From Patescibacteria group bacterium (GTDB lineage: Bacteria > Patescibacteriota > Patescibacteriia > JAXHNJ01), in contig JAXHNJ010000002.1 of assembly GCA_034520665.1 (NCBI GenBank), positions 179,166 to 243,165 of the forward strand: a DNA stretch of 64,000 bases, read 5' to 3'. Under the pieces are notes generated by a model. That model worked only from the letters and a program-made list of their open reading frames with translations, did no database searches and was not told the origin of the DNA. The first letter of the stretch is position 1, and the number at the start of each line of letters is the position of its first letter. Of this stretch, positions 1 through 64,000 are shown piece by piece. The position numbers were made by a program, and so were the translations under genes.

Positions 1-978
1 TTCATCCACTTTTCTTTTTAAGTATTTATAATCGTCTACACCAGTGCGCGAAGGCACGGAAACCATTAAATAAGTCACTTTTTCCTGATACTCGGGATAT
101 TTTTTTAAAAAGTCACGAAAAGCCTCCAGTCGCTTAATAATACCTTTAGTATACTCCATACGGTCAACGGAAAGAATAACTTTTTGTCCGCCTATTTCTT
201 TTTTTAATTTTTTTATCTCATTTTTTACTCTTTTTCTTTTATCAGACTGGTTAAACTTATCAAAATCAATGCCCATGGGAAAACTGTCAACTTTGGTTAA
301 ATGATCCTTAACTATAATTTCACCCAGATTTGACTCATACCCCAAAAGACGAAAAACACTTTCCAGAAAATGCTGGACATAATCATAGGTATGAAAACCG
401 ACTACATCTGAACTGATTAAAGATTGTAAAATTTCCCTTGACCAGGGTATTTGACGAAAAACTTCATATGAAGGAAAAGGAATATGCAAAAAGAATCCAA
501 TATCCAGATCAGGCATTTTCTTTCTTAGCATTTCCGGTAAAAGCATTAAATGATAATCATGAATCCAGACTAAGTCGCCGGGTTTGGCTTTTTCTAAAAC
601 TGCTTCACAAAATTTATGATTTACCCTTTTATAAGCTTTCCACAATTCCTCACTATAATCAGGCAGCTGCAAAAAATAATGAAAAAGAGGCCAAACTACT
701 TTATTGGAAAAGCCATAATAAAATTCCTTAAAATCTCTCTCACTTAAATAAACTGGAGAGTAATTTTTACTTTCTAATTCTTTAGTTAGTTTTTCTCTAT
801 TATCCCCCAACTGGTTAGAAGTTAGTCCCGGCCAGCCAACCCATAAAGCTTTTCTGGACTGAAAAAAAGACTTCATAGCTGTAGCTAAACCTCCGGGTGA
901 GGATATAAAGTTTATATCATCATCTTCTATTTTAGTTTTAATCGGCAGACGGTTGGAAACTATGATCTTTTTGGACAT
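1..978 (-). CDS. otsA: Alpha,alpha-trehalose-phosphate synthase (GT20), partial: N-terminal ~325 aa, C-terminus lies beyond window start
   Basis: Hand translation of the reverse strand from the ATG at 978-976 gives MSKKIIVSNRLPIK...LWVGWPG...VVWPLFHYF...VWIHDYHLMLLP..., the hallmark OtsA N-terminal motifs. The ORF runs off the window, so it is absent from the complete-ORF track. Confidence 0.8.
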   Translation of the reverse strand, partial: MSKKIIVSNRLPIKTKIEDDDINFISSPGGLATAMKSFFQSRKALWVGWPGLTSNQLGDNREKLTKELESKNYSPVYLSERDFKEFYYGFSNKVVWPLFHYFLQLPDYSEELWKAYKRVNHKFCEAVLEKAKPGDLVWIHDYHLMLLPEMLRKKMPDLDIGFFLHIPFPSYEVFRQIPWSREILQSLISSDVVGFHTYDYVQHFLESVFRLLGYESNLGEIIVKDHLTKVDSFPMGIDFDKFNQSDKRKRVKNEIKKLKKEIGGQKVILSVDRMEYTKGIIKRLEAFRDFLKKYPEYQEKVTYLMVSVPSRTGVDDYKYLKRKVDE

Positions 979-1124
979 ATTTTGGGCTATTAAACAACTT
1001 TATTACGTAAAACTTATACTACACCAATAAAAAAAATATGTAAAATAAATAATATTTAATATTGACATTTCTAACAATATTGTTTAATATATTTTATGGT
1101 TCTTTAAACTTAAGGAGGTGCCAA

Positions 1125-1610
1125 TTGAAATCAGGAATTGTGGCTTTTGCTTTCGGAAAACCAGATTATCTAAGGGCTAATCGTATTCTTGCTCAAATAA
1201 CTTCTAAAAAGGCGTTAGAAGAAAAAGACTGTCCTATTTTTACGCAAGAAGATATACCTTTACAAGGAGAAAATTTTGAAATTATAAAGAATAAAAAGGG
1301 CGAACCACCATCAACACTAGAAATAGCTAAGGCGGCTGTTTCTTGGGCTAAAAGAAACAAAATTAATAAACTTATTATTGTTTCAGCTTGTCCGCATCTT
1401 TGGCGATGCAAAAGAGATTTGTCCCGAATAATTAAAGAAAGACAAATGGAAATTGAAATACAAATCGCTGAAGAAATTACAAAAATACCACAAAATTTTT
1501 GGTTCTGCCCCAAATCGCATCAGAAACGAACACAAAAACGATTTAATTGGTTAATACGCGAGGCAATAATAAAAATAATGCCTTTTTTAATTTACCGGCG
1601 TATAACTTAA
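1125..1610 (+). CDS. Hypothetical protein. Likely TTG start 6 nt after AGGAGGTG; an alternative ATG at 1062 has no RBS.
   Basis: ORF 1062..1610 is in the track. A strong SD AGGAGG at 1113-1118 is followed by an in-frame TTG at 1125. No recognisable domain. Confidence 0.4.
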   Translation: MKSGIVAFAFGKPDYLRANRILAQITSKKALEEKDCPIFTQEDIPLQGENFEIIKNKKGEPPSTLEIAKAAVSWAKRNKINKLIIVSACPHLWRCKRDLSRIIKERQMEIEIQIAEEITKIPQNFWFCPKSHQKRTQKRFNWLIREAIIKIMPFLIYRRIT

Positions 1611-1695
1611 ATTTAAATAATCCCTGGAAAAATAATCTAGGGATTTTTTATTAGACGTAAAAATTTTTATTTAGATTTATAAATTAATAATATAA

Positions 1696-1912
1696 AAAAT
1701 TCTAAGCGGACCCGATCTCCCTTTGGGAGACGATCTTCTCCGTGACCCCACACTATATTTGCTTCTTTCACAAGTGCAAAGCCGACAAAAGAGATACTAA
1801 AATTCTAAGCGGGCCCGATCTCCCTTCGGGAGACGATCTTCTCCGTGACCCCACACTATATTTGCTTCGCTCATATGTTTGGGGCAAGCAGGGAGATATA
1901 CTAAAATTCTAA
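1696..1912. repeat. Two tandem ~103-bp units, each a degenerate copy of the 3' part of the adjacent tRNA-Asp gene plus its 3' flank
   Basis: Units begin at 1701 and 1804 and share 68 nt (tctaagcggacccgatctccc-TTTG/TTCG-gggagacgatcttctccgtgacc...). Versus the real gene at 1914-1988 they keep the acceptor 3' strand, the variable region and the anticodon 3' stem. The T-arm hairpin is replaced by a different 6-bp GC hairpin, TCTCCC-loop-GGGAGA. Confidence 0.75.
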
Positions 1913-1913
1913 G

Positions 1914-1988
1914 CGGACCCGACGAGATTTGAACTCGCGATCTTCTCCGTGACAGGGAGATGTGTTAGACCAGCTACACCACGGGTCC
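1914..1988 (-). tRNA. tRNA-Asp (anticodon GTC)
   Basis: The reverse complement folds as a cloverleaf: acceptor GGACCCG/CGGGTCC, D-stem GTGT/ACAC, anticodon stem TCTCC/GGAGA with loop CTGTCAC, T-arm GCGAG-TTCAAAT-CTCGT. The gene is embedded in a 16-bp perfect inverted repeat, aattctaagcggaccc / gggtccgcttagaatt. Confidence 0.85.
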
Positions 1989-2135
1989 GCTTAGAATTCT
2001 TAGAGTATAAATATAAATTATTTTAAAATCCATTGCTTTAAATTGTAATAAATATATTAGCAGATAAATTATTATTTGTCTAGGTCAATTTATCATTAAT
2101 ATTTTTGCGAATTTATAATCTTTATCACTTTTCAC

Positions 2136-5100
2136 TTATTCAATAAGATAGCCCATATAATCAAATTGAACTACTTCTGGCGCTCCCGACATTTCTGAAG
2201 TAATAATTTCGTCTAAACCATCATTATTAACATCACCACTGGATACATAAACTCCATTTCTATTACTAGAAGAAAAAGCAAAGAATTGGCCGACCACGCC
2301 ACCATTAATATCTAGCATTCGCACATGCGGGGCTTTATTAAAGCTAGTACCGGTAATAATTTCCTGGGTGCCATTACCATCAACATCACCAGAAGCTAAA
2401 TTAACCCCACCCCGATAAGCTTGGGCATAAGCAAAAAACTGAGAAATCAAATTTCCATTGCTTTCAAATACACGAATATGAGGACCACCACTTTGATAAG
2501 GAGCGGTAATTACTTCGCCTTGGCCATTATTATTAACATCCGAAATTAAAACATTAATACCAATTCTAAAATGTTCTGGATAAGCAAAAAACTGGTCAAT
2601 TAAAGATCCCTGACCATTAAAAATTCTAACATGAGGCGCTGAAGCTCCCATAGTGCCAGTAGCAATTTCCGCCACACCGTCACCGTTTACATCCCCTACT
2701 GCCAAATTTACTCCTCTTCTAAAAGCTAAAGCATAAGCAAAAAATTGATTTTCCAGATTGCCATTCATATCAAATATTCTCACGTGAGGTCCACCACCTG
2801 GTCCAGCGGCTGTTACTATTTCTTTTTGACCATCCCCGTCAACATCACCAATATCTAAATTAAAACCCCCGCGAAAACTGTTTTGATAGGCAAAAAACTG
2901 ACTCTTTATATTCCCTAAAGAGTCAAAAACTCTGACATGAGGACCGCCACCCTGGCTGGTGCCAGTGACTATTTCCGCCGTGCCGTCGCCGTCTAAATCA
3001 GCCGTGGCTGTTTTTACACCGCCTGTGTAAAGCGAAGAGTAGGCTTTAAAACCATCACCAGATTCTAAAGAATAAAAAATATGAGGCACTTGTCCACTTG
3101 AATTAGTTACTGTAAAACCAACCGACAAGAGATCACTTTGTCCATCAGTGTTTTCTACCTTAACATCATAATAGCCCCCGGACATTTGGCCCAAAGGAAT
3201 AACCACAGTCATTTGCTCTGAACTTTTTACATAACTAATAGCTTCATGATCACCAAAATAAGTAGTAGCGCCGTGACGGAAATTTTGACCGTATAAGTCT
3301 AAGTAGGCTTGATAATCTGAGTTATCAGTTACTGATAAACGATTAGGGCTGACTGAACTGACCACTGGCGCTTCACTAGTATAAGGAGCCACGCCTCTAA
3401 TATTTATTTTTCTAATCATATCATTCCAGGAATCACAAACATATAAATATTTGGTATCATTATCAATAACCATACCCATTAAATTATTAAACTTTGTATC
3501 CGTACGGCTGCTATTATGAAATCCTCTGGTGCCTGAACCGGCTACTAGCTTAACAATATCTGAATTGAGTTCAACTAATCTAACCCGATGACTACCAGAC
3601 TCAGAAACAAAAACTTTATTAGCATAGTATTTTACATAAACTGGATAGGAAAAAACCGCTCTGGAAGCAAGTCCATCTAAATAGCCGTTTCGACCATCAC
3701 CAGCTACTGTAGTAACTTTCCCCGTAGAAATTTTTACCCGACGTATTCGATGATTATCTCGATCAGCCACATATAAGTACTGACCTGAGGAATCAATATC
3801 TATGCCATAAGGATGATTAAATTTAGCGGCTGCGCCCATACCGTCAGCAAAACCAGCTTCACCCGAGCCAGCAATAAGCCAAGTTTGACCGTCTGAAATT
3901 CGTACCTTTCTAATACGGTTATTACCGGTATCAGAAACATACAAATACTGATCATCGGGAGAAATAACTAGATTAGCCGGAATATCAAAAAGAGTCGTAT
4001 TTTTAGTACCTTCCTGATAGCCATTACCAGAGCCGGTAACATTAGTATCACCGCTGCCAGAGACTAAAAACGAGCTCTGATTGGCAATATTTACTCCTCT
4101 GATACGATTATTCCAGCGATCGGCTACATAGAGAGTATCACCGCTTGAATTAATGGTAATGCCGGAAATATTGGAAAATCGAGCGGCTGAGCCTGTCCCC
4201 TCTTCATTATTATAACTGTCAACACTGTTACCAATAACAAAGCTGGTATAACCAGTTGATAAATTTATTTTTCTGATTTTATTATTTTCAGCCAGGTAAA
4301 TATAATTGCCATCCGGTGACTTGACCATATCATAAGGACGGCCGATTAAAGCACTGGTGGAATAGCCATTACGATAACCAAAACGGTCTGACCCGACATA
4401 AACTTCATTGTCAGAGGCATCATTTTTGTTATAGCGATGAATAGTGCCGTTGCCGGCCAAATAAATATAATCGCCATGAATACGCACACCCGAAGTCGGA
4501 TAAATACTGGTCATCGAAGAGTCATAAGCAAACTGGGTAGTCTCCCCTGTTTCTGGATTAATTTTTCTAATAACCCCAATACGATTTTCATCCTCATCAG
4601 TCACATATAAATAACCTGAGGAAGCATCATAAGCAATGCCATAAACCATTCTAAAACTAGCATTACTGCCAGTACCTTCTTCATAAGCACTAGTGCTTGA
4701 GCCAGCAATTAAACTAACACTGCCAGTTGAAGTATTGACTTTAATTACACGATTATTACCTTCATCAGCCACATAAAGAGTGCTTCCGTCTGAAGAAATA
4801 GCCATTTTTCTGGGGCTGCTAATTGAAGTAGTTAAGTTATAAACAGCTCCGTTAGAGCGATTTACTTTTTTAATAGCATTATTACCGGTATCAGCAATAT
4901 ATAAATAATCGCCTTGAGCTAAAATGCCTTCTGGTGAAGATAACCCAGAAGAAATGTAAGTACTAACACTACCATAAACATCAACTTTACGAATCATGTT
5001 ATTACCGGTATCAGCTACAAAGACATTGCCGGAAGAATCAACAGTCACTCCTTTAGGTAAAGCAAATTCGGAAAGTTCAGCCGAAGCATTATAATAACCA

Positions 5101-5375
5101 TACTTACCACAACCAGCATGAGTATAAATTAGACCTTCTGGGGTTATTTTACGAATAACATTATTATAAGTATCCGCTATATAAAGATTACCTGAAGCGT
5201 CAAAAGCCACGTCATGAGGAAAATCTAAAAAAGAATCAGTAGCCGGCCCGCCATCTCCGGCATAAAGCTTACCCACAAAAGTAGTAGTATCACCATAGGC
5301 GGCTAGAGCTTGACTGGAAAAAACAAAAAAAAGACCTAAAATTAGTAAAGGTAAAAATAAATAAATTTTTCTCAT
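2136..5375 (-). CDS. Secreted NHL-repeat protein with C-terminal FG-GAP/VCBS-like repeats (1079 aa, signal peptide)
   Basis: The N-terminal signal peptide is MRKIYLFLPLLILGLFFVFSSQALA. There are many YIADTGNNRIRKV-type NHL repeats. C-terminal repeats of the form GDVDGDG..EI..G...GGPHVR.FD are FG-GAP-like. Confidence 0.7.
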   Translation of the reverse strand: MRKIYLFLPLLILGLFFVFSSQALAAYGDTTTFVGKLYAGDGGPATDSFLDFPHDVAFDASGNLYIADTYNNVIRKITPEGLIYTHAGCGKYGYYNASAELSEFALPKGVTVDSSGNVFVADTGNNMIRKVDVYGSVSTYISSGLSSPEGILAQGDYLYIADTGNNAIKKVNRSNGAVYNLTTSISSPRKMAISSDGSTLYVADEGNNRVIKVNTSTGSVSLIAGSSTSAYEEGTGSNASFRMVYGIAYDASSGYLYVTDEDENRIGVIRKINPETGETTQFAYDSSMTSIYPTSGVRIHGDYIYLAGNGTIHRYNKNDASDNEVYVGSDRFGYRNGYSTSALIGRPYDMVKSPDGNYIYLAENNKIRKINLSTGYTSFVIGNSVDSYNNEEGTGSAARFSNISGITINSSGDTLYVADRWNNRIRGVNIANQSSFLVSGSGDTNVTGSGNGYQEGTKNTTLFDIPANLVISPDDQYLYVSDTGNNRIRKVRISDGQTWLIAGSGEAGFADGMGAAAKFNHPYGIDIDSSGQYLYVADRDNHRIRRVKISTGKVTTVAGDGRNGYLDGLASRAVFSYPVYVKYYANKVFVSESGSHRVRLVELNSDIVKLVAGSGTRGFHNSSRTDTKFNNLMGMVIDNDTKYLYVCDSWNDMIRKINIRGVAPYTSEAPVVSSVSPNRLSVTDNSDYQAYLDLYGQNFRHGATTYFGDHEAISYVKSSEQMTVVIPLGQMSGGYYDVKVENTDGQSDLLSVGFTVTNSSGQVPHIFYSLESGDGFKAYSSLYTGGVKTATADLDGDGTAEIVTGTSQGGGPHVRVFDSLGNIKSQFFAYQNSFRGGFNLDIGDVDGDGQKEIVTAAGPGGGPHVRIFDMNGNLENQFFAYALAFRRGVNLAVGDVNGDGVAEIATGTMGASAPHVRIFNGQGSLIDQFFAYPEHFRIGINVLISDVNNNGQGEVITAPYQSGGPHIRVFESNGNLISQFFAYAQAYRGGVNLASGDVDGNGTQEIITGTSFNKAPHVRMLDINGGVVGQFFAFSSSNRNGVYVSSGDVNNDGLDEIITSEMSGAPEVVQFDYMGYLIE

Positions 5376-5483
5376 AATTTTAAAATTTAATTTCTAATAA
5401 CTAATTTAATTATATAATAATTAGCTCATAAAAAAAAGAGGGCGAATGTTGGTACATCCGCCCTTAAAGTTCAATAAGTTCAA

Positions 5484-6890
5484 TTAATCCGGCAGATCCT
5501 CAGGATCTACCCGATATATGAATAATTTAGATTTTCCCTTCAATAGATTGAAGGTAAAATCTTTTGCCCCAAATAACTTTTTGGGGCGATTATAGCCAAC
5601 TTCTAGAAAGCCATTGGCTCGCATTTGGACCAAGAGCCATTTCTGGCCTTTATAAAGGGCTGGCTTCCATTCAAAGTAAGGCCCGTATTCATGTCTGAGC
5701 CTAAAAAGTGGGGCAAAGACCGGTGCTCCCTCAAGGATATAATCACCTTGGTGATCATTTTTGGGATATAATAAATTCTTACTATCCCAATTTACTACTG
5801 AAGAGAATTTACCAACTTTAGACACTTGGTAAAACCCTCCAATATTTATACCCTCTTGGACATTAATTAAGATCAACTCGCCTTTAAAGACGGGAAGAAA
5901 ATTATTTTCCCCGTCAAGGTCGAGATGTCTAACCAAACAATCGGTACTTTCAGGGGGTTTATAATCATTAGGAATCTCTATTCCCCGAGGATCAAAATTC
6001 TTTTCCTCTTCACTAACTCTTGTTTGTAAGTTAGTGCGAAAAGCCGAATTTTTCCAATTTTTTAAATCTATCTCAGGAAACAAATGAAACCATTTATAGC
6101 TTATAATAATTATTAGGATAATTAAAATTAAGCTAGCAAACTGACCCAGAGGATCTCTTTCTTTTTTAAATAAACCTAAAAACCATCTAAACACTAACCA
6201 CAAGAAAACTCCGATTAACATATAGTACCGAAATACTATATAAAAGATATGACTCAAGCTCATACCCTTAACAACCTCTGGTACAGGTAAATAATAGCCG
6301 AAAGCATTATTCATTATCAGAGCCGTAAGAACTAGAGGCACGATCGCTTCTTTTAATCCGGTTAAGAATAAAGCTATTACCAGAAGAGCTAGAAAAACTA
6401 GCTGTAAATTTTCCTTTGAAAATTGTATTACCACTCCACCGTATATTAAAAACAATCCGTAAATTAGCCACAGTAAGGCGCCGATAAATCCTATAGTACT
6501 TATTATTTTTCTCCACCGCCAATTCTTTACTTTTATAAACTCTAGAAATTTCTTTCTAGTAATACCATAAACTAATAAAGAAATAAGCAGATAAAAAATA
6601 ATAAATTGTTTTGAAAAAACAGAAGTTTCTTCTTTAACCACACTAGTTTTTTCAACTACCGGCTTTTCAACTACTTCTTGGGTTACCTGCTGAATGACTT
6701 CTTCTTCACTTCCGGAAAAAAATAAGACCTTCGGTGAAAAAATAGCAACAATCAAAAGGCTACCTAGGACAGTAATATAGATAATAGTACCAGTATGTTT
6801 ACGTAAGAACGAAATAGTTTCCCAATACTTCTTTTTTAGAAATTTCTGACAATGCTTACACAGCTTCCACTTGAATTTCATTTTCATCAA
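5484..6890 (-). CDS. Hypothetical polytopic membrane protein with a C-terminal soluble domain (468 aa)
   Basis: ORF track. Multiple hydrophobic helices in the N-terminal 300 aa. No recognisable catalytic motif. Confidence 0.5.
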   Translation of the reverse strand: MMKMKFKWKLCKHCQKFLKKKYWETISFLRKHTGTIIYITVLGSLLIVAIFSPKVLFFSGSEEEVIQQVTQEVVEKPVVEKTSVVKEETSVFSKQFIIFYLLISLLVYGITRKKFLEFIKVKNWRWRKIISTIGFIGALLWLIYGLFLIYGGVVIQFSKENLQLVFLALLVIALFLTGLKEAIVPLVLTALIMNNAFGYYLPVPEVVKGMSLSHIFYIVFRYYMLIGVFLWLVFRWFLGLFKKERDPLGQFASLILIILIIIISYKWFHLFPEIDLKNWKNSAFRTNLQTRVSEEEKNFDPRGIEIPNDYKPPESTDCLVRHLDLDGENNFLPVFKGELILINVQEGINIGGFYQVSKVGKFSSVVNWDSKNLLYPKNDHQGDYILEGAPVFAPLFRLRHEYGPYFEWKPALYKGQKWLLVQMRANGFLEVGYNRPKKLFGAKDFTFNLLKGKSKLFIYRVDPEDLPD

Positions 6891-7057
6891 CTCCTTATCT
6901 TTTGATTTTTATTGTTATTTACAAGTTATTTAAAATTTAAAGGACAATCTATTATCATAAAGATAACAGATCATACTAGCATAAAAATATATTTTTGTCA
7001 AGTATGAAAAAAGGAGCTATTTATTATGGAAATAGCTCCCCTGTGAAAATTAATTGT

Positions 7058-8985
7058 TTACTCCCTGGAAGAGGTAGACTCTTCATCCACCTCATTCACC
7101 TCTTCAGGTAATATATCACGACCAACTTCAAAAGAAAGACCAGCTTTAGCTAGCATGTCGCTAACATTACCGACTCCCTGGGTAAAAACTACACGACCCT
7201 TGCCTTCTTCGCCAGCTAATCTTTCCTGGGCTTCCCAACCCCGCGTGATCAAGTAAGCAGAGCGCGCCTGCTCACTGAGCTTATTACCAGACTTAGGTTT
7301 AGTCTCAAAAGCTAAGATCTGTTGGCGCACTGATTCTCGAATACCAGCACCTCTAAGAGCTTCCGCTCTAGCCTTACCAGAAGACTCGATAATAGCTTTG
7401 CGTCTTTGAATAAGGGCTTTGAGCATTTCCTCGAGGTTGTCACGCAAACCGCTGATTTCTTCAAGATCAGTAATAGGCAGATCAATAATCTGAGTACCAT
7501 AACGCTTCCAAATCATAGCTGCTTTACTATTGGGAGTAAAGAGATAAGGATTTTCTAATAGTGCTACTTCATCGAGCCCAAAGATTTTACCCTTATCTTT
7601 ACGCCAACCGTCTTTTTCCTGCCACTTACTTTCTTCCCTTTTCTCAGATTCACCTCTATTTTCCTCCGAATTTTCCTGATTATCATCTCCTTTTATTTCT
7701 TTCCAAACACCATCAGCTTCGTTCCTAGCCTTTTCAGCCCATTTTTTCAATTTACAGAATTCTAGCTGATCTTTATCTTTGTCTAAACCTCGATCTTTTT
7801 TCTGCGACTCTTCGTATTCCTCGGCAGTCCCAAGTTCATCATCAGATAATTTTTGAGATCCCGCTTCTTTAGGAACAAAACCATGGTTTTTCTCGAAGGT
7901 TTTTCTGGCTAAATCGACCTCTCTTTCCCACTTCTGGGCTTTTTTTTCAAATAATTCAATGTTTTTGTTATTCATTAATTTAATATTAGTCAATGTCTGA
8001 CCAATACCAAATTCCAAGCGCAAAAGTGATTGAGCTTCCTTAATAATCTCTGGCTGGTAGCTTTCGATATAAGCCTCTAAATCTTCCTCCATAGCTTTTA
8101 AACGCTTAATTTCCTCTTCATCAACCTTGACTTCGCCTTTTTTCATTTTAGCAAGTTTAGTTTCTACATCTTCAGCTGACTCTTTAAGAGTGCTGATACT
8201 TCCTTCTCGAAAAAACTTCAGCTGAGGTAGAATTCGGCGTAAGACTTCAAGGATTAGATCCTTGAAAGTGTCTTTTGGTTTTTTTAAGGTAAAGGCAGCT
8301 TTTTCATAATCCCAGAAACGAAGGATTATATCTAAAGCTACTGCTACCCCAGCTGGATCGCCGGATTCATAAAGAGGCACCCCATGGGGATCATAACCTG
8401 AAGACAATTCCTTTTTTATCGGATTATTAGTCCCATCTTTTATAATATTACCCTCTTTATCCTTTTCAAACTCTCTGTATTGAGAGAGAAGTCTTATAAC
8501 CTCATCCCCCATAAAAAGAGAATGTCGTACTTCATCTTCACTTTCGTATTCAGACCAAGAAAAAGCCTGAACTGTGAAACGGGGATGAAAACCAATCCAA
8601 ATCAAGCCATCGTCATGTTCATCCAGTAATATTATTTTATACTGAACTCCCATTTGTTCCATTTCCTTTTTCCAGCGAAGGACATGTTCTCTCAACTCAG
8701 TCGGCGAGTTGATAATCACTTTATTTATTTTGTTATAATCCATAATAAAAAGCATTTTATTATGGGGACAGATAGCAAAATAATGGCCTATCTTTGCCAA
8801 AGACTTTACCTTAGAAATAGCTTTCTGGTATAAATAAGGCGCCACCGAAATATAGGCTATAGTCAGAACAACAACCACCCAAAACATCTTGGGATGAATG
8901 AGTTTAGCTACCAGTAATAGTAGTATAAAAACTACCAATATACTCAATAGGTATACTCGGCCCCAATTTATTTTTTTTAATCTCA
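7058..8985 (-). CDS. Hypothetical membrane-anchored coiled-coil protein, Glu/Lys-rich (about 642 aa from the preferred start)
   Basis: ORF 7058..9076 is in the track. The internal Met at 8985 (MRLKKINWGRVYLL) is preceded by AGGGAGTGGAG 4 nt upstream and by a TM helix, so it is the preferred start. Confidence 0.5.
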
Positions 8986-9535
8986 TTTTCTCCACTCCCT
9001 TTCCTTTCAAGTAAAACAAAAAAAACATCAAATTCCGTGATTTATTTATTGGAGTAAACTCCTTTTTAAAGAACAAGTAAAGTTACAGACAATTATTTAT
9101 TGTTAGTAACTATAGAGATTAGCATTTATTGTTAGATTTGTCAAGTGCCAGTATAAATCTCACAAAAAATATAGCGATTTTTTTAGGAAAGAAATTAAAG
9201 ACTTAATTATAATAAGAATTGTCTTTCTTTTACGCGTAGGCGGAGATTCATCTCCGCTATAATTATTTTTTTTAAGAGCGTAGATGTCAGTCGCGACTGA
9301 CATCTACTAAATTATTTTAAGCATATTTCTACTCAACTTGTCCCGAGCTGCGCGAGGCGATCTAAATAGTGATAAACACTATAGTGTTAAAGTGCTAAAT
9401 AAAAGATTTATCTTTAATTAGCTCTATTTAATTATTAAAAACCGCCAGAAATATGTACCTAAAATTTAATAAAGTTTCCAGGGTTTACAAAATAAAAGTA
9501 TCAGTAGTAACTTTTATTTTTTAAAGATTTCTCTG

Positions 9536-10408
9536 CTACTTCCCGTTACTTCTATTACATTTAATACCTTCTTCAAAGCCCTGACAAAAAATCTCTCCGT
9601 CTTTATCATTCCTCAATATCTCAATATCTTGATCATTCAATCTTTCAATAGCCGCCTCATGCGGATGGTCAAAACGGTTATCCTGACCGCACTGAATAAT
9701 GGCATAGGCCGGGTTAACTTTCTTAATAAAATCACGATCTGAAGAATACTTTGAGCCATGATGCCCTACTTTTAAAACATCGGCTTTTACGGTTAAATTA
9801 TTGGCTATTAGTTTTTTTTCTATCTCTTTAGAATTATCACCAGTGAATAAAAAACAATGCTCAAAATAACAAAGCCGATTGACAATAGAAGCGTCATTAA
9901 GATCCTCAAACTCTTGGCCTGTAATATCTTCAAAGGGATATAAAGTTTCTAAATATAAATTTTTTGATAAAATAAATTTGTCACCAGCTAAGGTTTCACT
10001 ATAGTCAATTTCTTTTTCCTTAATTAATTTTTGCCACTGCTTATAAGTAGACGAATTATAATCAATATCAAAGCCCAAAACCTGATCGACTTCATATATT
10101 TTTAAAACTTCCACTAGTCCATTGACATGATCAGCGTGTGGATGAGTCAAAATCATTAGCTCAATATCTCGGTTCCAAAAACTCATGTGTTTATCCAATT
10201 CATTGATTACTGCTTTGCCCGGTCCCCCGTCAATAAGAATATCCTGACCAGCTGGAGTTTGAATTAATATAGAATCTCCCTGGCCAACATCTAAAAAATA
10301 AACCTTTAATAAATCATTTTTTGAAGAATTTAGACTAAATATTAAAAAACATACAATACTAATTAAGCCTAAAAAAACATAGAATAATTTTTTATTAGGA
10401 ATAAACAT
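9536..10408 (-). CDS. comEC: ComEC/Rec2 C-terminal metallo-beta-lactamase domain protein (290 aa)
   Basis: YFLDVGQGDSILIQTP...ILIDGG...MILTHPHADHVNGL is the MBL-fold signature of ComEC. An N-terminal TM helix is present. Confidence 0.8.
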   Translation of the reverse strand: MFIPNKKLFYVFLGLISIVCFLIFSLNSSKNDLLKVYFLDVGQGDSILIQTPAGQDILIDGGPGKAVINELDKHMSFWNRDIELMILTHPHADHVNGLVEVLKIYEVDQVLGFDIDYNSSTYKQWQKLIKEKEIDYSETLAGDKFILSKNLYLETLYPFEDITGQEFEDLNDASIVNRLCYFEHCFLFTGDNSKEIEKKLIANNLTVKADVLKVGHHGSKYSSDRDFIKKVNPAYAIIQCGQDNRFDHPHEAAIERLNDQDIEILRNDKDGEIFCQGFEEGIKCNRSNGK

Positions 10409-10410
10409 AA

Positions 10411-11871
10411 TTAATTTTTTAATTCTTTTCTAAAAAGTGGTTTTTTTATTAATATTATAATAAGGAAAATAATTAGATATATAATTAATATTAAATTAAA
10501 ATCAAAGTTTTCTATGGCAAAAGAAGAGAATTTTATCTCACTTAAAAAACTAGCTGCTCCACTAATATATTTTAAAAGTAAATAACAAGGCCAAAATATT
10601 AATTGCCCCAAAGGTAAAAATATTAAGGAAAAAATTACACCCAGAAAACCGCTGATTAAGACAAAGGGTAAAACCGGCAGAACTAATACGTTAGCCAGAG
10701 GAGCAATTAAAGAAAATCTTTGAAAATAAAAAATTATTAAAGGCAGAGTAAAAAACTGGGCTGAGAGAGTCATTAAAACCGTACTTTTTATATTGAAAAT
10801 TTCCGGAACTTTTTCTACTAATTTTTCTAAATAAGGACCAATATAAATCAAACCCAAAACGGCTAAAAAAGAGAGCTGAAAACCAATATCATATCTTAAC
10901 AATTTAGGATTAACCAAAAGCATTAAACTGCCAGCTAGGACAAAAGCATTAGTCGAATTATTTAACCGGCCTAGATACATAGCCAATAAAACCAGAAAAC
11001 CCATAATGCCGGCTCGCACGGCTGAAGACGGCATACCCACCAAAATAATAAATAGAAATAATCCGGCACTTGCCAGCCAAAAAGCTCGTCGGCGGTTTAA
11101 ACCCAGACCCAAGGCTAAATTCATCAAAATACCGGCAATAATAGTGATGTGGAGCCCGGAAATGGCAATAATATGACTGATACCGGCTTTAGAAAAATTA
11201 TCCCTAACCTCATCGGGAATTTCCTTTTTAAGGCCTAGCATCATAGCTTGCAAAATTGAAGACTGCGGTTGTTTAAGACTGATCTTAATAGTTTCAGACA
11301 TGTGATTTCGTATTTTATATATATTGGCTAAAAACCAAGTCCCCTTATTTCTTTCTATAATCTCTATTTTCGGTTTATAGCTAACTAAATAAATATTATA
11401 ACGACTTAGATAGGACCGATAATCAAAATCCTCAAAATTTTCTGGCTCTTTTATCTCTCCGGTTATTAATAAGATATCTCCGTAATGATATTCCGGATAT
11501 AAACCAGAGGTGATTAATAAATTCTCATTTTTTAAATGGCTTTCTTTTATTTTTACTTTAACTTTTTGATTATCTCCTTTTGTCGGTTCCTTATAAACTA
11601 AACCTTTTAATTTTTGATTATTACTCTCTATTTGGGGCGGCTCTTTAATGCTTAACTGAAATCTAACCAGACCAGCCAGACAAAAAATTAAACAAAATAA
11701 AATAATTCTAAAAATTTTATACTGCCAAAATAAAATTATTAAAAAAATAATAATTATCAATAAAATGAATAAATAAAAATAATTAAAATAAAAAAAGGAA
11801 GCCAAAGCTAGGCCCAAAATAAAAGAAATTAATAAATATAAAAATATTTTTGATTTAGAAAAATAATTCAT
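10411..11871 (-). CDS. comEC: ComEC/Rec2 N-terminal part: DUF4131 plus the polytopic competence channel domain (486 aa)
   Basis: GISHIIAISGLHITIIAGIL...MPSSAVRAG is typical of the ComEC competence domain. Many TM helices are present. It ends TAA-TT-ATG against the MBL ORF, in a different frame. Confidence 0.8.
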   Translation of the reverse strand: MNYFSKSKIFLYLLISFILGLALASFFYFNYFYLFILLIIIIFLIILFWQYKIFRIILFCLIFCLAGLVRFQLSIKEPPQIESNNQKLKGLVYKEPTKGDNQKVKVKIKESHLKNENLLITSGLYPEYHYGDILLITGEIKEPENFEDFDYRSYLSRYNIYLVSYKPKIEIIERNKGTWFLANIYKIRNHMSETIKISLKQPQSSILQAMMLGLKKEIPDEVRDNFSKAGISHIIAISGLHITIIAGILMNLALGLGLNRRRAFWLASAGLFLFIILVGMPSSAVRAGIMGFLVLLAMYLGRLNNSTNAFVLAGSLMLLVNPKLLRYDIGFQLSFLAVLGLIYIGPYLEKLVEKVPEIFNIKSTVLMTLSAQFFTLPLIIFYFQRFSLIAPLANVLVLPVLPFVLISGFLGVIFSLIFLPLGQLIFWPCYLLLKYISGAASFLSEIKFSSFAIENFDFNLILIIYLIIFLIIILIKKPLFRKELKN

Positions 11872-12412
11872 TTATTTTATCTTCATTTATATATTGATAA
11901 GGTTGTTTTGAATACTTTTTTGATAAATTATGCTTTTTATAATTATATTTAATGTAATTAATTGTATTACGGAGTCTTTTTGGGGTATTAATAATGCGAA
12001 AATTAAAACGAGTATGCCAAGGTGAATAAAAAATATTATATTGATTTCGCAATTGATAGCAATAATATGATTTAACAGCATGCATTAGATCAGATATATT
12101 ATATTTACTACGGCTCGTTGTGGCTGCATTTTTAATTTTTCTTTTATTTTTTTCACTGCGGCCCGCTGTGGCCGCAGTTTCAAAAAGAGCAGGCGCAGCG
12201 GCCAGCGCTGGAATAAATTTTACTAACATATGAATATGATTATTTAAAATACTAAAAATATAAGGAAGAAAAAACTTTTTCTTACTGGAAATAAGAACAA
12301 TTTTATATAATAATTTTGCCTTTTTTGTATCGGCAAAAAAAGGGTAATTATTTTTTGTATTAAAAGTAACAAAATAGGGAAATATATTTTGATATATCCT
12401 TCTTTGAGTCAT
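11855..12412 (-). mobile_element. IS200/IS605-family (Y1 HuH, RAYT-like) transposase-like gene, 185 aa. A single gene with no obvious IS ends.
   Basis: HuH motif NNHIHMLV. A C-terminal Tyr-containing helix, NTINYIKYNY, is comparable to IS608 TnpA YIENQ. An Ala/Gly/Arg-rich segment, TAATAGRS...AATTSRS, sits where IS200 TnpA has TAKGRSSR. It overlaps the comEC 5' end by 17 nt. Confidence 0.55.
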
Positions 12413-12480
12413 TAAAAAAAGCGGCTCCTTTCATAAGCCACCTTATTTTTATCTTAAATTATTACTTATAAAAAGTCAAA

Positions 12481-14313
12481 TTATTCCACGGTGACACTCT
12501 TAGCCAGATTTCTTGGCTGGTCCACATGACAGCCCCTTAAAACAGCCAAATGATAAGCCAGAAGCTGCAAAGGAATAACCGTTAATAAGGGTGTAATAAT
12601 TTCTTCAGTCTCAGGTACATAAATAACGTGGTCAGCCATTTTTCTAATTCTTTCGTCTCCCTCAGTAGCTATACAAATAACCTTACCCTGACGAGCCTTA
12701 ACTTCTTCAATATTGCTGATTATTTTTTCATAAATCGTGGAATTACCAGTAGCAATAAAAACCACCGGCATATTTTCATCTATCAAGGCGATGGGCCCGT
12801 GTTTCATTTCAGCCGCTGGATAGCCTTCAGCATGAATATATGATATCTCTTTAAGCTTTAAAGCTCCTTCCAAAGCTACTGGGAAATTATAACCACGTCC
12901 AAGGTACAAAAAATTATTTGCCTTTTTAAATCTACCCGCTAAATCTTTAACGACTTGGCTTTTATCTAAAGCTTTTTTTACCTGTTTTGGTATTACTTCC
13001 AAAGCTTTTAAATATTTTTTAATTTGCTCAGGCTTTTTTCTTTTCAATTCCTGAGCTAAATAAAGCGAGAAAAGATAAAGCGCTGTTACTTGAGAAGTAA
13101 AAGCTTTAGTCGAAGCCACACCAATTTCCGGTCCGGCATGAATATAAACACCAGCATCTGTTTCTCGGGCAATACTAGAGCCAACCACATTAACAATACC
13201 CATAACCTTGGCTCCTCTTTTCTTGGCTTCTTTTAAGGCGGCTAAGGTATCAGCTGTCTCACCCGATTGACTAATAACGATAATCAGAGTTTTTTTACCG
13301 ATTATTGGATGACGATAACGAAATTCTGAAGCATAATCTACTTCCACTGGCACCCCAGCCATTTCTTCAATTAAATATTCGCCCAAAAGCCCAGCGTGCC
13401 AGGAAGTACCGCAAGCTGTGATAATTATTCTTTCAAAATCTTTAAATTTATCTTTTAAGGAGAAAAGTCCGCCTAATACTAATTTACCCTTGCTTGAATC
13501 AATTCGACCACGGAAAGCATTTTTAATAGTTTCTGGCTGTTCAAAAATTTCCTTTAACATATAGTGAGAATAATTTGCTTTTTCTAATTGCTGCAGATCC
13601 CAATCAACTTCTTTAATACATTTAATTACCTTACTATTGGTTATGGTAGATATTTTAAAGTCATTTCGACTCAAAACAGCCATTTCTTTATCGTCTAAAT
13701 AAATCACTTTTTTAGTCTGAGAAATAAGCGGCGTAACATCTGAAGCTACAAAAAACTCATTTTCTTTTATACCAATTACCAAAGGACTACCGTTTTTAGC
13801 TACAATAATTTTATCCGGCTCATCACTGCAAACTATAGCTAATCCATAGGCACCCTCAAGTTGTACTAGGGCTTTTTGTACAGCTTTTTCAAAATTACCC
13901 TTATAATACTTTTCTATTAAATGAGCAATAACTTCGGTGTCAGTATCGGAAATAAATTTATGGCCTTCTTTTATTAAAAGTTCTTTTAAAAGAGAATAGT
14001 TTTCAATAATACCGTTGTGAACTACGGCAATTTTCTTATGACAATCAAAATGAGGATGAGCGTTCTTCTTATTAGGCCTACCATGGGTAGCCCAGCGAGT
14101 ATGGCCAATACCAAAACTACCTTCAATGCCTTCTTTTTTAATAGATTTTTCCAGTTCTTTAATCTTGCCTTGGCATTTACGGTATACCAGTTTATTTTTA
14201 TTAACTAAAACCACGCCAGCTGAATCATAGCCACGATATTCTAAACGTTTTAAACCTTTTATCAAAAGAGGTAAGGTTTTTTTAGGGCCAATATAGCCTA
14301 CTATGCCACACAT
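12481..14313 (-). CDS. glmS: Glutamine--fructose-6-phosphate aminotransferase (isomerising)
   Basis: MCGIVGYIG at the N-terminus is the class II amidotransferase Cys1 motif. Two SIS domains and a C-terminal ...KSVTVE are present, over 610 aa. Confidence 0.95.
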   Translation of the reverse strand: MCGIVGYIGPKKTLPLLIKGLKRLEYRGYDSAGVVLVNKNKLVYRKCQGKIKELEKSIKKEGIEGSFGIGHTRWATHGRPNKKNAHPHFDCHKKIAVVHNGIIENYSLLKELLIKEGHKFISDTDTEVIAHLIEKYYKGNFEKAVQKALVQLEGAYGLAIVCSDEPDKIIVAKNGSPLVIGIKENEFFVASDVTPLISQTKKVIYLDDKEMAVLSRNDFKISTITNSKVIKCIKEVDWDLQQLEKANYSHYMLKEIFEQPETIKNAFRGRIDSSKGKLVLGGLFSLKDKFKDFERIIITACGTSWHAGLLGEYLIEEMAGVPVEVDYASEFRYRHPIIGKKTLIIVISQSGETADTLAALKEAKKRGAKVMGIVNVVGSSIARETDAGVYIHAGPEIGVASTKAFTSQVTALYLFSLYLAQELKRKKPEQIKKYLKALEVIPKQVKKALDKSQVVKDLAGRFKKANNFLYLGRGYNFPVALEGALKLKEISYIHAEGYPAAEMKHGPIALIDENMPVVFIATGNSTIYEKIISNIEEVKARQGKVICIATEGDERIRKMADHVIYVPETEEIITPLLTVIPLQLLAYHLAVLRGCHVDQPRNLAKSVTVE

Positions 14314-14326
14314 GTTATAAAAATTA

Positions 14327-15416
14327 TTATTTTTTTCTCAGATAATATTCAATAAATTTATCAATTTCACCGTCTAAAATTTCTTCTATATTTGACTGTT
14401 CATAATCAGTACGGTGATCTTTAACCATTTGATAAGGATGAAGAACATAAGAGCGAATTTGGTTGCCCCAGGCCGCTTCATGATACTCACCCCGTAATTC
14501 TTCTTTTTTCTGCTGTCTTTGTTTTTCGGAAATTTGATGGAGCCGACTTTTTAATATTTTTAAGGCATTTTCTTTATTTTGTCTCTGAGACCTTTCATTC
14601 TGGCAACTCACAGTAATTTTTGTCGGTAAATGAGTTATTCGAACCGCTGAATCTGTTTTATTAACTGACTGCCCCCCGTGACCTGAAGCCATAAAAGTAT
14701 CTATTCTTATATTTTTGTCCTTTATTTCCACTTCGGCATCTTTTTCCAATTCAGGGATTACCTCTACCAAGGCAAAAGAGGTGTGTCTCATTTTCTCGGC
14801 GTCAAAAGGAGATATACGTACCAGGCGGTGAACACCATTTTCTGATTTTAAAAATCCGAAAGCATAAGAGCCAGAAATTGCAAAAGTAACGCTTTTTATA
14901 CCAGCTTCCGAGCCAACAGATTTATCGTGAATTTTTACAGACCAGCCTTTTTTTTGACAATAACGCAGGTACATTCTAAGTAGCATACCAGCCCAGTCTT
15001 GAGCATCAACACCACCAGCTCCGGCGTGAATAGAAATAATAGCATTATTTTTATCGTATTTTTCGCTTAATAAAATAAAAAATTCAAGTTCATTAAATTT
15101 TTCCTTTAATTTTAACAGCTTATCTTCAATCTCATTTTTTATAGAAAAATCTTCCTCTTTTAATGATTCATTGGCTAGCTCCAGAAGAGTTTTATTTTCT
15201 TTTTTTATATTATTCCAAGTTTCAATTTCTTCCTTAAGCTCTTCAAAACGACGACTTTTGTTTTCGGCCCTTTGGCGATCCCGCCAAAAATCCGGCTCTC
15301 TCATTTCATACTCCAGTTTTTTCTTTTCTATTTCCTTTTTTTCTAAGTCAAAGAAACCCCCTTGCTCGTTCTATTTTTGAGCTAAGATTCTTTATTTCTT
15401 TAATTAAGTCTTCCAT
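14327..15416 (-). CDS. prfB: Peptide chain release factor 2, with programmed +1 ribosomal frameshift near 15347-15353
   Basis: GGQ motif (SGHGGQSVNKT) and SPF motif (RISPFD) indicate RF2. Upstream ORF0, ATG 15416 MEDLIKEIKNLSSKIERARGFL, ends at CTT TGA C and is preceded by AGGGGG. A +1 shift joins it to ...DLEKKEIEKKKLEYEMREPDFW. Confidence 0.9.
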
Positions 15417-15434
15417 TTAAAAATTTTTAGTTTA

Positions 15435-16673
15435 TTATTCTTCCGACCACTGGCCTAATGTGGCCATTAAGTTTTTTTCTTGGCCATCATGCAAAATTTT
15501 CATTTCTATTTGATCTTCCGGATTTTTTTCTAAAATTAACTCAGCTAAAGTATTATCTTCATTAACTTTGGTGCCGGCAAACTCTAAAATAATATCATTC
15601 TCTTCCAGACCAGCTTTATCAGCTGGACTGCCAGGCACCACAGCTAATTCATCAGAAGTAGAGCCCTTAACCAAGAGAGCGCCATAATCAACACTTAAAT
15701 TATTAGCCTTTTTAAGGCTTTCATTAATAATAACATATCTCACCCCGAGATAAGGGCGAACAATTTTGCCTTTTTCTTTTATACTTTCAATATCTTTCTT
15801 AGCTTCATTTATCGGTATAGCAAAGCCAAGCAGCTGTCCTTCTTGAGAAATAGCGGTGTTTACACCAATGACCTGTCCAGCTAAGTTTATCAAAGGCCCG
15901 CCTGAATTGCCGGGATTAATGGCCGCATCAGTTTGAATAGTATTATTTAAAGTTTCTGTAGCACCAGTATAACTCGAGGCCGTAATTTCTCTAGATAAAC
16001 CAGAAATAATGCCCTTGGTCACCGTATTACGGTATTCACCCAAGGCATTACCAATAGCAATAGCTGTCTGACCGATTTCTAAAGAGCTAGAGTCACCTAA
16101 TTCAGCCACTGATAAATCATTGGCTTCAATTTTCAAAAAAGCCAAATCATTAGTTGGATCTTTAGCTAAAACTTCAGCATCATATTTATGGCCATTATTC
16201 AAAACTACCGAATATTCGGTTTCTGAATCAGAAACAACATGTTTGTTAGTTAAAATAATTCCCTCACTGGAAATAATAAAACCAGTACCCCCGGAAACCT
16301 GCTGCTTGCCCTCAGGTATAGAAAAAGGGTAACTGTAAAAAAAGTAATCAAAAGGAGAAAGATTATCATCCTGAAAATATTTAGAATAATCCTTAGTACC
16401 AACAATACTTACTACCGCTGAGTTTATTTTTTCTACCGCTTTAATAGTAGCGGAATTTTCCTCAACTTCTATGGTCGAAGTGTCTATATTTTGAAAGCTT
16501 TCTTGAGAGGTTTCCTGACCTAATAAATTCTTTTTTAACCATGAACCAAGTTTTCCCTCAGAAGCCATATAGCCAAAAAAGGCCCCCGAAGTGCCGCCAA
16601 TTAAAAAACTAATAAGCACACTAATTAAGATAATACTGGCAATTGATTTTTTATTATTTTTTTCTAATCCCAT
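15435..16673 (-). CDS. HtrA/DegP-family trypsin-like serine protease with PDZ domain
   Basis: GNSGGPLINLAGQVIGVNTAI is the catalytic Ser motif. An N-terminal TM anchor and a C-terminal PDZ-like region (ILEFAG) are present. Confidence 0.9.
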   Translation of the reverse strand: MGLEKNNKKSIASIILISVLISFLIGGTSGAFFGYMASEGKLGSWLKKNLLGQETSQESFQNIDTSTIEVEENSATIKAVEKINSAVVSIVGTKDYSKYFQDDNLSPFDYFFYSYPFSIPEGKQQVSGGTGFIISSEGIILTNKHVVSDSETEYSVVLNNGHKYDAEVLAKDPTNDLAFLKIEANDLSVAELGDSSSLEIGQTAIAIGNALGEYRNTVTKGIISGLSREITASSYTGATETLNNTIQTDAAINPGNSGGPLINLAGQVIGVNTAISQEGQLLGFAIPINEAKKDIESIKEKGKIVRPYLGVRYVIINESLKKANNLSVDYGALLVKGSTSDELAVVPGSPADKAGLEENDIILEFAGTKVNEDNTLAELILEKNPEDQIEMKILHDGQEKNLMATLGQWSEE

Positions 16674-16746
16674 ATATTTTAATTTATTTTACATTTATTA
16701 AGATATTATTATTTTAATAATCTGTCAATACAAACTCCATCTAACT

Positions 16747-16786
16747 TAAAGAAAAGAGTCCGCATTAAAGGACTCCTTTCTTATTT
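16747..16786 (-). terminator. Rho-independent terminator after the small membrane protein gene
   Basis: On the minus strand: GGAGTCC-TTTAATGC-GGACTC followed by TTTTCTTT. Confidence 0.5.
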
Positions 16787-16800
16787 AATAATTTCAAATA

Positions 16801-17058
16801 CTAAGTCTGAGGAGTTTCTGGAGGAGTTTCAGAAGGAGTTTCTGGAGGAGTTTCAGGAGTTTTTTCTTCAGGAGAAGTAGTGCTCATAGCGCCTTTTTCT
16901 TTGTCAGAAAAAGCCACAATAAGACCAATGGCACCAACAATAATTTTAGCAATAGCATGCCAGGTTGGTTCAGTCGCTAATTCCCAACCAGGAATTACGC
17001 CAGCTACTCCCATCAGAAGAACCAATAAACTGATAATAATTAGAGTTGTTTTACACAT
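16801..17058 (-). CDS. Small membrane protein (85 aa) with a C-terminal PETP/ETPP proline-rich repeat tail
   Basis: ORF track. Two hydrophobic helices, then ...EEKTPETPPETPSETPPETPQT. A terminator follows. Confidence 0.5.
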   Translation of the reverse strand: MCKTTLIIISLLVLLMGVAGVIPGWELATEPTWHAIAKIIVGAIGLIVAFSDKEKGAMSTTSPEEKTPETPPETPSETPPETPQT

Positions 17059-17233
17059 AATTTCGAGTCTCCTTTTGGTTAATTAACCTGTTTTTAATTA
17101 TAGCTTAAATAGCCAATTTTGTTAATGTTAGTAATATTTTTGTCTAATATTAGGTAAAAATTAATTAAAATCTCTTAAATAATTTACTCTGAAAATAAAG
17201 TATTTTTTTATTTTTAAAATAAATTCCTTCTTT

Positions 17234-17473
17234 TCAAAGAAGTCTTTTTTTGGCTTCTTTACCTTTAACATAATTTCCAACCGAGCCGTTAGATTTTACT
17301 ACACGATGACAGGGAATTTTTACTAGAAAATTGTTTTTATTTAAAGTATTATCAACACTCCGGCTAGCCCTTGAATGACCAGCAGCCTTGGCTAATAATT
17401 TATAAGTGGTTACTTTACCTTGAGGAATTTTCTGACATAAATTCCAAATATTTTCTTCAAAGACTGTACCCAC
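17234..17473 (-). CDS. Methylated-DNA--protein-cysteine methyltransferase, DNA-binding domain only (79 aa)
   Basis: PCHRVV active-site motif, plus an ...NNFLVKIPCHRVVKSNGSVGNY context typical of Ogt/MGMT C-terminal domains. Confidence 0.8.
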   Translation of the reverse strand: MGTVFEENIWNLCQKIPQGKVTTYKLLAKAAGHSRASRSVDNTLNKNNFLVKIPCHRVVKSNGSVGNYVKGKEAKKRLL

Positions 17474-17477
17474 TTTT

Positions 17478-18362
17478 TTAAGGAGTTAATACTGTCGGCA
17501 AATCAACAAATTGATAACCCTTATTTTTTACTTCATTAATTAAATCCGGTAAAAACTGCGGTACCAAATCTGTGCCCACCTGCATGACCACAATAGTCCC
17601 TTCTTTTAAACTATCCAACACTCGTGACTGAGCCTCTTGGGCTGTCTGATCAGTATCCCAGTCAAAGGCATCCACTGTCCAGGTAACCGTACAATAACCT
17701 TCCTCCAGAGCTGTGTCAAAAACTTCTCCCCCGGTTTCTCCATAGGGTGGCCGGAAAAAGGGTTTAGTGCTGGCTCCAGTTGCTTCCTGAAGAGCTTCTT
17801 CTGTTTTTTCTAATTCCTCGGCAATTTCCTCAGAAGAAAGATCAGCCAAATGTGAATAATCATAACTTAAATTATAAACGCCAAATCCTTGATTGACTAG
17901 ATTATTAATATCATTGCTATTTTCTTCAATGACCTCACCAGTTATAAAAAAGCTACCTGGTACTGAATTAGACTTTAATATATCAATTATTTCAGAGAGG
18001 TTGTCAATACTGGAAGCACTATTAAAAGTTAGGACTACTTCCTGACGATCTTGACCTCGGGAAAAAACCGCCGTACAATTTTCTAAATCAAAATTTGTGC
18101 TAACCGGTTCCAAATTAGTATTAGTATTAAGATTTAAGTTAGTCTTATTATTACTGTTAATATTGTCGTTTAAATTACTGGCCGCATTTACATTTTCATT
18201 AGCTGTATTAGTATTAACTGATTTTTTCTCACCGCCAAAACATCCTTTTAATATCCAAATAAAAACAACAATAATTATCAACCAAAGAACAAATTTAAAA
18301 ACTTTTGAACCAGAAGATTCTTTTTTCATACGGTATTTCTGATATTTTTGTAAATCACCCAT
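17478..18362 (-). CDS. Polysaccharide deacetylase (NodB-homology) family protein, membrane-anchored
   Basis: N-terminal TM, an Asn-rich linker, then NodB-like ...VLTFNSASS...GSFFITGE...TWTVDAFDWDTD. Confidence 0.75.
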   Translation of the reverse strand: MGDLQKYQKYRMKKESSGSKVFKFVLWLIIIVVFIWILKGCFGGEKKSVNTNTANENVNAASNLNDNINSNNKTNLNLNTNTNLEPVSTNFDLENCTAVFSRGQDRQEVVLTFNSASSIDNLSEIIDILKSNSVPGSFFITGEVIEENSNDINNLVNQGFGVYNLSYDYSHLADLSSEEIAEELEKTEEALQEATGASTKPFFRPPYGETGGEVFDTALEEGYCTVTWTVDAFDWDTDQTAQEAQSRVLDSLKEGTIVVMQVGTDLVPQFLPDLINEVKNKGYQFVDLPTVLTP

Positions 18363-18366
18363 TTTT

Positions 18367-18915
18367 TTAAGCTAATTTTCTTTTATAAGCTTTGTTTCTA
18401 ACTAAATACAAAACTAATTCATAGCTGCCAAAAAGAACAAAAACAAAAAATAAGTCTCCTAAAAGAGTATTTCTAAAGAAAGGTAAGGCCATAAAATAAC
18501 TTTGTCCCAAACCAGACCAGGTTTTAGCATACCACCCACTGGCCGCCCAGACCGCAAAATTAGTAGTTAAAAAAAACAAAATTGAAGAAGCTAAAGTACC
18601 AGTAATTATTGTGGCAATATTCTTTCTTTTCCGCAAATATAAGCCAAATAATCCAATCAAAGCAAAGCTACCCCAAACCGTCAGTAAAACTCCTATATTA
18701 TAAAAACCAATAAAATAATCACTAATCGCTAAAACAGCTAATGGAATTAATATAGCGTATTTTCGGCTTAAATAAACCCCGCTAAATAAGGCTACAGCCC
18801 CTATCGGCGCAAAATTCGGGGGTAAGTTAATAATTTTGTAAAAAGCCAAAATTCTTAAGCCTACCGCTAAAATCACTAAAAAATAAGGTAATATTTCTAT
18901 AGTCTTTTTTTTCAT
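18367..18915 (-). CDS. Small polytopic membrane protein (182 aa). Possibly a cobalamin-specific ECF-type S component (CbrT-like) or another B12 uptake protein.
   Basis: Five to six TM helices. It lies immediately downstream of the DUF4430 gene and inside the cobalamin-riboswitch-controlled unit. The assignment rests on context only. Confidence 0.4.
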   Translation of the reverse strand: MKKKTIEILPYFLVILAVGLRILAFYKIINLPPNFAPIGAVALFSGVYLSRKYAILIPLAVLAISDYFIGFYNIGVLLTVWGSFALIGLFGLYLRKRKNIATIITGTLASSILFFLTTNFAVWAASGWYAKTWSGLGQSYFMALPFFRNTLLGDLFFVFVLFGSYELVLYLVRNKAYKRKLA

Positions 18916-18937
18916 AAATCTTTATTTAATTATAAAC

Positions 18938-19393
18938 CTAGAAAGAACTTTTTTCAAATTTAAATTCTACTTCATCGCCAGCCGACAGCTCAAAAGAGTC
19001 TACTCCGACCATAGGCATTTCACCATTTACATAATACATCCAGTATTTATTTTTTTCACCATTTTTATAACCATCTATTTCTTTAATTAAAACTCCAAAA
19101 TCAGACTCTTCAATAGTTATATCCAACAATTCATCTTTATCAGCTTTTTCTAAGACATCAAATACTGTTTCTCCTTTACTAAAAGTCGAGATTAATTCCT
19201 TTTCTTTATCCTCATAATTAATAGCTAAAAAAGCCCGGCGCCTGGCCATGATACTTTCAGCGCCAGCTATATCCCCTTCTAGTCCTAATTTATCTAAAGC
19301 CTGGTAAGTACTGACCGTCTGGGCCCCAAAAATAATACCTGACAAAACGGCCACCAGAATAAATAAACTTAAATAAAGTTTTCTTTCTTTCAT
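18938..19393 (-). CDS. DUF4430-domain secreted/anchored protein, a family recurrently found in cobalamin uptake loci
   Basis: N-terminal TM, then ...GVLIKEIDGYKNGEKNKYWMYYVNGEMPMVGVDSFELSAGDEVEFKF, the DUF4430 pattern (YW.Y.VNG). It is directly downstream of the B12 riboswitch. Confidence 0.6.
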   Translation of the reverse strand: MKERKLYLSLFILVAVLSGIIFGAQTVSTYQALDKLGLEGDIAGAESIMARRRAFLAINYEDKEKELISTFSKGETVFDVLEKADKDELLDITIEESDFGVLIKEIDGYKNGEKNKYWMYYVNGEMPMVGVDSFELSAGDEVEFKFEKSSF

Positions 19394-19399
19394 TTTTTG

Positions 19400-19635
19400 C
19401 TCTCCTTAATAAAAAAACCCTGACTTCGGCAATTAAACAAGGGTTTTTAAAATTATTAAATCTTTCTACCGAAGATTTGTTATCTAAAAGGTGTCCTGGC
19501 TTACAGAGGATTGGCTCGTCAGCCCCTTCCCCTAAAAAAGAGTGGTTATGGCCGCCTGGCTTCTCTGCTTACAGTGACGGGATCGCGCCGGATTTGTTTT
19601 TGACTTAAAAGCAAAACGCACCGGTCTTCCCTTTT
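19400..19635 (-). promoter_or_regulatory. Cobalamin (B12) riboswitch with an intrinsic-terminator expression platform
   Basis: The minus strand reads ...GGTGCG...AAATCCGGCGCGATCCCGTCACTGTAAGCAGAGAAGCCAGGCGGCC.... This matches the cobalamin aptamer consensus (GAAUCCGG, the B12 box CCCGCCACUGUAA with one substitution, and AAGCCAGGA). A hairpin AACCCTTG...CAGGGTT plus a U7 tract is followed by the AAGGAG RBS of the DUF4430 gene. Confidence 0.8.
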
Positions 19636-19674
19636 TTTCTTAAAAATTTTATTTTTAAGAAAAATATTTAATTA

Positions 19675-20208
19675 TTAATATTCAATACCTTTTCTTGCTT
19701 TTAATCCCTGGTCAAAATAATGCTTGTTTTTATTCATGATAGTTACCAAATCTGCTAGCTTAATAATTTTATCATGAGCGTTTCTTCCCGTCAAAACAAT
19801 CTCTGTGGATAAAGAATTATTTTTTAAAAACTTAATGAGTCTATCTTTTTTTATTAAACCAAAATCAAGGGCCACATTAATTTCATCTAATATTACTAAA
19901 TTATATTTTTTATTTTTAATTTTTTTAATGGCATAGGCCAAGCCTTTTTCGGCTCTTTCAAAATCTTCTTTTTTTATTTTGCTCTTATCAATAAATTTAT
20001 GGCTACCAAATTGTTTAATTTCTAAATTATTAAATTTTTTTAAGGCCTTAATTTCACTATAATCTCCTTTTTTCATAAACTGTATAATCAGGACTCGAAA
20101 ACCAGCTCCTAAGGCCCTTAAAGCTAAGCCTAAAGCAGCTGTAGTTTTTCCCTTACCTTCTCCCGTATAAACTTGAATCATATTTAGCCTAATGAACAGG
20201 CTGACCAA
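19675..20208 (-). CDS. cobO: Cob(I)yrinic acid a,c-diamide / cob(I)alamin adenosyltransferase (CobO/BtuR family)
   Basis: IQVYTGEGKGKTTAALGLALRALGAGFRVLIIQFMKK is the BtuR P-loop signature. The start may be the internal ATG at 20181, directly after the nrdJ stop. Confidence 0.85.
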   Translation of the reverse strand: MVSLFIRLNMIQVYTGEGKGKTTAALGLALRALGAGFRVLIIQFMKKGDYSEIKALKKFNNLEIKQFGSHKFIDKSKIKKEDFERAEKGLAYAIKKIKNKKYNLVILDEINVALDFGLIKKDRLIKFLKNNSLSTEIVLTGRNAHDKIIKLADLVTIMNKNKHYFDQGLKARKGIEY

Positions 20209-22430
20209 CCACAGTGCGGGCAGGTTTTACAGCCTTCTTTAATTTCCATAGTGGCTCCACACTCGGGGCATTTTGTTTTATCCACTATTTTTGATATTTT
20301 AACTTCCTGCTTGGTAGTCTCCTGACCAATTTCTTCTTCATTTTTATCTTTATTCTTTTCACCGGCTTCTATATTTAGAACCTGGGCTTCTCTTGAACGA
20401 TCTCTATAAATCGTTACTCCTTTACAATCTGCTTTAAAAGCCTTGAGATAAACCTCTTCTACATCTTCAGTGGTAGCTGAGTGAGGAAAATTAACCGTCT
20501 TAGAAACAGCGTTATCAGTGTATTTTTGAAAAGCGGCTTGCATTTTTATATGCTCTTCCGGAGTAATATCATGAGCCGTAACAAAAACTTTTTTTACCTT
20601 ATCCGGTATCTCAGAAAAATCCTGAATAGTGCCCTTTTCAGCAATTCTTTTCATTAAATTATCTGAATAAAAGCCTTCTTCCTTAGCTATTTTTTCAAAA
20701 CTAGGATTAACTTCAACCAATTCATCACCTTCATCCAGTAAATTTCTCCTGACATAAGAAATAGCAAAAAGTGGTTCAATACCAGAAGAACAGCCAGCGA
20801 TAATAGAAATAGTGCCGGTTGGAGCAATGGTAGTTAAAGTAGCATTACGCACTTTTTCTCCTTTTTTATCATTATAAATACTCTTGGCAAAGGCTGGAAA
20901 AGCTCCTCTAATTTTTGCCAGTTCCTTTGAAGCTTCTCGAGCTTTTTTAGTGATAAATTTCATAACCTTTTCTCCTGTTTTTAAAGCTTCTGAAGAATTA
21001 TAAGGTATTTCCAGCTGAATTAACATATCAGCAAAACCCATTACTCCTAAGCCTACTTTTCGATTTTTCTCCACTATTTCTTCAATTTTATCCAAAGGAT
21101 ACCGACTCATATCAATAACGTTATCCAGAAAATGAACCGCTTTTTCAACAGTTTTAGCTAATTTATCAAAATCAATTTTTTTATCTTTAACCATTTTAGA
21201 TAAATTAATTGAGCCAAGATTACAGGATTCATAAGGCAAAAGGGGTTGTTCACCACAAGGATTAGTTGATTCAATCTCTCCCTGTTCAGGCGTTGGATTT
21301 TTTTCATTGATACGATCAATAAAAATAATGCCCGGTTCACCGTTCTTCCAAGCCATAGTCACAATTAAATCGAAAATTTTTCTGGCGGAAAGTTTTGAAA
21401 CTACTAATTTGCTACGCGGATTAATTAATTCATAATCTTTATTTTTTTCTACCGCTTTCATAAATTTATCAGTAACAGCTACAGAAATATTAAAATTAGC
21501 CAACTCGCCTTCATTCTCCTTAGCGGTAATAAATTCCAAAATATCCGGATGGTCTACTTTTAATATAGCCATATTTGCTCCTCTTCGAGTGCCCCCTTGT
21601 TTTATAGCCTCGGTAGAAGCATTAAAAACTTTCATAAAAGAAATCGGTCCTGAGGCAATACCACCCGTGCTTTTTACCAGATCACCGTCCGGGCGAAGAC
21701 GAGAAAAAGAAAATCCCGTGCCGCCGCCTGACTGATGAATAATAGCCGTATTTTTAATGGTTTCAAAAATACCGCTGATCGAATCATCAACTGGCAAAAC
21801 AAAGCAGGCTGAAAGCTGTTGCAGATCTTTGCCCGCATTCATTAAAGTCGGCGAATTAGGTAAAAATTCAAAATTACTCATCATGTCATAGAATTTCTTG
21901 GCTGTCTGCTCAACATCAACTTCCTGATGATAAAGAGTTTTATAAAGTTTATCAGCATAAGCAATATTATTACCCACCCTTTTAAACATACCCGAAGGTG
22001 TTTCTGTGACATGACCCTCAGCGTCTTTGCGTAAATACCTCTTTTGCAAAACTGTCATAGCATTAGGCGTTGACTTAACCTTTACCTTATACCCTTTTAA
22101 CATTAGCTTGGCTTCTCTTATATTTTTATGCTTTTGACGATAAATAATATAAGCTTTAGCAATTTCTGCTTGACGATCTCTTATTAATACCTCTTCCACT
22201 ATATCCTGAACACCTTCCACAGTCGGAATTTCACTTTCTGATAACCTTTCCTGTAAAATAGTAGTTACTGTAGTAGCCAAGCGCTTGGAAAGACTTTTAT
22301 TACTTTTACCAATCGCTTTAGAACATTTAAAAATAGCCTCGGCAATATTTTTTCGATCAAAATCAACGATGCGGCCGTCGCGTTTTTTTATTTTTTTTAA
22401 TTTATTTTTCTTAAAAATTGAAGCTTCCAT
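20184..22430 (-). CDS. nrdJ: Adenosylcobalamin-dependent (class II) ribonucleotide reductase with N-terminal ATP-cone and C-terminal zinc ribbon
   Basis: ATP-cone ([17 protein letters not shown]). ...[23 protein letters not shown] is the class II RNR active-site Cys region. The C-terminus carries CPECG...CPHCG. Confidence 0.9.
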
Positions 22431-22556
22431 TTATTTAAATAGGTTAAAAAGGTTAAAAAAATTGACCCATAATAAAGGGCAAATTAAAATATTTTAAGAG
22501 TCAGGAAAAATAATTACAAAAATAACAAAATAAATATTTCCTGACTTTTAAAATTT

Positions 22557-23768
22557 TTACATCATTTTTTTTCTGATAAAGGCTGGTATTTCTAATTCTT
22601 CCTCTTCTTTTGTTTTTTTAGGAACTTTTTCTTGAGGCTTTTTATTCTTTTCTTCTTCTTTATAAAAGTTTTTTTGTTGGTTTTGTTGAATTTGTTGAGT
22701 TTGTGGTTTTGGCGGTTCGTTTCCCGGTTTTTCTTCAAAAGGACTAATGGTATTTCTTTCCACTTTCTTTACTGAGGAAGAGGAACCTTTACCAAAACCA
22801 GTAGCAATAACTGTTATCTTAATTTCGTCTCCTAAAGAATCATCTAATACTGAACCAAAAATAATTTTTGCCTCCGGATCAGCGGAACCAGTAATTACCC
22901 GGGCTGCTTCATTAACTTCATACATACTTAAATTAGGCCCTCCAGTGACTGTAAAGAGTATACCCCTAGCTCCATCAATAGAAAGTTCTAAAAGCGGGCT
23001 GTCAATAGCCGCCTTAGCCGCGTCAACTGCTCTATTTTCACCAGAAGCCTCACCAATACCCATAAGAGCTGAACCGGTATTTTCCATAATAGATTTAACG
23101 TCAGCAAAGTCAACATTAATTAAGCCAGGCACGGTAATCAAATCCGCAATACCTTGAACACCCTGTTTTAAAACATTATCTACCACTTTAAAAGAATCAA
23201 GCAGGCTGGTTTTTTTATCAATAATTTGTAATAAACGGTCATTAGGTATAGTAATCAAAGTATCTACTTTATCAGTCAAATTATCCAGTCCCCCTTCAGC
23301 AATCTGCATTCTTTGAGCACCTTCAAAAGAAAAAGGTTTGGTCACCACGGCCACTGTTAAAGCCCCGGCGTCTCGCGCTATTTCAGCAATAATCGGAGCC
23401 GCTCCAGTGCCAGTGCCGCCGCCTAAACCACAGGTAATAAAAACCATATCCGAGCCTTTTAAAGAGTCGTGAATTTCATCCTGGCTTTCCTCAGCGCTAG
23501 CCTGGCCTAATTCCGGATCCATACCGGCTCCTAGACCTCGGGTAGTGGTTTTACCAATATGTATCTTGTGAGGAGCGTTGGAATGATGAAGAGCTTGAGC
23601 ATCAGTATTAATGGCTGTAAATTCAATGCCCCTAATTCTGGAATCAATCATTCTTTTTATAGCCGCTCCACCAGATCCACCAACACCTAAAACTTTAATT
23701 TTAGCAAAAGTCTCCACTTCCGGCTTTACTTCCATAGAATTATTTTTTCTCTTTTTTTTATTGCTCAT
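22557..23768 (-). CDS. ftsZ: Cell division GTPase FtsZ
   Basis: [13 protein letters not shown] and the tubulin signature [16 protein letters not shown]. Confidence 0.95.
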
Positions 23769-23791
23769 ATAATTATTTTAATCTTAAAATA

Positions 23792-25036
23792 TTAAGGCCT
23801 TAAAGATTTAAACCATTCTTTCATTTTTTTAGTCACATTCGAAACAGAAGAAAAATTAGGTATGGAAAAATTAAAACCGCCCTTTTCCCGCAAAGCCAGA
23901 CCCCAGACCACTAGACCAATAGCTGTGCTAAAAGCCGGATCATTGGCCTTATCTATAGCTGAAACAAATTCTTGAGGTGAACCCACTGAACTAGGCAATC
24001 TAAATTCTTTTTTTGCCACTTTAATTAAACCGGGTAATTTAGCGCCGCCACCAGTTATAACCACTCCGGCCGGCAAAAGACCTGAACGGTCAATTTTCTG
24101 CAATTCTTTGTCAATCATTTTAAATATTTCCTCTAGTCTGGCCTCTATAATTTCAGCTACTTGTTTTTTAGAAACCTTATTATTATCTCCTCCTTCTAAT
24201 TCTCCCAAATTTATTTCTTCTCTCTTGCTGATATCATCGGGTAAAGCACTACCATATTCTAGTTTTATTTTTTCAGCTAAATCAATAGAAGTTCTAAGAC
24301 CAATAGCAATATCATTAGTAATATGAGAAGAACCAATGGGTAAGATTTTTGTATGTAAAACATCACCTTCTTCAAAAACTACCAATGAAGTAGTGCTACT
24401 GCCAATATTGACTAAAGCTACCCCAAGATTTTTTTGGCGTTTAGTTAAACAGCTTTCTGAGGAAGCTAAGACCCCTAAAACTAAATCTTCAATATCGACC
24501 CCGGTACGATAAACTGACTTGGTTAAATTTTTAATTTGGGAAGAAAGACCCTGGATAATCTGAGCCTCTACTTCCAGTCTGATGCCAGTCATACCGACCG
24601 GATCTTTAATACCTTTTTGATTATCAACCGTAAAACTTCGGGGAATAACATGTAATATTTCAAAATTAGGCGGCGTGGCTACGGCTTGAGCTGCTTCCAC
24701 CACTCTTTCTACGTCTTCTTCTTTTATTTCACCATCTGCCTTAGCTACCGCGATTACTCCATGACTATCTTGAGAATTAATATGAGAACCTGAAATACCA
24801 ACAAAAGCATTTTCTGCCGGTATACCGGTCATTCTTTCTACTTTTTCTAAACACTGGGAAATTGAGCTCACTGTTTCTTCAATACTAGTAACCACTCCTT
24901 TAGAAACTCCTTCTGAGGGCTGGCTAGCTAGGCCCATTATATGTAATTTTTCATCATTGGGATTTTTCTGGCCAACAACAGCTCTTATATAGGAAGAACC
25001 AATGTCTAGTCCAGTTATTATTTCTTCTTTTGCCAT
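23792..25036 (-). CDS. ftsA: Cell division protein FtsA
   Basis: MAKEEIITGLDIGSSYIRAVVGQ is the actin-like N-terminus. It sits in the conserved ftsA-ftsZ arrangement. Confidence 0.9.
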   Translation of the reverse strand: MAKEEIITGLDIGSSYIRAVVGQKNPNDEKLHIMGLASQPSEGVSKGVVTSIEETVSSISQCLEKVERMTGIPAENAFVGISGSHINSQDSHGVIAVAKADGEIKEEDVERVVEAAQAVATPPNFEILHVIPRSFTVDNQKGIKDPVGMTGIRLEVEAQIIQGLSSQIKNLTKSVYRTGVDIEDLVLGVLASSESCLTKRQKNLGVALVNIGSSTTSLVVFEEGDVLHTKILPIGSSHITNDIAIGLRTSIDLAEKIKLEYGSALPDDISKREEINLGELEGGDNNKVSKKQVAEIIEARLEEIFKMIDKELQKIDRSGLLPAGVVITGGGAKLPGLIKVAKKEFRLPSSVGSPQEFVSAIDKANDPAFSTAIGLVVWGLALREKGGFNFSIPNFSSVSNVTKKMKEWFKSLRP

Positions 25037-25112
25037 ATTTATCTTTTAATACTTGAATTATTTAACTTTATTATAATATATTTTTTTGTTTTTGAAAAGT
25101 GATTTTAAATTA

Positions 25113-25478
25113 CTAACTAAAAACATAAGGCCAGAAAATTAAAACTCCAATAATTAAAGAGCCTAAGGAAGCTAAAAATACCATAGCGGCCATAAGATCC
25201 TTAATTACGGCCACATAATGGTGAATGCGCGGTTTTAAAATATCTACTACTTTTTCTAAAGTAGTATTAATCAACTCCAAAACTAAAACCAACAGAATTA
25301 ACAAGAAAAGAATTATAGCTTCAGCCCGGCTTATTTCAAAAACAAACATCAATATCACAACCACTAAAGCAATAAAGCTTTGAATACGAAAATTTTGTTC
25401 ATGGCGAAAAGTATAACGTATTCCTTTTAACGCGTATTTAAAGCTTTTAATTAATGTTTTTAGGTTTATAATGGGCAT
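25113..25478 (-). CDS. dgkA: Diacylglycerol/undecaprenol kinase (DgkA family)
   Basis: 121 aa with three TM helices. ...RHEQNFRIQ is the DgkA signature. Confidence 0.8.
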   Translation of the reverse strand: MPIINLKTLIKSFKYALKGIRYTFRHEQNFRIQSFIALVVVILMFVFEISRAEAIILFLLILLVLVLELINTTLEKVVDILKPRIHHYVAVIKDLMAAMVFLASLGSLIIGVLIFWPYVFS

Positions 25479-25486
25479 AACTCTAA

Positions 25487-25936
25487 CTAGCCTACGGTTT
25501 TTATTAATTCATCTTCAATTCCCTCCATAAGCTTTCTTTCTTTTTTATTTTTGTGTTTATAGCCTAATAAATGTAATAATCCGTGAATGGTTAACTTTTT
25601 CAATCTGTCTTCCAGTTTTTCATCAATTTTATCAGCTTCTTCTTTAGCTTTCCTAGGACAGATAAATATTTCTCCTAATACATTATTTTTCAAAGGAATT
25701 TCAAAAAAAGTATTTTTATTTTTTTTCTCAGAAAAATGAAAGGTTAGAACACTGGTAGCTTTATCCTTTTTACGATAAGTTTTATTAAGTTCTTTAATTT
25801 TTTTCTTATCAACTAAAACTAGGGAGATCTGTTTTTTTATTTTTTTATCAAGTTTTTTAAGAGATTTCTCTATAACTTTTTCAAAAAAATCTTTTTTATA
25901 AGAAGTTTCAATTAAAGCCGTAAAATTAACTGGCAT
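25487..25936 (-). CDS. ybeY: rRNA maturation endoribonuclease YbeY
   Basis: The HGLLHLLGYKH zinc-binding motif (H..H....H). Confidence 0.85.
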   Translation of the reverse strand: MPVNFTALIETSYKKDFFEKVIEKSLKKLDKKIKKQISLVLVDKKKIKELNKTYRKKDKATSVLTFHFSEKKNKNTFFEIPLKNNVLGEIFICPRKAKEEADKIDEKLEDRLKKLTIHGLLHLLGYKHKNKKERKLMEGIEDELIKTVG

Positions 25937-27500
25937 TAGTATTTTGATTCTGATTGCTGTTTGTAGTTGAAGAAAGTAATTTGAAGCTCTGATACATCAT
26001 TTCAAAAGTAGTTTGATAATTTACTGCCGATAAATTACCGACATTATAATTTATTAGATATATTTTATCTTCTTTTCCCAAATAAACAGTGGTTTTATCT
26101 GGTGTTAATATTCCACTAAGTCCATTGACCACTATTTCTTCAAGTTGAGAAGTCTCTATATTGGGATTAAGAGAAAGATACCACTGCTCTGCTGAAAGCC
26201 GGGATGTATTTTCTTCAACTGTTACCTGCACGTATTCAACCGTGGAAATATCCGGCGAAAACATAATATTTTTTTCACCAGTGCTGGCACTCATCTGGGT
26301 AGCTGTCCATTTGCTGGGGTAAAGCAAGCTCCATTTGTAAGTATCATTAGTGTATTGCTCCGTAGAATCTGAAGTTGACAATTTTTTATCTTTAACCGTA
26401 GGATCATAACCTAAGTAGAGCTCACCCACAATATCTCCGGAAGATAATGTATTTTTACCGTCAATATAACCATCACCATCAGTGTCAGGGGTATTTTTAC
26501 CAGTATTCCAAAGATTCTCCTCTACGTCTGTTAGTCCATCTCCGTCATCGTCATTAGTAGAAGATAAAGGGATGGTGCTGGTATTAGTATTAGTACTAGT
26601 ATTAGTATTAACATTATTATTGCCGTTGAGATTGGCATTAGAATTAATATTAGTATTATTATTTATATTAGCATTTGAATTACCGTTTAAATTTAAGCTA
26701 CCTTCATCTTTAAGCAATTTAAAGGATTTAATAGATTCTTCAAAAATATCTTCATATTTTGAAATTTCATCTTCTGTTGAATACATAATACTTACTTGAG
26801 TATTTTGATAGACTATAAAAGCCATAAGTCCTTTAATTTCTGTTTGATTTAGGGTACCGCCACCTAATACAATTAAAGATTCTCTTCCGTCTATTGTGGT
26901 CTCTTCGGAAGTTTCAACACTAAAGGTACTACCCTTTTCACTGCTTAAAAATTCATCTTTCATACTTTCAGCATCCAAAACAGATTCACTCTTATCTTCA
27001 ATGGTAACCGTGCCCAAAGTAATTTCATCAAGAGCGGAAGGAGTAAAAGAAATAGTATTATTATTCATAGTATTCGCCTCCCAATTTGATGGATATTTTA
27101 TTGAAAAAACCGAATTAGGGTCACCATATTCTTTTAAAGTAATACTTACATTCGCATTTAAATTACTGTTTGAATTAGAATTAAGATTATCACTACTATT
27201 AGAATTATTAACCACTACATTTTTATTATCCTCCGGTGAAGAAAGTTTCTGAAAAAGATAAGCAGCCCCGACAGCTATACCGGCAAAGAGAAAAACAGAG
27301 ACAACAATAATTATTATTTTTTTCTTTTTACTGCTTCCACCCTTTTTTGAAGTATCACGAAATTTTTTGGGCATAGTATAAACATCTTTAGAGTTTTCTG
27401 GTGAACTTGCTTCTTTTTCCTGGTTCGCTTCAGAAGACTCCTCTATTGAAGGAGGGGTGGGTCTGCTTTGATTATCATTTTGATTTTTATTATCAAACAT
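25926..27500 (-). CDS. Hypothetical membrane-anchored, Asn-rich protein with thrombospondin type-3-like Ca-binding repeats (524 aa)
   Basis: N-terminal cytoplasmic segment plus a TM helix. ...DDDGDGLTDVEENLWNTGKNTPDTDGDGYIDGK matches the D-x-D-x-D-G-x-x-D TSP3-like motif. Long poly-N low-complexity runs are present. Confidence 0.5.
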   Translation of the reverse strand: MFDNKNQNDNQSRPTPPSIEESSEANQEKEASSPENSKDVYTMPKKFRDTSKKGGSSKKKKIIIIVVSVFLFAGIAVGAAYLFQKLSSPEDNKNVVVNNSNSSDNLNSNSNSNLNANVSITLKEYGDPNSVFSIKYPSNWEANTMNNNTISFTPSALDEITLGTVTIEDKSESVLDAESMKDEFLSSEKGSTFSVETSEETTIDGRESLIVLGGGTLNQTEIKGLMAFIVYQNTQVSIMYSTEDEISKYEDIFEESIKSFKLLKDEGSLNLNGNSNANINNNTNINSNANLNGNNNVNTNTSTNTNTSTIPLSSTNDDDGDGLTDVEENLWNTGKNTPDTDGDGYIDGKNTLSSGDIVGELYLGYDPTVKDKKLSTSDSTEQYTNDTYKWSLLYPSKWTATQMSASTGEKNIMFSPDISTVEYVQVTVEENTSRLSAEQWYLSLNPNIETSQLEEIVVNGLSGILTPDKTTVYLGKEDKIYLINYNVGNLSAVNYQTTFEMMYQSFKLLSSTTNSNQNQNTNAS

Positions 27501-27525
27501 ATTATTTTTATATTAATTTCTTAAT

Positions 27526-28056
27526 TTATGATTGGTTATTATTAATATTTTCAATAGCTGAATTTGTATTAAATAATTGGCCTTCACCATTAGGGTTGTA
27601 GTTTTTATCCACCTCTTCCCCGTCAGAAAAACCGTCACCATCAGTATCTTTATTTTTTGGATCAGTTTTATATATATATACTTCTTCATAATCACTGAGG
27701 CCGTCCGAGTCTGTATCCGCTTTTTTTATATCAGTGCCCAGTTCTTTTTCTTTATCATTAGAAAGTCCGTCCCGATCATCATCATCAGTTTCTTCTTTAA
27801 TTATAATTGTCTGGTTGGTTAAAGACGGTCTAAAAGACGGTCTATTAGTGTTTAAATTTACTTCCTTATCATTAACAGCCGTTGTATTCTCATTCAAGTT
27901 TTCTGCTTCTGATCCACTGAAATATAAATACAAGCCAGCTGATAAACCCAAAACTATTATTAATGTCACTATTATTATAAGTAATTTTTTTCGGCCTGTA
28001 AAAGAAGACTGGGCTATATCCTCTTCAGAGGGTTCATTAGAATTAATTTGATCCAT
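27526..28056 (-). CDS. Hypothetical membrane-anchored protein with TSP3-like Ca-binding repeats (176 aa)
   Basis: TM helix, then DDDDRDGLSNDKE...DTDSDGLSDYEE...DTDGDGFSDGEE. Confidence 0.5.
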   Translation of the reverse strand: MDQINSNEPSEEDIAQSSFTGRKKLLIIIVTLIIVLGLSAGLYLYFSGSEAENLNENTTAVNDKEVNLNTNRPSFRPSLTNQTIIIKEETDDDDRDGLSNDKEKELGTDIKKADTDSDGLSDYEEVYIYKTDPKNKDTDGDGFSDGEEVDKNYNPNGEGQLFNTNSAIENINNNQS

Positions 28057-28081
28057 ATTATTATAAAATTAATTTTTTATT

Positions 28082-31000
28082 TTAAGGGCTGGAAACCCAA
28101 TAATCAAAACTATCACAAGAAGCTGAGGAAATACTGTCACATATATCAAATTCACTGGTACTAGCATCCCAATAAGTGTTATCTGTCTCAAGATTAACAT
28201 ATAAATTATAATTTACCCCGTGATCAGTTTGATAGGCATAAATAGAAGAACCGGAGCTGCAAAGAAATTCTTTATTCTCTTCATCCCAGCAGGTATTAGG
28301 CGGAAAACTAGGACAAATAGCTTCATTTAAAGGATCAACTGGTAAACTCTTGCCTAAAGCATTACCTAAACTAGCCTGCCAGGAAGGCCATATAGAAGTG
28401 CTCATATTAGAAATATAACTGCCGGATTCTAACATAGGATAGGGTGCTTCAATTTCTTCTATTTTAAAATCATCAACCCAAGCCACATCATTACTCTCCA
28501 CAACACCTCTATGTCGGGCTATAAATCTGATTGAACGATCAGCTTTATTGGCATAAACAATATTAGTTATTTTTGTCCAATCATTATCACCATAAATATA
28601 ATCCGTATGACTGTTTAGATCACAACCTGTCCAGTCAAAGCTATGAATACTGGTTATTAAACATTCCGAATGAATTTCAAATCCTAAATCACCCGTATCA
28701 TCGTTATCATCTGTATCATCGTGATCATCTGTTTTTACCCAAGCTGTAAGTTTATAGGTTTTACCATAAGTAACCGGAACATCCTGAAGAACATAACGGC
28801 GACTAGCCGCAAGATCCGACGAATCGTAGGTACCACCCTTTAATTCCACAGAATTATTTCCTGTATGGGCTTGGCTGGAATCAACATTAACCTCTGACGA
28901 AAAAGAACCAGGTGTTTCCCAAACTTGTTCATCAGTGGAACTCACAATAGTATAAACATCTTCAAATCCAGGGCTATTAACAAGATTTGTTTCAGAAGAA
29001 CTTGGCTGATTAGCCCGATAATCTTCAAGATAACCAGTGATAGTCCTTAAATCAGCAATTCTTTTTAAATCCCTGATAATCTTTTCTTTTTCCCCAGCCG
29101 TAGTAATATTTGTATTAAAAGTCCAATAGTCAATTAACTGATCATATATATTTTTTATTTTTGAATCAGCCCCTTTATTATAGGAAATTAGATATATATT
29201 TGAATAAAGTGTACCACTGTCATAATTTGTAGCTCCAACATACACCGTTCTTCCGTCACGCACGGCCCGGTAACCGTCTACTGTAGTAGACTGGGGAGAG
29301 CCTTGATCTTTTATATTTTGTTTATACCATTCTTGCGGAGTCAGCGCCTCCGGGTTAGCATAAATACGAATACCAATGCCATCATCAGTTACTTCACAAG
29401 TGCCGCTTGTACAATTTAAAGGACTGCTAGGGTCCTTCGAACATCTTTGATGGCCTTCAGAACAACGGCCTGATTCTTTGAATAAATATTGTTTTAAAAC
29501 GTCGCCGGATTCTCCTCTGACTACGCTCATATCTAAATCCGGTAAAATATTACTGGAAAATTGACATTTTTGTCCGACATAATCACTGCAACATTCTTCA
29601 TCAGTCGGACAAGAAGTTTGATAATCCAAAGTGCAAACTGTATTAGTGGTTCCCTCACAAACGCCATAATCACCCCGGCAATAAAATAATTTAAAATTAT
29701 AATCATTACTACAACCGTCCGCGTTAATATCACAGTTACTAGCTGCTTCTTCAAATTCCCAGGGCATATCACAAAAAATTACTTCAATTTCAGCACTGGC
29801 TTTTTTACTGCCAGTCCAGCCCGTACCAGCTTGGGCTTCACTTCTAAGCCAGGTCTGGCCATTTTTTACTGGACTAGCTGTTTGAATAGGGTTAGCCGTA
29901 CAAATACCGTCCGGACAATCATCATTATTAACACAACTATCACCGTCATAAGTACCACCATTACATTTAAGATCATTGTTTACAGTAGCAATATCTTTAT
30001 TATCCATAGACCAATGCCAAGCCCAATCATAAACCCCTAATATTGATTGAATAGAATTGTCATTATCATCATAAGCTGAAGCAGTAAAATCTCGGGTTTC
30101 AGTTTTACTGGTAAACATATGATGAGAAGGATTTAAATCAATATAATCAATTTCACAAGGATCATTAGTATCAGCCGTGGTAAAACTAAAACTATCAGCT
30201 ACCATAGAAACGCCCTTAGTATTTTCAATATCATTAGTAAGATTAACAGTATAAGTAGTACTGCCCTTTAATAAGTCATTAAGATTTATTCTCACCCTGT
30301 CATCATAAGAGCTAATAGTATATGAAGCCACTCCGCCCGTTAATGTAATATTTGAATCATTCAAAGTGCTTTGATCCATATTCTGATCAAAATTTACTTC
30401 AATTAAATTATTTAAACAAACATTTGGCTCTCCGTCAGTTGGAATGGTACTACTAACTGATGGCCGGTCATAACAACAGCCGTCATCACCACAGCCCTGG
30501 CCAACCGGACAATCACCGTCATTATTACAAATATCACAAGAAGGGGGTCTAACTGTAAAAGGCCAGGTGTTACTGGCAACTCCGTCATTAAAAAGCTGTA
30601 TATTTCCGGTTTCCGCGCCTAAAGGCACGGTTGTTTCCACCATTGTATCATTAGCCCAGGAAACATAATTTGTAACATCTACCCCATCATGAAAAGTAAC
30701 TCGGTCTTCGTCAATTGGTAGGGCGTCTCTAGAACTGCCAAAATTTTTACCCTTTATTTCTACATCGGTAATATTTTCCTTGCCTAGGTTGGGATTAAGA
30801 GCGCAAATACCCGGCCTAACCGTGGAATTCACCTCAAAATAACCATCCGTAAGTACATAAGGAGCCGTGGTAAAATCACTGCTTTCAATACTATAGCTAT
30901 ACCCGCTGGCTAGATCTCCGCCTCTTACGCGAAAAGGATGATCTCCAGAGTCAGCATCATCGCTAAGATCAGCCGTTTTGCTGTTAGGCACTTCCCTTAA

Positions 31001-34000
31001 TATAAGATAATTTTTCCAAGTATCTCCGCAAATACTTTCATTAGGTTTAAGAGCCTCCTTGTCAGTCTGAAAAATTACTTTGCTTAAACTAGAGTCATAA
31101 TTGCCAAACCAACAGCCGGCTATACTGACCCAGGTGCCAATAGCCCCGTCCTTGGGCGAAAAATCATTAATCACTGGAGAGCAGTGGTTATTAATACAAG
31201 TGCTGCCTGGACAGGATATTTCTGTTCCGTCTTCAGTTATTAGATTTTCACAGTCTTCATCAGTCACACAAATAGTGGGATCATTAATAATGGTAAATTT
31301 TTCTTTTCTACTAACTGCAGAAGCTGTAACAGTTACTTCTGGCTCATCGCTTGGGTAATAAGGTGGAGGTGGGGTAATATAATGGGCTGTAAATGTTTGT
31401 TTTGGGTCAGTACGACCATCACTATTCTTATCATAATTAGTAAAAGTTCCATAGGGATCGTCAATCGGCGGACTAACCATAGGATTCTTTCTATGACTAA
31501 CTTTCCAGGCCCAATCATAAGAATTGGCAATAAGCATTTGACCAGTAGCCGGGTTACATTCATCCGGAGAACCGTAAGCAAAAGCCTCATAATCTTCTGT
31601 ATTGCCCACGGTAATCGTAGGATCTTTAGGAGTTAGATCAGCAGAAGCAATAGAACAGGCTGTTGGGTCATCTTTAGTCTTAAAGGTCCAGGAAAAACTG
31701 TCATCTGTACCGTCTTCGTCAGCGTCATAATTAATATTGGCTAAAGGCTCACTATCACTATCACTTACTATATTATTATTTAATATTACCCGGTAATAGG
31801 TGTCCGGATTTAAATAACTATCCGGGGTTAGAATGGCTTTTTTTTCCGAGGTATTATAGGTAGGGGTAATACTTACTGGACCATCCAAAGTAGTGCTGTC
31901 ACAAGCCGCCGCATCATGCTCTTCTAAAGTTATATTCGTATTATTAATAGTAGAACTATCCATAGCAATATTAAAGTTTGTTTCCGGCACTGTGTTAATA
32001 CAAGCAGTGCCACAATCAGGCCAGTAATTAGTGACAATAGGCACCCCTGGCGGCAGCTCACAAATATTAAAATCAATACTATTAGAGCTGCCAGTATCAT
32101 TAGTCACATATACATTACCGTCAGTAGTTTCATCAGCTGGCGGCTTGGGAGGAACCTGGCTTTGAATCTTTGTGTCAGTCCAATCACCAGCGTTTATTGA
32201 ATCAACATAAGGATATGAGGGGACAGCCTGAAATTCCACGTCTTTGGTGCTGGTACTAGCTCCGTCTTCAAAACGTATTCCTTCTAGAGTTAGATTTGAA
32301 CTCGGATAACATGAACCACTAATAGAAAATAAACAAGGGCCATTGGCTAGATCATTAGTATTATAATAAAATTCAACTCCTTTAGAAGTTAGAGTGCCAT
32401 AAGTGGCATCATCATAAGTAAGATCAACAGTTACTTCAGGCCGGTCTCCACTAGAAAATGTAGCCGGTGAAGTAGTCACTATATGATTTTCTCCGGAAGC
32501 TTCCAAGGATGCTGAAGTAGTGTCAAAATTAACCGCTGTGGGATTAGCAATCAAGCCAGTAGTTTTCTTTAAACACTGGCCATGGATGGTGATACATTCA
32601 CCCGGTCCACCTTTATTTGGGTCTAAACCAGTGATAAAAGGACCGCAGGTGCAATCTTCAGGAGCCGTAACATCAAAATCCCATAATGGTATACCTTCTA
32701 AGAATCCGCCACTAGAATCAATAACTCGGTCTGTTCTAACTGTTATTGAATAATTTGTACCTGGAGTAAGCGGTGTGGCCGGAGTTAACTCAAAAACCTT
32801 GAAATGATTACTGCTTGGAGCTCCCGGATCCGTAATCTCTAAAGTGCCAAAACCAGAAGGAGCGGTCCTAGTATAAGGCGGACTAATAGTATCAGCCGCC
32901 GGCATAATAACTTGATTACCATTTACAGTAAAGCTAACTTCATTAAAATACATGCTGGTATTAAAAGTAACTATTATCTTTGTATCCGGACAAACATTTG
33001 AACCAGTCGGATACCAACTATTAAAACCAGCTACTTTATCATTAGTTTGAAATTCCAAAACTGGCATGGAAACCATAACATTACCACACAAATCCTCAAC
33101 ATCTTGCACTGTTACTCGATACCAGGTAAAAGGCTCAAGATTATTTGGGGCTATTAGGGAAAGATGAAAACCGTTGCTTTTTTCTGAAATTTCTAAGAAA
33201 TTAGCGTCAATATAAGTATCCGCATCAGTGTCTAATTTATCATCAAATTGGGGAGTACCGCCTTGACTATCTATTTTCTGTAATTGTATATTATTGGAAT
33301 TAGGTTGAGGTGGATTAACTGAATCAATAACTGTGCTGGCATCTATATTCTCAGAAAAATTAATATCAATAATCGGCTCACGATTAACATTTGTATCAGG
33401 ATACCCAGTATCTCCAGTATGTATCGGATAGGTAGTAGTTACTTCCGGTGGAGTGGTATCCATTATATTATTAGTTCTAAAACTGCAAACAACTCGATTA
33501 TTAGGAGCATCTGCATTGCAGTTAACTGTCGGTCCGATAAAAGCACTGCCAGCAATATCTAAAGATAAGGTATCTTTATCATTAATTGTTTCCGGTAAAT
33601 AAAGATTATAATCTGTATCAGCCTTAAAAACCATCAAATCACAAGTGTCACTAGCACCACCGCATTCACCGTCATCCATACAGCTTTGAGTGTTGTCGTT
33701 TGAGCAAACTTTTGGGTGCTTAAAAGTAATACTTTTACCAGAAGTGATCCAGGTACCTTCTTTTACTACACCTAAATCGTCTTCAATATATAAAGTACCG
33801 CTTGATACAGCGCCATCAACTGTTGTTTTTTCCACGTTATTATTAAATATTGGCTGAATACGGCTGCACATATAGACTTCACTGCCATCATTAGAAGTTT
33901 GCACTTCATTAAGATGAAAAGATTGGCCAGCAAAAGTACACCCGGGTATGGTAAGATCAAAATCATAACCATCCCCACTAGCATTACATATAAGACAACC

Positions 34001-34429
34001 ATCAGAAGGATGAGGAGTCCCTGTAGTACAACTGATACCACCACCACCTGAAGAATTAGTAACAAAGCCCTCAACAAACAGAACAATAGCCCAGGATAAG
34101 AGTATAATCACGATGCCAATAACTGTGTTGACAATTACTTTCTTAGCTTTGGCGATCTTTTCTTCGTTGCCTTTTGAAGTCATCCAAAGAATACCGCCAT
34201 AGATTAAAAAAGAAACCGCTACTAAGCTGACAATGCCTAATACCCACTTAATAATATTAATAACAATCTCCTTCAAATTCATTGAACTCAAACCAATGGT
34301 GCCACCTATCTCCCCAATACTATATGAAGTCTGAGCTAAGGTTTGGTTATGTAAAATAAAAAACCCTCCCATCGCCAGAATGGTGATTATTAAAAATAAT
34401 ATTTTTTGTTTTCTGTTAAAAAAGCCCAT
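28082..34429 (-). CDS. Giant (2115 aa) Cys-rich cell-surface protein, with an N-terminal two-helix pilin-like (TrbC/VirB2-like) membrane hairpin, Ig-like repeats and a C-terminal CBM4/9-like domain
   Basis: The N-terminus is ...IIKWVLGIVSLVAVSFLIYGGILWMTSKGNEEKIAKAKKVIVNTVIGIVIILLSWAIVLFVEG. Then ~2000 aa of Thr/Ser/Cys-rich repeated modules. The C-terminus ...NSVELKGGTYDSSDLAASRRYVLQDVPVTYGKTYKLTAWVK resembles a carbohydrate-binding module. Confidence 0.7.
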   Translation of the reverse strand: MGFFNRKQKILFLIITILAMGGFFILHNQTLAQTSYSIGEIGGTIGLSSMNLKEIVINIIKWVLGIVSLVAVSFLIYGGILWMTSKGNEEKIAKAKKVIVNTVIGIVIILLSWAIVLFVEGFVTNSSGGGGISCTTGTPHPSDGCLICNASGDGYDFDLTIPGCTFAGQSFHLNEVQTSNDGSEVYMCSRIQPIFNNNVEKTTVDGAVSSGTLYIEDDLGVVKEGTWITSGKSITFKHPKVCSNDNTQSCMDDGECGGASDTCDLMVFKADTDYNLYLPETINDKDTLSLDIAGSAFIGPTVNCNADAPNNRVVCSFRTNNIMDTTPPEVTTTYPIHTGDTGYPDTNVNREPIIDINFSENIDASTVIDSVNPPQPNSNNIQLQKIDSQGGTPQFDDKLDTDADTYIDANFLEISEKSNGFHLSLIAPNNLEPFTWYRVTVQDVEDLCGNVMVSMPVLEFQTNDKVAGFNSWYPTGSNVCPDTKIIVTFNTSMYFNEVSFTVNGNQVIMPAADTISPPYTRTAPSGFGTLEITDPGAPSSNHFKVFELTPATPLTPGTNYSITVRTDRVIDSSGGFLEGIPLWDFDVTAPEDCTCGPFITGLDPNKGGPGECITIHGQCLKKTTGLIANPTAVNFDTTSASLEASGENHIVTTSPATFSSGDRPEVTVDLTYDDATYGTLTSKGVEFYYNTNDLANGPCLFSISGSCYPSSNLTLEGIRFEDGASTSTKDVEFQAVPSYPYVDSINAGDWTDTKIQSQVPPKPPADETTDGNVYVTNDTGSSNSIDFNICELPPGVPIVTNYWPDCGTACINTVPETNFNIAMDSSTINNTNITLEEHDAAACDSTTLDGPVSITPTYNTSEKKAILTPDSYLNPDTYYRVILNNNIVSDSDSEPLANINYDADEDGTDDSFSWTFKTKDDPTACSIASADLTPKDPTITVGNTEDYEAFAYGSPDECNPATGQMLIANSYDWAWKVSHRKNPMVSPPIDDPYGTFTNYDKNSDGRTDPKQTFTAHYITPPPPYYPSDEPEVTVTASAVSRKEKFTIINDPTICVTDEDCENLITEDGTEISCPGSTCINNHCSPVINDFSPKDGAIGTWVSIAGCWFGNYDSSLSKVIFQTDKEALKPNESICGDTWKNYLILREVPNSKTADLSDDADSGDHPFRVRGGDLASGYSYSIESSDFTTAPYVLTDGYFEVNSTVRPGICALNPNLGKENITDVEIKGKNFGSSRDALPIDEDRVTFHDGVDVTNYVSWANDTMVETTVPLGAETGNIQLFNDGVASNTWPFTVRPPSCDICNNDGDCPVGQGCGDDGCCYDRPSVSSTIPTDGEPNVCLNNLIEVNFDQNMDQSTLNDSNITLTGGVASYTISSYDDRVRINLNDLLKGSTTYTVNLTNDIENTKGVSMVADSFSFTTADTNDPCEIDYIDLNPSHHMFTSKTETRDFTASAYDDNDNSIQSILGVYDWAWHWSMDNKDIATVNNDLKCNGGTYDGDSCVNNDDCPDGICTANPIQTASPVKNGQTWLRSEAQAGTGWTGSKKASAEIEVIFCDMPWEFEEAASNCDINADGCSNDYNFKLFYCRGDYGVCEGTTNTVCTLDYQTSCPTDEECCSDYVGQKCQFSSNILPDLDMSVVRGESGDVLKQYLFKESGRCSEGHQRCSKDPSSPLNCTSGTCEVTDDGIGIRIYANPEALTPQEWYKQNIKDQGSPQSTTVDGYRAVRDGRTVYVGATNYDSGTLYSNIYLISYNKGADSKIKNIYDQLIDYWTFNTNITTAGEKEKIIRDLKRIADLRTITGYLEDYRANQPSSSETNLVNSPGFEDVYTIVSSTDEQVWETPGSFSSEVNVDSSQAHTGNNSVELKGGTYDSSDLAASRRYVLQDVPVTYGKTYKLTAWVKTDDHDDTDDNDDTGDLGFEIHSECLITSIHSFDWTGCDLNSHTDYIYGDNDWTKITNIVYANKADRSIRFIARHRGVVESNDVAWVDDFKIEEIEAPYPMLESGSYISNMSTSIWPSWQASLGNALGKSLPVDPLNEAICPSFPPNTCWDEENKEFLCSSGSSIYAYQTDHGVNYNLYVNLETDNTYWDASTSEFDICDSISSASCDSFDYWVSSP

Positions 34430-34443
34430 GGGGCAAGGCTAAA

Positions 34444-34935
34444 TTATTTATTTTCTTTATTTTTTGAGTCTTCAGTTTCTTGTTGACTCTTTTTTTCTAA
34501 TTCTTCTTTTAATATTTTACTGACTAAATTGCCGTCAGCTTGGTTTTTTACTTTTTTCATGATTATACCCATAACTTTTCCGAAATCTTTAGGCGTCTTA
34601 GCATCGGCTTCTTCAATCATTTCACAAATTATATCACGCAGTTCTTCTTCGGAAAGCTTATCCGGTAAGTACTCTTCTAAAACTGCTAATTGTTCTTTTT
34701 CTTTAGCAGCCAAATCTTCTCTTTTACCTTTTTTAAAGGCCTCTGAAGAGTCTTTATGTTTTTTTGATACTTTCATGACTACATCCAAAACTTTATTATC
34801 ATCAAAATCCTCTCTTTTGGCAATTTCCTCATTTTTTACTTCAGCTTTAAGCAAACGAAGGGTTTCTACAGCCACTTCGTTTTTTCCTTTAAAAGCCTTC
34901 TTATAATCAGCTTCCAATCTTTCTTTTAGGGTCAT
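34444..34935 (-). CDS. GatB/YqeY domain protein
   Basis: 163 aa, ...LRLLKAEVKNEEI...GKVMGIIMKKV..ADGNLVSKILKEEL is the YqeY pattern. Confidence 0.85.
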   Translation of the reverse strand: MTLKERLEADYKKAFKGKNEVAVETLRLLKAEVKNEEIAKREDFDDNKVLDVVMKVSKKHKDSSEAFKKGKREDLAAKEKEQLAVLEEYLPDKLSEEELRDIICEMIEEADAKTPKDFGKVMGIIMKKVKNQADGNLVSKILKEELEKKSQQETEDSKNKENK

Positions 34936-35216
34936 TTATTCTTATTCTTTTGATTAATCTCTTTTTTTAGCATTCGTACCACTTTTTTGGGGTCTTTAAC
35001 ATTATCGAGCTTTCCTGTTTTACTTAATTGTTCCTTAGTTTCCCGCATTTCTTTTTTTCGCAAAGCATTTTCTTTAACTTGTCTTTTATTCTCATTGCCT
35101 TGGTAAAAACGGTTCTTTTTAGCCTTCAAAAGCCGTCCGCTTTGCTGTAATTTCTTAGAAAAACGCCTAATTAAGCCTTCCACAGACTCGCTATCCTTTT
35201 TCTTGACTTCAACCAA
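34932..35216 (-). CDS. rpsU: 30S ribosomal protein S21
   Basis: 94 aa, basic. VEVKKKDSESVEGLIRRFSKKLQQSGRLLKAKKNRFYQ resembles the S21 consensus V.V.ENE..ALRRFKR....G.L.E.RRREFY. Confidence 0.65.
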   Translation of the reverse strand: MVEVKKKDSESVEGLIRRFSKKLQQSGRLLKAKKNRFYQGNENKRQVKENALRKKEMRETKEQLSKTGKLDNVKDPKKVVRMLKKEINQKNKNK

Positions 35217-35305
35217 GTTATTAACACCTCCTTCTAAAATAAGGTAATTTTTTTAATTAAATAATATGTTTATAATATAACACTTTATCGGGTAATAGGT
35301 CAAAT

Positions 35306-35641
35306 TTAAAATTCCTGTCTTTTTCCGCCTAAAAGATGTATATGTAAATGATTTATTTCCTGGCCAGCATCCAGGCCGTTATTTATAACCAAGCGGTATC
35401 CACTTTTATCAACATTCATTTTTTTAGCCATTTTCTTAGCTGTTAAAAAAAGCTTATCTCCTAAACTGCCTTCTTTTTCTGAAAAATCATTAATATTTTT
35501 TAAATGCTCTTTTGGTAGAATCAAAAGATGGACTGGAGCTTTTGGGTTAATGTCATGAAAAACAATAACCTCTTCATCTTGATATTCTATTTTTGAAGGC
35601 ATTTCTCCGGCAATAATTTTACAAAATAAACAATCATTCAT
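35306..35641 (-). CDS. HIT-family (histidine triad) nucleotide hydrolase
   Basis: HLHIHLLGG histidine triad motif. Confidence 0.85.
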   Translation of the reverse strand: MNDCLFCKIIAGEMPSKIEYQDEEVIVFHDINPKAPVHLLILPKEHLKNINDFSEKEGSLGDKLFLTAKKMAKKMNVDKSGYRLVINNGLDAGQEINHLHIHLLGGKRQEF

Positions 35642-36959
35642 TTTTTTCTTTTTTAATAGTATTAGCTTTATTTTTTTCTAATCTTTTTACCACTTCCTCA
35701 TAAATTTTATCATAATCAACCATTTCCTGAATGCCGTTTTCCATATCACGAATAAGAACTGTATCATCCATAATTTCTTTTTGACCGATAATAAGAGTAA
35801 ATTTAACCTTCTTTTTATCAGCTACTTCCAGCTGAGCTTTAAGTCCGGTTTTGGAAAGACTCTCCGCTACTTTTAAGCCTTTTTTTCGTAAAAATTCAAA
35901 AAGCTTAAGGCATTTTCTTCTGGCCTTTTTGCCTAATTGAGCCACAAAAACATCAATTTCTTTTTTTTGTGGCGGTTTAATTTTATTTTCCTTTAATTCA
36001 ATAATCAGTCTTTCAATGCCGCAAGCAAAGCCAATAGCCGGAGTCTGCCGGCCACCTAAAGACTCAACTAAATTATTATAACGTCCCCCTCCGCCCAAAG
36101 CGGCCCTATTTCCTTTTTCTTCATCCTGGCTCCAAATTTCAAAAGTAGTGCCAGTATAATAATCCAAACCTCTCACTAAGTGCGGGTTTAGGGCGTAAGA
36201 AATTTCTAAATCATCCAGATATTCCAAAACCTGCATAAAATGATTTTTACAATCCTCACAAAGATGGTCAACAATTTGAGGAGCTTCTTTGGCAATTTCC
36301 TGACATTCCTTTTCCTTACAATCTAAAAGACGCAAAGGATTTCTGTTTAAACGTTTGCGGCAACTTTCACACATAGCACTCCGCCGCGGCCGAAAATAAT
36401 CCTTTAATTTTCTTACATATTCATCCCGACATTCTGGGCAGCCAATACTATTAACCTGAATAGTAATATCAAGCCCTAACTCCTTATAAATTGAGTGGGC
36501 TAATAATATTAATTGTGAATCTACTACCGGATGGATTTCTCCCAAGATTTCAAAGCCAAATTGCCAAAACTGGCGGTAACGCCCGGCTTGAGGCCTATCA
36601 TGTCGAAAAAAAGGACCTAAATAATAAAGTTTAATCGGCTGGGGTCTGTTAATCATGCCGTGTTCAATATAAGCCCGGGCAATCGGAGCCGTGCCGTCTG
36701 GTCTTAGAGTAATTTTTTCCCTGTGGCTAGTAAAGGAATACATTTCTTTTTCGACAATATCAGTTTCTTCTCCGATTGAACGAATGAAAAGATCGGTTGC
36801 TTCCATAACTGGAGTATCGATACGTTTGAAACCATAAGTTTCTCCTATCTCTCTAATCGTATCTCTGACCCAGTGCCAATAAGGTTGATTTTCAGGCAAA
36901 ATATCTTTCATGCCTCTTAATAATTTTAATTTTTTGTTGGAGTCATTTTTTTTGCTCAT
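35634..36959 (-). CDS. hisS: Histidine--tRNA ligase
   Basis: Class II aaRS motifs ...RYRQFWQFGFEILG... and ...GGGRYNNL..., plus a C-terminal anticodon-binding domain. Confidence 0.95.
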   Translation of the reverse strand: MSKKNDSNKKLKLLRGMKDILPENQPYWHWVRDTIREIGETYGFKRIDTPVMEATDLFIRSIGEETDIVEKEMYSFTSHREKITLRPDGTAPIARAYIEHGMINRPQPIKLYYLGPFFRHDRPQAGRYRQFWQFGFEILGEIHPVVDSQLILLAHSIYKELGLDITIQVNSIGCPECRDEYVRKLKDYFRPRRSAMCESCRKRLNRNPLRLLDCKEKECQEIAKEAPQIVDHLCEDCKNHFMQVLEYLDDLEISYALNPHLVRGLDYYTGTTFEIWSQDEEKGNRAALGGGGRYNNLVESLGGRQTPAIGFACGIERLIIELKENKIKPPQKKEIDVFVAQLGKKARRKCLKLFEFLRKKGLKVAESLSKTGLKAQLEVADKKKVKFTLIIGQKEIMDDTVLIRDMENGIQEMVDYDKIYEEVVKRLEKNKANTIKKEKNE

Positions 36960-36964
36960 ATTTT

Positions 36965-37678
36965 TTATAAATTATATTCGGGTGAAATAAAATACTTCAT
37001 TTTATAAAATGGCCAAGCTCTTAGCCAAGCATAACCAACTATTTGATCTTTAATTATCGGGCCAATACTTCTTGAGTCAAGGCTGGAAGAACGATTATCT
37101 CCCAAGACATAATACTCGTTATTTTTTAGCCGGATAGTAATATTGCCTGAAGTTTTAGTATTTTTATCAAGATAATTTTCTTCTAAAATTTTTCCTTTGG
37201 AATCTGAATGGCTATAAACTTCCACTTTTCCTTCCTGAATGACAATTTTTTCACCGGGCAAACCAATAATTCTTTTAATAATATAACCGCCGGCTTTTTC
37301 TTTTTCATTTACCACCACCACATCCCCTCTTTCGGGCTGGGAAAAACGATAAGTTAATTCATTTATAATTAAATATTCATTATCATGAAAATTCGGTTCC
37401 ATAGAGGCCCCGCGCACATAAAAAGGCTGGATTAAAAAATAACGAACCGGAATAATTATAGCTAAGGAAATAACCACTACCTTTAAAACTTCAAAAATAA
37501 AAGAAACAAAAGACTTGGTAAAAGAAGGCAGGAATTCTTCCTTTTTTTGCAACTTAGTCAAACGACGAAAACCCGGCTTAATTTTTACCTTATTTTCTTG
37601 GGCTTCTTTTTCCGCTAAATTTTCTTTGGGTTGTTCTTTTTTTGTTGAATTTTTTTTGGTATTTTTTTTATTCGGCAT
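36965..37678 (-). CDS. lepB: Signal peptidase I
   Basis: ...VRGASMEPNF... carries the catalytic Ser, and GDNRSSSLDSR is box E. Confidence 0.9.
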   Translation of the reverse strand: MPNKKNTKKNSTKKEQPKENLAEKEAQENKVKIKPGFRRLTKLQKKEEFLPSFTKSFVSFIFEVLKVVVISLAIIIPVRYFLIQPFYVRGASMEPNFHDNEYLIINELTYRFSQPERGDVVVVNEKEKAGGYIIKRIIGLPGEKIVIQEGKVEVYSHSDSKGKILEENYLDKNTKTSGNITIRLKNNEYYVLGDNRSSSLDSRSIGPIIKDQIVGYAWLRAWPFYKMKYFISPEYNL

Positions 37679-37908
37679 AAAAATTTATATTTCTTTAAAA
37701 AACCTGGTGGGCCTAATAGGAGTTAAATCCCTCGATGCTACGCGGGAAAGGTTCTATGACCCTTTTAACTCTTTTAGTTTACTCTACCCTAGTAAAATGA
37801 CAAGTGAATATAAATGATATGGTGGACGATGAAGGACTTGTCACCCTACGGGTGATCCTCCGAAGGAGGAAACCAGAGACTTCTATCGCCCGCCTGCCAA
37901 AGCAGTCA

Positions 37909-37967
37909 TGGTCGCACCTGGACTTGAACCAGGGACTTCTATCGTGTGAGGATAGCGCTCTTACTCC
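37909..37967 (-). pseudogene. tRNA-like fragment with Val-CAC-like anticodon arm, T-arm and acceptor 3' strand. The 5' acceptor/D-arm is replaced by a GC hairpin element.
   Basis: The reverse complement reads GGAGTAAGAGCG-CTATC-CTCACAC-GATAG-AAGTC-CCTGG-TTCAAGT-CCAGG-TGCGACC-A. No matching 5' acceptor strand (GGTCGCA) is present. Instead it is preceded by the CGTCCCGC-TTT-GCGGGACG hairpin and GGATCC. Confidence 0.4.
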
Positions 37968-38033
37968 CGTCCCGCAAAGCGGGACGTGGATCCTCGAAGT
38001 TCTAGCGAAATCGAAGATTTCGATAACTTCGGG

Positions 38034-38105
38034 ACAGCTGAGCCCCGTCTCCCGCAGGGAGACGGGATCCCGATTTCCGACAAAGTCGGAACATCGGGAC
38101 TAATC
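38034..38105. repeat. 72-bp direct repeat, copy 1 of 2 (copy 2 at 38468-38539, one mismatch). Contains a perfect 10-bp-stem hairpin plus GGGATCC.
   Basis: acagctgagCCCCGTCTCCCgcaGGGAGACGGGatcccgatTTCCGACaaaGTCGGAAcatcgggactaatc occurs twice, 434 bp apart, bracketing the GIY-YIG gene and tRNA-Val. Confidence 0.85.
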
Positions 38106-38342
38106 GTTACATATTTTCTTAATTATTTTTGCGCTTTTCTTTTTTTTCAAAAATCTCTCTCTTTGATAAGCTGATTCTATATTAGGATATTTTTCTAATC
38201 TTACAAGAATGAAAGGCTGACGATGTTTTGTGGACTTGGATAATCCTTTATTATGTTCTGAAAAACGCTTATTAAAATTATTTGTTACCCCAATATAATA
38301 CTTAAAATCTTTTTGGCTTTTTAATATATAAACATAATACAT
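38100..38342 (-). CDS. GIY-YIG nuclease superfamily protein (80 aa)
   Basis: MYYVYILKSQKDFKYYIGVTNNFNKRFSEHNKG matches the GIY..YIG..R..EH motif. Confidence 0.8.
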   Translation of the reverse strand: MYYVYILKSQKDFKYYIGVTNNFNKRFSEHNKGLSKSTKHRQPFILVRLEKYPNIESAYQRERFLKKKKSAKIIKKICND

Positions 38343-38351
38343 ATTTTACTA

Positions 38352-38425
38352 TGGGCGCGATAGGACTTGAACCTATGACCTTACGGATGTGAACCGTACA
38401 CTCTGACCAGCTGAGCTACGCGCCC
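38352..38425 (-). tRNA. tRNA-Val (anticodon CAC)
   Basis: Reverse complement: GGGCGCG-TA-GCTC-AGCTGGTCA-GAGT-G-TACGG-TTCACAT-CCGTA-AGGTC-ATAGG-TTCAAGT-CCTAT-CGCGCCC-A. Confidence 0.85.
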
Positions 38426-38467
38426 CTAGTTCATCCTGACGAACAGACATAAAAAGTTTATTCTAAA

Positions 38468-38539
38468 ACAGCTGAGCCCCGTCTCCCGCAGGGAGACGGG
38501 ATCCCGATTTCCGATAAAGTCGGAACATCGGGACTAATC
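38468..38539. repeat. 72-bp direct repeat, copy 2 (see 38034-38105)
   Basis: Identical to copy 1 except gacaaag/gataaag. It lies just 5' (on the minus strand) of tRNA-Val. Confidence 0.85.
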
Positions 38540-39226
38540 ATCCACGAAAACGGAAACTAAATACATTTTTAAATCAATCTTTTGGCTAAAATAAACCAAA
38601 GATAGGCAAATTATAGCATAAAAAAAGAGCTAAATCAAATAAAAATTTTGCTTATTATATTTACTTTATTATTTTTTGTCATTTTTTTTAATATACATCA
38701 TCTTTTTATTATAACTGATAAGAATGGCATTAAAAATAGTAAGATACAAATTATTTTATAGCATTAAAACATAAGCGAAAGTTTATAAAGTTTTATTATT
38801 ATTAACCTATAATATTACTTACAATTTATTCAGGCCGTTATATAACCACATGAAATCAAAAAAACAACATAATTCAATATAAAATACTTGATCATCAAGA
38901 TTAACACTATTTGAGCTAGAAGTATAATAAATTATCGTTAAGATTTTCAGAAAATAATATAAAATTTTACTCCCAATTTTTATGAGTTATTATTTTATAA
39001 AAATTTAAATTACTATCCTTTTATAATTACTCTGTAATAAAAATTAATTTTATTTATTATATCATCAGAATTGTCAACACTACTATTTTTACCTACTGGT
39101 AAGAATTCAAAGTTAGCCACATATTTTCATAATTATGAGGGTCACTGTTTTAACTATTGCCTGGATTATATTTTTCTGGTGGTTTATTTTTTCTTTTGTC
39201 TTACGGCCGCCAAAAAGAAAATGTGT

Positions 39227-39925
39227 CTAACGGGAAAACCGAAGCTTAAGCACCAGCCAAAGGCTTTCCAGAATCATTTTAAAATAAAACTTGGACTTTC
39301 CTTTTTCTCTGTCTTTAAAAATTATCGGGATTTCTTTAATGCGAAAGCCTTTTTTAAAAACACGGTAATTCATTTCTATCTGGAAAGCATAATTTGAAGC
39401 GTGTATTTCATGAAAATTAATATTTTCTAAAACTTCTCGCCGGAAACATTTAAAACCACCGGTACAGTCAGAAATAGGCATACCTAGTATTAAGCGAGCG
39501 TAAATACTACCCAGCCGGCTGGTTAATCGGCGCAGCAAACCAATATCATTTTTGCCCCATTTTATAAAACGTGAGCCAATGACTAAATCGGCCTTTTTTA
39601 TTTCTTTTAAAAAGTCAGGGATACGTTTAGGATTATGAGAAAAATCAGCGTCTATTTCAAAAACCGCGCTGGCTCCTTCATCCAAAGCAAACTTAAAGCC
39701 TTCCAAATAAGCGGTGCCTAAACCTAACTTGCCCAAACGATGAATAACATGGATTTTATTATTTTCTTTTTTCAATTTTTCAGCCAGCTTGCCGGTGCCA
39801 TCCGGTGAATTGTCATCAACGACTATTATCTCTAAATCTTCTATTTCTAAAGTAAAAATTTCCTGAATTAATTTTTCTAAATTATCCCTTTCATTAAATG
39901 TGGGAATGATAACAGCTATATTCAT
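39227..39925 (-). CDS. Family 2 glycosyltransferase, polyprenol-phosphate (DPM1-like) mannosyl/glucosyl transferase
   Basis: MNIAVIIPTFNERDNL...IIVVDDNSPDGTGKLAEKL carries the GT2 DxD region. It is DPM1-like at 232 aa. Confidence 0.85.
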   Translation of the reverse strand: MNIAVIIPTFNERDNLEKLIQEIFTLEIEDLEIIVVDDNSPDGTGKLAEKLKKENNKIHVIHRLGKLGLGTAYLEGFKFALDEGASAVFEIDADFSHNPKRIPDFLKEIKKADLVIGSRFIKWGKNDIGLLRRLTSRLGSIYARLILGMPISDCTGGFKCFRREVLENINFHEIHASNYAFQIEMNYRVFKKGFRIKEIPIIFKDREKGKSKFYFKMILESLWLVLKLRFSR

Positions 39926-40049
39926 AACTAATATTAATTATAAGTAATATTTATTATAGCATATAATTATAAAGAAAAATAAGAAAATATGGTTGACTTA
40001 ATTTCTATTTATAATTATAATTTAGCTAAAGAAAGGAGATTTTCATTTC

Positions 40050-41210
40050 GTGTCTATGATTGATGATTTGGAAAAAAGAGAACAAAACTCAAAAAAACCC
40101 CCAAATCTTGTAAATAAAAAAATAAAGAAGAAGAAAAATCATCCCGCACTAAGATACTGGGGAAAGATTGTTTTAGTTTTAACTATTGCTTTATTAATAG
40201 TTGGTCTTTCTTTATCTTTTAAAATAATTTCTTCAGTTAGCTCACATTCAGGCGGCGTTGACGGAGAAAAAATATCAGTTTTTCAGCAAATCGGTAACTT
40301 ACTTTCCAATCAGGGAGAAAAATTAAAAGGTGAAGAAAATGATCGAATAAATATATTACTGATGGGTATGGGCGGCTATGGTCACCAAGGCTCGCTTTTA
40401 ACTGACACTATTATCTTAGCCAGCTTTAAACCCTCTACTAAACAAATAGCTCTGCTTTCTATTCCCCGCGATCTAGCTGTAGAATATCCCGGAGATTATT
40501 ACTGGCGCAAAATAAATAATTCCTTAGCCTTTGGCCGCGATATGGCCTACCCGGGCGGAGGAGAAGCTCTGGCTAATGATTTAGTAGAACAAGTCACCGG
40601 CCAAAAAATACACTACTATGGTTTGATTGACTTTACCGGTTTTGAACAAATTATTAATGGATTAGGTGGTATTAAAATTAATGTAGAAACGAGCTTTACT
40701 GATTATTCCTACCCCACTTCTGATTATGGCTATCAAACACTTTCTTTTTCGGCTGGTGAACAAATGATGGACGGAGCCACTGCTTTAAAGTTTGTTCGTT
40801 CAAGACACGGTACTAATGGTGAAGGTTCCGATTTTGCTCGGGCTAAAAGACAGCAAAAAATAATAATTGCCCTTAAAAATAAAATAACTTCCTTTTCTAC
40901 ACTAATCAGCCCGAAAAAAATTGCCGAGATATTAAATACCTTAGGCGGCCATACAAAAACTGACCTGGAAATTTGGGAAATGCTAAGGCTTTATAAACTA
41001 ACTCAAAGTACAGGGCAAGAAAATTTTAAATCAATAGTCCTTGATAACGCTGCTGATGGTTTACTGGAAACCGAAACCGGTATTAACGGAGCTTATATCT
41101 TAGTACCCCAGGCTGATAATTTTTCTCAGATACATGAATTCTGTGAAAATATTTTTCAAAAAAAACAAAAAATAGAAGAAGATAGTGCACAAATTAGCCT
41201 GCAAAAATAA
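40050..41210 (+). CDS. LytR-CpsA-Psr (LCP) family cell-envelope phosphotransferase
   Basis: N-terminal TM, ...INILLMGMGGYGHQGSLLTDTIILASFKP...LLSIPRDLAV... is the LCP domain signature. An AAGGAG RBS lies upstream. Confidence 0.85.
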   Translation: MSMIDDLEKREQNSKKPPNLVNKKIKKKKNHPALRYWGKIVLVLTIALLIVGLSLSFKIISSVSSHSGGVDGEKISVFQQIGNLLSNQGEKLKGEENDRINILLMGMGGYGHQGSLLTDTIILASFKPSTKQIALLSIPRDLAVEYPGDYYWRKINNSLAFGRDMAYPGGGEALANDLVEQVTGQKIHYYGLIDFTGFEQIINGLGGIKINVETSFTDYSYPTSDYGYQTLSFSAGEQMMDGATALKFVRSRHGTNGEGSDFARAKRQQKIIIALKNKITSFSTLISPKKIAEILNTLGGHTKTDLEIWEMLRLYKLTQSTGQENFKSIVLDNAADGLLETETGINGAYILVPQADNFSQIHEFCENIFQKKQKIEEDSAQISLQK

Positions 41211-41240
41211 CATTAATTACCATAATCTATTGCTGATATT

Positions 41241-41768
41241 ATGAAATTGATTGTCGGACTGGGTAATCCCGGTAAAAAATACAAAAACAACCGCCATAAT
41301 CTTGGATTTATGGTCATTGATGCTTTGGCCGAAGATTTCAAGGAAAAATTAAAGCACTGTAAACGTACAAACTCAAAACGCACCAAAGTAAAAATACGAA
41401 ACAAAGAAATAATGCTAGCCAAACCTCAAACTTTTATAAATAATTCCGGCTTAGCGGTAAAAAAAATAATTAATTATTATAAAATAAAACCTCAAGATGT
41501 CTGGATAATTTTTGATGATATTGACCTGCCTTTGGGAAAAATAAGAATTCGCTACCAAGGGTCAAGTGGCGGTCATAAGGGTCTAGCCTCAATTATTGAA
41601 AATTTAAAGACAGATCATTTTAACCGCTTGCGTGTCGGTATTGGTTCTAACCGAGAAAAAAATATACCGGCCGAAAAATACGTTCTCCAAAATTTTAAAA
41701 AAAATGAAATAAAAACTATCAATCAAACTATCAAAGAAGTGGTAGAAATATTAAAAAAAGAAATATAA
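41241..41768 (+). CDS. pth: Peptidyl-tRNA hydrolase
   Basis: MKLIVGLGNPGKKYKNNRHNLGF is the Pth N-terminal signature. Confidence 0.95.
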   Translation: MKLIVGLGNPGKKYKNNRHNLGFMVIDALAEDFKEKLKHCKRTNSKRTKVKIRNKEIMLAKPQTFINNSGLAVKKIINYYKIKPQDVWIIFDDIDLPLGKIRIRYQGSSGGHKGLASIIENLKTDHFNRLRVGIGSNREKNIPAEKYVLQNFKKNEIKTINQTIKEVVEILKKEI

Positions 41769-41785
41769 AAAAACTTGCTTCAAAA

Positions 41786-41893
41786 TTACTACCTACAAGC
41801 TTAAAGTCCGGCTCCAAAGGGAACAAAACCTTAACTTGAGGCTACAAGCGATTAGGAGGGGGCACCGCCTGGTTACCACTTGTAGGTAGTAGC
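41786..41893 (+). ncRNA. Candidate structured RNA / regulatory element: a 12-13-bp terminal stem enclosing ~80 nt, with a duplicated CTACAAGC segment allowing alternative pairing
   Basis: tactacctacaagc (41787-41800) pairs with cttgtaggtagtag (41879-41892). An internal second copy, ggctacaagcg, could pair with the same 3' arm instead. There is no U-tract, so it is not a canonical terminator. Confidence 0.3.
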
Positions 41894-42043
41894 CTTAAAA
41901 CAAGTCTTATAAAAATATAATTATTATTTATAGGTTCGATAGGACACCTTATCATATATTTTGTTATATGTCAAGTATTTTTTAAAAATAAAATGATAAA
42001 TTAAGCTAATATTAGCTGATTATAGCTAAATTAATAAAAACTT

Positions 42044-45000
42044 TTGAAAAAAGAAAAGCTAGAAAAATCCCTGCAAAAGGTTAAAAAAACAAAATCATCC
42101 AAAAAAATAAAGATCTCTGGCCTCTCCAATCAAAGTGCCAAAGCTTTATTTGTTTTGGCTCTTTTTTCATATTTTAATAAAAACAATCTCTTTTGGCTGG
42201 TTAAAAATGAAAAAGAAAAAGAAGAAATAATGGAGAATTTACAATATTTTCAGGAAGAAGATAAATTCGATAAGAAAATAAAGGCCTTTAATCTCTATTC
42301 CATTAGCGGTAAACTGCTCTTCTTTCTGGAAAAAAATAACCCAAGCATATTTTTAGGCACTATAGAAGACTTTAATAAAGAAGTGCCAACAAAAGAAAAA
42401 TATCAGGAAAATATTATTTCTTTAGAAAAAGGACAAAAATTAAGTCCGGCTAAAATCTCACAACAATTAATAAAAATGGGTTACCAATTTGACCGTTTTG
42501 CTGCCGCCCCTGGATTTTTCAGCCGGCAAGGCAGTGTGGTCAGTATTTATACTGAAAATTACTCTTACCCTCAAAGAATTGAATTAAGTGATCAGAAAAT
42601 AGAAAAAATTCAATCCTTTAATGCCAAAAATAAAAAAATAATAAAGAAAAAATCTAAAATAAAGATAATCCCGGCTAATCTAGAATTTATAAAAAAAGAA
42701 ATCAAACTTCACCAGTATTTGAGAAATTTGGATAATAAAAAAAATATTTTAATCAGCAGTGATCCTGATGAAGAAAGTAATATATTTGAAAAATTAAAAT
42801 TTTTAGAAAAAATATTATTCTATACTCTAGAAAAAGAAAAATATATTAAGCTTGATTTTTCAGCACCACCCTATTTCCACAAAAACTTCAAGAAAGCCGC
42901 TGAGGAATTAAGATTACGAAAAAAAGAGAAATATCACATAGTCATAGCCACAAAAAATAAAAAAGCTATAAAAGAATTTTTCAAAAGATACAATTTAAAG
43001 AATATAAATATAAAAAGTCTTCCTTCGAACAAAATAGAAGGTTTTATAAGCCCACAAAACAAAGTGCTTTTTTTAACTGACAAGGAAATTTTCGGAGAGC
43101 AGCAGGATAAAAATGAATTTAAAAGAAGAAAAACCAGTTTTGATTTGATTTACGAATTAAAACCTAATGACTATGTGGTTCATATGGACCATGGCATTGG
43201 GCGTTTTTTAGGTATAGTTAAAAGAAAAATTAATAATCATTATAAAGAATATTTTTCCCTAGCTTATGCTGAAAATGATAAACTTTTTGTACCAGTAGAA
43301 AACGCCGATAAAATAACCAAATATATCGGCGAGGCTCGGCCAAAATTACACCGCTTATCAAGTACTTCTTGGCTACAAACTACTAATAAAATTAAAAAAT
43401 CAGCCGAAAAAACCGCCCGTCAGCTCATTAAGCTCTATGCGGCCAGAGAAACGGCCAAAGCTATTCCACTTAAAGAATATCCGCCAGAAGAAAAAGAGTT
43501 GGAAATTAGTTTTGAGCATAAAGAAACTCCGGATCAAGCCAAAGTCATCTCAGAAGTCCTGGAAGATTTAAGTAAAAATAAACCAACCGACCGTCTAATT
43601 TGCGGTGATGTTGGTTTTGGCAAAACTGAAGTGGCCGTCCGAGCCGCTTATCGGGCTTTTTTAAACCATAAACAAACAGCCCTTCTCTGCCCGACCACTC
43701 TTTTAACTCAACAACACTATGACACTTTTAAAGAGCGCTTGGATAAACTTGGTTTAAAAATTGCTCTTTTAAGCCGTGTTCAGACACCAAGTCAGCAAAA
43801 GGAAATACTAACAAAATTAAAAACCGGTTTAATTGATATTATTATTGGCACTCACCGACTTCTTTCTCAAGACATAAAATTTAAAGATTTAGCTTTAATC
43901 ATTATTGACGAAGAACAAAGATTCGGGGTTAAAGACAAAGAAAGATTAAAATCCTTCCGTGAAGAAGCCCACGTCCTCACGCTTTCTGCTACTCCCATCC
44001 CCAGGACTCTAAATTTTTCCCTTACTGGTCTTAGAGATATCTCTATTATTAAAACTCCTCCCCAGGGTCGAAAAACCGTGGAAACCCATATCATACCTTT
44101 TTCTGAAAAAACTATAAGTCAAGCCATAAAAAAAGAAATGGCCAGAAAAGGGCAAGTCTATTACCTGCATAATCGCGTAGAAACTATTGCTCTAAAGGCT
44201 AAACATATAAAAAAACTTATTCCCAAAGCCCGCATCGGTATTGCTCATGGACAACTGATAGAAAAAGAACTTATGGAAGCTATGAAAAATTTTGATAACC
44301 GAAAAACTGATGTTTTGATTTGTTCCACTATTATTGAAAATGGTCTGGATTTACCTAATGCCAATACTTTAATTGTGGAAAACTCTACTCGTTTTGGCCT
44401 GGGTGATTTATATCAGTTGCGAGGACGTATCGGGCGCTCCGAAAAAAAGGCTTATGCCTACTTTCTTTATAACTCTAGAAAATTAAATAGCCGGGCCAGA
44501 AAAAGACTGGGAGCCCTTTTACAGGCTAAGCAGCTCGGTTCTGGTTTTCAATTAGCCCTGCGAGATCTTCAAATCAGGGGCTCAGGCAATATATTAGGTC
44601 ATAAACAATCCGGTCATATTAAAGCTATTGGTCTTAACCTTTATGTTCGACTTTTAAATCAGGCTATTGAAGAAGCTAAAACCGGCAAAAAACAAAATGT
44701 ATACCGGGACGTTATAATTGACCTGCCTTTGGATATCAGTATTCCTGATTATGTTATTTCTCAGCAGGCTAAAAGACTTAAGGTTTATCAGGAAATGGCT
44801 AATTTTTTGAGTGTCAAAGAATTAGAAGACTATCGGCGTAAATTTAAAAAGAAATACGAGCAAGAACCTCAGGAAGTAAAAAATCTTTTTGCTATGCTTA
44901 AGCTTAAAATAACGGCCCAAAAAGTTGGCATTACTCATATTTCTCATTCAAAAATAAATATTAGCGGTGAGTCAAAAGAAAAAATTACTCTCACTTTTTC

Positions 45001-45148
45001 TCATAAAATAAATCCAGATAAACTCAAAAATTTACTGGAAAAAAATAAAAACTGGGATTTTACTGAAGAACAAATAAAGATTGAAAAAAATGATCTGGGG
45101 GAAAAATGGTTGTCAAATTTAACCAAGTGTGTTAGAGTATTTACATAG
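42044..45148 (+). CDS. mfd: Transcription-repair coupling factor
   Basis: TTG start. ...LICGDVGFGKTEVAVRAAY... is Walker A of the RecG-like helicase, followed by DEEQRFG, a C-terminal TRCF domain and a D2-like region, over 1034 aa. Confidence 0.9.
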   Translation: MKKEKLEKSLQKVKKTKSSKKIKISGLSNQSAKALFVLALFSYFNKNNLFWLVKNEKEKEEIMENLQYFQEEDKFDKKIKAFNLYSISGKLLFFLEKNNPSIFLGTIEDFNKEVPTKEKYQENIISLEKGQKLSPAKISQQLIKMGYQFDRFAAAPGFFSRQGSVVSIYTENYSYPQRIELSDQKIEKIQSFNAKNKKIIKKKSKIKIIPANLEFIKKEIKLHQYLRNLDNKKNILISSDPDEESNIFEKLKFLEKILFYTLEKEKYIKLDFSAPPYFHKNFKKAAEELRLRKKEKYHIVIATKNKKAIKEFFKRYNLKNINIKSLPSNKIEGFISPQNKVLFLTDKEIFGEQQDKNEFKRRKTSFDLIYELKPNDYVVHMDHGIGRFLGIVKRKINNHYKEYFSLAYAENDKLFVPVENADKITKYIGEARPKLHRLSSTSWLQTTNKIKKSAEKTARQLIKLYAARETAKAIPLKEYPPEEKELEISFEHKETPDQAKVISEVLEDLSKNKPTDRLICGDVGFGKTEVAVRAAYRAFLNHKQTALLCPTTLLTQQHYDTFKERLDKLGLKIALLSRVQTPSQQKEILTKLKTGLIDIIIGTHRLLSQDIKFKDLALIIIDEEQRFGVKDKERLKSFREEAHVLTLSATPIPRTLNFSLTGLRDISIIKTPPQGRKTVETHIIPFSEKTISQAIKKEMARKGQVYYLHNRVETIALKAKHIKKLIPKARIGIAHGQLIEKELMEAMKNFDNRKTDVLICSTIIENGLDLPNANTLIVENSTRFGLGDLYQLRGRIGRSEKKAYAYFLYNSRKLNSRARKRLGALLQAKQLGSGFQLALRDLQIRGSGNILGHKQSGHIKAIGLNLYVRLLNQAIEEAKTGKKQNVYRDVIIDLPLDISIPDYVISQQAKRLKVYQEMANFLSVKELEDYRRKFKKKYEQEPQEVKNLFAMLKLKITAQKVGITHISHSKINISGESKEKITLTFSHKINPDKLKNLLEKNKNWDFTEEQIKIEKNDLGEKWLSNLTKCVRVFT

Positions 45149-45165
45149 ACAAAAAATGTAAAGAA

Positions 45166-45193
45166 GGTGGCTAATCTCTGAGCCATTTTTTTG
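45166..45193 (+). terminator. Rho-independent terminator downstream of mfd
   Basis: TGGCT-aatctctg-AGCCA followed by TTTTTTTG. Confidence 0.6.
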
Positions 45194-45200
45194 TTTTAAT

Positions 45201-45226
45201 AAAAAAAGGGTAGATAATTTCTACCC
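45201..45226 (-). terminator. Rho-independent terminator of the 87-aa minus-strand gene. The hairpin includes its stop codon.
   Basis: On the minus strand: GGGTAGA-AATTA-TCTACCC followed by TTTTTTT. Confidence 0.6.
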
Positions 45227-45484
45227 CTTAAGGTTTAAAGAAAGCTGCTTTTCTTGAGCTTCTTTCTTCTTTTTTCTTCCCCGTAAATAACCTTTGGCCA
45301 CCCGGAAGGCTTCTCTAATATGAAACTTTCTTGGTCCATGTAATTTTCCCTCGCATTCAAAGCCAATATTCTTTAATTCTTGTTCATCTCTTACTAAAAA
45401 CTTAATAATAAATTCATCAACTCTCACTTCTAATTTAATAATTCTCCCCGCTTTTTCTTCAATCTCAAAAACCTGTCCAGTCAT
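45221..45484 (-). CDS. Hypothetical small basic protein (87 aa)
   Basis: ORF track. Convergent with mfd and with its own terminator. No recognisable motif. Confidence 0.4.
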   Translation of the reverse strand: MTGQVFEIEEKAGRIIKLEVRVDEFIIKFLVRDEQELKNIGFECEGKLHGPRKFHIREAFRVAKGYLRGRKKKKEAQEKQLSLNLKG

Positions 45485-45546
45485 TTTTCAGCTCCTTTTT
45501 TAAAAAGATCTATACTAACAACCCAGACTAACATTAAATTAATTAC

Positions 45547-46647
45547 ATGTCAAATAATAAATTAAAAAAAGAAAAAATTTACTGGCTTTTTTTTAGTTTA
45601 GTAAAAGACTTAGGGCCCAGAAAAATTATTTATCTGGATAAATTTTTTGGCTCTTTAAAAAATGCTTTTGCCAGCAGCTTTTCAAAATTAAAAAAATCAA
45701 AAATAGAAGAAAAAACTATAAATAATATTATAGAAGCCAAAAATAAAATAAATCTCAAACAAAAATTGGAATATTTAAAAAAAAGTAAAATAAAATATGT
45801 TTATTTAAAAGAAAAAAGCTACCCTCGTCTTTTAAAAGAAATTTATACTCCCCCGCCGGTGTTGTTTTATAAAGGAAACTTAAAACAGGATGAATATAAT
45901 TTAGCTATTGTCGGCACCAGAAAGACCTCTTCCTATGGCCGTCAAGTAACTGCTGAAATAGCCGGTCATTTAGCCAGTCAGGGGTTAACCATTGTTTCCG
46001 GTCTGGCTTTAGGTATTGATACCTTAGCTCATAAGGCCGCTTTAGATCATAACGGGCGCACAATCGCTGTTTTAGGTTCGGGTTTGAACAAAGTACATCC
46101 CCGATCTAATATAAGACTAGCTGAAAAAATAATAGAATCAAGAGGCTTGATTATCTCTGAATTCTCTCCCTTAACGCCTCCTTTAAAACAGAATTTTCCC
46201 CGAAGAAACCGCATTATTTCCGGGCTTTCTCTGGGTACCTTAGTAATTGAAGCTCCGAAAAAATCCGGGGCTTTAATCACCGCCCGCTACGCCCTGGAAC
46301 AAAATCGGGAAGTTTTTGCTGTACCCGGCTCAATTTACAGCCAAAATTCAGTCGGCACTAATAATATTATAAAACAAGGAGCTAAAGTAGTAACTCAAAG
46401 TGATGACTTATTAGAGGCTTTGAACCTAAAAGAAGTAAAAAAATACAGAGAAAATAAGAAAAGCCTGCCAAAAAGCCCCGAGGAGGAAAAAATAATGGGG
46501 ATACTTAAAACTGAATCACTTCATGTTGACAAAATAATTCAACATAGTAAACTAGAACCTAGCGTCGTTAATTCTACTCTGTCCCTAATGGAAATGAAGG
46601 GACTGGTTAAAAATATCGGCGGTATGATTTATACCAAAGCAAGATAA
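45547..46647 (+). CDS. dprA: DNA processing protein DprA (Smf)
   Basis: ...LAIVGTRKTSSYGRQVTAEIAGHLASQGLTIVSGLALGIDTLAHKAAL... is the DprA Rossmann-like domain. Confidence 0.9.
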   Translation: MSNNKLKKEKIYWLFFSLVKDLGPRKIIYLDKFFGSLKNAFASSFSKLKKSKIEEKTINNIIEAKNKINLKQKLEYLKKSKIKYVYLKEKSYPRLLKEIYTPPPVLFYKGNLKQDEYNLAIVGTRKTSSYGRQVTAEIAGHLASQGLTIVSGLALGIDTLAHKAALDHNGRTIAVLGSGLNKVHPRSNIRLAEKIIESRGLIISEFSPLTPPLKQNFPRRNRIISGLSLGTLVIEAPKKSGALITARYALEQNREVFAVPGSIYSQNSVGTNNIIKQGAKVVTQSDDLLEALNLKEVKKYRENKKSLPKSPEEEKIMGILKTESLHVDKIIQHSKLEPSVVNSTLSLMEMKGLVKNIGGMIYTKAR

Positions 46648-46651
46648 AATA

Positions 46652-48892
46652 ATGAGTAAAACAAAAAATAAAAATCTGGTTATTGTTGAATCACCAACTA
46701 AAGCCAAAACAATCTCCCGTTTTTTAGGGAGTGATTTTAATATTAAATCTTCCTATGGCCATTTGCGTGATTTACCTAAAAAAAAGTTAGGTATTGATAC
46801 TAAAAATAACTTTGAGCCCGAATATGTAGTCAGCCAGGATAATCAAAAAACTGTTGCCTCTTTAAAAAAAGCAGCTAAAAAAGCTAAGACTGTTTATTTT
46901 GCTACTGATGAAGACCGTGAAGGTGAAGCTATTGCCTGGCATTTGGCTCAGTTATTCAAAACTCCAGATGAGAAACTAAAAAGAATTACTTTTGATGAAA
47001 TAACTAAAGAAGCTATAAAAGAAGCCATTAAAAATCCGCGTAAGATAGATCAGAACTTAGTTGACGCCCAGCAAGCCCGCCGGGTGCTTGATCGCTTGGT
47101 TGGTTATAAACTCTCTCCTCTTCTCTGGAAAAAAGTAGCCAGAGGTTTATCAGCCGGACGAGTACAATCAGTGGCTGTACGTTTGATAGCCCAAAGAGAA
47201 GAAGAAATAGAAGAATTTAAACCAAAAGAGTATTGGGTAATTGAAGCGGTTTTTAAGAAAAAAAATGGTCAGGAAATTACCACTAAACTAGCTAAAATCA
47301 AGGGTAAATCTTTGCGTAAATTTGATCTATCAAGCCAGAAAGACGTCAATGAGGTTAAGAAAAAAATAGAAAGCGGAGAATATAAAGTAACTTTCCTAAG
47401 TCAAAAAAAGACGACCCGAAAACCAAAGCCACCCTTTACCACTTCTTCCCTTCAGCAAGAAGCTAACCGTCGTTTTGGCTATTCAGCTAAGCAAACTATG
47501 TACCTGGCTCAAAGGCTTTACGAAGGTATTGAACTAGGAGATAAAGAAGCTACTGGTTTAATCACTTACATGAGAACTGACTCACTGAATTTATCTGATA
47601 AATTCTTAAATGAATCCAGAAAATATATTGAAAGTAAAATAGGAAAGGAATACTTACCCTCAGACCCTCAACGCTATAAAACAAAATCAAAAGGAGCTCA
47701 AGAAGCACATGAAGCTATTCGACCGACTTCTGCTTTCCGTTTTCCTCAAAGTATAAAAAAGCATATTGATAAAAAACAATATAATATATACCAATTAATA
47801 TGGCAAAGAGCTGTAGCTTGTCAAATGAATCCGGCTCAAGCCGAATCTACCACTGCTCTTATTGGTAACGGAGAGGTAAGTTTTAAAGCTCGCGGGGTGA
47901 CTCTAAAATTTGATGGCTATTTAAAAATATATCCCGATAAAATAAAAGAAAATATACTGCCTCCTTTAAAAAAAGAGGAAAAACTTGATATAAATAAATT
48001 AAAACCTGAACAGAATTTTACTAAACCACCAGCCAGATATTCAGAAGCCGGACTAGTGAAAGCCTTAGAAAATAAAGGTATCGGCCGACCTTCTACCTAT
48101 GCTCCGACTATTGATACTATTCAAAAAAGAAAATATGTGGTTAAAGAAGAAAGAAGACTAAAACCAACCGATATTGGCCGGCTAGTCAATAAGGTTTTGG
48201 TCAAACATTTCCCGAATATAGTTAGTTATGAATTTACCGCTCAAATGGAAGATAAGCTGGATAAAATTGCCCAAAATAAAATAGAATGGAAACCGGTGAT
48301 AAAAAAATTCTATAAACCTTTTAAAAATAATTTAAAGAAAAAAGAAATGGAACTATCAAAAAAAGAACTGACTGAAGAAAAGTCAAAATATAAATGTGAC
48401 AAGTGCGGCCAGCCCATGGTTATAAAAATGGGCCGTTTCGGCAAATTTTTAGCCTGTAGCGGCTATCCTGATTGTCGAAATACTAAACCTTTGGATGATA
48501 AGGGCCGTATTCAAAAAAAGAAAAAAGAAGAAAAAACCGATTTAAAGTGTGATAAATGTGGTGCTCCCATGGTTAAAAAAACCGGCCGCTACGGTCCTTT
48601 CCTGGCTTGCTCAGCCTATCCTAAATGTAAAAATATAAAAAATATTGAGAAAGGCACCGGCGTCACTTGTCCTAAATGTGGTAAAGGTGAGATTGTACAA
48701 AAAAGAAGCCGCCGTGGCAAATATTTTTATGCCTGTAACCAATATCCAGATTGTAAGTTCGCTTTGTGGGCTAAACCGACCGGCCATAAATGTCCTAAAT
48801 GCGGCTCGCTTATGCTTTTTGCTAAAGATGATATGGAACAATGTTCAAATAAAGAATGCAAGCACAAGCAAGAATATAAAGAAAAAAAATAA
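46652..48892 (+). CDS. topA: DNA topoisomerase I with four C-terminal C4 zinc ribbons
   Basis: LVIVESPTKAKTISRFLG is the TOPRIM N-terminus. There are four C-terminal CxxC...CxxC modules. Confidence 0.95.
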   Translation: MSKTKNKNLVIVESPTKAKTISRFLGSDFNIKSSYGHLRDLPKKKLGIDTKNNFEPEYVVSQDNQKTVASLKKAAKKAKTVYFATDEDREGEAIAWHLAQLFKTPDEKLKRITFDEITKEAIKEAIKNPRKIDQNLVDAQQARRVLDRLVGYKLSPLLWKKVARGLSAGRVQSVAVRLIAQREEEIEEFKPKEYWVIEAVFKKKNGQEITTKLAKIKGKSLRKFDLSSQKDVNEVKKKIESGEYKVTFLSQKKTTRKPKPPFTTSSLQQEANRRFGYSAKQTMYLAQRLYEGIELGDKEATGLITYMRTDSLNLSDKFLNESRKYIESKIGKEYLPSDPQRYKTKSKGAQEAHEAIRPTSAFRFPQSIKKHIDKKQYNIYQLIWQRAVACQMNPAQAESTTALIGNGEVSFKARGVTLKFDGYLKIYPDKIKENILPPLKKEEKLDINKLKPEQNFTKPPARYSEAGLVKALENKGIGRPSTYAPTIDTIQKRKYVVKEERRLKPTDIGRLVNKVLVKHFPNIVSYEFTAQMEDKLDKIAQNKIEWKPVIKKFYKPFKNNLKKKEMELSKKELTEEKSKYKCDKCGQPMVIKMGRFGKFLACSGYPDCRNTKPLDDKGRIQKKKKEEKTDLKCDKCGAPMVKKTGRYGPFLACSAYPKCKNIKNIEKGTGVTCPKCGKGEIVQKRSRRGKYFYACNQYPDCKFALWAKPTGHKCPKCGSLMLFAKDDMEQCSNKECKHKQEYKEKK

Positions 48893-48908
48893 GTTATATA
48901 AAAAGTAA

Positions 48909-48945
48909 AAAGCCCCTTTAAATGGCCTAGGGGCTTTTATTATAA
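48909..48945 (+). terminator. Rho-independent terminator after topA
   Basis: AAAGCCCCT-ttaaatggcct-AGGGGCTTT followed by TATTAT. Confidence 0.7.
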
Positions 48946-48958
48946 CAATAAAATAAAA

Positions 48959-49084
48959 CTAACAGCTATGATCTCTTTTCGATAATCTTTCAGCGTGATG
49001 TTTTTTATCACGTCTGACAACAATAAAAGTAATTATACCAATTAATAATAGTAAAGCGCCAAGAGGGGCTAACCAGGCTAGCAT
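48959..49084 (-). CDS. Unannotated small membrane protein (41 aa): MLAWLAPLGALLLLIGIITFIVVRRDKKHHAERLSKRDHSC
   Basis: Perfect SD TAAGGAGGTGA, then a 5-nt spacer, then ATG at 49084. One TM helix, then a basic tail. It is below the length cutoff of the ORF track. Confidence 0.5.
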   Translation of the reverse strand: MLAWLAPLGALLLLIGIITFIVVRRDKKHHAERLSKRDHSC

Positions 49085-49222
49085 AGCCGTCACCTCCTTA
49101 TTTTGGTAAAGTTCGAATTAGAGTCTATATTTATTTATCCTTTGAATATAGCTTACTAATATATTATATTCTTCCAAAAATGTCAAAAAAATTCTTTAAT
49201 TAGATTTTATCTATATTAACTA

Positions 49223-51511
49223 TTATTCACTCTTTAATTCATTTAATCTTTGCTTAACATTTTCATTTTCCGGATTTAACTTTTCAACAGCTTCCATAGC
49301 TGAAATAGCCTTGTCAATTTCTTTTTGTTTTTCATAAATAACTGATAACTGCCAATAGGCGTTTGAATGGCCCGGAAATAAATTAACTACTTTCTGAAAA
49401 TTTGTTTCCGCTTTCTCTAAATTATCTTGATTTAAATGAATCCGACCTAACTCATAAAATAAACTATAATCAAGTGGGTATTTATCAACTAAGAGAGTTA
49501 ATTCATTAATAGCTATTTCAATATCTCCTTTAAATTCATAAGTTAAGGCTCTGGCAGTTTGAGCTAAAACATAATTATTTTTCAAGTCTATAGCTCTTTC
49601 ATAGTTTTTTATGGCTAAATTAAATAAATTATCTACGGTTTCTTGGGCTTCTGACTGGTTTTCTTCCGATAATTGTTTTAGGGAATTTTTAAGAGTTTGT
49701 CCGCTGGTGGCATAATAATTAGCCAAATTATAATAACGCTTGGGATTATTCTCGTCTAAATTAATAGCTTTATTAAAATTATCCACTATTTTATCAGAAA
49801 TATCATCGCGTGTTAAAAGATTTATATCCTGATAAAGATAAGCTAAATTAGAATATATCTCGGGATCTTTACTGTTCAAATCAAGAGCTCTATTAGCATA
49901 AGTTAATGAATTTGAGATATATTGCTGTAATTCAGTGGCATCGGGATTCATTTTTTGTGAAAGAAGTTGCGCTCTAACTAAATAATTTTGGGCTAAGGAA
50001 ATATTATAGCCAACATGCCAACTGTAATTATTAATGGCTTTTACTAAATAATTTTCTACATTCTCAAGACTCTCCTGTTTTTCCAGAGAGTTATTAGCTT
50101 CTTTAAAATAATAATTAGCTAACCAAAACCGTCCGCTAAAATATATTACTACTATTGCTAATATAATCACTAAGGAAAGACCTAAGGAAGAAAAAGCGTT
50201 TCGGTACTTTTCCAGCAAACGAGAATATTTTTCTTTATTTTTAAAGCTGAGATAACTCAACCCTAAAGCAAAAAAAGTAAAAAGTAAAAATAGATGAGAA
50301 AAAGAATAAGCAAAAAACAACCCCGAAAGAAAAAGCACTCCGGATCCGCTTATAAAAATTATTAGATAATTTCTTTCTTTTTGAGATCTTGATTGATAAA
50401 ATCTTTTAATCAAAGAAAGAGTAAAGAAAACAAAAAGCGATAAAAAACTAAGAAACCCTAAAATACCAAGAGTGCTGGTTATCTGCCACCATTCATTGCC
50501 CGCTTTAATAAAATTCAAATCCCAGTAAGCAGAGTTATTAAAAGAAACCGGACGAAAACGGAAAAAATTATAATAGAAAGTACTGGGACCAGAGCCAAAG
50601 AGCGCATTTTTACTTAAACTGCCTTTAGTTATTTCTAGGGAAGTTTGTTGATTTAAGGATATATCATCAGACAAACCAATATTATAAACAGAGGTAACAT
50701 TAAAGAAAATCATTAATATAGCAAAAGCAATAATTAAAGCCGATAAACTGATCCATTTAGCTTTTATATCTTTTTGTTTAACAGAAAAGAAAAAAAGTAA
50801 AATCACAAAACCAATAATCAAAGCGTACCAGCCCGCATTAATATCAATTAAAAAAAGTATAATTAAATTTAATAAAAAATATAAAGAGAGTAAGACTTTC
50901 TGCCATTTTAGGCGACTGAGCCTAACTAAAATAAAACTCAATAGAGACATAAAACTCAGATAAACAGCCAAACCTCTGATAGTAGAACTAAAAAAATTAA
51001 AGCCGATTTGATTGGAGAAATCCCAAGGTAGTATATTCAAGCCGAAAATTTTTATCAGATAATAAACTGAAGAAAAAATAGAAGCAAATATCAGAAGATA
51101 AAAAAAGTGCTTTATTTCTTTCTTGTCCTTGATGGTATTTACCAAGATAAATAAAAAAATAATGAAAAAAATTATAGATAAAAGACTATGATGATAATAA
51201 TTGGTTTGTCCTAAAAGGCTATACTTGAGCTGATAGGAAAAAATTGTGGCTACTAGAAATATTAGACCAAAAATAATTAAAGGGGTGGAAAGAGAGGTTT
51301 TTTTTATTTTTTTGTCTTTACTGGTTGAAAAATCAGCAAACCAAAAAACAGCGGCTAAAGAAACCAGTAAATAAAAAAGAATTGTCTTGTTAAATTCTAA
51401 AACTTCAGAAGTTAAGGGTAAAAAGAAAATAGGTACCAAAAAAACTGTCAGATATAATATTGCTTTGGCAGTAGCCTTAAAGCTAATTTTGTCTTTTATT
51501 TTTTTCAACAT
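49223..51511 (-). CDS. Polytopic membrane protein (O-antigen ligase/Wzy-like) with a C-terminal TPR-repeat domain (762 aa)
   Basis: About 12 TM helices in the N-terminal 460 aa. The C-terminal 300 aa carry repeated TPR-like ...A..Y.....Y.KA..L... motifs. Confidence 0.6.
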   Translation of the reverse strand: MLKKIKDKISFKATAKAILYLTVFLVPIFFLPLTSEVLEFNKTILFYLLVSLAAVFWFADFSTSKDKKIKKTSLSTPLIIFGLIFLVATIFSYQLKYSLLGQTNYYHHSLLSIIFFIIFLFILVNTIKDKKEIKHFFYLLIFASIFSSVYYLIKIFGLNILPWDFSNQIGFNFFSSTIRGLAVYLSFMSLLSFILVRLSRLKWQKVLLSLYFLLNLIILFLIDINAGWYALIIGFVILLFFFSVKQKDIKAKWISLSALIIAFAILMIFFNVTSVYNIGLSDDISLNQQTSLEITKGSLSKNALFGSGPSTFYYNFFRFRPVSFNNSAYWDLNFIKAGNEWWQITSTLGILGFLSFLSLFVFFTLSLIKRFYQSRSQKERNYLIIFISGSGVLFLSGLFFAYSFSHLFLLFTFFALGLSYLSFKNKEKYSRLLEKYRNAFSSLGLSLVIILAIVVIYFSGRFWLANYYFKEANNSLEKQESLENVENYLVKAINNYSWHVGYNISLAQNYLVRAQLLSQKMNPDATELQQYISNSLTYANRALDLNSKDPEIYSNLAYLYQDINLLTRDDISDKIVDNFNKAINLDENNPKRYYNLANYYATSGQTLKNSLKQLSEENQSEAQETVDNLFNLAIKNYERAIDLKNNYVLAQTARALTYEFKGDIEIAINELTLLVDKYPLDYSLFYELGRIHLNQDNLEKAETNFQKVVNLFPGHSNAYWQLSVIYEKQKEIDKAISAMEAVEKLNPENENVKQRLNELKSE

Positions 51512-51515
51512 AAAA

Positions 51516-52373
51516 TTATTTAGTTATTTTATTTACTATTGAACTTAACTCTTCCTCAGAATAAAATTGAATGGTGATCTTCCCTTTTTTACCACGCTTG
51601 TTAATCTCTACTTTAGTACCGAGATGACTGCGTAACATATCTTCTTTTTCAATAATATTGGGTTCAATCGGACCACGCTGGCCCTTTTTCCCTTTTTTGC
51701 TCCGTCGGGTAAAATCTTCAGTTTTACGCACTGAGAGGTTGTTTTTTATGATTTTTTTAAAAAGCTTAAGTTGTTCTTTCTCACTTGGCAAAGCTAAGAT
51801 AGCTTTAGCATGACCTCCAGTTATTTTCTCTTCAGCCAGGCCTCTCTGTATTTTCAAGGGCAAGCTTAAAATTCTCAAGGTATTACTAACAGATTCACGG
51901 CTCTTACCCACTCGTTTGGCAATTTTATCCTGAGTAAGCTCAAACTCATCCACTAATTTCTGAAAAGCTACTGCTTCTTCTAAGGGATTTAAATTTTTTC
52001 TTTGTAAGTTTTCGACCAAAGCTAACTCCAACTTTTCCTGGCTAGTAGCGTCGCGTATAATAGCTGGGACAGTTTTTAAGCCTATAATTTTAGAGGCTTT
52101 AAGACGCCTCTCGCCAGCAATTAAAGAATAACCTTCGGTGCTTTTAGTCAATATTAAAGGCTGCAAAATACCGTGTTCTTTAATAGAATTAATTAATTCC
52201 TCTAATTCTTCATGGCCTATTTTTTCTCGGGGCTGAAAAGGATTAGCTTCAATTTGGCCGGTTTTTATTTTCAATATCTTTTCTTCATCAATCAAATCAA
52301 CGATTTCGCTCTTTCTTTTTTTAGCCGGGATAAGTGAACTTAATCCGCGGCCTAAAGCTTTATTGTTTGCCAT
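51516..52373 (-). CDS. parB: Chromosome partitioning protein ParB
   Basis: ...LIAGERRLKASKIIGLKTVPAIIR... is the ParB box, followed by an HTH. Confidence 0.9.
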   Translation of the reverse strand: MANNKALGRGLSSLIPAKKRKSEIVDLIDEEKILKIKTGQIEANPFQPREKIGHEELEELINSIKEHGILQPLILTKSTEGYSLIAGERRLKASKIIGLKTVPAIIRDATSQEKLELALVENLQRKNLNPLEEAVAFQKLVDEFELTQDKIAKRVGKSRESVSNTLRILSLPLKIQRGLAEEKITGGHAKAILALPSEKEQLKLFKKIIKNNLSVRKTEDFTRRSKKGKKGQRGPIEPNIIEKEDMLRSHLGTKVEINKRGKKGKITIQFYSEEELSSIVNKITK

Positions 52374-52377
52374 AATT

Positions 52378-53133
52378 TTATTCTAAAATTTCTCTTGATA
52401 ATTTATGATAAGCCTTGGCTCCTCTTGATTTCTTATCATATTTTAATATAGATTTTCCGTGTGAAGGAGATTCCGCCAATTTAATGCAACGCGGAATAGT
52501 GGTACGAAAAATTTTGTTAGGAAAATATTTATAAAGCTCATGAAAAACATCTCGCGAAAGCTTATATTTAGAATCAAACATGGTTATCAAAGCGCCTAAA
52601 ATCTCTAAATCTGGATTTAAATTTTCCTTAATCAAATCGATAGTTTCCATAAGCTGTCCCAACCCCTCCAAAGCATAATATTCCGCCTGAACTGGTACAA
52701 TTACTTCTTGGCAGGCTACAATACCATTTATTGTTAAAAGTCCTAGTGAAGGCGGGCAATCAATAATTATAAAATCATAGTTGCTTTCTAGTTGACTTAC
52801 CTTTCGGCCCAATATATACTCTCTGTCCGAAAAGTTAACTAGTTCTACATTAGCTCCGGCTAAATCAACATGCGAGGGCACTAAACAATAATCACGGTGT
52901 TTAGTTTTTAAAATTACGTCTTCAATCGGATGATCATCAATAATTACATCATAAATACCCCTTTTTATTTTCCTTATATTTTTCCCTAAACCTGAGCTAG
53001 CGTTAGCCTGGGGATCAATATCCACCAAAAGAACTTTGTAGCCTAAATAAGAAAGATAAGCCCCTATATTAATAGCGCTGGTGGTTTTCCCAACCCCTCC
53101 TTTCTGATTGACAATTGAAATAATTCTGGCCAT
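52378..53133 (-). CDS. parA: Chromosome partitioning ATPase ParA/Soj
   Basis: ISIVNQKGGVGKTTSAINIGAYLS is the deviant Walker A. Confidence 0.9.
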   Translation of the reverse strand: MARIISIVNQKGGVGKTTSAINIGAYLSYLGYKVLLVDIDPQANASSGLGKNIRKIKRGIYDVIIDDHPIEDVILKTKHRDYCLVPSHVDLAGANVELVNFSDREYILGRKVSQLESNYDFIIIDCPPSLGLLTINGIVACQEVIVPVQAEYYALEGLGQLMETIDLIKENLNPDLEILGALITMFDSKYKLSRDVFHELYKYFPNKIFRTTIPRCIKLAESPSHGKSILKYDKKSRGAKAYHKLSREILE

Positions 53134-53229
53134 TGTTTAATTTAAAAAACTTCTCTCTTTATAAATTATACAAAAAATTGGCCAAATTGACAACCAGCCG
53201 TTTTTTTTCTAAAATATACCTACCCTTAA

Positions 53230-53313
53230 GCCGCGGTGGTGGAATTGGTAGACACGCTGGATTCAAAATCCAGTGAGGGCAACCTCATGAGAGTTCAAGT
53301 CTCTCCCGCGGCA
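53230..53313 (+). tRNA. tRNA-Leu (anticodon CAA)
   Basis: GCCGCGG...CTGGA-TTCAAAA-TCCAG with a long variable arm TGAGGGCAACCTCAT, then GAGAG-TTCAAGT-CTCTC-CCGCGGC-A. Confidence 0.85.
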
Positions 53314-53327
53314 TATTTCCCAAACCT

Positions 53328-54083
53328 ATGAATACCTATTTCATTTCCGGAGAGCAATATGATATTCAATATCAGGGTTATCAAGAAGACCTGAAGTTTT
53401 ATTTATCAGAAATTAAAAAAGCTAATAGTACCTTAGAAATCGGCTGTGGCACCGGACGCATACTTTTATTAGCTTTGAAAAAAGGATATAAAATCGAAGG
53501 ATTGGACGGCTCAAAAAGTATGCTAAAAAAATTAAAAGAAAAAGCTAAAAAAGAAAACTTGGAGCCAAAAACTTATTTTGCTGATATGAAAAATTTTAAG
53601 CTTGATAAAAAATATAACTTAATTATAGTGCCTTTCCGCACCTTTTTACATTTAGATTCAGTCCAAGAACAAAAAGAGAGTCTAAAAAATTTTTACCGGC
53701 ATTTGAAAAAAAACGGACGATTAATTCTAAACTTTTTCAATCCTGATTATAAAAGAATGTCTTTTCAAAAAAACAAAAAAGAATTTCATTCAATAGTTAA
53801 AGATCCAGTGACTAAAAATAAAATAAAGATATACGCTATTAATCACTATTATCCAGCTAATCAGACTATAAAAACTAAATTTATTCATGAAGAAGTAGAT
53901 AAAAATAATCTCTTATTAAATAAAAAAGAATATAATCTTAAATTAAAATATATTTTCCGCTTTGAATTTGAACATCTTTTAACTTTAATGAAATTTAAAC
54001 CCCTAAAACTTTATGGAAGCTTTAAACGGAGAAAATTTACCGACGAATCCAGAGAAATGATCTGGATTGCTAAAAAGACGTAA
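53328..54083 (+). CDS. Class I SAM-dependent methyltransferase
   Basis: ...LEIGCGTGRILLLALKKGYKIEGLDGS... is motif I of Rossmann-fold methyltransferases. Confidence 0.8.
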   Translation: MNTYFISGEQYDIQYQGYQEDLKFYLSEIKKANSTLEIGCGTGRILLLALKKGYKIEGLDGSKSMLKKLKEKAKKENLEPKTYFADMKNFKLDKKYNLIIVPFRTFLHLDSVQEQKESLKNFYRHLKKNGRLILNFFNPDYKRMSFQKNKKEFHSIVKDPVTKNKIKIYAINHYYPANQTIKTKFIHEEVDKNNLLLNKKEYNLKLKYIFRFEFEHLLTLMKFKPLKLYGSFKRRKFTDESREMIWIAKKT

Positions 54084-54190
54084 AATACTTGACCTTTGGT
54101 ATTATTTTTGTTAAGATAGATTGTAAATACTCTAACAAAAAAATAGCGTGGAGTGGGATCCTGTCCCTTTTCAAAGAAAGAGTAGTATAT

Positions 54191-54362
54191 TGAAAAACTT
54201 GAAAATATAAAGACATCATCAATCTTAACAACATCGCGGGGTGGAGTCCCGTCCCGTTGAGCGGGACGAGGATCCGCGTTATCATCATATAACGATGATA
54301 ACGGGACAGTGGTATATTGAAAAACTTGAAATAAAAAAAGATATCATCAATCTTAACAACAT
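54191..54362. repeat. Partial duplication of the tRNA-fMet 5' flank plus its first 12 nt, fused to GC hairpin elements
   Basis: gaaaaacttgaaa...atcatcaatcttaacaacatCGCGGGGTGGAG occurs at 54191-54245 and again at 54318-54375 (the real gene). The first copy continues into TCCCGTCCCG-TTGA-GCGGGACG-AGGATCC and a 10-bp-stem hairpin, CGTTATCATC-atataac-GATGATAACG. Confidence 0.75.
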
Positions 54363-54437
54363 CGCGGGGTGGAGCAGTGGCAGCTCGCCGGGCTCATAAT
54401 CCGGAGGTCGAGGGTTCGAATCCCTCCCCCGCAACCA
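54363..54437 (+). tRNA. tRNA-Met (anticodon CAT), initiator-like, CCA encoded
   Basis: CGCGGGG-TG-GAGC-AGTGGCA-GCTC-G-CCGGG-CTCATAA-TCCGG-AGGTC-GAGGG-TTCGAAT-CCCTC-CCCCGCA-A-CCA. The C1xA72 mismatch is typical of the bacterial initiator. Confidence 0.8.
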
Positions 54438-54462
54438 AAATGATTTTTTTTATTTACAACAC

Positions 54463-54906
54463 GCCAGGGTAGCTCTCGCCCGCTAGCGCCTGAGCGCAAG
54501 CGATGGCGAGCGGGTAGTTGATTAGAGCGTATATTAAATTTTAAAAGCTAAATTATACTACTATAAATTATAAGCCAGGGTAGCTCTCGCCCGCTAGCGC
54601 CTGAGCGCAAGCGATGGCGAGCGGGTAGTTGATTAGAGCGTATATTAAATTTTAAAAGCTAAATTATACTACTATAAATTATAAGCCAGGGTAGCTCTCG
54701 CCCGCTAGCGCCTGAGCGCAAGCGATGGCGAGCGGGTAGTTGATTAGAGCGTATATTAAATTTTAAAAGCTAAATTATACTACTATAAATTATAAGCCAG
54801 GGTAGCTCTCGCCCGCTAGCGCCTGAGCGCAAGCGATGGCGAGCGGGTAGTTGATTAGAGCGTATATTAAATTTTAAAAGCTAAATTATACTACTATAAA
54901 TTATAA
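54463..54906. repeat. Tandem array of four identical 111-bp units, each beginning with the first 13 nt of the downstream tRNA-Met gene
   Basis: Units start at 54463, 54574, 54685 and 54796. Each reads GCCAGGGTAGCTC + tcgcccgctagcgcctgagcgcaagcgatggcgagcgggtag + ttgattagagcg + a 40-nt AT-rich tail. A fifth unit at 54907 is the intact tRNA. Not CRISPR-like: there are no unique spacers. Confidence 0.9.
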
Positions 54907-54983
54907 GCCAGGGTAGCTCAGTTGGTTAGAGCACGGGACTCATAAGCCCGGGGTCGTGGGTTCGAATCCCACCCCTGGTACCA
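54907..54983 (+). tRNA. tRNA with CAT anticodon (elongator Met, or Ile2/lysidine type), CCA encoded
   Basis: GCCAGGG-TA-GCTC-AGTTGGTTA-GAGC-A-CGGGA-CTCATAA-GCCCG-GGGTC-GTGGG-TTCGAAT-CCCAC-CCCTGGT-A-CCA. Confidence 0.8.
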
Positions 54984-55064
54984 AGCCTTCACTCCTGCGG
55001 AGTTTCAGCTTGTAAACAAAAAAACAGACTCTAAAATAGCCTGTTTTTTTGTTTATCTAATATT

Positions 55065-55862
55065 TTAATTTATGGCAAACATTTTATTATGCATTTCCCA
55101 AAACTTACCCTGATCAGCGGCACATTCAGCTGCTTCAGCAGCAATTTGAGCATTTTGATGAATACTGGTTAGCGGAAAATGACGAAAAACAAATTTAGCC
55201 TGATCCTTATATTCCTGGTATAGCTCTTCCATAGTAGGAGCATGTCTGGTACAATATGGACATTCAAAATCAGAATACTCGACAAAAATTAATTTATTGC
55301 CACTACCTCTGATATTATCATCATCAGCAATTTTAATGTCTACTGGTTCGCCTTCAGCTACATATTGAGAGGTGGGAGCACTGCCAGCCAATATTTCATC
55401 AATAATAGTATCAAATTCACTTTTTGGCAAAGCCCCGGAAACCAAATAACCGTTGATAAAAGTGGCCGGAGTGCCATTTACACCCAATTCTGTGGCCTCG
55501 CTTTGGCTTTGTGTAACCGTATCAGTTTTATCACCATTACTCATACATTCATTGAATTTTTCTGTGTCCAATCCGATCTCAGAAGCGTATGTCATAATAT
55601 TAGTGGGACTAACATTTGATTCTTCTACTGCTGTATCCGTATCAGCATCAGTATCAGCTGTATCTTCAACTCCGGCTACACTTTCACTATCATTATCACT
55701 AACAGATCTAAACACAGTTAAAGAAAGAGTAATTCCAACTACAGCTGAAAATACTAAACCAACTAAAAGACCCATAATAAAGGTATTTTTAGGAGGGGCG
55801 TCTAAAATTCCTTTTCCTTTTTTTTCTTTTTTTGATGATTTATTATTTTTTTCTTTTTCCAT
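55065..55862 (-). CDS. DsbA-like thiol:disulfide oxidoreductase (thioredoxin fold), membrane-anchored
   Basis: ...FVEYSDFECPYCTRHAP... carries the CPYC active site. An N-terminal TM and an acidic linker are present. Confidence 0.8.
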   Translation of the reverse strand: MEKEKNNKSSKKEKKGKGILDAPPKNTFIMGLLVGLVFSAVVGITLSLTVFRSVSDNDSESVAGVEDTADTDADTDTAVEESNVSPTNIMTYASEIGLDTEKFNECMSNGDKTDTVTQSQSEATELGVNGTPATFINGYLVSGALPKSEFDTIIDEILAGSAPTSQYVAEGEPVDIKIADDDNIRGSGNKLIFVEYSDFECPYCTRHAPTMEELYQEYKDQAKFVFRHFPLTSIHQNAQIAAEAAECAADQGKFWEMHNKMFAIN

Positions 55863-55924
55863 TTAATTGTTCTCCTTTTTATCTATTAATTTTTACTTAT
55901 TTATTATATTACCAAAGAATATAA

Positions 55925-56140
55925 TTTATGTCAAGAAAAAAGAAATACTCCGATGCCCTCCCGGTCCGCCGCACAAGACTTTGGCAGGCGGGGCCTCGGA
56001 GCTTGACCATTAATAAAGATTTGGCTGCGCTGAGTCCTGCACGCCGAAGCCTATCATATTATTAGTTTACTTATAATTTAGGCTCCGCTATCCTTCCCCA
56101 AGGCCAAGTATTGGGGCTGGCCGCGAAGGCGTGTCAACCA
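55925..56140. ncRNA. GC-rich (~55-60% GC in a ~33% GC genome) structured island. Candidate small RNA of unknown class; strand undetermined.
   Basis: Multiple GC helices are visible, for example CCCCAA-ggccaagta-TTGGGG with a possible pseudoknot to CTGGCC, and CGGAGC...GCTCCG. It has no coding potential longer than 26 aa. It lies between two minus-strand genes. Confidence 0.3.
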
Positions 56141-57352
56141 TTAAATAATAATTATAATCCCAATTAAATATATGACTAATAAAGTATAAACTATATTAGG
56201 GCGGTGTTGCACTCTAACTTTAATTAGTAAATTAAGGACTAAGACTAAGCTTAACAAAATAAACAAGGCCATAAAGAAATTTCTTGAGTAAAGTATCATT
56301 TTAACCAGTCTTTCTGAGGTAAAAAAGTTAGCCGGTTTCAAAACAGAATTTTTAAAATAATTGGTGGAAACTACTGGCGTAGAGACTACATTTTTATTCT
56401 CATCTTCAGTTATTACGATTACATTTTGATTGGGCTTATTATCTCCTTCTTTTACTGAGCCAATATAATCATCTCCTTTTTTGGATAATTCATTAGTTTC
56501 ATCATTTATTTGAACAACTACTTTTGTTTCTTCTGGTTTCTCTTCCTCTTTTTTTTCTTCTTCATTTTTTGCCTCAGTCTTATCTTCTTGGGCTGGCTCT
56601 TCTTTTTCTAATTTGGTAACTATATCATAAGTATTTTCTTCTACCGAAGGTATAACTACTGTTTCTTCTTTATTTACTTCGGGCAAAGATTTTTCTTCTG
56701 TTACCTCTTCAGTTACTGTTTGACTAGGCGGACTTTTTTCAACTACTTCTTTGGTAGTAGTAGTTTCGGTCAGTTTAGTTTTTGGAGCCGGTGTACCAAA
56801 CATCTGAACAACTAAAGTAGTCTTAGCTCCTTTAAAATCACCCTCCAAAACAGCCAGACCAATCTGAGTATAATTACCATTTAAAATATTTCTTTTATGG
56901 CTGGCACTGACCATCCAAGCAGATATAATATCTTCTCCTCTGACAAAATCCATAGCCAGGTTTTCCCCAGCATAAGCGTATTCATAACCAGCCTGTTTAA
57001 ACCAATACCAGGGAGAAGTATTAGAGGGACTATAGTGGGAAAAATACTGCTTGGACAGCATATCTTGGGCTTTGGCATTGGCTGCCTGGCTTAGCAAAGG
57101 ATTAAGTTCAAGCTGATTCAGTCCATTATTCAGTCTCTGCTGATTGGTCATATTTATAATATTCTGATTGGTAATATCTATTGGTTGTACTGATAGCGGA
57201 GAAAAGATCAGCAGAAAAGAAACACCAATTTTTAATAAAACGGCTAAAACTGCAATTATCTTAAGAGAATTATGCCTCATTAAAAAAGGCAGGTATTTAT
57301 TACCCTGATGCGGTATGAAGCTACTATGAAGATGTCTGGAATATTTATTCAT
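56141..57352 (-). CDS. CAP (SCP/PR-1-like) domain protein, membrane-anchored with a long Glu/Lys/Thr-rich linker
   Basis: ...YFSHYSPSNTSPWYWFKQAGYEYAYAGENLA...HKRNILNGNYTQIGLAV... are the CAP motifs. Confidence 0.75.
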   Translation of the reverse strand: MNKYSRHLHSSFIPHQGNKYLPFLMRHNSLKIIAVLAVLLKIGVSFLLIFSPLSVQPIDITNQNIINMTNQQRLNNGLNQLELNPLLSQAANAKAQDMLSKQYFSHYSPSNTSPWYWFKQAGYEYAYAGENLAMDFVRGEDIISAWMVSASHKRNILNGNYTQIGLAVLEGDFKGAKTTLVVQMFGTPAPKTKLTETTTTKEVVEKSPPSQTVTEEVTEEKSLPEVNKEETVVIPSVEENTYDIVTKLEKEEPAQEDKTEAKNEEEKKEEEKPEETKVVVQINDETNELSKKGDDYIGSVKEGDNKPNQNVIVITEDENKNVVSTPVVSTNYFKNSVLKPANFFTSERLVKMILYSRNFFMALFILLSLVLVLNLLIKVRVQHRPNIVYTLLVIYLIGIIIII

Positions 57353-57494
57353 ATATTTTATTTAACAAAATATCCTAACATATATCTAATAAAATGTCAA
57401 GTTCATCAACTTTCAACTTTATTATAATCTTATTTTCATAAAGAGTAAAAAAAACTCCTTTTTTTATTTAAAAAGAAGTTTTTTTATATAAAAC

Positions 57495-57680
57495 TTATTC
57501 TAAAGTTATAGCCTCTTCTGGACAGGATTCTACTGTTGATTGACAATCACATTCTTCACAACCCTTAGAATTTTTCACTTTTGATTTTCCGTCTTCTCCG
57601 ATTTCAAAAACTTCCGGGCATAAAGCCACGCAAGTACCACAGCCAGTACATTTTTCTTTATCAATTTTTGGTGTTGGCAT
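57495..57680 (-). CDS. 4Fe-4S ferredoxin (61 aa)
   Basis: CTGCGTCVALCP is C-x2-C-x2-C-x3-CP. A second partial Cys cluster reads CEECDC...SCP. Confidence 0.8.
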   Translation of the reverse strand: MPTPKIDKEKCTGCGTCVALCPEVFEIGEDGKSKVKNSKGCEECDCQSTVESCPEEAITLE

Positions 57681-57782
57681 AATTTTTTATTAATTAATAA
57701 CTAACAAAATTAATTATATAATATTATGTAATTTTTGTAAATATAAAAGAGGGCAAAGCATAAGCTTTGCCCCTTATAAAAG

Positions 57783-58517
57783 TCATATTATCTCCCAAGG
57801 TTTAAATCCCCGTTCCTTATCAAATACTTTATAAGCTTCCCATAACTGAGGAGAAAAATACCTGACTCTAGGCTTTATGGGATTAGGCCAATAACGCAGT
57901 TTCCTAATAAGCTCTGGCTGACTAAGCTCTTGGGGAGAGAAAAATGAATGGTGATAACTGTCGTTAATTAAAATAACTTTCTCTCCGGCTTCTTGCCAAG
58001 ATTGATTAGTATAATTAACGTTAATACGCTCCTGACCCAGTTTATCCCATTGCCAGCGAGTCATTTGGTTAAGCACACCCCAAAAATGAGCCGCCTGGCG
58101 GTAATTAATTTTCATTGGCCTGAATTCTTTTGGTTCCAGACTTTTTAAGTCAGTAGCTTCTTGAGAAGGACTCCTTATTAAATCCAAAACTACCATTTCT
58201 ACATCACCCGGTCCCCAAAGATCAACATGGCTTCTAAAATCTCTAAGGCGCTGATCAACTATCCACTCACTCCATTGAGGATGCCTTTTTCTAATTTGTT
58301 CTCTGCTTGGCCTGTCCCAAATATAGTGATAGGCAATCTGTATTCTGTTTATATATTTTCTATTGGCTAAAATAGCCAAACGAAAAAGTACTTCTTTAAA
58401 CTGCCAGAGATCACCGGGTTTGGTCACCAGTTCCGGACAAAATCTTTTAATTAAAGGTAAATAAGGGGAAATTCTTATTCCTGGAACTTTCTGCCAAATA
58501 CTTTCCATTTTCATCAC
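57783..58517 (-). CDS. Hypothetical Trp-rich protein (244 aa), function unknown
   Basis: ORF track. It sits between a B12-rSAM plus small peptide and a ferredoxin. No motif recognised. Confidence 0.5.
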   Translation of the reverse strand: MMKMESIWQKVPGIRISPYLPLIKRFCPELVTKPGDLWQFKEVLFRLAILANRKYINRIQIAYHYIWDRPSREQIRKRHPQWSEWIVDQRLRDFRSHVDLWGPGDVEMVVLDLIRSPSQEATDLKSLEPKEFRPMKINYRQAAHFWGVLNQMTRWQWDKLGQERINVNYTNQSWQEAGEKVILINDSYHHSFFSPQELSQPELIRKLRYWPNPIKPRVRYFSPQLWEAYKVFDKERGFKPWEII

Positions 58518-58624
58518 CTACTTTTTGGTTTTGTAAAAAGATCAAACACTAGAGATTAGCATAATAGATATTAAATGTCAATAATAAAAAAGAGGCGGAA
58601 ATTTCTTCCGCCTCAAATAAAATA

Positions 58625-58768
58625 TTAATAAATATCCTCATCAGGCTTTTTCTTGCCGCAGGGAAGATCCATGCCGGCATTGGCGTATTTACAGCCGCCA
58701 TCTTTGGAAGCAGCACTACATTTCAAGCATTTACCTTTCTTACCAATAATAACTGGGGAATCCTTCAT
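58625..58768 (-). CDS. Unannotated 47-aa Cys-containing peptide: MKDSPVIIGKKGKCLKCSAASKDGGCKYANAGMDLPCGKKKPDEDIY
   Basis: Strong RBS TAGGGAGGAAAAAA directly precedes ATG at 58768. Four Cys (CxxC, C, C) and Lys-rich. It lies 140 bp downstream of the radical SAM gene and is below the ORF-track cutoff. Confidence 0.45.
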   Translation of the reverse strand: MKDSPVIIGKKGKCLKCSAASKDGGCKYANAGMDLPCGKKKPDEDIY

Positions 58769-58907
58769 TTTTTTCCTCCCTATTTAAACATAAAAAAGAA
58801 CTTCCTGCTATAATATATTATTCTTTATCTTTAGTCAAGTCCTTTATTTTTTTATAAAAAAATACCCCCGGAATAACTCCAGGGGTTTAAATTAAAAGGT
58901 ACAATAT

Positions 58908-60392
58908 TTACTTATTCAAAACTCTTTTGGTCACTCTTTCAAAGTGCTGGCCATAAATAGCCATTTCTAAAGCTACTGGTAAACATTTAATTTTAGTAAA
59001 AAGGGTTTTAAAAAAGAGCTTCCAGTAAAGAAATCTTGACTTTGACAAAATGCCAATTCGCCAGATACTTCGAAAAAAAGCCATAAGACCGGCAAAATTA
59101 AACCTACCTCTATGGGTTGGCTGATAATTTTTAAGAAAGGCATGAATTCTCTGATAATACAAATCCGGTTGGCCATAAATAGTAGAAAGAATCTCTTTGT
59201 ACCCATTTATAAGATCCTCTCTTTTCATGCGCGGTATAAAATTTAAACTGCCGTCTGTATTGTCTCCGGATGTATTTTCCAAAATACGCCCTTCTTTTTT
59301 AAGTCGGTGCCAAAGCTTAGTTCTTGGTAAGGCTACCAAAAGGCCCACCATAGCCGTGACAATACCCACTTCCTGGATAAACTGAATCTGGGCTTCAAAA
59401 ATACTGGGCGGGTCTTCGTCAAAACCAACAATAAAGCCTCCCATCACCTGCATGCCGTGTTGATGAATAACTTTAACCGCTTCTTTTAAATCCATCCGGG
59501 TGTTTTGATACTTTTGACAACCTTTTAGGCTCTCCAAATGGGGCGTTTCTATACCCAGAAAAACTTTATGAAAATTAGCCTGGCTCATCAAGCGCATTAA
59601 TTCCTGATCACTAGCTAAATCAACACTAGCTTCGGTTAATAATTTAAACGGGTATTTACGAGCTTTTTGCCATTTAATTAACTCTCGCAGCATTATTTTT
59701 ACCTGTTTTTTATTACCGATAAAATTATCATCAACCAAAAAAACTGGGCCTCGCCAGTTTGCTTGATAAAGAGAATTAAATTCCTTAATCATTTGAGTCG
59801 GCGTCTTAACCCTAACTTTGTGGCCATACATAACTGTAATATCACAAAAATCACAGTTATGAGGACAGCCTCTTGAATACTGCAAGGGGATGGAAGTATA
59901 ATCACTAAAATTAATTAATGACCAAAGGGGTACTGGTACTTCAGTGACTAAAGGTTTTTCTTTACTTTTGTATAATGATCTAGTTTCTTCCCTTTCCAAG
60001 TCATTAAGAAATAAAGACAGGCAATCTTCTGCTTCATTAATAAAGACATGATCAACCACAAAGAGATCTGGCTGGGTGCTAAAAAGCGGTCCGCCGGCCA
60101 CAATTTTCTTGTCGACTTTTTTTACTCTTTCAATAACCTCACCAGCACTTTTTTGCTGAACCAGCATAGCACTAATAAAAACCATATCAGCCCAGCTGAT
60201 ATCCTCGTCCAGTAATGGATTAACATTGAGGTCAATTAGTTTTAAATTCCATTCTTTAGGCAGCATAGCCGCAATAGTCAAAAGACCCAAAGGCGGTGAA
60301 GCGGCCTTTTTTCCGATAAATTCTAAAGCTTTTTTAAAGCTCCAAAAAGTTTCGGGAAACTCCGGATAAACTAGTAATACATTCATTTTCAA
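58908..60392 (-). CDS. B12-binding domain radical SAM protein (class B) with a C-terminal DUF4070-like region
   Basis: An N-terminal cobalamin-binding Rossmann-like domain, the CPHNCDFC CxxxCxxC radical SAM motif, and a conserved C-terminal extension, over 494 aa. Confidence 0.85.
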   Translation of the reverse strand: MKMNVLLVYPEFPETFWSFKKALEFIGKKAASPPLGLLTIAAMLPKEWNLKLIDLNVNPLLDEDISWADMVFISAMLVQQKSAGEVIERVKKVDKKIVAGGPLFSTQPDLFVVDHVFINEAEDCLSLFLNDLEREETRSLYKSKEKPLVTEVPVPLWSLINFSDYTSIPLQYSRGCPHNCDFCDITVMYGHKVRVKTPTQMIKEFNSLYQANWRGPVFLVDDNFIGNKKQVKIMLRELIKWQKARKYPFKLLTEASVDLASDQELMRLMSQANFHKVFLGIETPHLESLKGCQKYQNTRMDLKEAVKVIHQHGMQVMGGFIVGFDEDPPSIFEAQIQFIQEVGIVTAMVGLLVALPRTKLWHRLKKEGRILENTSGDNTDGSLNFIPRMKREDLINGYKEILSTIYGQPDLYYQRIHAFLKNYQPTHRGRFNFAGLMAFFRSIWRIGILSKSRFLYWKLFFKTLFTKIKCLPVALEMAIYGQHFERVTKRVLNK

Positions 60393-60536
60393 ACACTCCT
60401 TTATCAGTTAAGTAATTTTTTCAAGGTTCAAAAGTACACTATTTTTAACATATTTTGAAATAATAGACAACTCTAAAAAATATTCAAATTTTAAGAAAAA
60501 ACTTGCCAAATATTATATATCAATATATTAATACAT

Positions 60537-60653
60537 ATGCCTAGAAAACCAAAAAATAAGCCAGCCTGCCTTTTTAAGGCTTTGGGCGATAACAATCGAC
60601 TTAAAATATTAAAGTTTCTTATCGGTTACTTTCTTAACCTAATGCCAGTTTAA
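60537..60653 (+). pseudogene. Truncated ArsR/SmtB-family HTH regulator (38 aa: MPRKPKNKPACLFKALGDNNRLKILKFLIGYFLNLMPV), abutting a VIT-family transporter gene
   Basis: ...FKALGDNNRLKILKFL... matches the ArsR helix 1-2 signature (LGDPTRL.IL). It is preceded by a TTGCCA-17-TATTAA promoter-like spacing. The recognition helix is missing, so it is a likely gene remnant. Confidence 0.4.
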
Positions 60654-61127
60654 TTAAAAAACACTGCTAATCCACTGGCCAATGTAATGAGTGGCTACAA
60701 TAACTAAAACAGCAATAATTAAATGTTCAGCTATGACTGAGCTAGCTTTGGTTTTTTTATCCCGGCTTATATAATAACTAAAAGCCATTATCAAGCCCAA
60801 GCCCCAGAAAATACTAACTACAATAGCCGTATCCAAACTAAAAAGTAAAACCGGAATAGTAAAAGTTAAAGCAATAACCAGCTTGGAAACAAAAGCGGAA
60901 AAAGTTGATTCCCAGATTTGTTTACTGGTGTTCTGACTTTCTGATTCTTCGGATACGTGAACGCCTAAAGCATCTGACAAAGCGTCAGCAATAGCAATAA
61001 TTAGAATACCACCTAAAACTACTGCCCGTGAATGAGTACCGGCATTAAGTCCTACCACTAAACCCAGAGTAGTAATAATACCGGAAGTTAATCCAAAAGC
61101 AAAACCTTTTTTAATTGAAATTTTCAT
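60654..61127 (-). CDS. VIT1/CCC1-family-like small membrane protein (157 aa), a putative Fe/Mn transporter
   Basis: ...GFAFGLTSGIITTLGLVVGL... and ...AIADALSDALGVHVSEESE... resemble the VIT-family conserved segments. Four to five TM helices. Low certainty. Confidence 0.45.
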   Translation of the reverse strand: MKISIKKGFAFGLTSGIITTLGLVVGLNAGTHSRAVVLGGILIIAIADALSDALGVHVSEESESQNTSKQIWESTFSAFVSKLVIALTFTIPVLLFSLDTAIVVSIFWGLGLIMAFSYYISRDKKTKASSVIAEHLIIAVLVIVATHYIGQWISSVF

Positions 61128-61133
61128 AATTTT

Positions 61134-61682
61134 TTATAAATATTTAACCATTAAAATTTCGTCTCGATACCGGCCATAATGTTTTAATGATTTTTTTATC
61201 CGGCCAATTTCTCTAAAGTTCAGTTTTTTATAGAGATTTAAAGCTTTTTTGTTCGGAGCAAAAAGATTAAGTTTAACCATTTTAATTTTAAGCTTATTTT
61301 TTGCTTCACGAATTACTTCTTTTGCTAATTTTTCGGCCCATCCCCTGCCTCTTATTTCTTTGGTCAGTAGAATACCAAATTTTCCCACGTGAGCCACAGC
61401 CTCTCTTTCACTAATCTCAATATTTGTATTACCTTTTATTTTTCCGTCTATCTCAATTAAAATTAATACTATATTTTTTCTTTTTATTTTTTTTATTATA
61501 TTATTAAGCCACTTTTTCTCCTGTTTTAAGGTAAATTTTTTCTGAGTAGTAAGATAAGCCTTTTCTTTTACTAGAGAATTGATCATACTTAAAAATTCTT
61601 TGGCATCACTTTTTTTGGGATAGCGAAAAATTATTTCTTTACCCTCATGCGTAAATTTCTTGACTATTTTCCCTGGCTTCAT
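61134..61682 (-). CDS. GNAT-family N-acetyltransferase (182 aa)
   Basis: ...EIRGRGWAEKLAKEVIREAK... is GNAT motif A. Confidence 0.8.
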   Translation of the reverse strand: MKPGKIVKKFTHEGKEIIFRYPKKSDAKEFLSMINSLVKEKAYLTTQKKFTLKQEKKWLNNIIKKIKRKNIVLILIEIDGKIKGNTNIEISEREAVAHVGKFGILLTKEIRGRGWAEKLAKEVIREAKNKLKIKMVKLNLFAPNKKALNLYKKLNFREIGRIKKSLKHYGRYRDEILMVKYL

Positions 61683-62227
61683 AAATATTTAACCATAATA
61701 ATTAAATCAATATAGCGGCCAAAATGATAGCGGCCTTTTTTAATCTGACCGACTCTTTCAAATCCTAAAGATTTATAAAGTTTAATCGCTTTTTTATTCT
61801 CAGCATAAACATTGAGCTTGATAATTTTGGTTTTTAAATGTTTTTTAGCCTCACTGATAGCTTTTTTAATTAATTTCTTGGCCAAACCTCGGCCTCTATA
61901 TTCTGACCGTAGGGAAACAGCCGCCTGACCGATATGTTTTTTATTAGTAAATTTTCCTTTAAAAACACTAGCCCAGCCAATAACTTGCCCGTTTAATTCA
62001 CCGACTAAATAAACCGCTTTTTTATTGAGTATTTTATGGAGCACATTTTTAACCCACTTTTCTTCCTTAGCCCGGCTGAACTTTTTTTGCGGTCCCAGCA
62101 TTGATTTTTCAGCCACTAATGAATTAACCACCTCAAGCAAATTATTAACATCCTCATATTTTAGATAACGGATGATAAATTTATTCTTGTTTAATTTAAT
62201 TTTTTTCAAGATTTGACCGGCTTTCAT
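61679..62227 (-). CDS. GNAT-family N-acetyltransferase (182 aa), tandem paralog of the preceding gene
   Basis: ...EYRGRGLAKKLIKKAISEAK.... Same length and same C-terminal ...IMVKYL as the neighbour. Confidence 0.8.
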   Translation of the reverse strand: MKAGQILKKIKLNKNKFIIRYLKYEDVNNLLEVVNSLVAEKSMLGPQKKFSRAKEEKWVKNVLHKILNKKAVYLVGELNGQVIGWASVFKGKFTNKKHIGQAAVSLRSEYRGRGLAKKLIKKAISEAKKHLKTKIIKLNVYAENKKAIKLYKSLGFERVGQIKKGRYHFGRYIDLIIMVKYL

Positions 62228-62294
62228 ATAATATTATTTTATCAAAAAACCGCCTAAAAAGAAAACTGGGGCGGTTTTTTGTTTGAATATTTTT

Positions 62295-62804
62295 TTATTC
62301 GTGAATAGAAGTACCAATAGTAACTAGGGTTTTGCCTTCATCTTCGTCCTCACCAATACTCACAGTGACGGTACGGTTATCTTTTTCGGCCGTCATTGAG
62401 GAAATTCCCTCAATATCCAAAGACATATTGATATCCCAACCGTCATTAGCTAATTCTTCCTGATATTCATCAGCCACGTCAGAGACCGAAGTATCAGTTT
62501 GAACCGAAACTGAATAAACTTCTCCTTCGGTAATAGTAGTAGCCGCTTTAACAGTACCGTCAATCACATGCACGTCAGAAGGAAAACCAGAAGGCAAACT
62601 TACTGACTCACCAGCCGAGAAAGAACTGCCGTTAGTGTTAACAGTCACTGAATCATTTTCCACATCAACTCCAGCTGATCCATTGGTCGAATCTTCAATC
62701 GCTTTTTCGGTCAGCTCTTCAGCCACCTTTTCCTCACCGCAGCCGGTTAAAACCAAACTGCCAGCTAAAATAAGAACTAGACTTAGAACAATTGTTTTTT
62801 TCAT
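62295..62804 (-). CDS. Acidic lipoprotein (169 aa)
   Basis: The lipobox LVLTGCGEE follows a signal peptide. Asp/Glu/Thr/Ser-rich. Confidence 0.6.
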   Translation of the reverse strand: MKKTIVLSLVLILAGSLVLTGCGEEKVAEELTEKAIEDSTNGSAGVDVENDSVTVNTNGSSFSAGESVSLPSGFPSDVHVIDGTVKAATTITEGEVYSVSVQTDTSVSDVADEYQEELANDGWDINMSLDIEGISSMTAEKDNRTVTVSIGEDEDEGKTLVTIGTSIHE

Positions 62805-62841
62805 AGGTTTTTTTCTTAATTATTATCATAGTTATTATACC

Positions 62842-63714
62842 TTAATAATAAACTATTTCAAAATAGCTGGTTGAAGGTTCTTTTAAGCTATTACTTAAAT
62901 AGCCTGAATTCGCGTGGCCAAGAATACTGGCCTTTTCAGTCTTTTCCTTCATAAGCATTAAAAATAAAGCCATAGCCGCTGGAGAATCAAGGTACTGGTT
63001 AAACTCCTGACCAAAAGAAAGAATAGTCCGATAGTCATAGTTTAGCAAAGCTTTTCTGGTTATTTCATCGCGTTTATTGGCTTTAGTTACATTTAAATAG
63101 TGGGAGAAATCAACGGCTGCCATAATAATGGTTTTTTCATCCCATAATGATATTATTTTTCTTTTCAGTCGCTCTAATTCTTTTTCTGGCGTGGAAAATT
63201 TAAAGATCAGCGGCACAATTCTTTTTTTGGGAAAATTCATTTTAATAAAAGGAACCAAATCAGAAATAGCGTGTTCCCCGGCCATTACTTCATAATTATT
63301 CTTTATACCAATTTTATTAAGCTCATTTATAAACTGTCTATCAGATTTTAACAAACCATAATCAGTTGGCCAGGAATAATCAGAGGTAAATATTTTACCA
63401 AAACCCTTTTCTTTATGATTAGGAGCCAAAAGAATAATTCTTTGGAAATCTTGTTTTTTAATTCCCTGGAAAAAATGAAAAATATATTTTTTCATTCTAA
63501 TATCATGAGGGATAATTCCGCCGACAATTTTACTTTCAGGAAACTCTTTATTTGATTTATTGGTAATAACCGCTGATATTTCATCAGATTTTAGATCTTT
63601 GGAGCCAAGAATTTTTTCTTCTTTATTTTTTTCAAAACTAATTTCATTAATAAAAGCAGGAGATGCTAATAGCAAAACAATGATAAAAATAAAGATTATC
63701 TTTTTTAATTTCAT
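62842..63714 (-). CDS. MEMO1-family (AmmeMemoRadiSam system protein B-like) protein
   Basis: GGIIPHD..., LLAPNHKE, GEHAISDLVPFI, RIVPLIF and AVDFSHY align with the MEMO-family conserved blocks. The preferred start is the internal Met at 63714 (MKLKKIIFIF, a signal/TM). The track ORF extends to 63858. Confidence 0.65.
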   Translation of the reverse strand: MKLKKIIFIFIIVLLLASPAFINEISFEKNKEEKILGSKDLKSDEISAVITNKSNKEFPESKIVGGIIPHDIRMKKYIFHFFQGIKKQDFQRIILLAPNHKEKGFGKIFTSDYSWPTDYGLLKSDRQFINELNKIGIKNNYEVMAGEHAISDLVPFIKMNFPKKRIVPLIFKFSTPEKELERLKRKIISLWDEKTIIMAAVDFSHYLNVTKANKRDEITRKALLNYDYRTILSFGQEFNQYLDSPAAMALFLMLMKEKTEKASILGHANSGYLSNSLKEPSTSYFEIVYY

Positions 63715-63715
63715 T

Positions 63716-64000
63716 TTACTCAATAGAAATATTCTGAGTACTACCAAAAGCCTTACTTGCCTCAACATTAAAGCCTTGTATAACTGGTGCTTCTGCCTTA
63801 TATTCACCTTTACCAGTAACCAGAGCGTAATAATGAAAACTTTCAGAAGACCGGTCAATTTTAAATTTTATGGCTTGACCGTTAATTTCATAAGGGTATT
63901 TCATATTTTTATCATACGAAATATTTCTCTGCCAAGTTTTGGTCAGGATTTTTAAACCCGAAGGCAGATAATCAGTGACGCGGTAATTTTTATCTATAGC
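63716..64000 (-). CDS. Hypothetical protein, partial: the N-terminus lies beyond the window end
   Basis: The reading frame is open from the window edge through ...MKYPYEINGQAIKFKIDRSSESFHYYALVTGKGEYKAEAPVIQGF... to the stop at 63716. No motif recognised. Confidence 0.4.
   Translation of the reverse strand, partial: AIDKNYRVTDYLPSGLKILTKTWQRNISYDKNMKYPYEINGQAIKFKIDRSSESFHYYALVTGKGEYKAEAPVIQGFNVEASKAFGSTQNISIE

Follow-up and report, generated by a model that had tools for sequence, protein, structure and literature searches.

A tRNA-Asp gene in this member of the Patescibacteria is enclosed by a perfect inverted repeat and is followed, directly on its 3' side, by two tandem units that are made largely from pieces of the tRNA gene itself. 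We propose that this array is young, lineage-specific debris left by DNA rearrangement at tRNA genes that are prone to breaks, and that it has no dedicated function as an RNA; we give this account about an even chance of being correct. All coordinates refer to the window, which is the whole stretch of DNA that we analyzed (64 kb).

The intact tRNA-Asp(GTC) gene lies on the minus strand at 1914-1988 (ARAGORN and Rfam start it at 1913/1914; its Rfam tRNA score is 66 bits). The tandem units beside it, on the same strand, have periods of 103/104 nt. Tandem Repeats Finder missed this array, so we used repeat search and BLAST in its place, and both detected it. The proximal unit (unit A, 104 nt, 1801-1904), as delimited by repeat search, folding, and alignment to the tRNA, contains tRNA nt 26-34 (ATCTCCCTG), an imperfect palindrome of 39 nt that interrupts the anticodon loop (1850-1888, minus strand, from the sequence and the fold), nt 35-50, a 15-nt hairpin patch, and finally the 3' acceptor strand with the trailer. 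The distal unit (unit B, 103 nt, 1698-1800, from repeat search and alignment) has the same architecture. Its counterpart of the 39-nt palindrome (at about 1747-1786) is decayed, and its "variable" part is a decayed copy of unit A's. Only about 40 nt of each unit is not tRNA sequence. Both units share the 16-mer GTCACGGAGAAGATCG and the sequence TCGGGYCCGCTTAGAATTTTAGTAT with tRNA-Asp; the 16-mer (1834-1849 in unit A and 1731-1746 in unit B, minus strand) covers the 3' side of the anticodon loop, the 3' strand of the anticodon stem, and the variable loop. Overall, segments of 16 nt and roughly 25 nt are direct repeats identical to the 3' part of tRNA-Asp. The local alignment of each unit to tRNA-Asp had z = 14-16 relative to shuffles, and 0 of 300 shuffles aligned as well. 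The first-pass annotation, which had described two ~103-bp tandem units that reproduce 3' parts of the tRNA, was correct on both points.

In both units, the 15 nt of the T arm (CGAGTTCAAATCTCG) are swapped for 15 nt of the form TCTCCC-GAA/AAA-GGGAGA, so the length is conserved exactly, and the earlier description of an exact replacement by a GC hairpin stands. On the tRNA-sense strand, the patch in unit A (1819-1833, minus strand) has the loop GAA and the patch in unit B (1716-1730, minus strand) has the loop AAA. The loop does differ between the copies, as was first noticed, but the UUCG tetraloop that had been reported for one of them exists on the antisense strand only, where it is not in register with the best stem. 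CGGGYCCGC follows the hairpin directly, where an intrinsic terminator would have a U run. Because both units share both modifications, it was one modified unit that was duplicated, and the original suggestion of repeated insertion events does not hold. The suggestion that the units are not the result of random decay does hold: they are products of rearrangement (a duplicated segment in which a patch of the T arm was exactly replaced and the anticodon loop received an insert). We also considered a CRISPR array, but the conserved part is about 68-77 nt and derives from a tRNA, and Pfam scans found no cas domains.

The inverted repeat around tRNA-Asp has its arms at 1905-1921 and 1982-1998. It had been described as a perfect repeat of 16 bp; it is perfect, but our repeat search found 17 nt, which correspond to the 7-bp acceptor stem plus 10 bp of leader and trailer. 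The 5' arm (1982-1998, minus strand, from repeat search and folding) is the leader sequence AATTCTAAGC followed by the acceptor 5' strand GGACCCG, and the 3' arm (1905-1921, minus strand) is the acceptor 3' strand CGGGTCC, the discriminator G, and the trailer sequence CTTAGAATT. The complementarity of leader and trailer runs on imperfectly beyond the 5' arm to about 2012: in the alignment, the trailer matches the reverse complement of the leader perfectly for 10 nt and then at ~9/14 positions with two indels. The fold of the inverted repeat is at -44.8 kcal/mol (z -5.6), and the 17-mer AATTCTAAGCGGNCCCG has four copies in the window versus 0.07 expected. CCA is not encoded (CTT follows the discriminator G), and the 3' arm occupies the place where relatives have CCA and a terminator. 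Judging by the sequence, an inverted copy of the tRNA-Asp leader has taken the place of the gene's 3' flank.

A scan for terminators on the minus strand, which is uninformative in AT-rich DNA, detected none for tRNA-Asp; a scan for promoters was similarly uninformative. The only candidate stop for the tRNA-Asp transcript is a hairpin (1619-1645) that ends a convergent 161-aa ORF and that the scan called as an intrinsic terminator on the plus strand, so we suggest that the transcript may stop there. The array probably rides along as a 3' trailer of the tRNA-Asp transcript.

In relatives with the same neighboring gene (76% protein identity in L016 and 67% in L018/L020), tRNA-Asp has an encoded CCA and a terminator and lacks both the units and the leader/trailer repeat; neither of the two relatives examined has the array at the orthologous locus. 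Given this plain tRNA-Asp in syntenic relatives, comparison of the sequences indicates a young, lineage-specific origin for the array and the inverted repeat, and likewise for the loss of CCA. The units were copied from the resident tRNA-Asp after divergence, as they carry bases that are particular to the window's allele (A26, the TCTCC/GGAGA anticodon stem, and the AGATC variable loop). An exact scan of GTDB species genomes for the segment shared by the tRNA and the units gave 8 matches, which are in unrelated taxa and include no close relative. Exact scans for the chimeric junction in JGI metagenomes and IMG/VR found nothing, as did a search for the hairpin modules in IMG/VR, and a protein-based metagenome scan returned one locus only, which was already known. 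Synteny via the 161-aa neighbor is not conserved in relatives and is uninformative for tRNA-Asp.

Tandem units could also be created by mis-assembly of the reads around tRNA-Asp, and the first-pass annotation had named an assembly artefact as something that would refute it. The window does come from a metagenome-assembled genome, and the identical 111-bp units of the Met array (see below) have their copy number as assembled. However, Logan's independent assembly of run SRR26473340 contains the left flank with unit B (including its own loop variant, TTT) as well as the tRNA with the start of unit A. The Logan contigs end at about 1754 in unit B and at about 1839 in unit A, which is the point where A and B become identical for >31 nt, as expected of a k-mer assembler. 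Also, the 18 differences between A and B mark them as separate copies. Since the independent assembly breaks exactly within the repeats, we consider an artefact to be very improbable.

All of the non-coding direct repeats in the 64 kb sit at tRNA genes (Asp, Val, fMet, and Met), and 4/5 of the tRNA genes have fresh partial copies. An additional 18 kb of flanking DNA contains neither tRNAs nor arrays of this kind. Upstream of tRNA-Met(CAT) (54907-54983) are 4.1 identical units of 111 bp (54463-54919, plus strand), each with tRNA nt 1-13, a 40-nt GC hairpin before A14, nt 14-26, and 45 nt of the upstream flank. Upstream of tRNA-fMet (54363-54437) are two units of about 127 bp (54141-54362, plus strand) in each of which flank and tRNA nt 1-12 precede a twin-hairpin insert (at 54247-54305 in the younger of the two) and AGTGG. 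The Val locus (37820-38539, minus strand) has tRNA-Val fragments and hairpins. There, a 72-nt module (a tRNA-Val fragment plus a twin hairpin) is present twice (38034-38105 and 38468-38539) and bounds a 434-bp segment with the intact tRNA-Val (38352-38425) and an 80-aa GIY-YIG ORF (38342..38100). Downstream are a second, decayed tRNA-Val allele (about 37909-38040), whose D arm has hairpin inserts, and a copy of the 3' half (37820-37900) with a twin hairpin in its T loop. The nesting of the two tRNA-Val alleles, which have replaced each other, is opposite in two sister genomes, next to the 80-aa GIY-YIG gene. The region downstream of tRNA-Val has T-loop-like and ACCA ends, and we considered a tmRNA there, but ARAGORN and Rfam found none, and in the sister genome L023 it is a decayed tRNA-Val. 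With permissive thresholds, Rfam gave no family for the Asp units, the Met arrays, the region downstream of Val, or a GC-rich region at 55.9-56.1 kb. The best explanation for the partial copies at tRNA-Val, tRNA-fMet, and tRNA-Met is that the same process acted there as at tRNA-Asp.

The extra tRNA fragments carry related GC hairpins of the form "TC...GA", placed exactly in the D, anticodon, or T loops. TCTCCC-NNN-GGGAGA occurs four times (0.11 expected) and is restricted to the Asp units and the Val module, and the Val and fMet inserts have GTCCCG-N5-CGGGAC and GGATCC in common (0.00 expected; alignment z 11.6). The insert lies before A14 in the fMet and Met units, deeper in the D loop in the pseudo-Val (after GCTCAGCTG), and between T55 and C56 in the Val 3' half. 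A restriction-site basis for the central GATC or GGATCC was rejected, as GATC is at its expected frequency (ratio 1.00); the GATC arises where a hairpin that ends with GA abuts one that starts with TC. Local fold-back alone cannot account for these hairpins, which were not copied from the DNA beside them.

The hairpins might instead be a non-autonomous mobile element, with single or twin "TC...GA" palindromes, often joined at GGATCC, that insert specifically into the loop-coding positions of tRNA-like DNA and survive only in spare truncated copies. The Asp units would then be colonized copies or an early tRNA-derived mobile element. The inserts are indeed exactly at loop positions (or in the T arm, for the Asp units) and the tRNA bases that border them are intact, contiguous, and unduplicated; related modules lie at three tRNA loci, some in the direction of the tRNA and some against it; their folds are very stable (z -5.5 to -7); and L023 retains an orthologous hairpin. 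On the other hand, target-site duplications are lacking, the only terminal inverted repeats are those of the hairpin itself, and neither a transposase nor a RAYT-like gene was found among the ORFs scanned against Pfam in the 82 kb. Copies are confined to tRNA loci, both within the 82 kb and at the relatives' loci examined, and the viral and metagenome collections had no match. Moreover, the Asp case is an equal-length replacement and not an insertion. We consider a mobile hairpin to be unlikely.

Other short palindromes offer partial parallels. REP/BIME, MITE/PATE, and the Rickettsia palindromic elements are also short, GC-rich, present in several related copies, and able to lie inside RNA genes, but here only tRNA fragments are affected (in 82 kb), the sites are in loops, and there is neither a target duplication nor a cognate transposase. 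In the split, permuted, and multi-intron tRNA genes of archaea, pieces of tRNA are joined to GC-rich stems at D-, anticodon-, and T-loop positions. In contrast, ours is a bacterium, there is no bulge-helix-bulge, and each locus has an intact conventional gene. A split tRNA or trans-splicing was rejected, as the window has no complementary partner half and the inserts are self-contained hairpins.

Partial copies of tRNA 3' ends are the classic footprint of integrating genetic elements, and the Asp units resemble these footprints in being partial, non-functional 3' copies in direct orientation downstream of an intact gene (PMC9897764). The units could be displaced tRNA 3' parts (attR-type) that were left by successive integrations and whose interiors were later deleted. 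The copy begins in the anticodon arm, which is a common crossover region, and the nested tRNA-Val alleles in the sister genomes, by which foreign DNA with a tRNA entered these loci, are also in favor of this explanation. However, the tRNA 3'-end direct repeat is the only att-site feature that we found: there is about 40 nt of non-tRNA DNA between the copies, which are spaced by 103 nt, and no integrase within about 10 kb on either side (Pfam and annotations), which is instead consistent with rearrangement debris. Displaced 3' parts should keep a working T arm. Both units share the same non-functional hairpin in its place, so they are copies of each other and not independent footprints, and they carry the resident allele's specific bases. 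Furthermore, the fMet and Met arrays are 5'-side copies, which, to our knowledge, integrases do not normally produce. Remnants of integrated elements are therefore quite improbable.

The units could also be a selected part of the tRNA-Asp transcript. They might form a structured 3' trailer that controls processing or stability, with the 3' strands of the units pairing alternatively with the leader and the acceptor 5' strand, or they might be decoy or tRNA-half-like RNAs that present the segment from the anticodon stem to the variable loop. With z from -1.1 to -1.5, the unit folds are no better than those of shuffles. A minihelix cannot form, because the units lack a 5' acceptor strand, and folding found none; the 3' strand is unpaired in the minimum free energy folds. 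ARAGORN finds only the intact gene, and Rfam has no match to the units at E <= 10. With neither a cloverleaf call nor an acceptor helix, we rejected a functional tRNA or tRNA-like identity for the units, and these results also weaken the first-pass suggestion of expressed tRNA-half-like RNAs.

The differences between units A and B are more favorable to an RNA function. Sixteen of them, mostly transitions, are in the 5' 36 columns, and just two are in the near-identical core of 68 columns at the 3' end (Fisher p = 2.6e-7). Seven one-sided changes are within a predicted 5' helix, and all seven preserve the pairing via G-U, without breaking any pair, on the tRNA-sense strand only. This is a weak signal: if mutation is AT-biased, we estimate that 7/7 transitions would preserve pairing by chance with a probability of about 0.03 or higher. 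There are no double (compensatory) changes, and just two sequences are compared, so this is not true covariation. The hairpin also matches the length of the T-arm segment exactly, and each unit ends in the 17-mer that can pair with the leader, a pairing that the fold of the whole region uses. The clustering of differences and the preserved pairing hint at constraint or gene conversion rather than free decay. Nevertheless, the units are missing from both of the relatives' orthologous loci, and one specific RNA function is hard to reconcile with the arrays at fMet and Met, which lie 5' of their genes and are built from other parts of the tRNA. Overall, we doubt that the units are a functional RNA.

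We propose the following order of events, whose outcomes can be read from the sequence. The ancestral order was an NHL/FG-GAP gene, tRNA-Asp with its encoded CCA, and a terminator. The DNA directly after the discriminator base (73) was replaced by an inverted copy of the 5' leader, which created the 17-bp perfect inverted repeat and removed the CCA and the terminator. This might have occurred by fold-back (snap-back) priming on the inverted repeat of the acceptor stem or by a quasi-palindrome template switch. A tandem duplication from tRNA nt 26 to about +27 followed, with one gene left intact. The spare copy then gained the 39-nt palindrome in its anticodon loop and exchanged 15 nt of the T arm for a 15-nt hairpin of this genome's "TC...GA" family, probably via a short templated patch at the microhomologies CCCG and CG..ATC, which flank the same hairpin at the Val locus. 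Finally, the modified unit was duplicated once more to give units A and B.

Parts of this scheme resemble known events. Quasi-palindrome template switches and fold-back events (the Ripley/Lovett model) usually correct a few bases. The similarity is that an imperfect inverted repeat at the acceptor stem was extended to a perfect 17 bp by copying the complement of one flank, but here at least 10 nt, and probably about 23 nt, were copied, and there was a tandem duplication as well. Similarly, in mitochondria, duplications around tRNA genes leave decaying pseudo-tRNA copies, but the spare copies of tRNA-Asp were partial from the start and were altered by insertion or replacement of hairpins rather than by point decay.

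Purely by analogy with phage SegB, we suggest that the trigger may have been breaks in tRNA genes made by the small GIY-YIG nuclease that is encoded beside tRNA-Val. SegB, a GIY-YIG homing endonuclease of phages, cuts inside tRNA genes and drives the tandem amplification of tRNA plus segB via microhomology (PMC13096335), and the tRNA + GIY-YIG unit of T6 (718 bp) parallels the 434-bp tRNA-Val + GIY-YIG segment (PMC13096335; PMC2330249). However, the Asp array is chromosomal, is in the Patescibacteria, and consists of partial dead pieces of a tRNA instead of whole genes. Also, no nuclease gene was found at the Asp locus, in or next to the amplified unit, and the only GIY-YIG ORF in the window is a putative nuclease with just the catalytic domain (80 aa) and no DNA-binding domain. 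These points about the nuclease count against rearrangement debris, as do the GC hairpins that have no adjacent template, the strong clustering of the differences between A and B (16/36 versus 2/68 columns) and the equal lengths of the hairpin and the T-arm segment that it replaced, which a random process does not predict.

A more speculative idea, which we view as a minor possibility, is that there is an undescribed system of selfish DNA at tRNA genes. It would combine tRNA-bearing cassettes, some with a minimal GIY-YIG nuclease, that replace the gene for the same isoacceptor, and "TC...GA" twin hairpins that home to tRNA loops. The Asp units would be a live intermediate of this system or an expressed decoy RNA.

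Arrays of this kind break short-read assemblies and can mislead the annotation of tRNAs. Patescibacteria have tiny genomes with single-copy tRNA genes, so the repeated breaking and rebuilding of these genes is risky and should be rare. If the array is merely debris from local slippage, then it is a curiosity of one lineage. If it arose by nuclease-triggered rearrangement, as with SegB of phages, or from a mobile hairpin that targets tRNA genes, then it would reveal how turnover of essential RNA genes proceeds in genomes that are streamlined.

The intact tRNA-Asp(GTC), identified by ARAGORN and by Rfam, lies on the minus strand at 1913/1914-1988, in a window with 34% GC and ordinary bacterial housekeeping genes, whose proteins are annotated to a Patescibacteria MAG (698-kb contig). 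This gene does not encode CCA: the discriminator G is followed by CTTAGAATT, which exactly complements the 10 nt directly upstream of the gene. Because of this complementarity, the acceptor stem and its flanks make a perfect inverted repeat, whose arms a repeat search placed at 1905-1921 and 1982-1998. The first-pass annotation was right that a perfect repeat flanks the gene, but its size is 17 bp, not 16. The 17-mer occurs four times (0.07 expected), and tRNA-Asp with the inverted repeat folds at -44.8 kcal/mol (z = -5.6). Beyond the 10 perfect nt, the trailer and the inverted leader copy match at about 9 of 14 positions, with two indels.

Downstream of tRNA-Asp and on the same (minus) strand are two tandem partial copies of it, unit A (1801-1904) and unit B (1698-1800). 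As had been proposed, both derive from the tRNA (alignments to tRNA-Asp have z = 14-16 versus shuffles). Each unit has five parts, from 5' to 3' on the tRNA strand: tRNA nt 26-34 (ATCTCCCTG, which is intact in unit A and decayed in unit B); a 39-nt imperfect palindrome that is inserted in the anticodon loop; tRNA nt 35-50 (GTCACGGAGAAGATCG, identical to tRNA-Asp); the hairpin TCTCCC-GAA/AAA-GGGAGA; and the 3' acceptor strand with the discriminator and at least 17 nt of trailer. In both units, a different GC hairpin does replace the T arm, with 15 nt swapped for exactly 15 nt, but the "UUCG tetraloop" of the first-pass annotation is found on the antisense strand only and is out of register there.

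The tandem units are not an assembly artefact, which was the objection that the first-pass annotation had raised against itself and which we consider extremely improbable. Logan contigs, assembled independently from run SRR26473340, contradict it: they are identical to the window and reproduce unit B and unit A with tRNA-Asp. One covers left flank and part of unit B, with the TTT loop variant, and ends at about 1754; the other begins at about 1839 in unit A, contains tRNA-Asp, and ends at about 38064 inside another repeat. A k-mer assembler must halt where two copies stay identical for longer than k. The two units are anchored as separate copies by 18 differences.

Orthologues of the large NHL/FG-GAP protein that is encoded upstream of tRNA-Asp form a graded series, and in two relatives the contigs reach past this gene (L016, 76% identity, and L018/L020, 67%). 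Both have tRNA-Asp at the same place, where it encodes CCA; a terminator hairpin comes directly after it and then the next gene, and neither relative has the inverted repeat or the units at tRNA-Asp. Also, both units bear bases that are peculiar to the window allele (A26, the TCTCC/GGAGA stem, and the AGATC variable loop). Given the relatives' plain tRNA-Asp and these allele-specific bases, the array, the inverted repeat, and the loss of CCA are lineage-specific: they arose from the resident gene after the split from these relatives. The units might instead be footprints of integrated elements, but this is quite unlikely given the resident-allele bases, the spacing of the copies, the dead T arm common to both, and the lack of an integrase within about 10 kb on either side. 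The anticodon-loop insert and the T-arm patch are common to both units; the duplication therefore copied a unit that already carried them. So, of the "repeated insertion or replacement events" that had been suggested, insertion and replacement hold up but their repetition does not.

The differences between the units are unevenly spread: 16 fall within the first 36 columns, but only 2 within the other 68 (p = 2.6e-7). All seven changes in the predicted 5' helix retain pairing via G-U on the tRNA strand; by our own estimate, the chance of this is about 0.03 or more. Gene conversion among copies or AT-biased C-to-T mutation could be the source of the pattern, which leaves room for a role at the RNA level. 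The units are probably transcribed as the trailer of tRNA-Asp: the only terminator-like hairpin flagged past the array (1619-1645) is on the plus strand and ends a convergent ORF, and the terminator scan detected no minus-strand terminator there. We doubt that they are a functional trailer or decoy RNA, as they are absent in the relatives and a unit folds no better than shuffles.

Comparing the window to itself, we found that all of its non-coding direct repeats are at tRNA genes. Upstream of tRNA-Met(CAT) (54907-54983) are 4.1 identical tandem units of 111 bp (54463-54919, plus strand), each made up of the first 26 nt of the tRNA, interrupted between nt 13 and A14 by a 40-nt GC hairpin, and 45 nt of the upstream flank. 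The copy number of this perfect repeat is beyond what short reads could resolve. Upstream of tRNA-fMet (54363-54437) are two units of about 127 bp (54141-54362, plus strand), with flank, tRNA nt 1-12, a twin hairpin joined at GGATCC, and then AGTGG; the older unit is decayed. At tRNA-Val, a 72-nt module is present twice, 434 bp apart. Only tRNA-Leu is plain, and the 18 kb searched beyond the window has neither a tRNA nor such an array. A GC-rich structured intergenic region (55940-56140), which has no Rfam match, may be a further graveyard of tRNA fragments or an unannotated RNA. The 14-mer CTTTGGCAGGCGGG is found both in this region and in the linker that follows the decayed tRNA-Val; the region ends in GAGCTTGACCA, and a Logan contig halts inside it as well (at about 56066).

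The rearranged region at tRNA-Val(CAC) (37820-38539, minus strand) corresponds to 5300-5600 of L023, the sister genome (LepB 89% identical), and to 2882-2958 of L024, an outgroup (LepB 63%). In L024, a single plain tRNA-Val with CCA separates the glycosyltransferase gene from the LepB gene; this is the ancestral state. In L023, the ancestral-type tRNA-Val is split, with TCCG repeated at both junctions, and a second allele, which is complete, lies between its 5' and 3' halves. The window shows the converse: here the ancestral-type tRNA-Val is intact, without CCA, and the second allele is a downstream wreck with twin hairpins in its D arm. There is also a copy of a 3' half with a twin hairpin in its T loop. 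A promoter-like box (TGCTATAAT) and a small leader hairpin (TTTGGCTTATTTTAGCCAAA) precede the locus in the window (38570-38625, minus strand), L023 (5215-5275), and L024 (2825-2870). The whole scrambled region is probably inside one old transcription unit. We also note that tRNA-Asp (1914-1988) and tRNA-Val (38352-38425), whose orthologues in L016, L018, and L024 keep the encoded CCA, are the two genes with rearranged 3' flanks; tRNA-fMet and tRNA-Met, with arrays on the 5' side, still encode CCA.

The 72-nt repeats bound the intact tRNA-Val together with a gene for an 80-aa stand-alone GIY-YIG protein (38100-38342, minus strand; Pfam E = 2e-17). This ORF begins 10 nt downstream of tRNA-Val; at its other end, the stop codon overlaps a 72-nt repeat. 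The arrangement resembles the 718-bp tRNA-Tyr + segB unit of phage T6, which undergoes tandem amplification once SegB has cut within tRNA genes (PMC13096335). In the relative L010, an 84-aa GIY-YIG ORF (5353-5607) lies between tRNA-Gly and two tRNA-Leu genes; this, too, is reminiscent of how SegB is associated with tRNA genes in phages. At 5118-5345 of L010, a 22-nt inverted repeat follows tRNA-Gly; it takes in the final 6 nt of the tRNA and encloses about 100 nt of AT-rich DNA, and beyond it the tRNA 3' end occurs again (CCCGCTCCA).

The spare tRNA pieces carry inserts that consist of one hairpin or of two placed back to back, each hairpin with TC at the start and GA at the end. Two abutting hairpins generate GGATCC, and 5 of the 8 GGATCC sites in the window have this origin (GATC is at its expected frequency). 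The fMet insert is homologous to one of the Val inserts (z = 11.6), and GTCCCG-N5-CGGGAC occurs twice (0.00 expected). The Asp patch, TCTCCC-NNN-GGGAGA, has four sites (0.11 expected), and the sites outside the Asp units all belong to the Val module. Its flanks in that module, CCCG and CGGGATC, are similar to those of the T arm of tRNA-Asp on the plus strand, CCCGA and CGATC. These modules fold far better than shuffles (z of -5.5 to -7). The hairpins occupy loop positions exactly: some interrupt the D loop, immediately 5' of A14 in fMet and Met and following GCTCAGCTG in the pseudo-Val, whereas others separate T55 from C56 or take the place of the T arm. These loop positions and the shared modules would fit a palindromic mobile element that targets tRNA loops, but this seems unlikely as well: we found no transposase among the ORFs scanned, no target duplication at the insertion sites, and no dispersed copies of the modules in the 82 kb of window plus flank, in the relatives' loci, or in the public collections scanned. 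A perfect 28-nt intergenic palindrome (GTAGATGTCAGTCGCGACTGACATCTAC, 9280-9307) is unrelated to these hairpins and probably serves as a bidirectional terminator. Elsewhere in the window, a cobalamin riboswitch (72.9 bits; 19469-19679, minus strand) is upstream of DUF4430/DUF6580 genes and adjoins genes for a corrinoid adenosyltransferase and a class II-type ribonucleotide reductase.

At the Asp locus, the analysis shows the ancestral state, an inverted leader copy that replaces everything after base 73, a tandem duplication spanning nt 26 to about +27, both modifications, and a second duplication. For the inverted repeat, a break at the 3' end of the gene could have been followed by fold-back priming on the acceptor-stem repeat, or a quasi-palindrome template switch could have formed it; the duplications may reflect slippage or unequal exchange. 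The T-arm patch might have been templated from a Val-type hairpin via flanking microhomology, for which short-patch illegitimate recombination (bioRxiv 10.1101/2023.11.22.568220) is a model. More speculatively, the small GIY-YIG nuclease might make the breaks. Viewing the units as debris does not account for the equal length of the patch or for the origin of the GC hairpins.

The Asp array is genuine and belongs to a broader, lineage-specific instability of tRNA loci. We would class it under a known phenomenon, partial copies of tRNA genes by local rearrangement; its unusual features are the exact substitution of hairpins in loops, the arrays on both the 5' and the 3' side, and the reciprocal nesting of alleles. 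The case would gain in importance should the hairpins turn out to be a tRNA-targeting element, or should the link to the nuclease be borne out.

Follow-up and report, generated by a model that had tools for sequence, protein, structure and literature searches.

REP-like DNA hairpins lie in frame within a RAYT-type Y1 HUH nuclease gene of Patescibacteria

In subclass 2.4 of the TnpA_REP proteins (Quentin, Siguier, Chandler & Fichant 2018, PMC6006769), which is RAYT group 4 of Bertels et al. 2017, REPs are found in frame inside the tnpA_REP gene itself, between the segments encoding β3 and αC. In the REPtron of E. coli (Messing et al. 2012, PMC3479197), the REPs flank the gene, carry a GTAG tag and are dispersed in hundreds of copies. 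REPINs, which consist of two similar inverted hairpins and a short spacer, are extragenic and number tens to hundreds per genome (Bertels & Rainey 2011, PMC3116915). Rickettsia palindromic elements (RPEs), which enter many unrelated genes, and in-frame REPs illustrate that palindromes can be tolerated in the surface loops of functional proteins (PMC3733652). Here we describe a RAYT-like gene from a Patescibacteria group bacterium, located in a 64-kb stretch of contig JAXHNJ010000002.1 (hereafter, the window; Table 1). We consider it probable, at roughly 0.7, that this is a domesticated RAYT/TnpA_REP-type Y1 HUH single-stranded DNA nuclease gene whose in-frame hairpins are the cognate substrate of the enzyme. 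Because in-frame REPs have already been reported for subclass 2.4, the window gene adds a member to a described type. It comes from a new lineage and shows a few twists: no such hairpins were found outside the gene, Nitrospirota relatives carry flanking hairpins, and two strains differ by a 58-nt hairpin unit only.

Table 1. Coordinates of the RAYT-like gene, its hairpins and adjoining features within the window
Feature	Position	Strand	Remarks
RAYT/TnpA_REP-like Y1 HUH nuclease gene	11855..12412	(-)	ATG-started ORF, 185 aa
Overlap of RAYT gene end and comEC start (comEC 10411-11871)	11855..11871	(-)	17 nt
Catalytic Tyr153 and Asn157, Y-x3-N part of the class 2 'Y---NP' motif	11942..11956	(-)	family alignment A1
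Variable insert, ~aa 67-103, between the HuH strand (β3) and αC	12104..12214	(-)	predicted disordered
Hairpin 3 remnant, copy 1 of the 19-nt repeat	12107..12130	(.)	
Hairpin 2	12155..12178	(.)	perfect 9-bp stem ACTGCGGCC/GGCCGCAGT, 6-nt loop CGCTGT on the + strand
58-nt REPIN-like doublet, two inverted hairpins and spacer	12156..12213	(.)	in the window and L033, missing from L011
Hairpin 1, inverted partner of hairpin 2	12186..12211	(.)	degenerate in the window
HuH motif codons His59-Ile60-His61	12230..12238	(-)	gene strand CAT ATT CAT
Terminator-like hairpin and T-run, with the Shine-Dalgarno sequence inside, 5 nt upstream of the ATG	12418..12444	(-)	terminator scan

The first-pass annotation had recognized a TnpA-like gene from an HuH motif, HIHMLV, and a C-terminal tyrosine helix. 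This identification was borne out: the ORF is present as described, HIHMLV occupies aa 59–64, and Tyr153 (codon 11954–11956) is placed by AlphaFold2 within a predicted helix spanning residues 144–160. His59, His61 and Tyr153 are invariant in an 18-sequence family alignment (A1), in which Asn157 is conserved in at least 90% of the sequences. Searches against Y1_Tnp and RAYT profiles, which the annotation had proposed as a check, returned matches to Pfam Y1_Tnp (PF01797, 'Transposase IS200 like'; 24.6 bits versus a cutoff of 23) and to NCBIfam REP_Tyr_transpos (NF047646; 47.5 bits, E = 1.6e-12). As the latter score falls below the equivalog cutoff of 80, the window protein is a relative rather than an equivalog. 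The best PDB match of the family profile was 4er8, the E. coli TnpA_REP (E = 5e-11), in which YIYINP aligned with the Tyr153/Asn157 segment; the window protein reads YIKYNY at this point, so that Asn157 is kept and the Pro position is occupied by Tyr. The AlphaFold2 model of the window protein (pLDDT 84.2) also had 4er8 as its top Foldseek match in the PDB, followed by the ISDra2 and IS608 TnpA structures, and the top 30 PDB matches were all TnpA_REP or IS200/IS605-family TnpA. The features of a Y1 HUH enzyme, namely HuH on a β strand, Tyr on a C-terminal helix and a polar ligand at Tyr+4, are all present. We conclude that the window gene encodes a Y1 HUH (TnpA-like) protein that is nearer to RAYTs than to IS200, and that its fold and the catalytic residues His59, His61, Tyr153 and Asn157 are intact.

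The gene had been described as a lone copy without recognizable IS ends and as overlapping comEC, and all three observations were reproduced. A single copy is present in the 64-kb window. No IS ends were found: the 68-nt upstream spacer holds only the terminator-like hairpin, and the downstream sequence is comEC coding sequence. The comEC overlap was called independently in loci L001 and L011, and its sequence is conserved in L033 and L011, relatives at ~85% nucleotide identity that also keep the glmS-X-comEC synteny. When synteny was checked past these close relatives, the homologues P0002, P0007, P0012 and P0013 each had a different genomic context, and the comEC overlap is therefore a lineage-specific feature and not one of the family. 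By sequence comparison with L033, the core of the RAYT gene is under purifying selection (dN/dS = 0.20 for the core and 0.53 for the insert). The earlier reading of the gene as domesticated thus fits, because the gene is single-copy in the window, lacks IS ends, is under purifying selection and keeps its synteny in relatives. These traits agree with the low copy number, vertical inheritance and housekeeping-like conduct that characterize RAYT/TnpA_REP genes. Most of the CPR homologues that were folded have an analogous anti-SD/SD hairpin (CCTTCCCC...GGGGAAGG, then a T-run) directly upstream of the ATG. In IS200, a 5′ hairpin occludes the ribosome-binding site, and the 5′ hairpin of the window gene is similar in this respect. 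An Rfam scan at gathering thresholds recovered only five tRNAs and a cobalamin riboswitch in the window, and neither the in-gene hairpins nor those adjacent to tRNA genes were matched.

A 19-nt near-repeat within the gene had been interpreted as the duplication of an Ala/Gly/Arg-rich helix. The near-repeat itself is real (12110–12128 and 12158–12176; 15/19 identical, all four differences being transitions), and a 24-mer search of the 64 kb allowing up to 5 substitutions returned its two sites only. The helix, by contrast, was not recovered, since AlphaFold2 predicts residues ~67–103 to be disordered, with pLDDT < 50 for residues 74–101. The near-repeat is a pair of hairpin copies in the same orientation, of which the first is perfect and the other has decayed through GC-to-AT transitions, and a third, inverted and degenerate copy is present besides this pair; all three are in frame and are translated as the disordered loop. 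Perfect GC-rich hairpins number just 10 in the 64 kb, and the perfect copy, hairpin 2, is one of them. Its exact sequence is unique in the window at up to 3 mismatches (0 expected), and between the window and L033 it shows a compensatory T:A to C:G pair change. Hairpin 1 differs from the perfect L033 hairpin AGCGCAGGC-CGCTGT-GCCTGCGCT by three substitutions, two of them pair-breaking changes in the stem and one in the loop. Hairpin 3 is identical to hairpin 2 at 19 of 24 positions, every mismatch being G/C in hairpin 2 and A/T in hairpin 3, and is more decayed in L033 and L011. The window thus has an inverted doublet together with an older, decayed copy. The segment encoding aa 64–105 has a GC content of 0.44, versus 0.20–0.21 in the flanking parts of the gene. 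The insert is the part of the family alignment that varies in length and sequence, and it is missing from the 151-aa Nitrospirota members. These data show that in-frame, GC-rich DNA hairpins of REP-like type encode the β3–αC loop.

The same organization was found across the family. Of the 88 GC-rich perfect hairpins in 32 metagenomic homologue loci (230 kb), 36 fell within the inserts, which make up 4.3 kb or 1.9% of the DNA, and the rest of the gene sequence (13.5 kb) had none. After dinucleotide shuffling, the inserts contained 0.95 ± 0.99 hairpins and never more than 4. The insert hairpins are spread over all three reading frames (17/19/16), and consequently no peptide is conserved. Mismatches in the stems, read on the sense strand, comprised 15 G:T and 21 A:C, so there is no asymmetry of the RNA type. 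Both hairpin classes showed covariation, at a score reached by 0 of 500 shuffles. The family hairpins are therefore conserved as nucleic-acid structures and not as peptides, and the constraint acts at the DNA level. They typically have CGC-foot stems and CGCTGT/ACAGCG loops, and in doublets the second hairpin is the reverse complement of the first, loops and flanks included. When oriented, they follow the pattern CC(G/C)A-N-CGC...GCG-N-T(C/G)GG, and GT[AG]G was found in none. The insert-less 151-aa Nitrospirota members have 2–4 extragenic flanking hairpins (CGCGGAG-N5-CTCCGCG) within 1.1 kb.

Searches outside the genes were nearly empty. The flanks of the homologues, 186 kb in all, gave a single match to cognate hairpins, and the other 63 kb of the window gave none. 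Neither the 68-nt spacer upstream of the window gene nor the sequence downstream of it has a REP-like hairpin. No dispersed set of hairpins is therefore apparent on which the enzyme could act. A scan with CTRCGGCYCGYTGTGGCYGCA of a genome-contig collection, evidently without the source genome, gave 21 single chance matches in high-GC genomes and none in Patescibacteria. The clade comprises more than 140 protein clusters in Patescibacteria. The best 120 matches of a second profile search were nearly all from Patescibacteria, with a few from Nitrospirota, and none was a named cyanobacterial subclass 2.4 member. The Patescibacteria genomes concerned are gene-dense, and their hairpins appear to lie within the RAYT gene and not beside it.

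Natural variants point to ongoing activity. L011 and L033 are 99% identical over 3.7 kb, and their sole indel is the 58-nt doublet, whose loss frameshifts the gene in L011 while that of L033 is intact. In addition, L058 and L067 differ by the replacement of one hairpin, and L045 and L061 by a swap of the two hairpin types. The 58-nt indel has a junction ambiguity of 1 nt only, and it could have another origin than enzymatic excision, either a deletion during replication that the hairpins stimulated or an error of assembly. A programmed −1 frameshift at an A AAA AAA run is possible on paper for the split L011 gene, but simple inactivation is likelier, because L033 is intact and differs by the 58-nt unit only.

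The family resembles subclass 2.4 in proteins of ~180–200 aa with a few divergent paralogues per genome, in a variable β3–αC insertion built of in-frame REP sequences, and in hairpin stems that begin with G-C pairs. The consensus motif signature of the family, [DN]H[VLI]H, WQ and YIxxNP (YIxxNPxK in fuller form), is compatible with subclass 2.4 (NH[IFV]H, WQ, YIxNNP) and is also close to 2.5 and 2.7; the window protein, with NHIH, WH and YIKYNY, departs from the family consensus in having WH for WQ and YIKYNY for YIxxNP. Unlike subclass 2.4, the Patescibacteria clade has yielded no flanking or nearby extragenic REPs, and the family hairpins lack its 5′ GT[AG]G foot or 'double foot'. Moreover, the 8-aa insertion of that subclass at the end of αB is not evident here relative to 4ER8, with which the family profile is colinear from RR to HxH (60 versus 59 residues).

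The family consensus has the Y---NP of class 2 RAYT/TnpA_REP proteins and not the Y---Q of IS200, but the window gene, unlike REPtrons, is not flanked by cognate REP hairpins; only the insert-less Nitrospirota members are. E. coli TnpA_REP, the best match in both sequence profile and structure, has the HUH and Tyr catalytic core in common with the window protein, and both are single-copy domesticated genes (for the window gene, in the window). In the E. coli REPtron, however, the REPs are gene-flanking, tagged and dispersed, whereas here the hairpins lie within the ORF, are untagged and were not seen dispersed. The doublet resembles a REPIN in its two similar inverted hairpins with a short spacer and in behaving as one 58-nt indel between near-identical strains, but it is single and translated, and no dispersed extragenic REPIN-like population was found in the window or, apart from the one match, in the homologue flanks. 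The likeness to RPEs lies in the tolerance of palindromes in surface loops; the hairpins described here, by contrast, appear restricted to genes for the very enzyme family that would be expected to act on them. The TnpA proteins of IS200, IS608 and ISDra2 have the same fold and chemistry, but the window gene lacks LE/RE ends, the Y-x3-Q motif and multicopy behavior.

According to the reading that we favor, the RAYT enzyme would bind its hairpin in single-stranded DNA, such as the lagging-strand template, and would cleave beside it via Tyr153, with a metal held by the two His residues and Asn157. Excision or insertion of the doublet by the enzyme could follow. Insertions would survive only if they keep the frame and lie in this permissive, surface-exposed loop; events that break the frame, the loss of 58 nt in L011 among them, would kill the gene. 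Counting against the hairpins as substrate, they are without the canonical 5′ GT[AG]G tag, and the residues that read GTAG in the E. coli protein (E100, H101 and R104) are not conserved in the family. The departures of the window protein from the family consensus, and the near-absence of cognate hairpins from the homologue flanks and the rest of the window, weigh in the same direction. We also entertain, with considerable doubt, the possibility that the Patescibacteria RAYT clade is a self-contained module, whose only cognate hairpins lie in its own reading frame and which has no dispersed REPs. If so, excision, re-insertion, inversion or replacement of doublets would remodel or frameshift the enzyme's own gene, which would amount to a self-limiting and possibly reversible on/off switch, and the 58-nt loss in L011 would be an 'off' state caught in nature.

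That the hairpins are not DNA substrates but serve as RNA or in the protein, be it as mRNA structures holding down translation of a possibly toxic nuclease or as a tolerated linker of low complexity that is GC-rich by chance, seems unlikely to us. The family does have a conserved SD-sequestering 5′ UTR hairpin, which makes tight control of expression plausible, and both the disorder of the insert and the absence of dispersed hairpin copies from the window and, but for one match, from the homologue flanks would suit such a role. Stems serving RNA, however, would not explain the lack of a sense-strand G:U bias, and an RNA element has no reason for a layout of reverse-complement inverted doublets. 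A function in the protein is at odds with hairpins that occupy all three frames and conserve no peptide, and a linker arisen by chance is at odds with the shuffles, which exclude chance palindromes (36 observed versus 0.95 expected). In addition, the insert-less relatives have hairpins of the same style in extragenic, gene-flanking positions.

The first-pass annotation had further put the window gene forward as a candidate partner for the family of GC-hairpin repeats near tRNA genes. Y1 HUH enzymes do act on hairpin DNA, and these are the sole other repeated GC-rich hairpins in the window, yet we now regard this partnership as very unlikely. The tRNA-adjacent hairpins (CGTCCCGC-AAA-GCGGGACG, CCCGTCTCCC-GCA-GGGAGACGGG and TCTCCC-TTYG-GGGAGA) have stems and loops unlike those of the in-gene hairpins or the family consensus, with no sequence in common (CGTCCCG... 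and CCCGTCTCCC..., for instance). They lie within partial duplicates of the adjacent tRNA-Asp, tRNA-Val and tRNA-Met genes, and they are 10–42 kb from the gene, whereas in known REPtrons the REPs are within ~1 kb (PMC6006769). An assignment of these hairpins to the CGTC-tagged repeats, for which no RAYT association has been reported (PMC3733652), was rejected, as CGTC here is inside the stem. Hardly credible is an autonomous or recently dead insertion sequence of the IS200/IS605 type, in spite of the name of the Pfam match and the differing genomic contexts of the distant homologues. The gene has no flanking subterminal LE/RE hairpins and no tnpB, its motif is Y-x3-N (class 2) and not Y-x3-Q, and its nearest structure is TnpA_REP; its single copy in the window, its synteny and purifying selection in relatives and its overlap with a housekeeping neighbor also speak against a mobile element.

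For the window, the outcome mainly clarifies what is there: this is an unexceptional gene of a RAYT type already described, and it is most likely not linked to the tRNA-adjacent repeats. For annotation, it carries a warning that the GC-rich, repeat-bearing middle of such 'transposase' ORFs is mobile-element DNA, and that frameshifted copies of these ORFs may stem from the dynamics of the hairpin elements. RAYTs rank with the strongest candidates for domesticated transposases. Since the hairpins appear to be confined to the gene of the enzyme, and since insert-less sister genes carry theirs outside, the Patescibacteria clade offers biochemistry a putative minimal enzyme-substrate pair of ~560 bp.

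The RAYT-type gene is present once in the 64-kb window (34% GC) and sits between glmS, from which it is separated by a 68-nt spacer upstream, and a comEC-type gene, which it overlaps downstream. The overlap, which the first-pass annotation had reported, was confirmed (11855-11871) and recurred in independent gene calls on L001 (the same DNA) and L011 (a relative). The glmS-X-comEC order was kept in the closest relatives, L033 and L011 (approximately 85% nucleotide identity), and more distant homologues lay in unrelated contexts among housekeeping genes. The L033 and window proteins shared 82% aa identity, with a dN/dS of 0.20 for the core, indicating purifying selection. The window comEC itself is split into two adjoining ORFs (9536-11871, minus strand), one with DUF4131 and Competence domains (486 aa) and one encoding a separate metallo-beta-lactamase-fold protein (290 aa). 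The spacer between the latter and an upstream 672-aa ORF carries two strong hairpins (9240-9307; GCGGAGA-TTCA-TCTCCGC and a 12-bp stem, GTAGATGTCAGT-CGCG-ACTGACATCTAC) with no sequence relation to the RAYT hairpins described below.

Profile searches bore out the earlier proposal of a TnpA-like Y1 HuH protein: the Pfam Y1_Tnp match scored 24.6 bits, just above the gathering cutoff of 23, and NCBIfam REP_Tyr_transpos matched at 47.5 bits (E 1.6e-12), under its equivalog cutoff of 80. Homologue searches placed the family almost only in Patescibacteria, with a few members in Nitrospirota. In the family protein alignment, the MTQRR N-terminus, H59 and H61 of the HIHMLV motif (residues 59-64) and the catalytic Y153, which sits in a predicted helix, were invariant, and W132 and N157 nearly so. 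The family profile matched E. coli TnpA_REP, a RAYT (PDB 4er8), with an E value of 5e-11, and matches to the ISDra2, IS608 and IS200 transposases were far behind; likewise, the AlphaFold2 model (mean pLDDT 84, pTM 0.77) superposed best on 4er8 and next on IS200/IS605-family TnpA structures. We considered whether the gene belongs to an insertion sequence. The tyrosine motif is Y-x3-N, the class 2 (TnpA_REP) type, and not the Y-x3-Q of IS200, and neither flanking subterminal hairpins nor tnpB was present at the gene, in line with the previously noted lack of IS ends. Together with the fold match, the conserved synteny and the purifying selection, these features argue against an insertion sequence and fit a domesticated RAYT-type gene, as had been suggested.

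Features of the window discussed in the text
Feature	Position	Strand	Remarks
RAYT-type ORF	11855-12412	-	ATG start, 185 aa
glmS	12481-14313		one flank of the RAYT-type ORF
comEC-type gene	10411-11871		other flank of the RAYT-type ORF; 17-nt overlap with it
Hairpin 1	12186-12211		inverted, degenerate partner
Hairpin 2	12155-12178		perfect 9-bp stem, ACTGCGGCC-N6-GGCCGCAGT
Hairpin 3	12107-12130		older remnant, oriented as hairpin 2
tRNA-adjacent repeat	1696-1922		
tRNA-adjacent repeat	38034-38105		
tRNA-adjacent repeat	38468-38539		
tRNA-adjacent repeat	54193-54395		
tRNA-adjacent repeat	54463-54919		array between two tRNA-Met genes; 4.1 perfect 111-nt tandem copies

The 19-nt internal near-repeat noted in the first-pass annotation is real (12110-12128 and 12158-12176; 15 of 19 positions identical, all differences being transitions), and a 24-mer search allowing up to 5 substitutions found these two sites only in the 64 kb. 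It had been read as a duplicated helix; because the model has low confidence here and nowhere else (residues 67-103 or so, pLDDT <50), this reading does not hold. The segment follows the HuH strand and precedes the next conserved helix; it is where family members vary in length and sequence, and the 151-aa Nitrospirota members lack it. Its GC content is 0.44 (over aa 64-105) against 0.20-0.21 in the flanking parts of the gene. Within it we found three related hairpin elements. The two repeat copies correspond to hairpin 2, which counts among just 10 perfect GC-rich hairpins of the whole window, and to hairpin 3, which differs from it by G/C-to-A/T changes only.

We fetched 42 homologous metagenome loci, 32 of which (230 kb) were parseable and used for the hairpin count. 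The inserts, which make up 4.3 kb or 1.9% of this DNA, held 36 of the 88 GC-rich perfect hairpins, while the remaining 13.5 kb of the genes held none; dinucleotide-preserving shuffling of the inserts (300 shuffles) yielded 0.95 +/- 0.99 hairpins and never more than 4. The hairpins are of two classes that are built alike, from an outer stem CC(G/C)A/T(C/G)GG, a single mismatch, a CGC/GCG foot and an inner stem that varies, and that differ in the loop: 4 nt in one class, translated into motifs such as RTLExVR, and 6 nt (CGCTGT or ACAGCG) in the other, translated into motifs such as AQAAVPA or APTAGCA. Since the first and second hairpins of a gene are mutual reverse complements, loops and flanks included, they form inverted doublets resembling REPINs. 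Hairpins were spread equally over the three reading frames (17/19/16). Stems covaried at several positions, with 0 of 500 shuffles reaching the observed score in either class, and outer pairs that had been left out of hairpin selection also carried compensatory changes. Between the window and L033, the perfect hairpin shows a compensatory T:A to C:G exchange, made up of one synonymous and one Ser-to-Gly change. Sense-strand mismatches did not favor G:T (15, versus 21 A:C). The frame distribution, the covariation, the compensatory exchange and the lack of a G:T excess show that the constraint acts on DNA pairing, and not on peptide or mRNA structure.

Comparison of close relatives pointed to turnover of these elements. 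L033 and L011, which come from separate metagenomes, are 99.0-99.3% identical over 3.7 kb and differ substantially in one place only, by a 58-nt indel whose extent is precisely that of the hairpin doublet (12156-12213 in the window). As the window and L033 both carry the doublet, it was lost in L011, where the gene is frameshifted into ORFs of 99 and 76 aa. Hairpin-stimulated deletion during replication is a possible origin of this indel, and so is an assembly error. Two further comparisons revealed change at this same site: one hairpin was replaced by a different one within conserved flanks in the near-identical genes of L058 and L067, and the two hairpin types were swapped between L045 and L061. 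Among the loci of the hairpin count, several copies (for example L034, L036, L060 and L068) had a stop or frameshift inside the insert or adjoining it. This picture agrees with gain, loss and turnover of an element-like kind, an agreement that falls short of proving catalysis by the enzyme. Many family members are pseudogenes (L034, L036, L060, L066, L068, L072 and L011 were noted), often with lesions in or beside the hairpin insert; the first His of HuH is changed to Tyr in L034 and L066. Some contigs carry two divergent paralogues, such as Ga0180007_10000458 (L034 and L050), and L035 has a degenerate second copy of the gene at about 3997-4401.

Outside the gene, the window contained no other copy of the in-gene hairpins (up to 3 mismatches in 22 nt or 5 in 24 nt). 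The homologue flanks (186 kb) yielded a single near-copy of a gene's own hairpins, right at the gene end, and the few family-type hairpins elsewhere in them mostly fell within further copies of that gene, paralogous and partly degenerate. This absence of dispersed hairpins applies to the 64-kb window and, in 33 other genomes, to flanks of about 6 kb per side (shorter where the contig was short). The insert-less Nitrospirota members (L062 and L075-L079, mutually syntenic loci) are the reverse of the in-gene case: 2-4 extragenic REP-like hairpins (CGCGGAG-N5-CTCCGCG; in L062, AACGCACAG-N5-CTGTGCGTT) flank the gene within about 1.1 kb, which is the layout of a classical REPtron.

The GC-hairpin repeats next to tRNA genes had been proposed as partners of the RAYT-type gene, but we found nothing connecting them. 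They duplicate part (3' or 5' end) of the adjoining tRNA-Asp, tRNA-Val and tRNA-Met genes, with different GC hairpins taking the place of a portion of the tRNA, and they have no stem or loop in common with the in-gene hairpins or the family consensus. In the tandem array, every copy starts with the ~13 nt that also begin the downstream tRNA-Met. No Rfam match was found for these repeats, and tRNA-derived small RNAs, att-site duplications and pseudo-tRNAs are all possibilities. A GC-rich island of ~190 nt amid AT-rich DNA (55947-56136) has long-range complementarity (for example CTCCGA...TCGGAG). At gathering thresholds Rfam gave nothing here, and the island may represent a structured RNA that has escaped annotation. 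The window also contains a cobalamin riboswitch (19469-19679, minus strand; Rfam RF00174, 72.9 bits) and a release factor 2 gene (ORF 14327-15304) preceded by the classical prfB programmed +1 frameshift site, AGGGGG TTT CTT TGA C (15347-15360, minus strand), with a short upstream ORF from about 15414. Directly upstream of the RAYT start codon lies a terminator-like hairpin with a T-run (12418-12444, minus strand) whose 3' arm holds the Shine-Dalgarno sequence. Folding of the 48 nt before the ATG in loci L035-L071 gave the arrangement CCTTCCCC-loop-GGGGAAGG-TTTTTT-ATG for most of these CPR homologues. The hairpin is similar to the stem-loop that occludes the RBS in IS200.

The protein keeps its Y1 HUH catalytic set intact on a TnpA_REP-like fold, what is conserved in the disordered and permissive loop is hairpin structure in the DNA, and the doublet behaves as a unit. 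If the established chemistry of TnpA_REP and of IS608 TnpA holds here too, the protein would bind the single-stranded form of the in-gene hairpins, use Tyr153 to cleave next to them, with His59, His61 and Asn157 holding a divalent metal, and then move or remove the doublet. A working gene would tolerate only frame-preserving events, and only in this loop, which would explain both the confinement of the hairpins and the frequent pseudogenes. The tiny intergenic spaces in these genomes are a plausible reason why the hairpins lie inside rather than beside the gene.

In classifying the TnpA_Y1 proteins, Quentin, Siguier, Chandler and Fichant (2018; PMC6006769) reported just such an arrangement for subclass 2.4, the RAYT group 4 of Bertels: besides having REPs on their flanks, these tnpA_REP genes have taken up REPs in frame, and this gives rise to a highly variable insertion between β3 and αC. 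In-frame REPs and Rickettsia palindromic elements within other genes were also already known (PMC3733652), so that the core phenomenon has been described before. The Patescibacteria clade has the in-frame hairpin insertion between β3 and αC in common with subclass 2.4 but agrees only loosely with its motif signature, lacks its 8-aa αB insertion and the GT[AG]G foot of its REPs, and, in the window and homologue flanks, showed no flanking REPs. The clade is therefore at most a candidate member of subclass 2.4, and the window gene is best described as a RAYT with in-frame REP-like insertions, in Patescibacteria. What it adds is modest: an apparently exclusive in-gene location of the hairpins, the contrast with insert-less relatives, and variants at the strain level.

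What the first reader, a model, noticed from the sequence alone, without database searches (positions are those of the whole stretch)
25926..34429. Surface module: two TSP3-repeat membrane-anchored proteins plus a 2115-aa Cys-rich giant protein with a pilin-like N-terminal hairpin
Three consecutive genes encode proteins with an N-terminal anchor and Ca-binding D-x-D-x-D-G repeats. The third is a 6.3-kb gene whose N-terminus resembles a TrbC/VirB2-type two-helix pilin hairpin (helix, then KGNEEKIAKAKK, then helix). This is followed by Ig-like, Cys-rich modules and a CBM-like C-terminus. It is a likely attachment or host-interaction apparatus typical of episymbiotic lineages, but it is uncharacterised.
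Basis: inference. Interest (0 to 1): 0.5.

Follow-up and report, generated by a model that had tools for sequence, protein, structure and literature searches.

The report
Giant two-pilin-domain surface protein module
An ultrasmall (Patescibacteria) bacterium carries a conserved three-gene set. Its 2115-residue surface protein starts with a secretion-system (VirB2-type) pilin hairpin and ends in a head derived from a type IV pilin, so it is probably a long attachment fibre, and nobody has described it.

Summary
Three co-directional minus-strand genes (25926-27500, 27526-28056, 28082-34429) encode two single-pass proteins with TSP3 calcium-binding repeats and a 2115-aa protein with 66 cysteines.

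- **N-terminus:** it matches Pfam T4SS_pilin (PF18895) above the curated cut-off and is the best-conserved segment of the protein.
- **Stalk:** Big_5 and TIG Ig-like domains plus Cys-rich modules.
- **Conserved head (new):** a Mog1/PsbP-like domain followed by a domain homologous to the alpha1-C helix and globular part of Patescibacteria type IV pilins (hhalign 97%, E 4e-11). This domain has no prepilin leader or hydrophobic alpha1-N.
- **524-aa protein:** it carries a paralogue of the PsbP-like domain.
- **Synteny:** the order giant, TSP3 protein, third protein, YbeY recurs in 34 of 50 species-representative genomes of Parcubacteria-group lineages. It always sits in an rpsU-yqeY...ybeY-dgkA-ftsAZ block.
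- **Context:** no T4SS or type IV pilus genes lie in the window.

Best reading: a membrane-anchored stalk with a binding head. Incorporation into a T4SS pilus is not excluded. This is a new variant of known kinds, and its function is untested.

The parts
28082..34429 (-). Gene for the 2115-aa giant surface protein (stop codon included)
   Evidence: ORF, translation. It is 100% identical to NCBI MAG protein P0001, and 65 homologues of 1.2-3.7 kaa were found.
34334..34429 (-). Predicted Sec signal peptide, aa 1-32 (n-region RKQK, hydrophobic core, T-L-A then Q)
   Evidence: Hydrophobic segment at aa 7-29. A small-x-small motif followed by QT is conserved in alignment A2. Cleavage itself is inferred.
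34079..34276 (-). VirB2-type T4SS pilin hairpin, aa 52-117: helix, loop KGNEEKIAKAKK (aa 86-97), helix
   Evidence: Pfam PF18895, E 1.3e-10, 41.7 bits against cut-off 26.6. Two hydrophobic segments at aa 52-85 and 92-126. It is present in 62 of 64 homologues and is the most conserved segment, at 46-82% identity.
29645..34030 (-). Cys-rich Ig-like stalk, aa 134-1595. Big_5 at aa 331-470, 471-595, 801-935 and 1311-1440. TIG at aa 596-700 and, weakly, 1201-1310. Three Cys-rich modules without a Pfam match at aa 134-330, 936-1085 and 1441-1595.
   Evidence: This is the least conserved part (22-60% identity), and its length varies among orthologues, whose ORFs run from 1353 to 4181 aa.
29120..29542 (-). 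'K' domain, aa ~1630-1770: Mog1/PsbP-like alpha-beta domain, family-defining
29012..29092 (-). Long helix, aa 1780-1806 (IIRDLKRIADLRTITGYLEDYRANQ): counterpart of the alpha1-C helix of type IV pilins
   Evidence: Helix 185-211 of the model. hhalign of A6 against real Patescibacteria prepilins gives 97.2%, E 4.3e-11. Pfam T2SSG matches are collinear from profile position ~12.
28448..28996 (-). CBM-like beta-sandwich, aa ~1812-1994, inserted between the helix and the beta part of the pilin-like head
28085..28441 (-). Beta part of the pilin-like head, aa 1997-2115 (YPxLxxGSY..WPSWQxxLGNxLGxxLPxDPxN..YxY..LYxNLE, conserved Cys)
27526..28056 (-). Gene for the 176-aa single-pass membrane protein with three TSP3 (DxDxDG) calcium-binding repeats and no Cys
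   Evidence: An orthologue of 145-290 aa follows the giant gene in the related loci.
25926..27500 (-). Gene for the 524-aa single-pass membrane protein: Asn-rich linkers, an extra PsbP-like half (aa ~125-265), two TSP3 motifs (aa 317-350) and a C-terminal PsbP-like domain (aa ~380-511)
   Evidence: Pfam PsbP scores 27.4 bits against cut-off 23.5. There are 121+ homologues, mostly 340-400 aa. hhalign to the giant's K domain gives 97.6%, E 2.8e-12.

Best explanation
The three genes encode a conserved cell-surface module of Parcubacteria-group Patescibacteria.

Proposed mechanism:
1. The giant protein is exported by Sec and loses its signal peptide.
2. It stays in the cytoplasmic membrane through a VirB2-type two-helix pilin hairpin. 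The basic loop faces the cytoplasm and both ends lie outside.
3. It projects a stalk of Ig-like domains, probably stabilised by disulfides and tens of nanometres long.
4. The stalk ends in a conserved head: a Mog1/PsbP-like domain followed by a globular domain derived from a type IV pilin. In this genome the variable loop of that domain carries a CBM-like sugar-binding sandwich.
5. The head is the binding end, for glycans or another cell's surface.
6. The two small single-pass proteins have calcium-binding TSP3 repeats. One carries a paralogue of the head's PsbP-like domain. They are co-expressed and probably form the membrane-proximal base or an accessory of the fibre.

Shown here: the domain identities, their relative conservation, the paralogy between the giant protein and the third protein, and the conserved gene order.

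Inferred: the membrane topology, disulfide bonding, binding function, interaction with the two partners, and co-transcription.
For: - Pfam T4SS_pilin is above its cut-off and covers almost the whole profile. Signal peptide plus two hydrophobic helices around a Lys-rich loop.
- Big_5 x4 and TIG domains. All 66 Cys lie in the exported part, and a DsbA-like gene is in the window.
- Across 64 homologues the hairpin (62), K domain (57) and C-terminal head (56) are kept. The stalk varies in content and length, which is the pattern expected of an anchor, a spacer and a functional tip.
- The head models are confident (pLDDT 82-85, pTM 0.80-0.82).
- The third protein shares the PsbP-like domain (hhalign 97.6%).
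- The order giant, TSP3 protein, third protein, YbeY is found in 34 of 50 species-representative loci and in three metagenomic loci at 37-59% identity. Gaps of 14-25 nt and an 11-nt overlap with ybeY suggest one transcript.
Against: - There is no experimental datum of any kind.
- A plain anchor would not be expected to be the most conserved part of the protein. That hints at a specific partner for the hairpin.
- The CBM-like domain occurs in only 5 of 64 homologues, so glycan binding cannot be generalised.
- The position in a housekeeping and division block says nothing about host contact.
- The promoter and terminator scans were uninformative.
Confidence: 0.5

Rival explanations
1. Modular T4SS pilin. 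The hairpin is not only an anchor. The patescibacterial T4SS (VirB4, VirB6) extracts it from the membrane and polymerises it with the small VirB2-like pilins. The 2000-aa extension is then displayed on the pilus, most simply as its first, tip-located subunit, and supplies the adhesin that this T4SS seems to lack.
For: - The hairpin matches the same Pfam family as the small pilins encoded next to virB4 in Patescibacteria (PMC12102498).
- It is the most conserved segment, including the loop and the WMT/GN/KAKK residues.
- VirB4 is reported in 2417 of 3035 Patescibacteria genomes. No PrgB-like adhesin was found, and the pilin array is essential in Southlakia (PMC12102498, PMC10633639).
- Type IV pili offer a precedent: modular pilins with grafted adhesive modules (PMC8179133).
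Against: - No T4SS gene and no second pilin-domain ORF lie within the 64-kb window or just beyond it.
- The gene is fixed in a housekeeping block, not in a T4SS locus, in all loci examined.
- No VirB2-type pilin with a large extension is known to assemble (own knowledge).
- Whether PF18895 proteins form pili at all has not been shown experimentally (PMC12857230).
Confidence: 0.25
2. Envelope-structural element. The module is a core component of the cell envelope of these lineages, for example a spacer or scaffold through the wall or S-layer, or a division-linked surface structure. It is maintained for cell integrity rather than for binding another organism.
For: - The location between rpsU-yqeY and ybeY-dgkA-ftsA-ftsZ is invariant, with tight spacing, across several candidate phyla.
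- The two ends are conserved, unlike the fast-evolving, non-conserved giant proteins reported for another ABY1 genus (PMC11809585).
- TSP3 calcium-binding repeats are common in structural surface proteins (own knowledge).
Against: - Stalk length varies three-fold (1353-4181 aa), and some genomes carry tandem duplicates. That is more typical of adhesins than of fixed-geometry scaffolds.
- The head carries a lineage-specific CBM-like insert at an exposed loop.
- Gene neighbourhood with ftsAZ may only reflect an inherited operon order.
Confidence: 0.15
3. Secreted or surface-bound polysaccharide-processing enzyme, with the CBM-like domain targeting a catalytic module.
For: - A CBM-like fold is present.
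Against: - No catalytic domain was detected by Pfam in any segment or by fold search of the head.
- The CBM-like domain is absent from 59 of 64 homologues.
Confidence: 0.03

Closest known systems
VirB2-like T4SS pilins of Patescibacteria (Pfam PF18895; Quinonero-Coronel et al. 2025, PMC12102498; Wang et al. 2023, PMC10633639)
   Same: Signal peptide followed by a two-helix hairpin with a short basic loop. The match to the same Pfam model is above its cut-off and covers nearly its full length.
   Different: Those pilins are small proteins, often in arrays beside virB4. Here the domain is the first 6% of a 2115-aa protein encoded in a housekeeping block with no T4SS gene nearby.
Modular type IV pilins, e.g. 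Streptococcus sanguinis PilB and PilC (PMC8179133, PMC9934059)
   Same: The concept is the same: a pilin module at the N-terminus with an adhesive module grafted C-terminally.
   Different: Those use a type IV (class III signal peptide) pilin module and a type IV pilus machine, and they add one domain. Here the N-terminal module is VirB2-type, the extension is about 2000 aa, and assembly into any filament is unproven.
Type IV pilins and T2SS pseudopilins (Pfam T2SSG PF08334; GspG/EpsG, PilE, PilA)
   Same: The C-terminal head aligns profile-to-profile with the alpha1-C helix and globular part of Patescibacteria prepilins. Its predicted fold resembles pilin heads.
   Different: It has no prepilin leader, no G/FTLIE processing site and no hydrophobic alpha1-N. 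It sits at the far C-terminus of a giant protein, so it cannot polymerise as a pilin does.
Giant Ig-repeat adhesins of monoderm and diderm bacteria (e.g. the Mobiluncus mulieris 7651-aa adhesin, PMC10619420; SiiE, LapA and MpIBP-type RTX adhesins, own knowledge)
   Same: A long stalk of Ig-like domains, a calcium-binding accessory element and a distal ligand-binding region.
   Different: Those are anchored by sortase/LPXTG or a T1SS retention module. This one is anchored by a pilin hairpin. Its calcium-binding repeats are on separate partner proteins, and its stalk is rich in cysteine.
Mog1/PsbP-like bacterial proteins (LpqN, DcrB, PA0094, DUF1795/Eag chaperones such as SciW)
   Different: Sequence identity is about 10%. 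Those are stand-alone periplasmic or lipoprotein or chaperone proteins. Here the domain is fused in front of a pilin-like head and duplicated in a neighbouring gene.

Membership tests
VirB2/TrbC-type T4SS pilin (Pfam T4SS_pilin PF18895) | Sequence match to the family profile above the curated cut-off | tested here: met
   41.7 bits against 26.6, E 1.3e-10, profile positions 5-69 of 71. PF18895 is also precomputed on nearly all homologues.
VirB2/TrbC-type T4SS pilin (Pfam T4SS_pilin PF18895) | Cleavable signal peptide followed by two hydrophobic helices joined by a short, positively charged loop | tested here: met
   Hydrophobic segments at aa 7-29, 52-85 and 92-126, with the loop KGNEEKIAKAKK. 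Cleavage is predicted only.
VirB2/TrbC-type T4SS pilin (Pfam T4SS_pilin PF18895) | Small protein consisting essentially of the hairpin | tested here: not met
   The protein is 2115 aa, and orthologous ORFs are 1353-4181 aa.
VirB2/TrbC-type T4SS pilin (Pfam T4SS_pilin PF18895) | Encoded in or near a T4SS locus (virB4, virB6, virB3) | tested here: not met
   No T4SS family was found among the window ORFs. There is no second pilin-domain ORF, and nothing in about 8 kb beyond the right end. The rest of the 698-kb contig could not be read.
VirB2/TrbC-type T4SS pilin (Pfam T4SS_pilin PF18895) | Polymerises into an extracellular pilus | not testable with these tools
   This needs purification, cryo-EM or immuno-EM.
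Type IV pilin / T2SS pseudopilin (N_methyl PF07963 + T2SSG PF08334) | Class III signal peptide with the G/F-T-L-I-E processing site and a hydrophobic alpha1-N | tested here: not met
   The domain starts at aa ~1780 of the giant protein and has no such motif. The hhalign match begins after the hydrophobic part of the prepilins, at template positions 40-103.
Type IV pilin / T2SS pseudopilin (N_methyl PF07963 + T2SSG PF08334) | Homology of the alpha1-C helix and globular head | tested here: met
Bacterial TSP3 repeat proteins (PF18884) | DxDxDG-type calcium-binding repeats matching the profile | tested here: met
   176-aa protein: E 3.2e-15 and three motifs. 524-aa protein: two motifs but no Pfam hit at E 0.01, although its homologues carry PF18884. 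Giant protein: not met, with one loose motif only.
Carbohydrate-binding module, CBM4/9/16/22-like | Beta-sandwich jelly-roll fold | tested here: met
Carbohydrate-binding module, CBM4/9/16/22-like | Profile match above the cut-off, and ligand-binding residues | tested here: inconclusive
   Pfam CBM_4_9 scores 20.6 bits against cut-off 25.9. Binding-site residues were not examined.
Mog1/PsbP-like fold | Alpha-beta fold similarity, and a profile match | tested here: met
Bacterial Ig-like domain Big_5 (PF13205) | Profile match above the cut-off | tested here: met
   E 3.8e-35 for the whole protein. The four separate segments score 32-70 bits against a cut-off of 23.6.

The most novel reading that the evidence does not exclude
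The giant protein is a modular VirB2-type pilin. Its hairpin is handed to the patescibacterial type IV secretion system and built into, or at the tip of, the predicted T4SS pilus. This would give that essential but adhesin-less machine a 2000-residue arm whose binding head was recruited from a type IV pilin. It would be the first case of a conjugative-type pilin carrying a large functional extension, and it would physically link the two filament systems of these epibionts.
Probability: 0.2. Interest if true: 0.8.

Novelty: new variant of a known kind. Interest (0 to 1): 0.6.

Why it matters
How Patescibacteria attach to and exploit other cells is largely unknown.
- Their T4SS and its VirB2-like pilins are essential in the one species tested, and no adhesin has been assigned to that system (PMC10633639, PMC12102498).
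- This family is a concrete candidate that is positionally conserved and easy to recognise in several candidate phyla. Its head domain has about 1700 cluster representatives at 50% identity.
- It shows that both kinds of pilin fold have been reused as building blocks of giant surface proteins.
- It supplies defined targets (hairpin, PsbP-like domain, pilin-like head) for structure determination, antibody or nanobody labelling in cryo-ET, and host-binding assays.
- The conserved head also gives a marker for annotating hundreds of proteins now labelled only 'Ig-like domain-containing' or 'hypothetical'.

Tried and rejected
- **PDB sequence search, N-terminal profile:** only spurious hits to designed 'Pizza' propellers, through a GxxWxTxxGN repeat. 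No VirB2 chain was found.
- **PDB sequence search, head profiles:** nothing significant (AKAP14, GLP-1 receptor at E 0.2-0.4).
- **Foldseek against the PDB, CBM-less head model:** no hit at E <= 0.001, only weak Bet v1/START-like and SciW matches.
- **AFDB50 library:** not available.
- **Pfam on the isolated K, head and Cys-rich modules:** no family.
- **The search for related loci:** The whole protein found no relative in the species-representative genomes. The narrower alignment A5 worked.
- **Type IV prepilin genes:** a search among all ORFs of the 55 loci then held and the window found none.
- **Walking outside the window:** the left-hand contig ends. One right-hand gene was not on record. 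About 8 kb to the right holds Memo, an A2M-like giant and a P-type ATPase, and no T4SS or T4P genes.
- **Promoter and terminator scans:** not different enough from shuffles to define transcription units.
- **Enzyme idea:** rejected for lack of any catalytic domain.


Full report
**1. What is there**

The finding's coordinates coincide exactly with three consecutive minus-strand ORFs: 28082-34429 (2115 aa), 27526-28056 (176 aa) and 25926-27500 (524 aa).
- The gaps between them are 25 nt each.
- The giant gene starts 14 nt after the stop of the upstream yqeY.
- The 524-aa gene overlaps the start of ybeY by 11 nt.
- The window has about 34% G+C.
- It encodes ordinary housekeeping genes of a reduced genome, including ComEC, DprA, FtsA/FtsZ, ribonucleotide reductase, HisRS, Mfd, TopA and ParAB.
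- The giant protein is 100% identical to a protein of an NCBI 'Patescibacteria group bacterium' MAG, on a 698-kb contig. It is annotated there only as 'Ig-like domain-containing protein'.

**2. The two small proteins**

The 176-aa protein:
- One hydrophobic segment at aa 18-48.
- Three DxDxDG motifs.
- A clear Pfam TSP3_bac match, E 3.2e-15.

The 524-aa protein:
- A long polar N-terminus, one hydrophobic segment at aa 58-84, and Asn-rich linkers.
- Two DxDxDG motifs at aa 317 and 339.
- A C-terminal domain with a Pfam PsbP match above the cut-off, 27.4 against 23.5 bits.
- 121 or more homologues, typically 340-400 aa. Many carry PF18884, and they align with the C-terminal ~40% of the query.
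- The window's copy has an extra, weakly similar PsbP-like half at aa ~125-265 (BLAST E 3e-4).

Neither small protein contains cysteine.

**3. The giant protein, N-terminus**

- Residues 52-117 match Pfam T4SS_pilin (PF18895) at 41.7 bits, against a cut-off of 26.6. The match covers profile positions 5-69 of 71.
- The layout is a signal peptide (hydrophobic aa 7-29, T-L-A then Q at 30-33), a conserved exposed stretch, helix 1, the loop KGNEEKIAKAKK (aa 86-97), and helix 2.
- By the positive-inside rule the loop is cytoplasmic and the rest of the protein lies outside (inference). This is the topology known for VirB2-type pilins (own knowledge).
- The hairpin is found in 62 of 64 homologues.
- It is the most conserved segment in every pairwise comparison: 46-82% identity, against 22-60% for the stalk.
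- G79, G87 and G105 are invariant, and L64, T84, A95 and K96 are nearly invariant.
- No other ORF in the window carries this domain.

**4. Stalk**

- Big_5 domains at aa 331-470, 471-595, 801-935 and 1311-1440.
- TIG at aa 596-700 and, weakly, at 1201-1310.
- Three Cys-rich modules without any Pfam match.
- All 66 cysteines lie in the exported part.
- A DsbA-like thioredoxin gene is in the window at 55065-55862.
- Orthologues range from 1353 to 4181 aa, so the stalk is a spacer of variable length.

**5.

Segment-wise BLAST against the 64 homologues shows two more family-defining modules:
- aa ~1596-1800 ('K'), present in 57 of 64;
- the last ~120-150 aa, present in 56 of 64.

In most homologues these two are adjacent. 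The CBM-like region between them occurs in only 5 homologues.

Structure models:

| Model | Region | pLDDT | pTM |
|---|---|---|---|
| Window protein | aa 1596-2115 | 82.5 | 0.80 |
| Homologue P0004, no CBM insert | aa 1548-1866 | 85.2 | 0.82 |

Foldseek against the PDB found nothing significant, so I looked for sequence evidence:
- Seven of 24 head sequences hit Pfam T2SSG, and no other family was hit by more than one member. The best score is 20.7 bits, just under the cut-off of 21. The matches are collinear, with protein positions 11-77 aligned to profile positions 12-77.
- A bait search retrieved real Patescibacteria prepilins carrying PF07963.
- A profile of 20 of these prepilins aligns with the head profile at 97.2% probability, E 4.3e-11, over 64 columns.
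- In that alignment the giant's RDxKRxxDLxxIxxxLxxYxxxNGxYP...LPxDPxN pairs with the pilins' ARDAKRIADVKQIQxALELYYxxNGxYP...PxDP.
- A control with the N-terminal hairpin profile gives 1.6%.

The head is thus derived from the alpha1-C helix and globular part of a type IV pilin. It lacks the leader and the hydrophobic alpha1-N.

In the window's protein the CBM-like sandwich sits between the helix and the beta part. That position corresponds to the variable alpha-beta loop of pilins (own knowledge).

**6. Link between the genes**

- The C-terminal domain of the 524-aa family aligns with the giant's K domain at 97.6% probability, E 2.8e-12, over 97 columns.
- The module therefore contains two paralogous PsbP-like domains.

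**7. Conservation and distribution**

Three metagenomic or MAG loci, at 59, 41 and 37% identity, show one order:

signal peptidase, HisRS, (HIT), S21, YqeY, giant, small TSP3 protein, ~380-aa protein, YbeY, DagK, FtsA, FtsZ.

A scan of species-representative genomes with the head motif WPSWQ[AS][TS]LG returned 50 loci.
- They come from Kerfeld-, Uhr-, Buchanan- and Falkowbacteria and other Parcubacteria-group MAGs. GTDB unites these in class ABY1 (own knowledge); the NCBI lineage is.
- 34 of the 50 have giant, TSP3 protein(s), third protein and YbeY in order on one strand.
- 8 more have that order with one member undetected or cut off.
- 4 are short contigs, and 4 carry the head in another context.
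- Six genomes have two tandem pilin-domain giants.

A full HMMER scan with the head profile finds 1701 cluster representatives at E <= 1e-3 and 1399 at E <= 1e-10.
- Most are proteins of 1.5-6 kaa with the head near the C-terminus.
- A few have other architectures, for example signal peptide, K and head followed by TSP3 and Cys-rich repeats.

The surrounding rpsU-yqeY...ybeY-dgkA order recalls the conserved Firmicutes cluster (own knowledge). The module appears to be an ancient insertion into it.

**8. What is not there**

- No T4SS (VirB4, VirB6, VirD4) or type IV pilus machinery gene lies in the window. None lies in about 8 kb beyond its right end.
- The rest of the contig could not be read.
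- According to PMC12102498, VirB4 occurs in 2417 of 3035 Patescibacteria genomes. VirB2-like pilins occur in 1948 assemblies that also carry VirB4, often in arrays near virB4. 'No adhesins, such as PrgB, were detected'.
- PMC10633639 shows that the T4SS and its pilin array are essential in Southlakia.
- PMC12857230 stresses that pilus formation by these systems is only a potential.
- None of the papers I could search describes giant proteins carrying PF18895.
- The giant proteins discussed for Patescibacterium danicum are a different, non-conserved FhaB/DUF2341 type.

**9. Mechanism**

The best-supported reading is a Sec-exported protein retained in the membrane by the pilin hairpin. Its Ig-like stalk presents a conserved PsbP-like plus pilin-like head as a binding tip, and the two TSP3 proteins act as membrane-proximal partners (confidence about 0.5).
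- The pattern of a conserved anchor, a variable spacer, a conserved tip and a lineage-specific CBM insert argues for this.
- The unusually strong conservation of the hairpin argues that it does more than anchor.
- That keeps alive the more novel rival, that the T4SS polymerises it as a modular pilin (about 0.2-0.25).
- A purely structural envelope role is a third possibility (about 0.15).
- An enzymatic role is nearly excluded.

**10. Verdict**

- The object is a new variant of known kinds (VirB2-like pilin domain, modular pilin concept, giant Ig-repeat adhesin). It has an unreported chimeric architecture and a remarkably fixed genomic position.
- Its function remains untested.

Noticed in passing
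window 9536-11871 (minus strand): ComEC appears split into two adjacent ORFs. DUF4131 plus the Competence domain are at 10411-11871, and a separate metallo-beta-lactamase ORF is at 9536-10408, 2 nt downstream. An independent assembly of the same organism calls the same split (L056).
   Followed up: partly
window 11855-12412 (minus strand): A 185-aa ORF with a weak IS200-like Y1 transposase match (E 2.9e-5, 24.6 bits against cut-off 23). It overlaps the start of ComEC by 17 nt.
   Followed up: no
window 5484-6890 and 7058-9076 (minus strand): Two large ORFs (468 and 672 aa) with no Pfam family at all, lying between ComEC and the NHL/FG-GAP protein. They are also called as genes without Pfam hits in L056.
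   Followed up: no
window 2136-5375 (minus strand): A second large predicted surface protein (1079 aa) with NHL and FG-GAP beta-propeller repeats plus a TIG domain.
   Followed up: no
window 55065-55862 and 56141-57352 (minus strand): A DsbA-like protein with two separate thioredoxin-like stretches, and next to it a 403-aa CAP (cysteine-rich secretory protein family) domain protein. The DsbA-like protein may serve oxidative folding of the 66-Cys giant protein.
   Followed up: no
window 18367-22430 (minus strand); also L004 22386-26659: Ribonucleotide reductase with an ATP-cone is followed by corrinoid adenosyltransferase (CobO), DUF4430 and DUF6580 genes. RNR, CobO and DUF6580 recur downstream of ftsZ in a 37%-identity relative. 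This suggests a B12-salvage set coupled to a B12-dependent reductase.
   Followed up: no
L022, L027, L028, L029, L030, L037 (about 1-12900 in each locus): Six genomes, including Buchananbacteria, carry two tandem giant genes that both begin with the pilin hairpin. The upstream one is cut by the locus edge and the downstream one is 3263-3375 aa.
   Followed up: partly
P0215, P0230, P0303 (proteins): The PsbP-like plus pilin-like head also occurs in other architectures. In P0215 and P0230 it sits directly after a signal peptide at the N-terminus of 800-930-aa proteins, followed by TSP3 repeats and Cys-rich repeats. In P0303 the head alone follows a single N-terminal hydrophobic helix.
   Followed up: partly
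L057 3221-8512 (just beyond the right end of the window): A 1763-aa alpha-2-macroglobulin-like protein (MG2, A2M_BRD, A2M) that also has a PT-HINT (intein-like) domain hit. It lies next to a P-type cation ATPase.
   Followed up: no
window 36965-37678 (minus strand): A type I signal peptidase gene lies five genes upstream of the giant gene. It keeps that position in the related loci. This may be a coincidence of operon order.
   Followed up: no
L040, L041, L045, L047: Four species-representative loci matched the head motif but show none of the flanking genes of the conserved block, so the head domain also occurs in other genomic contexts.
   Followed up: no
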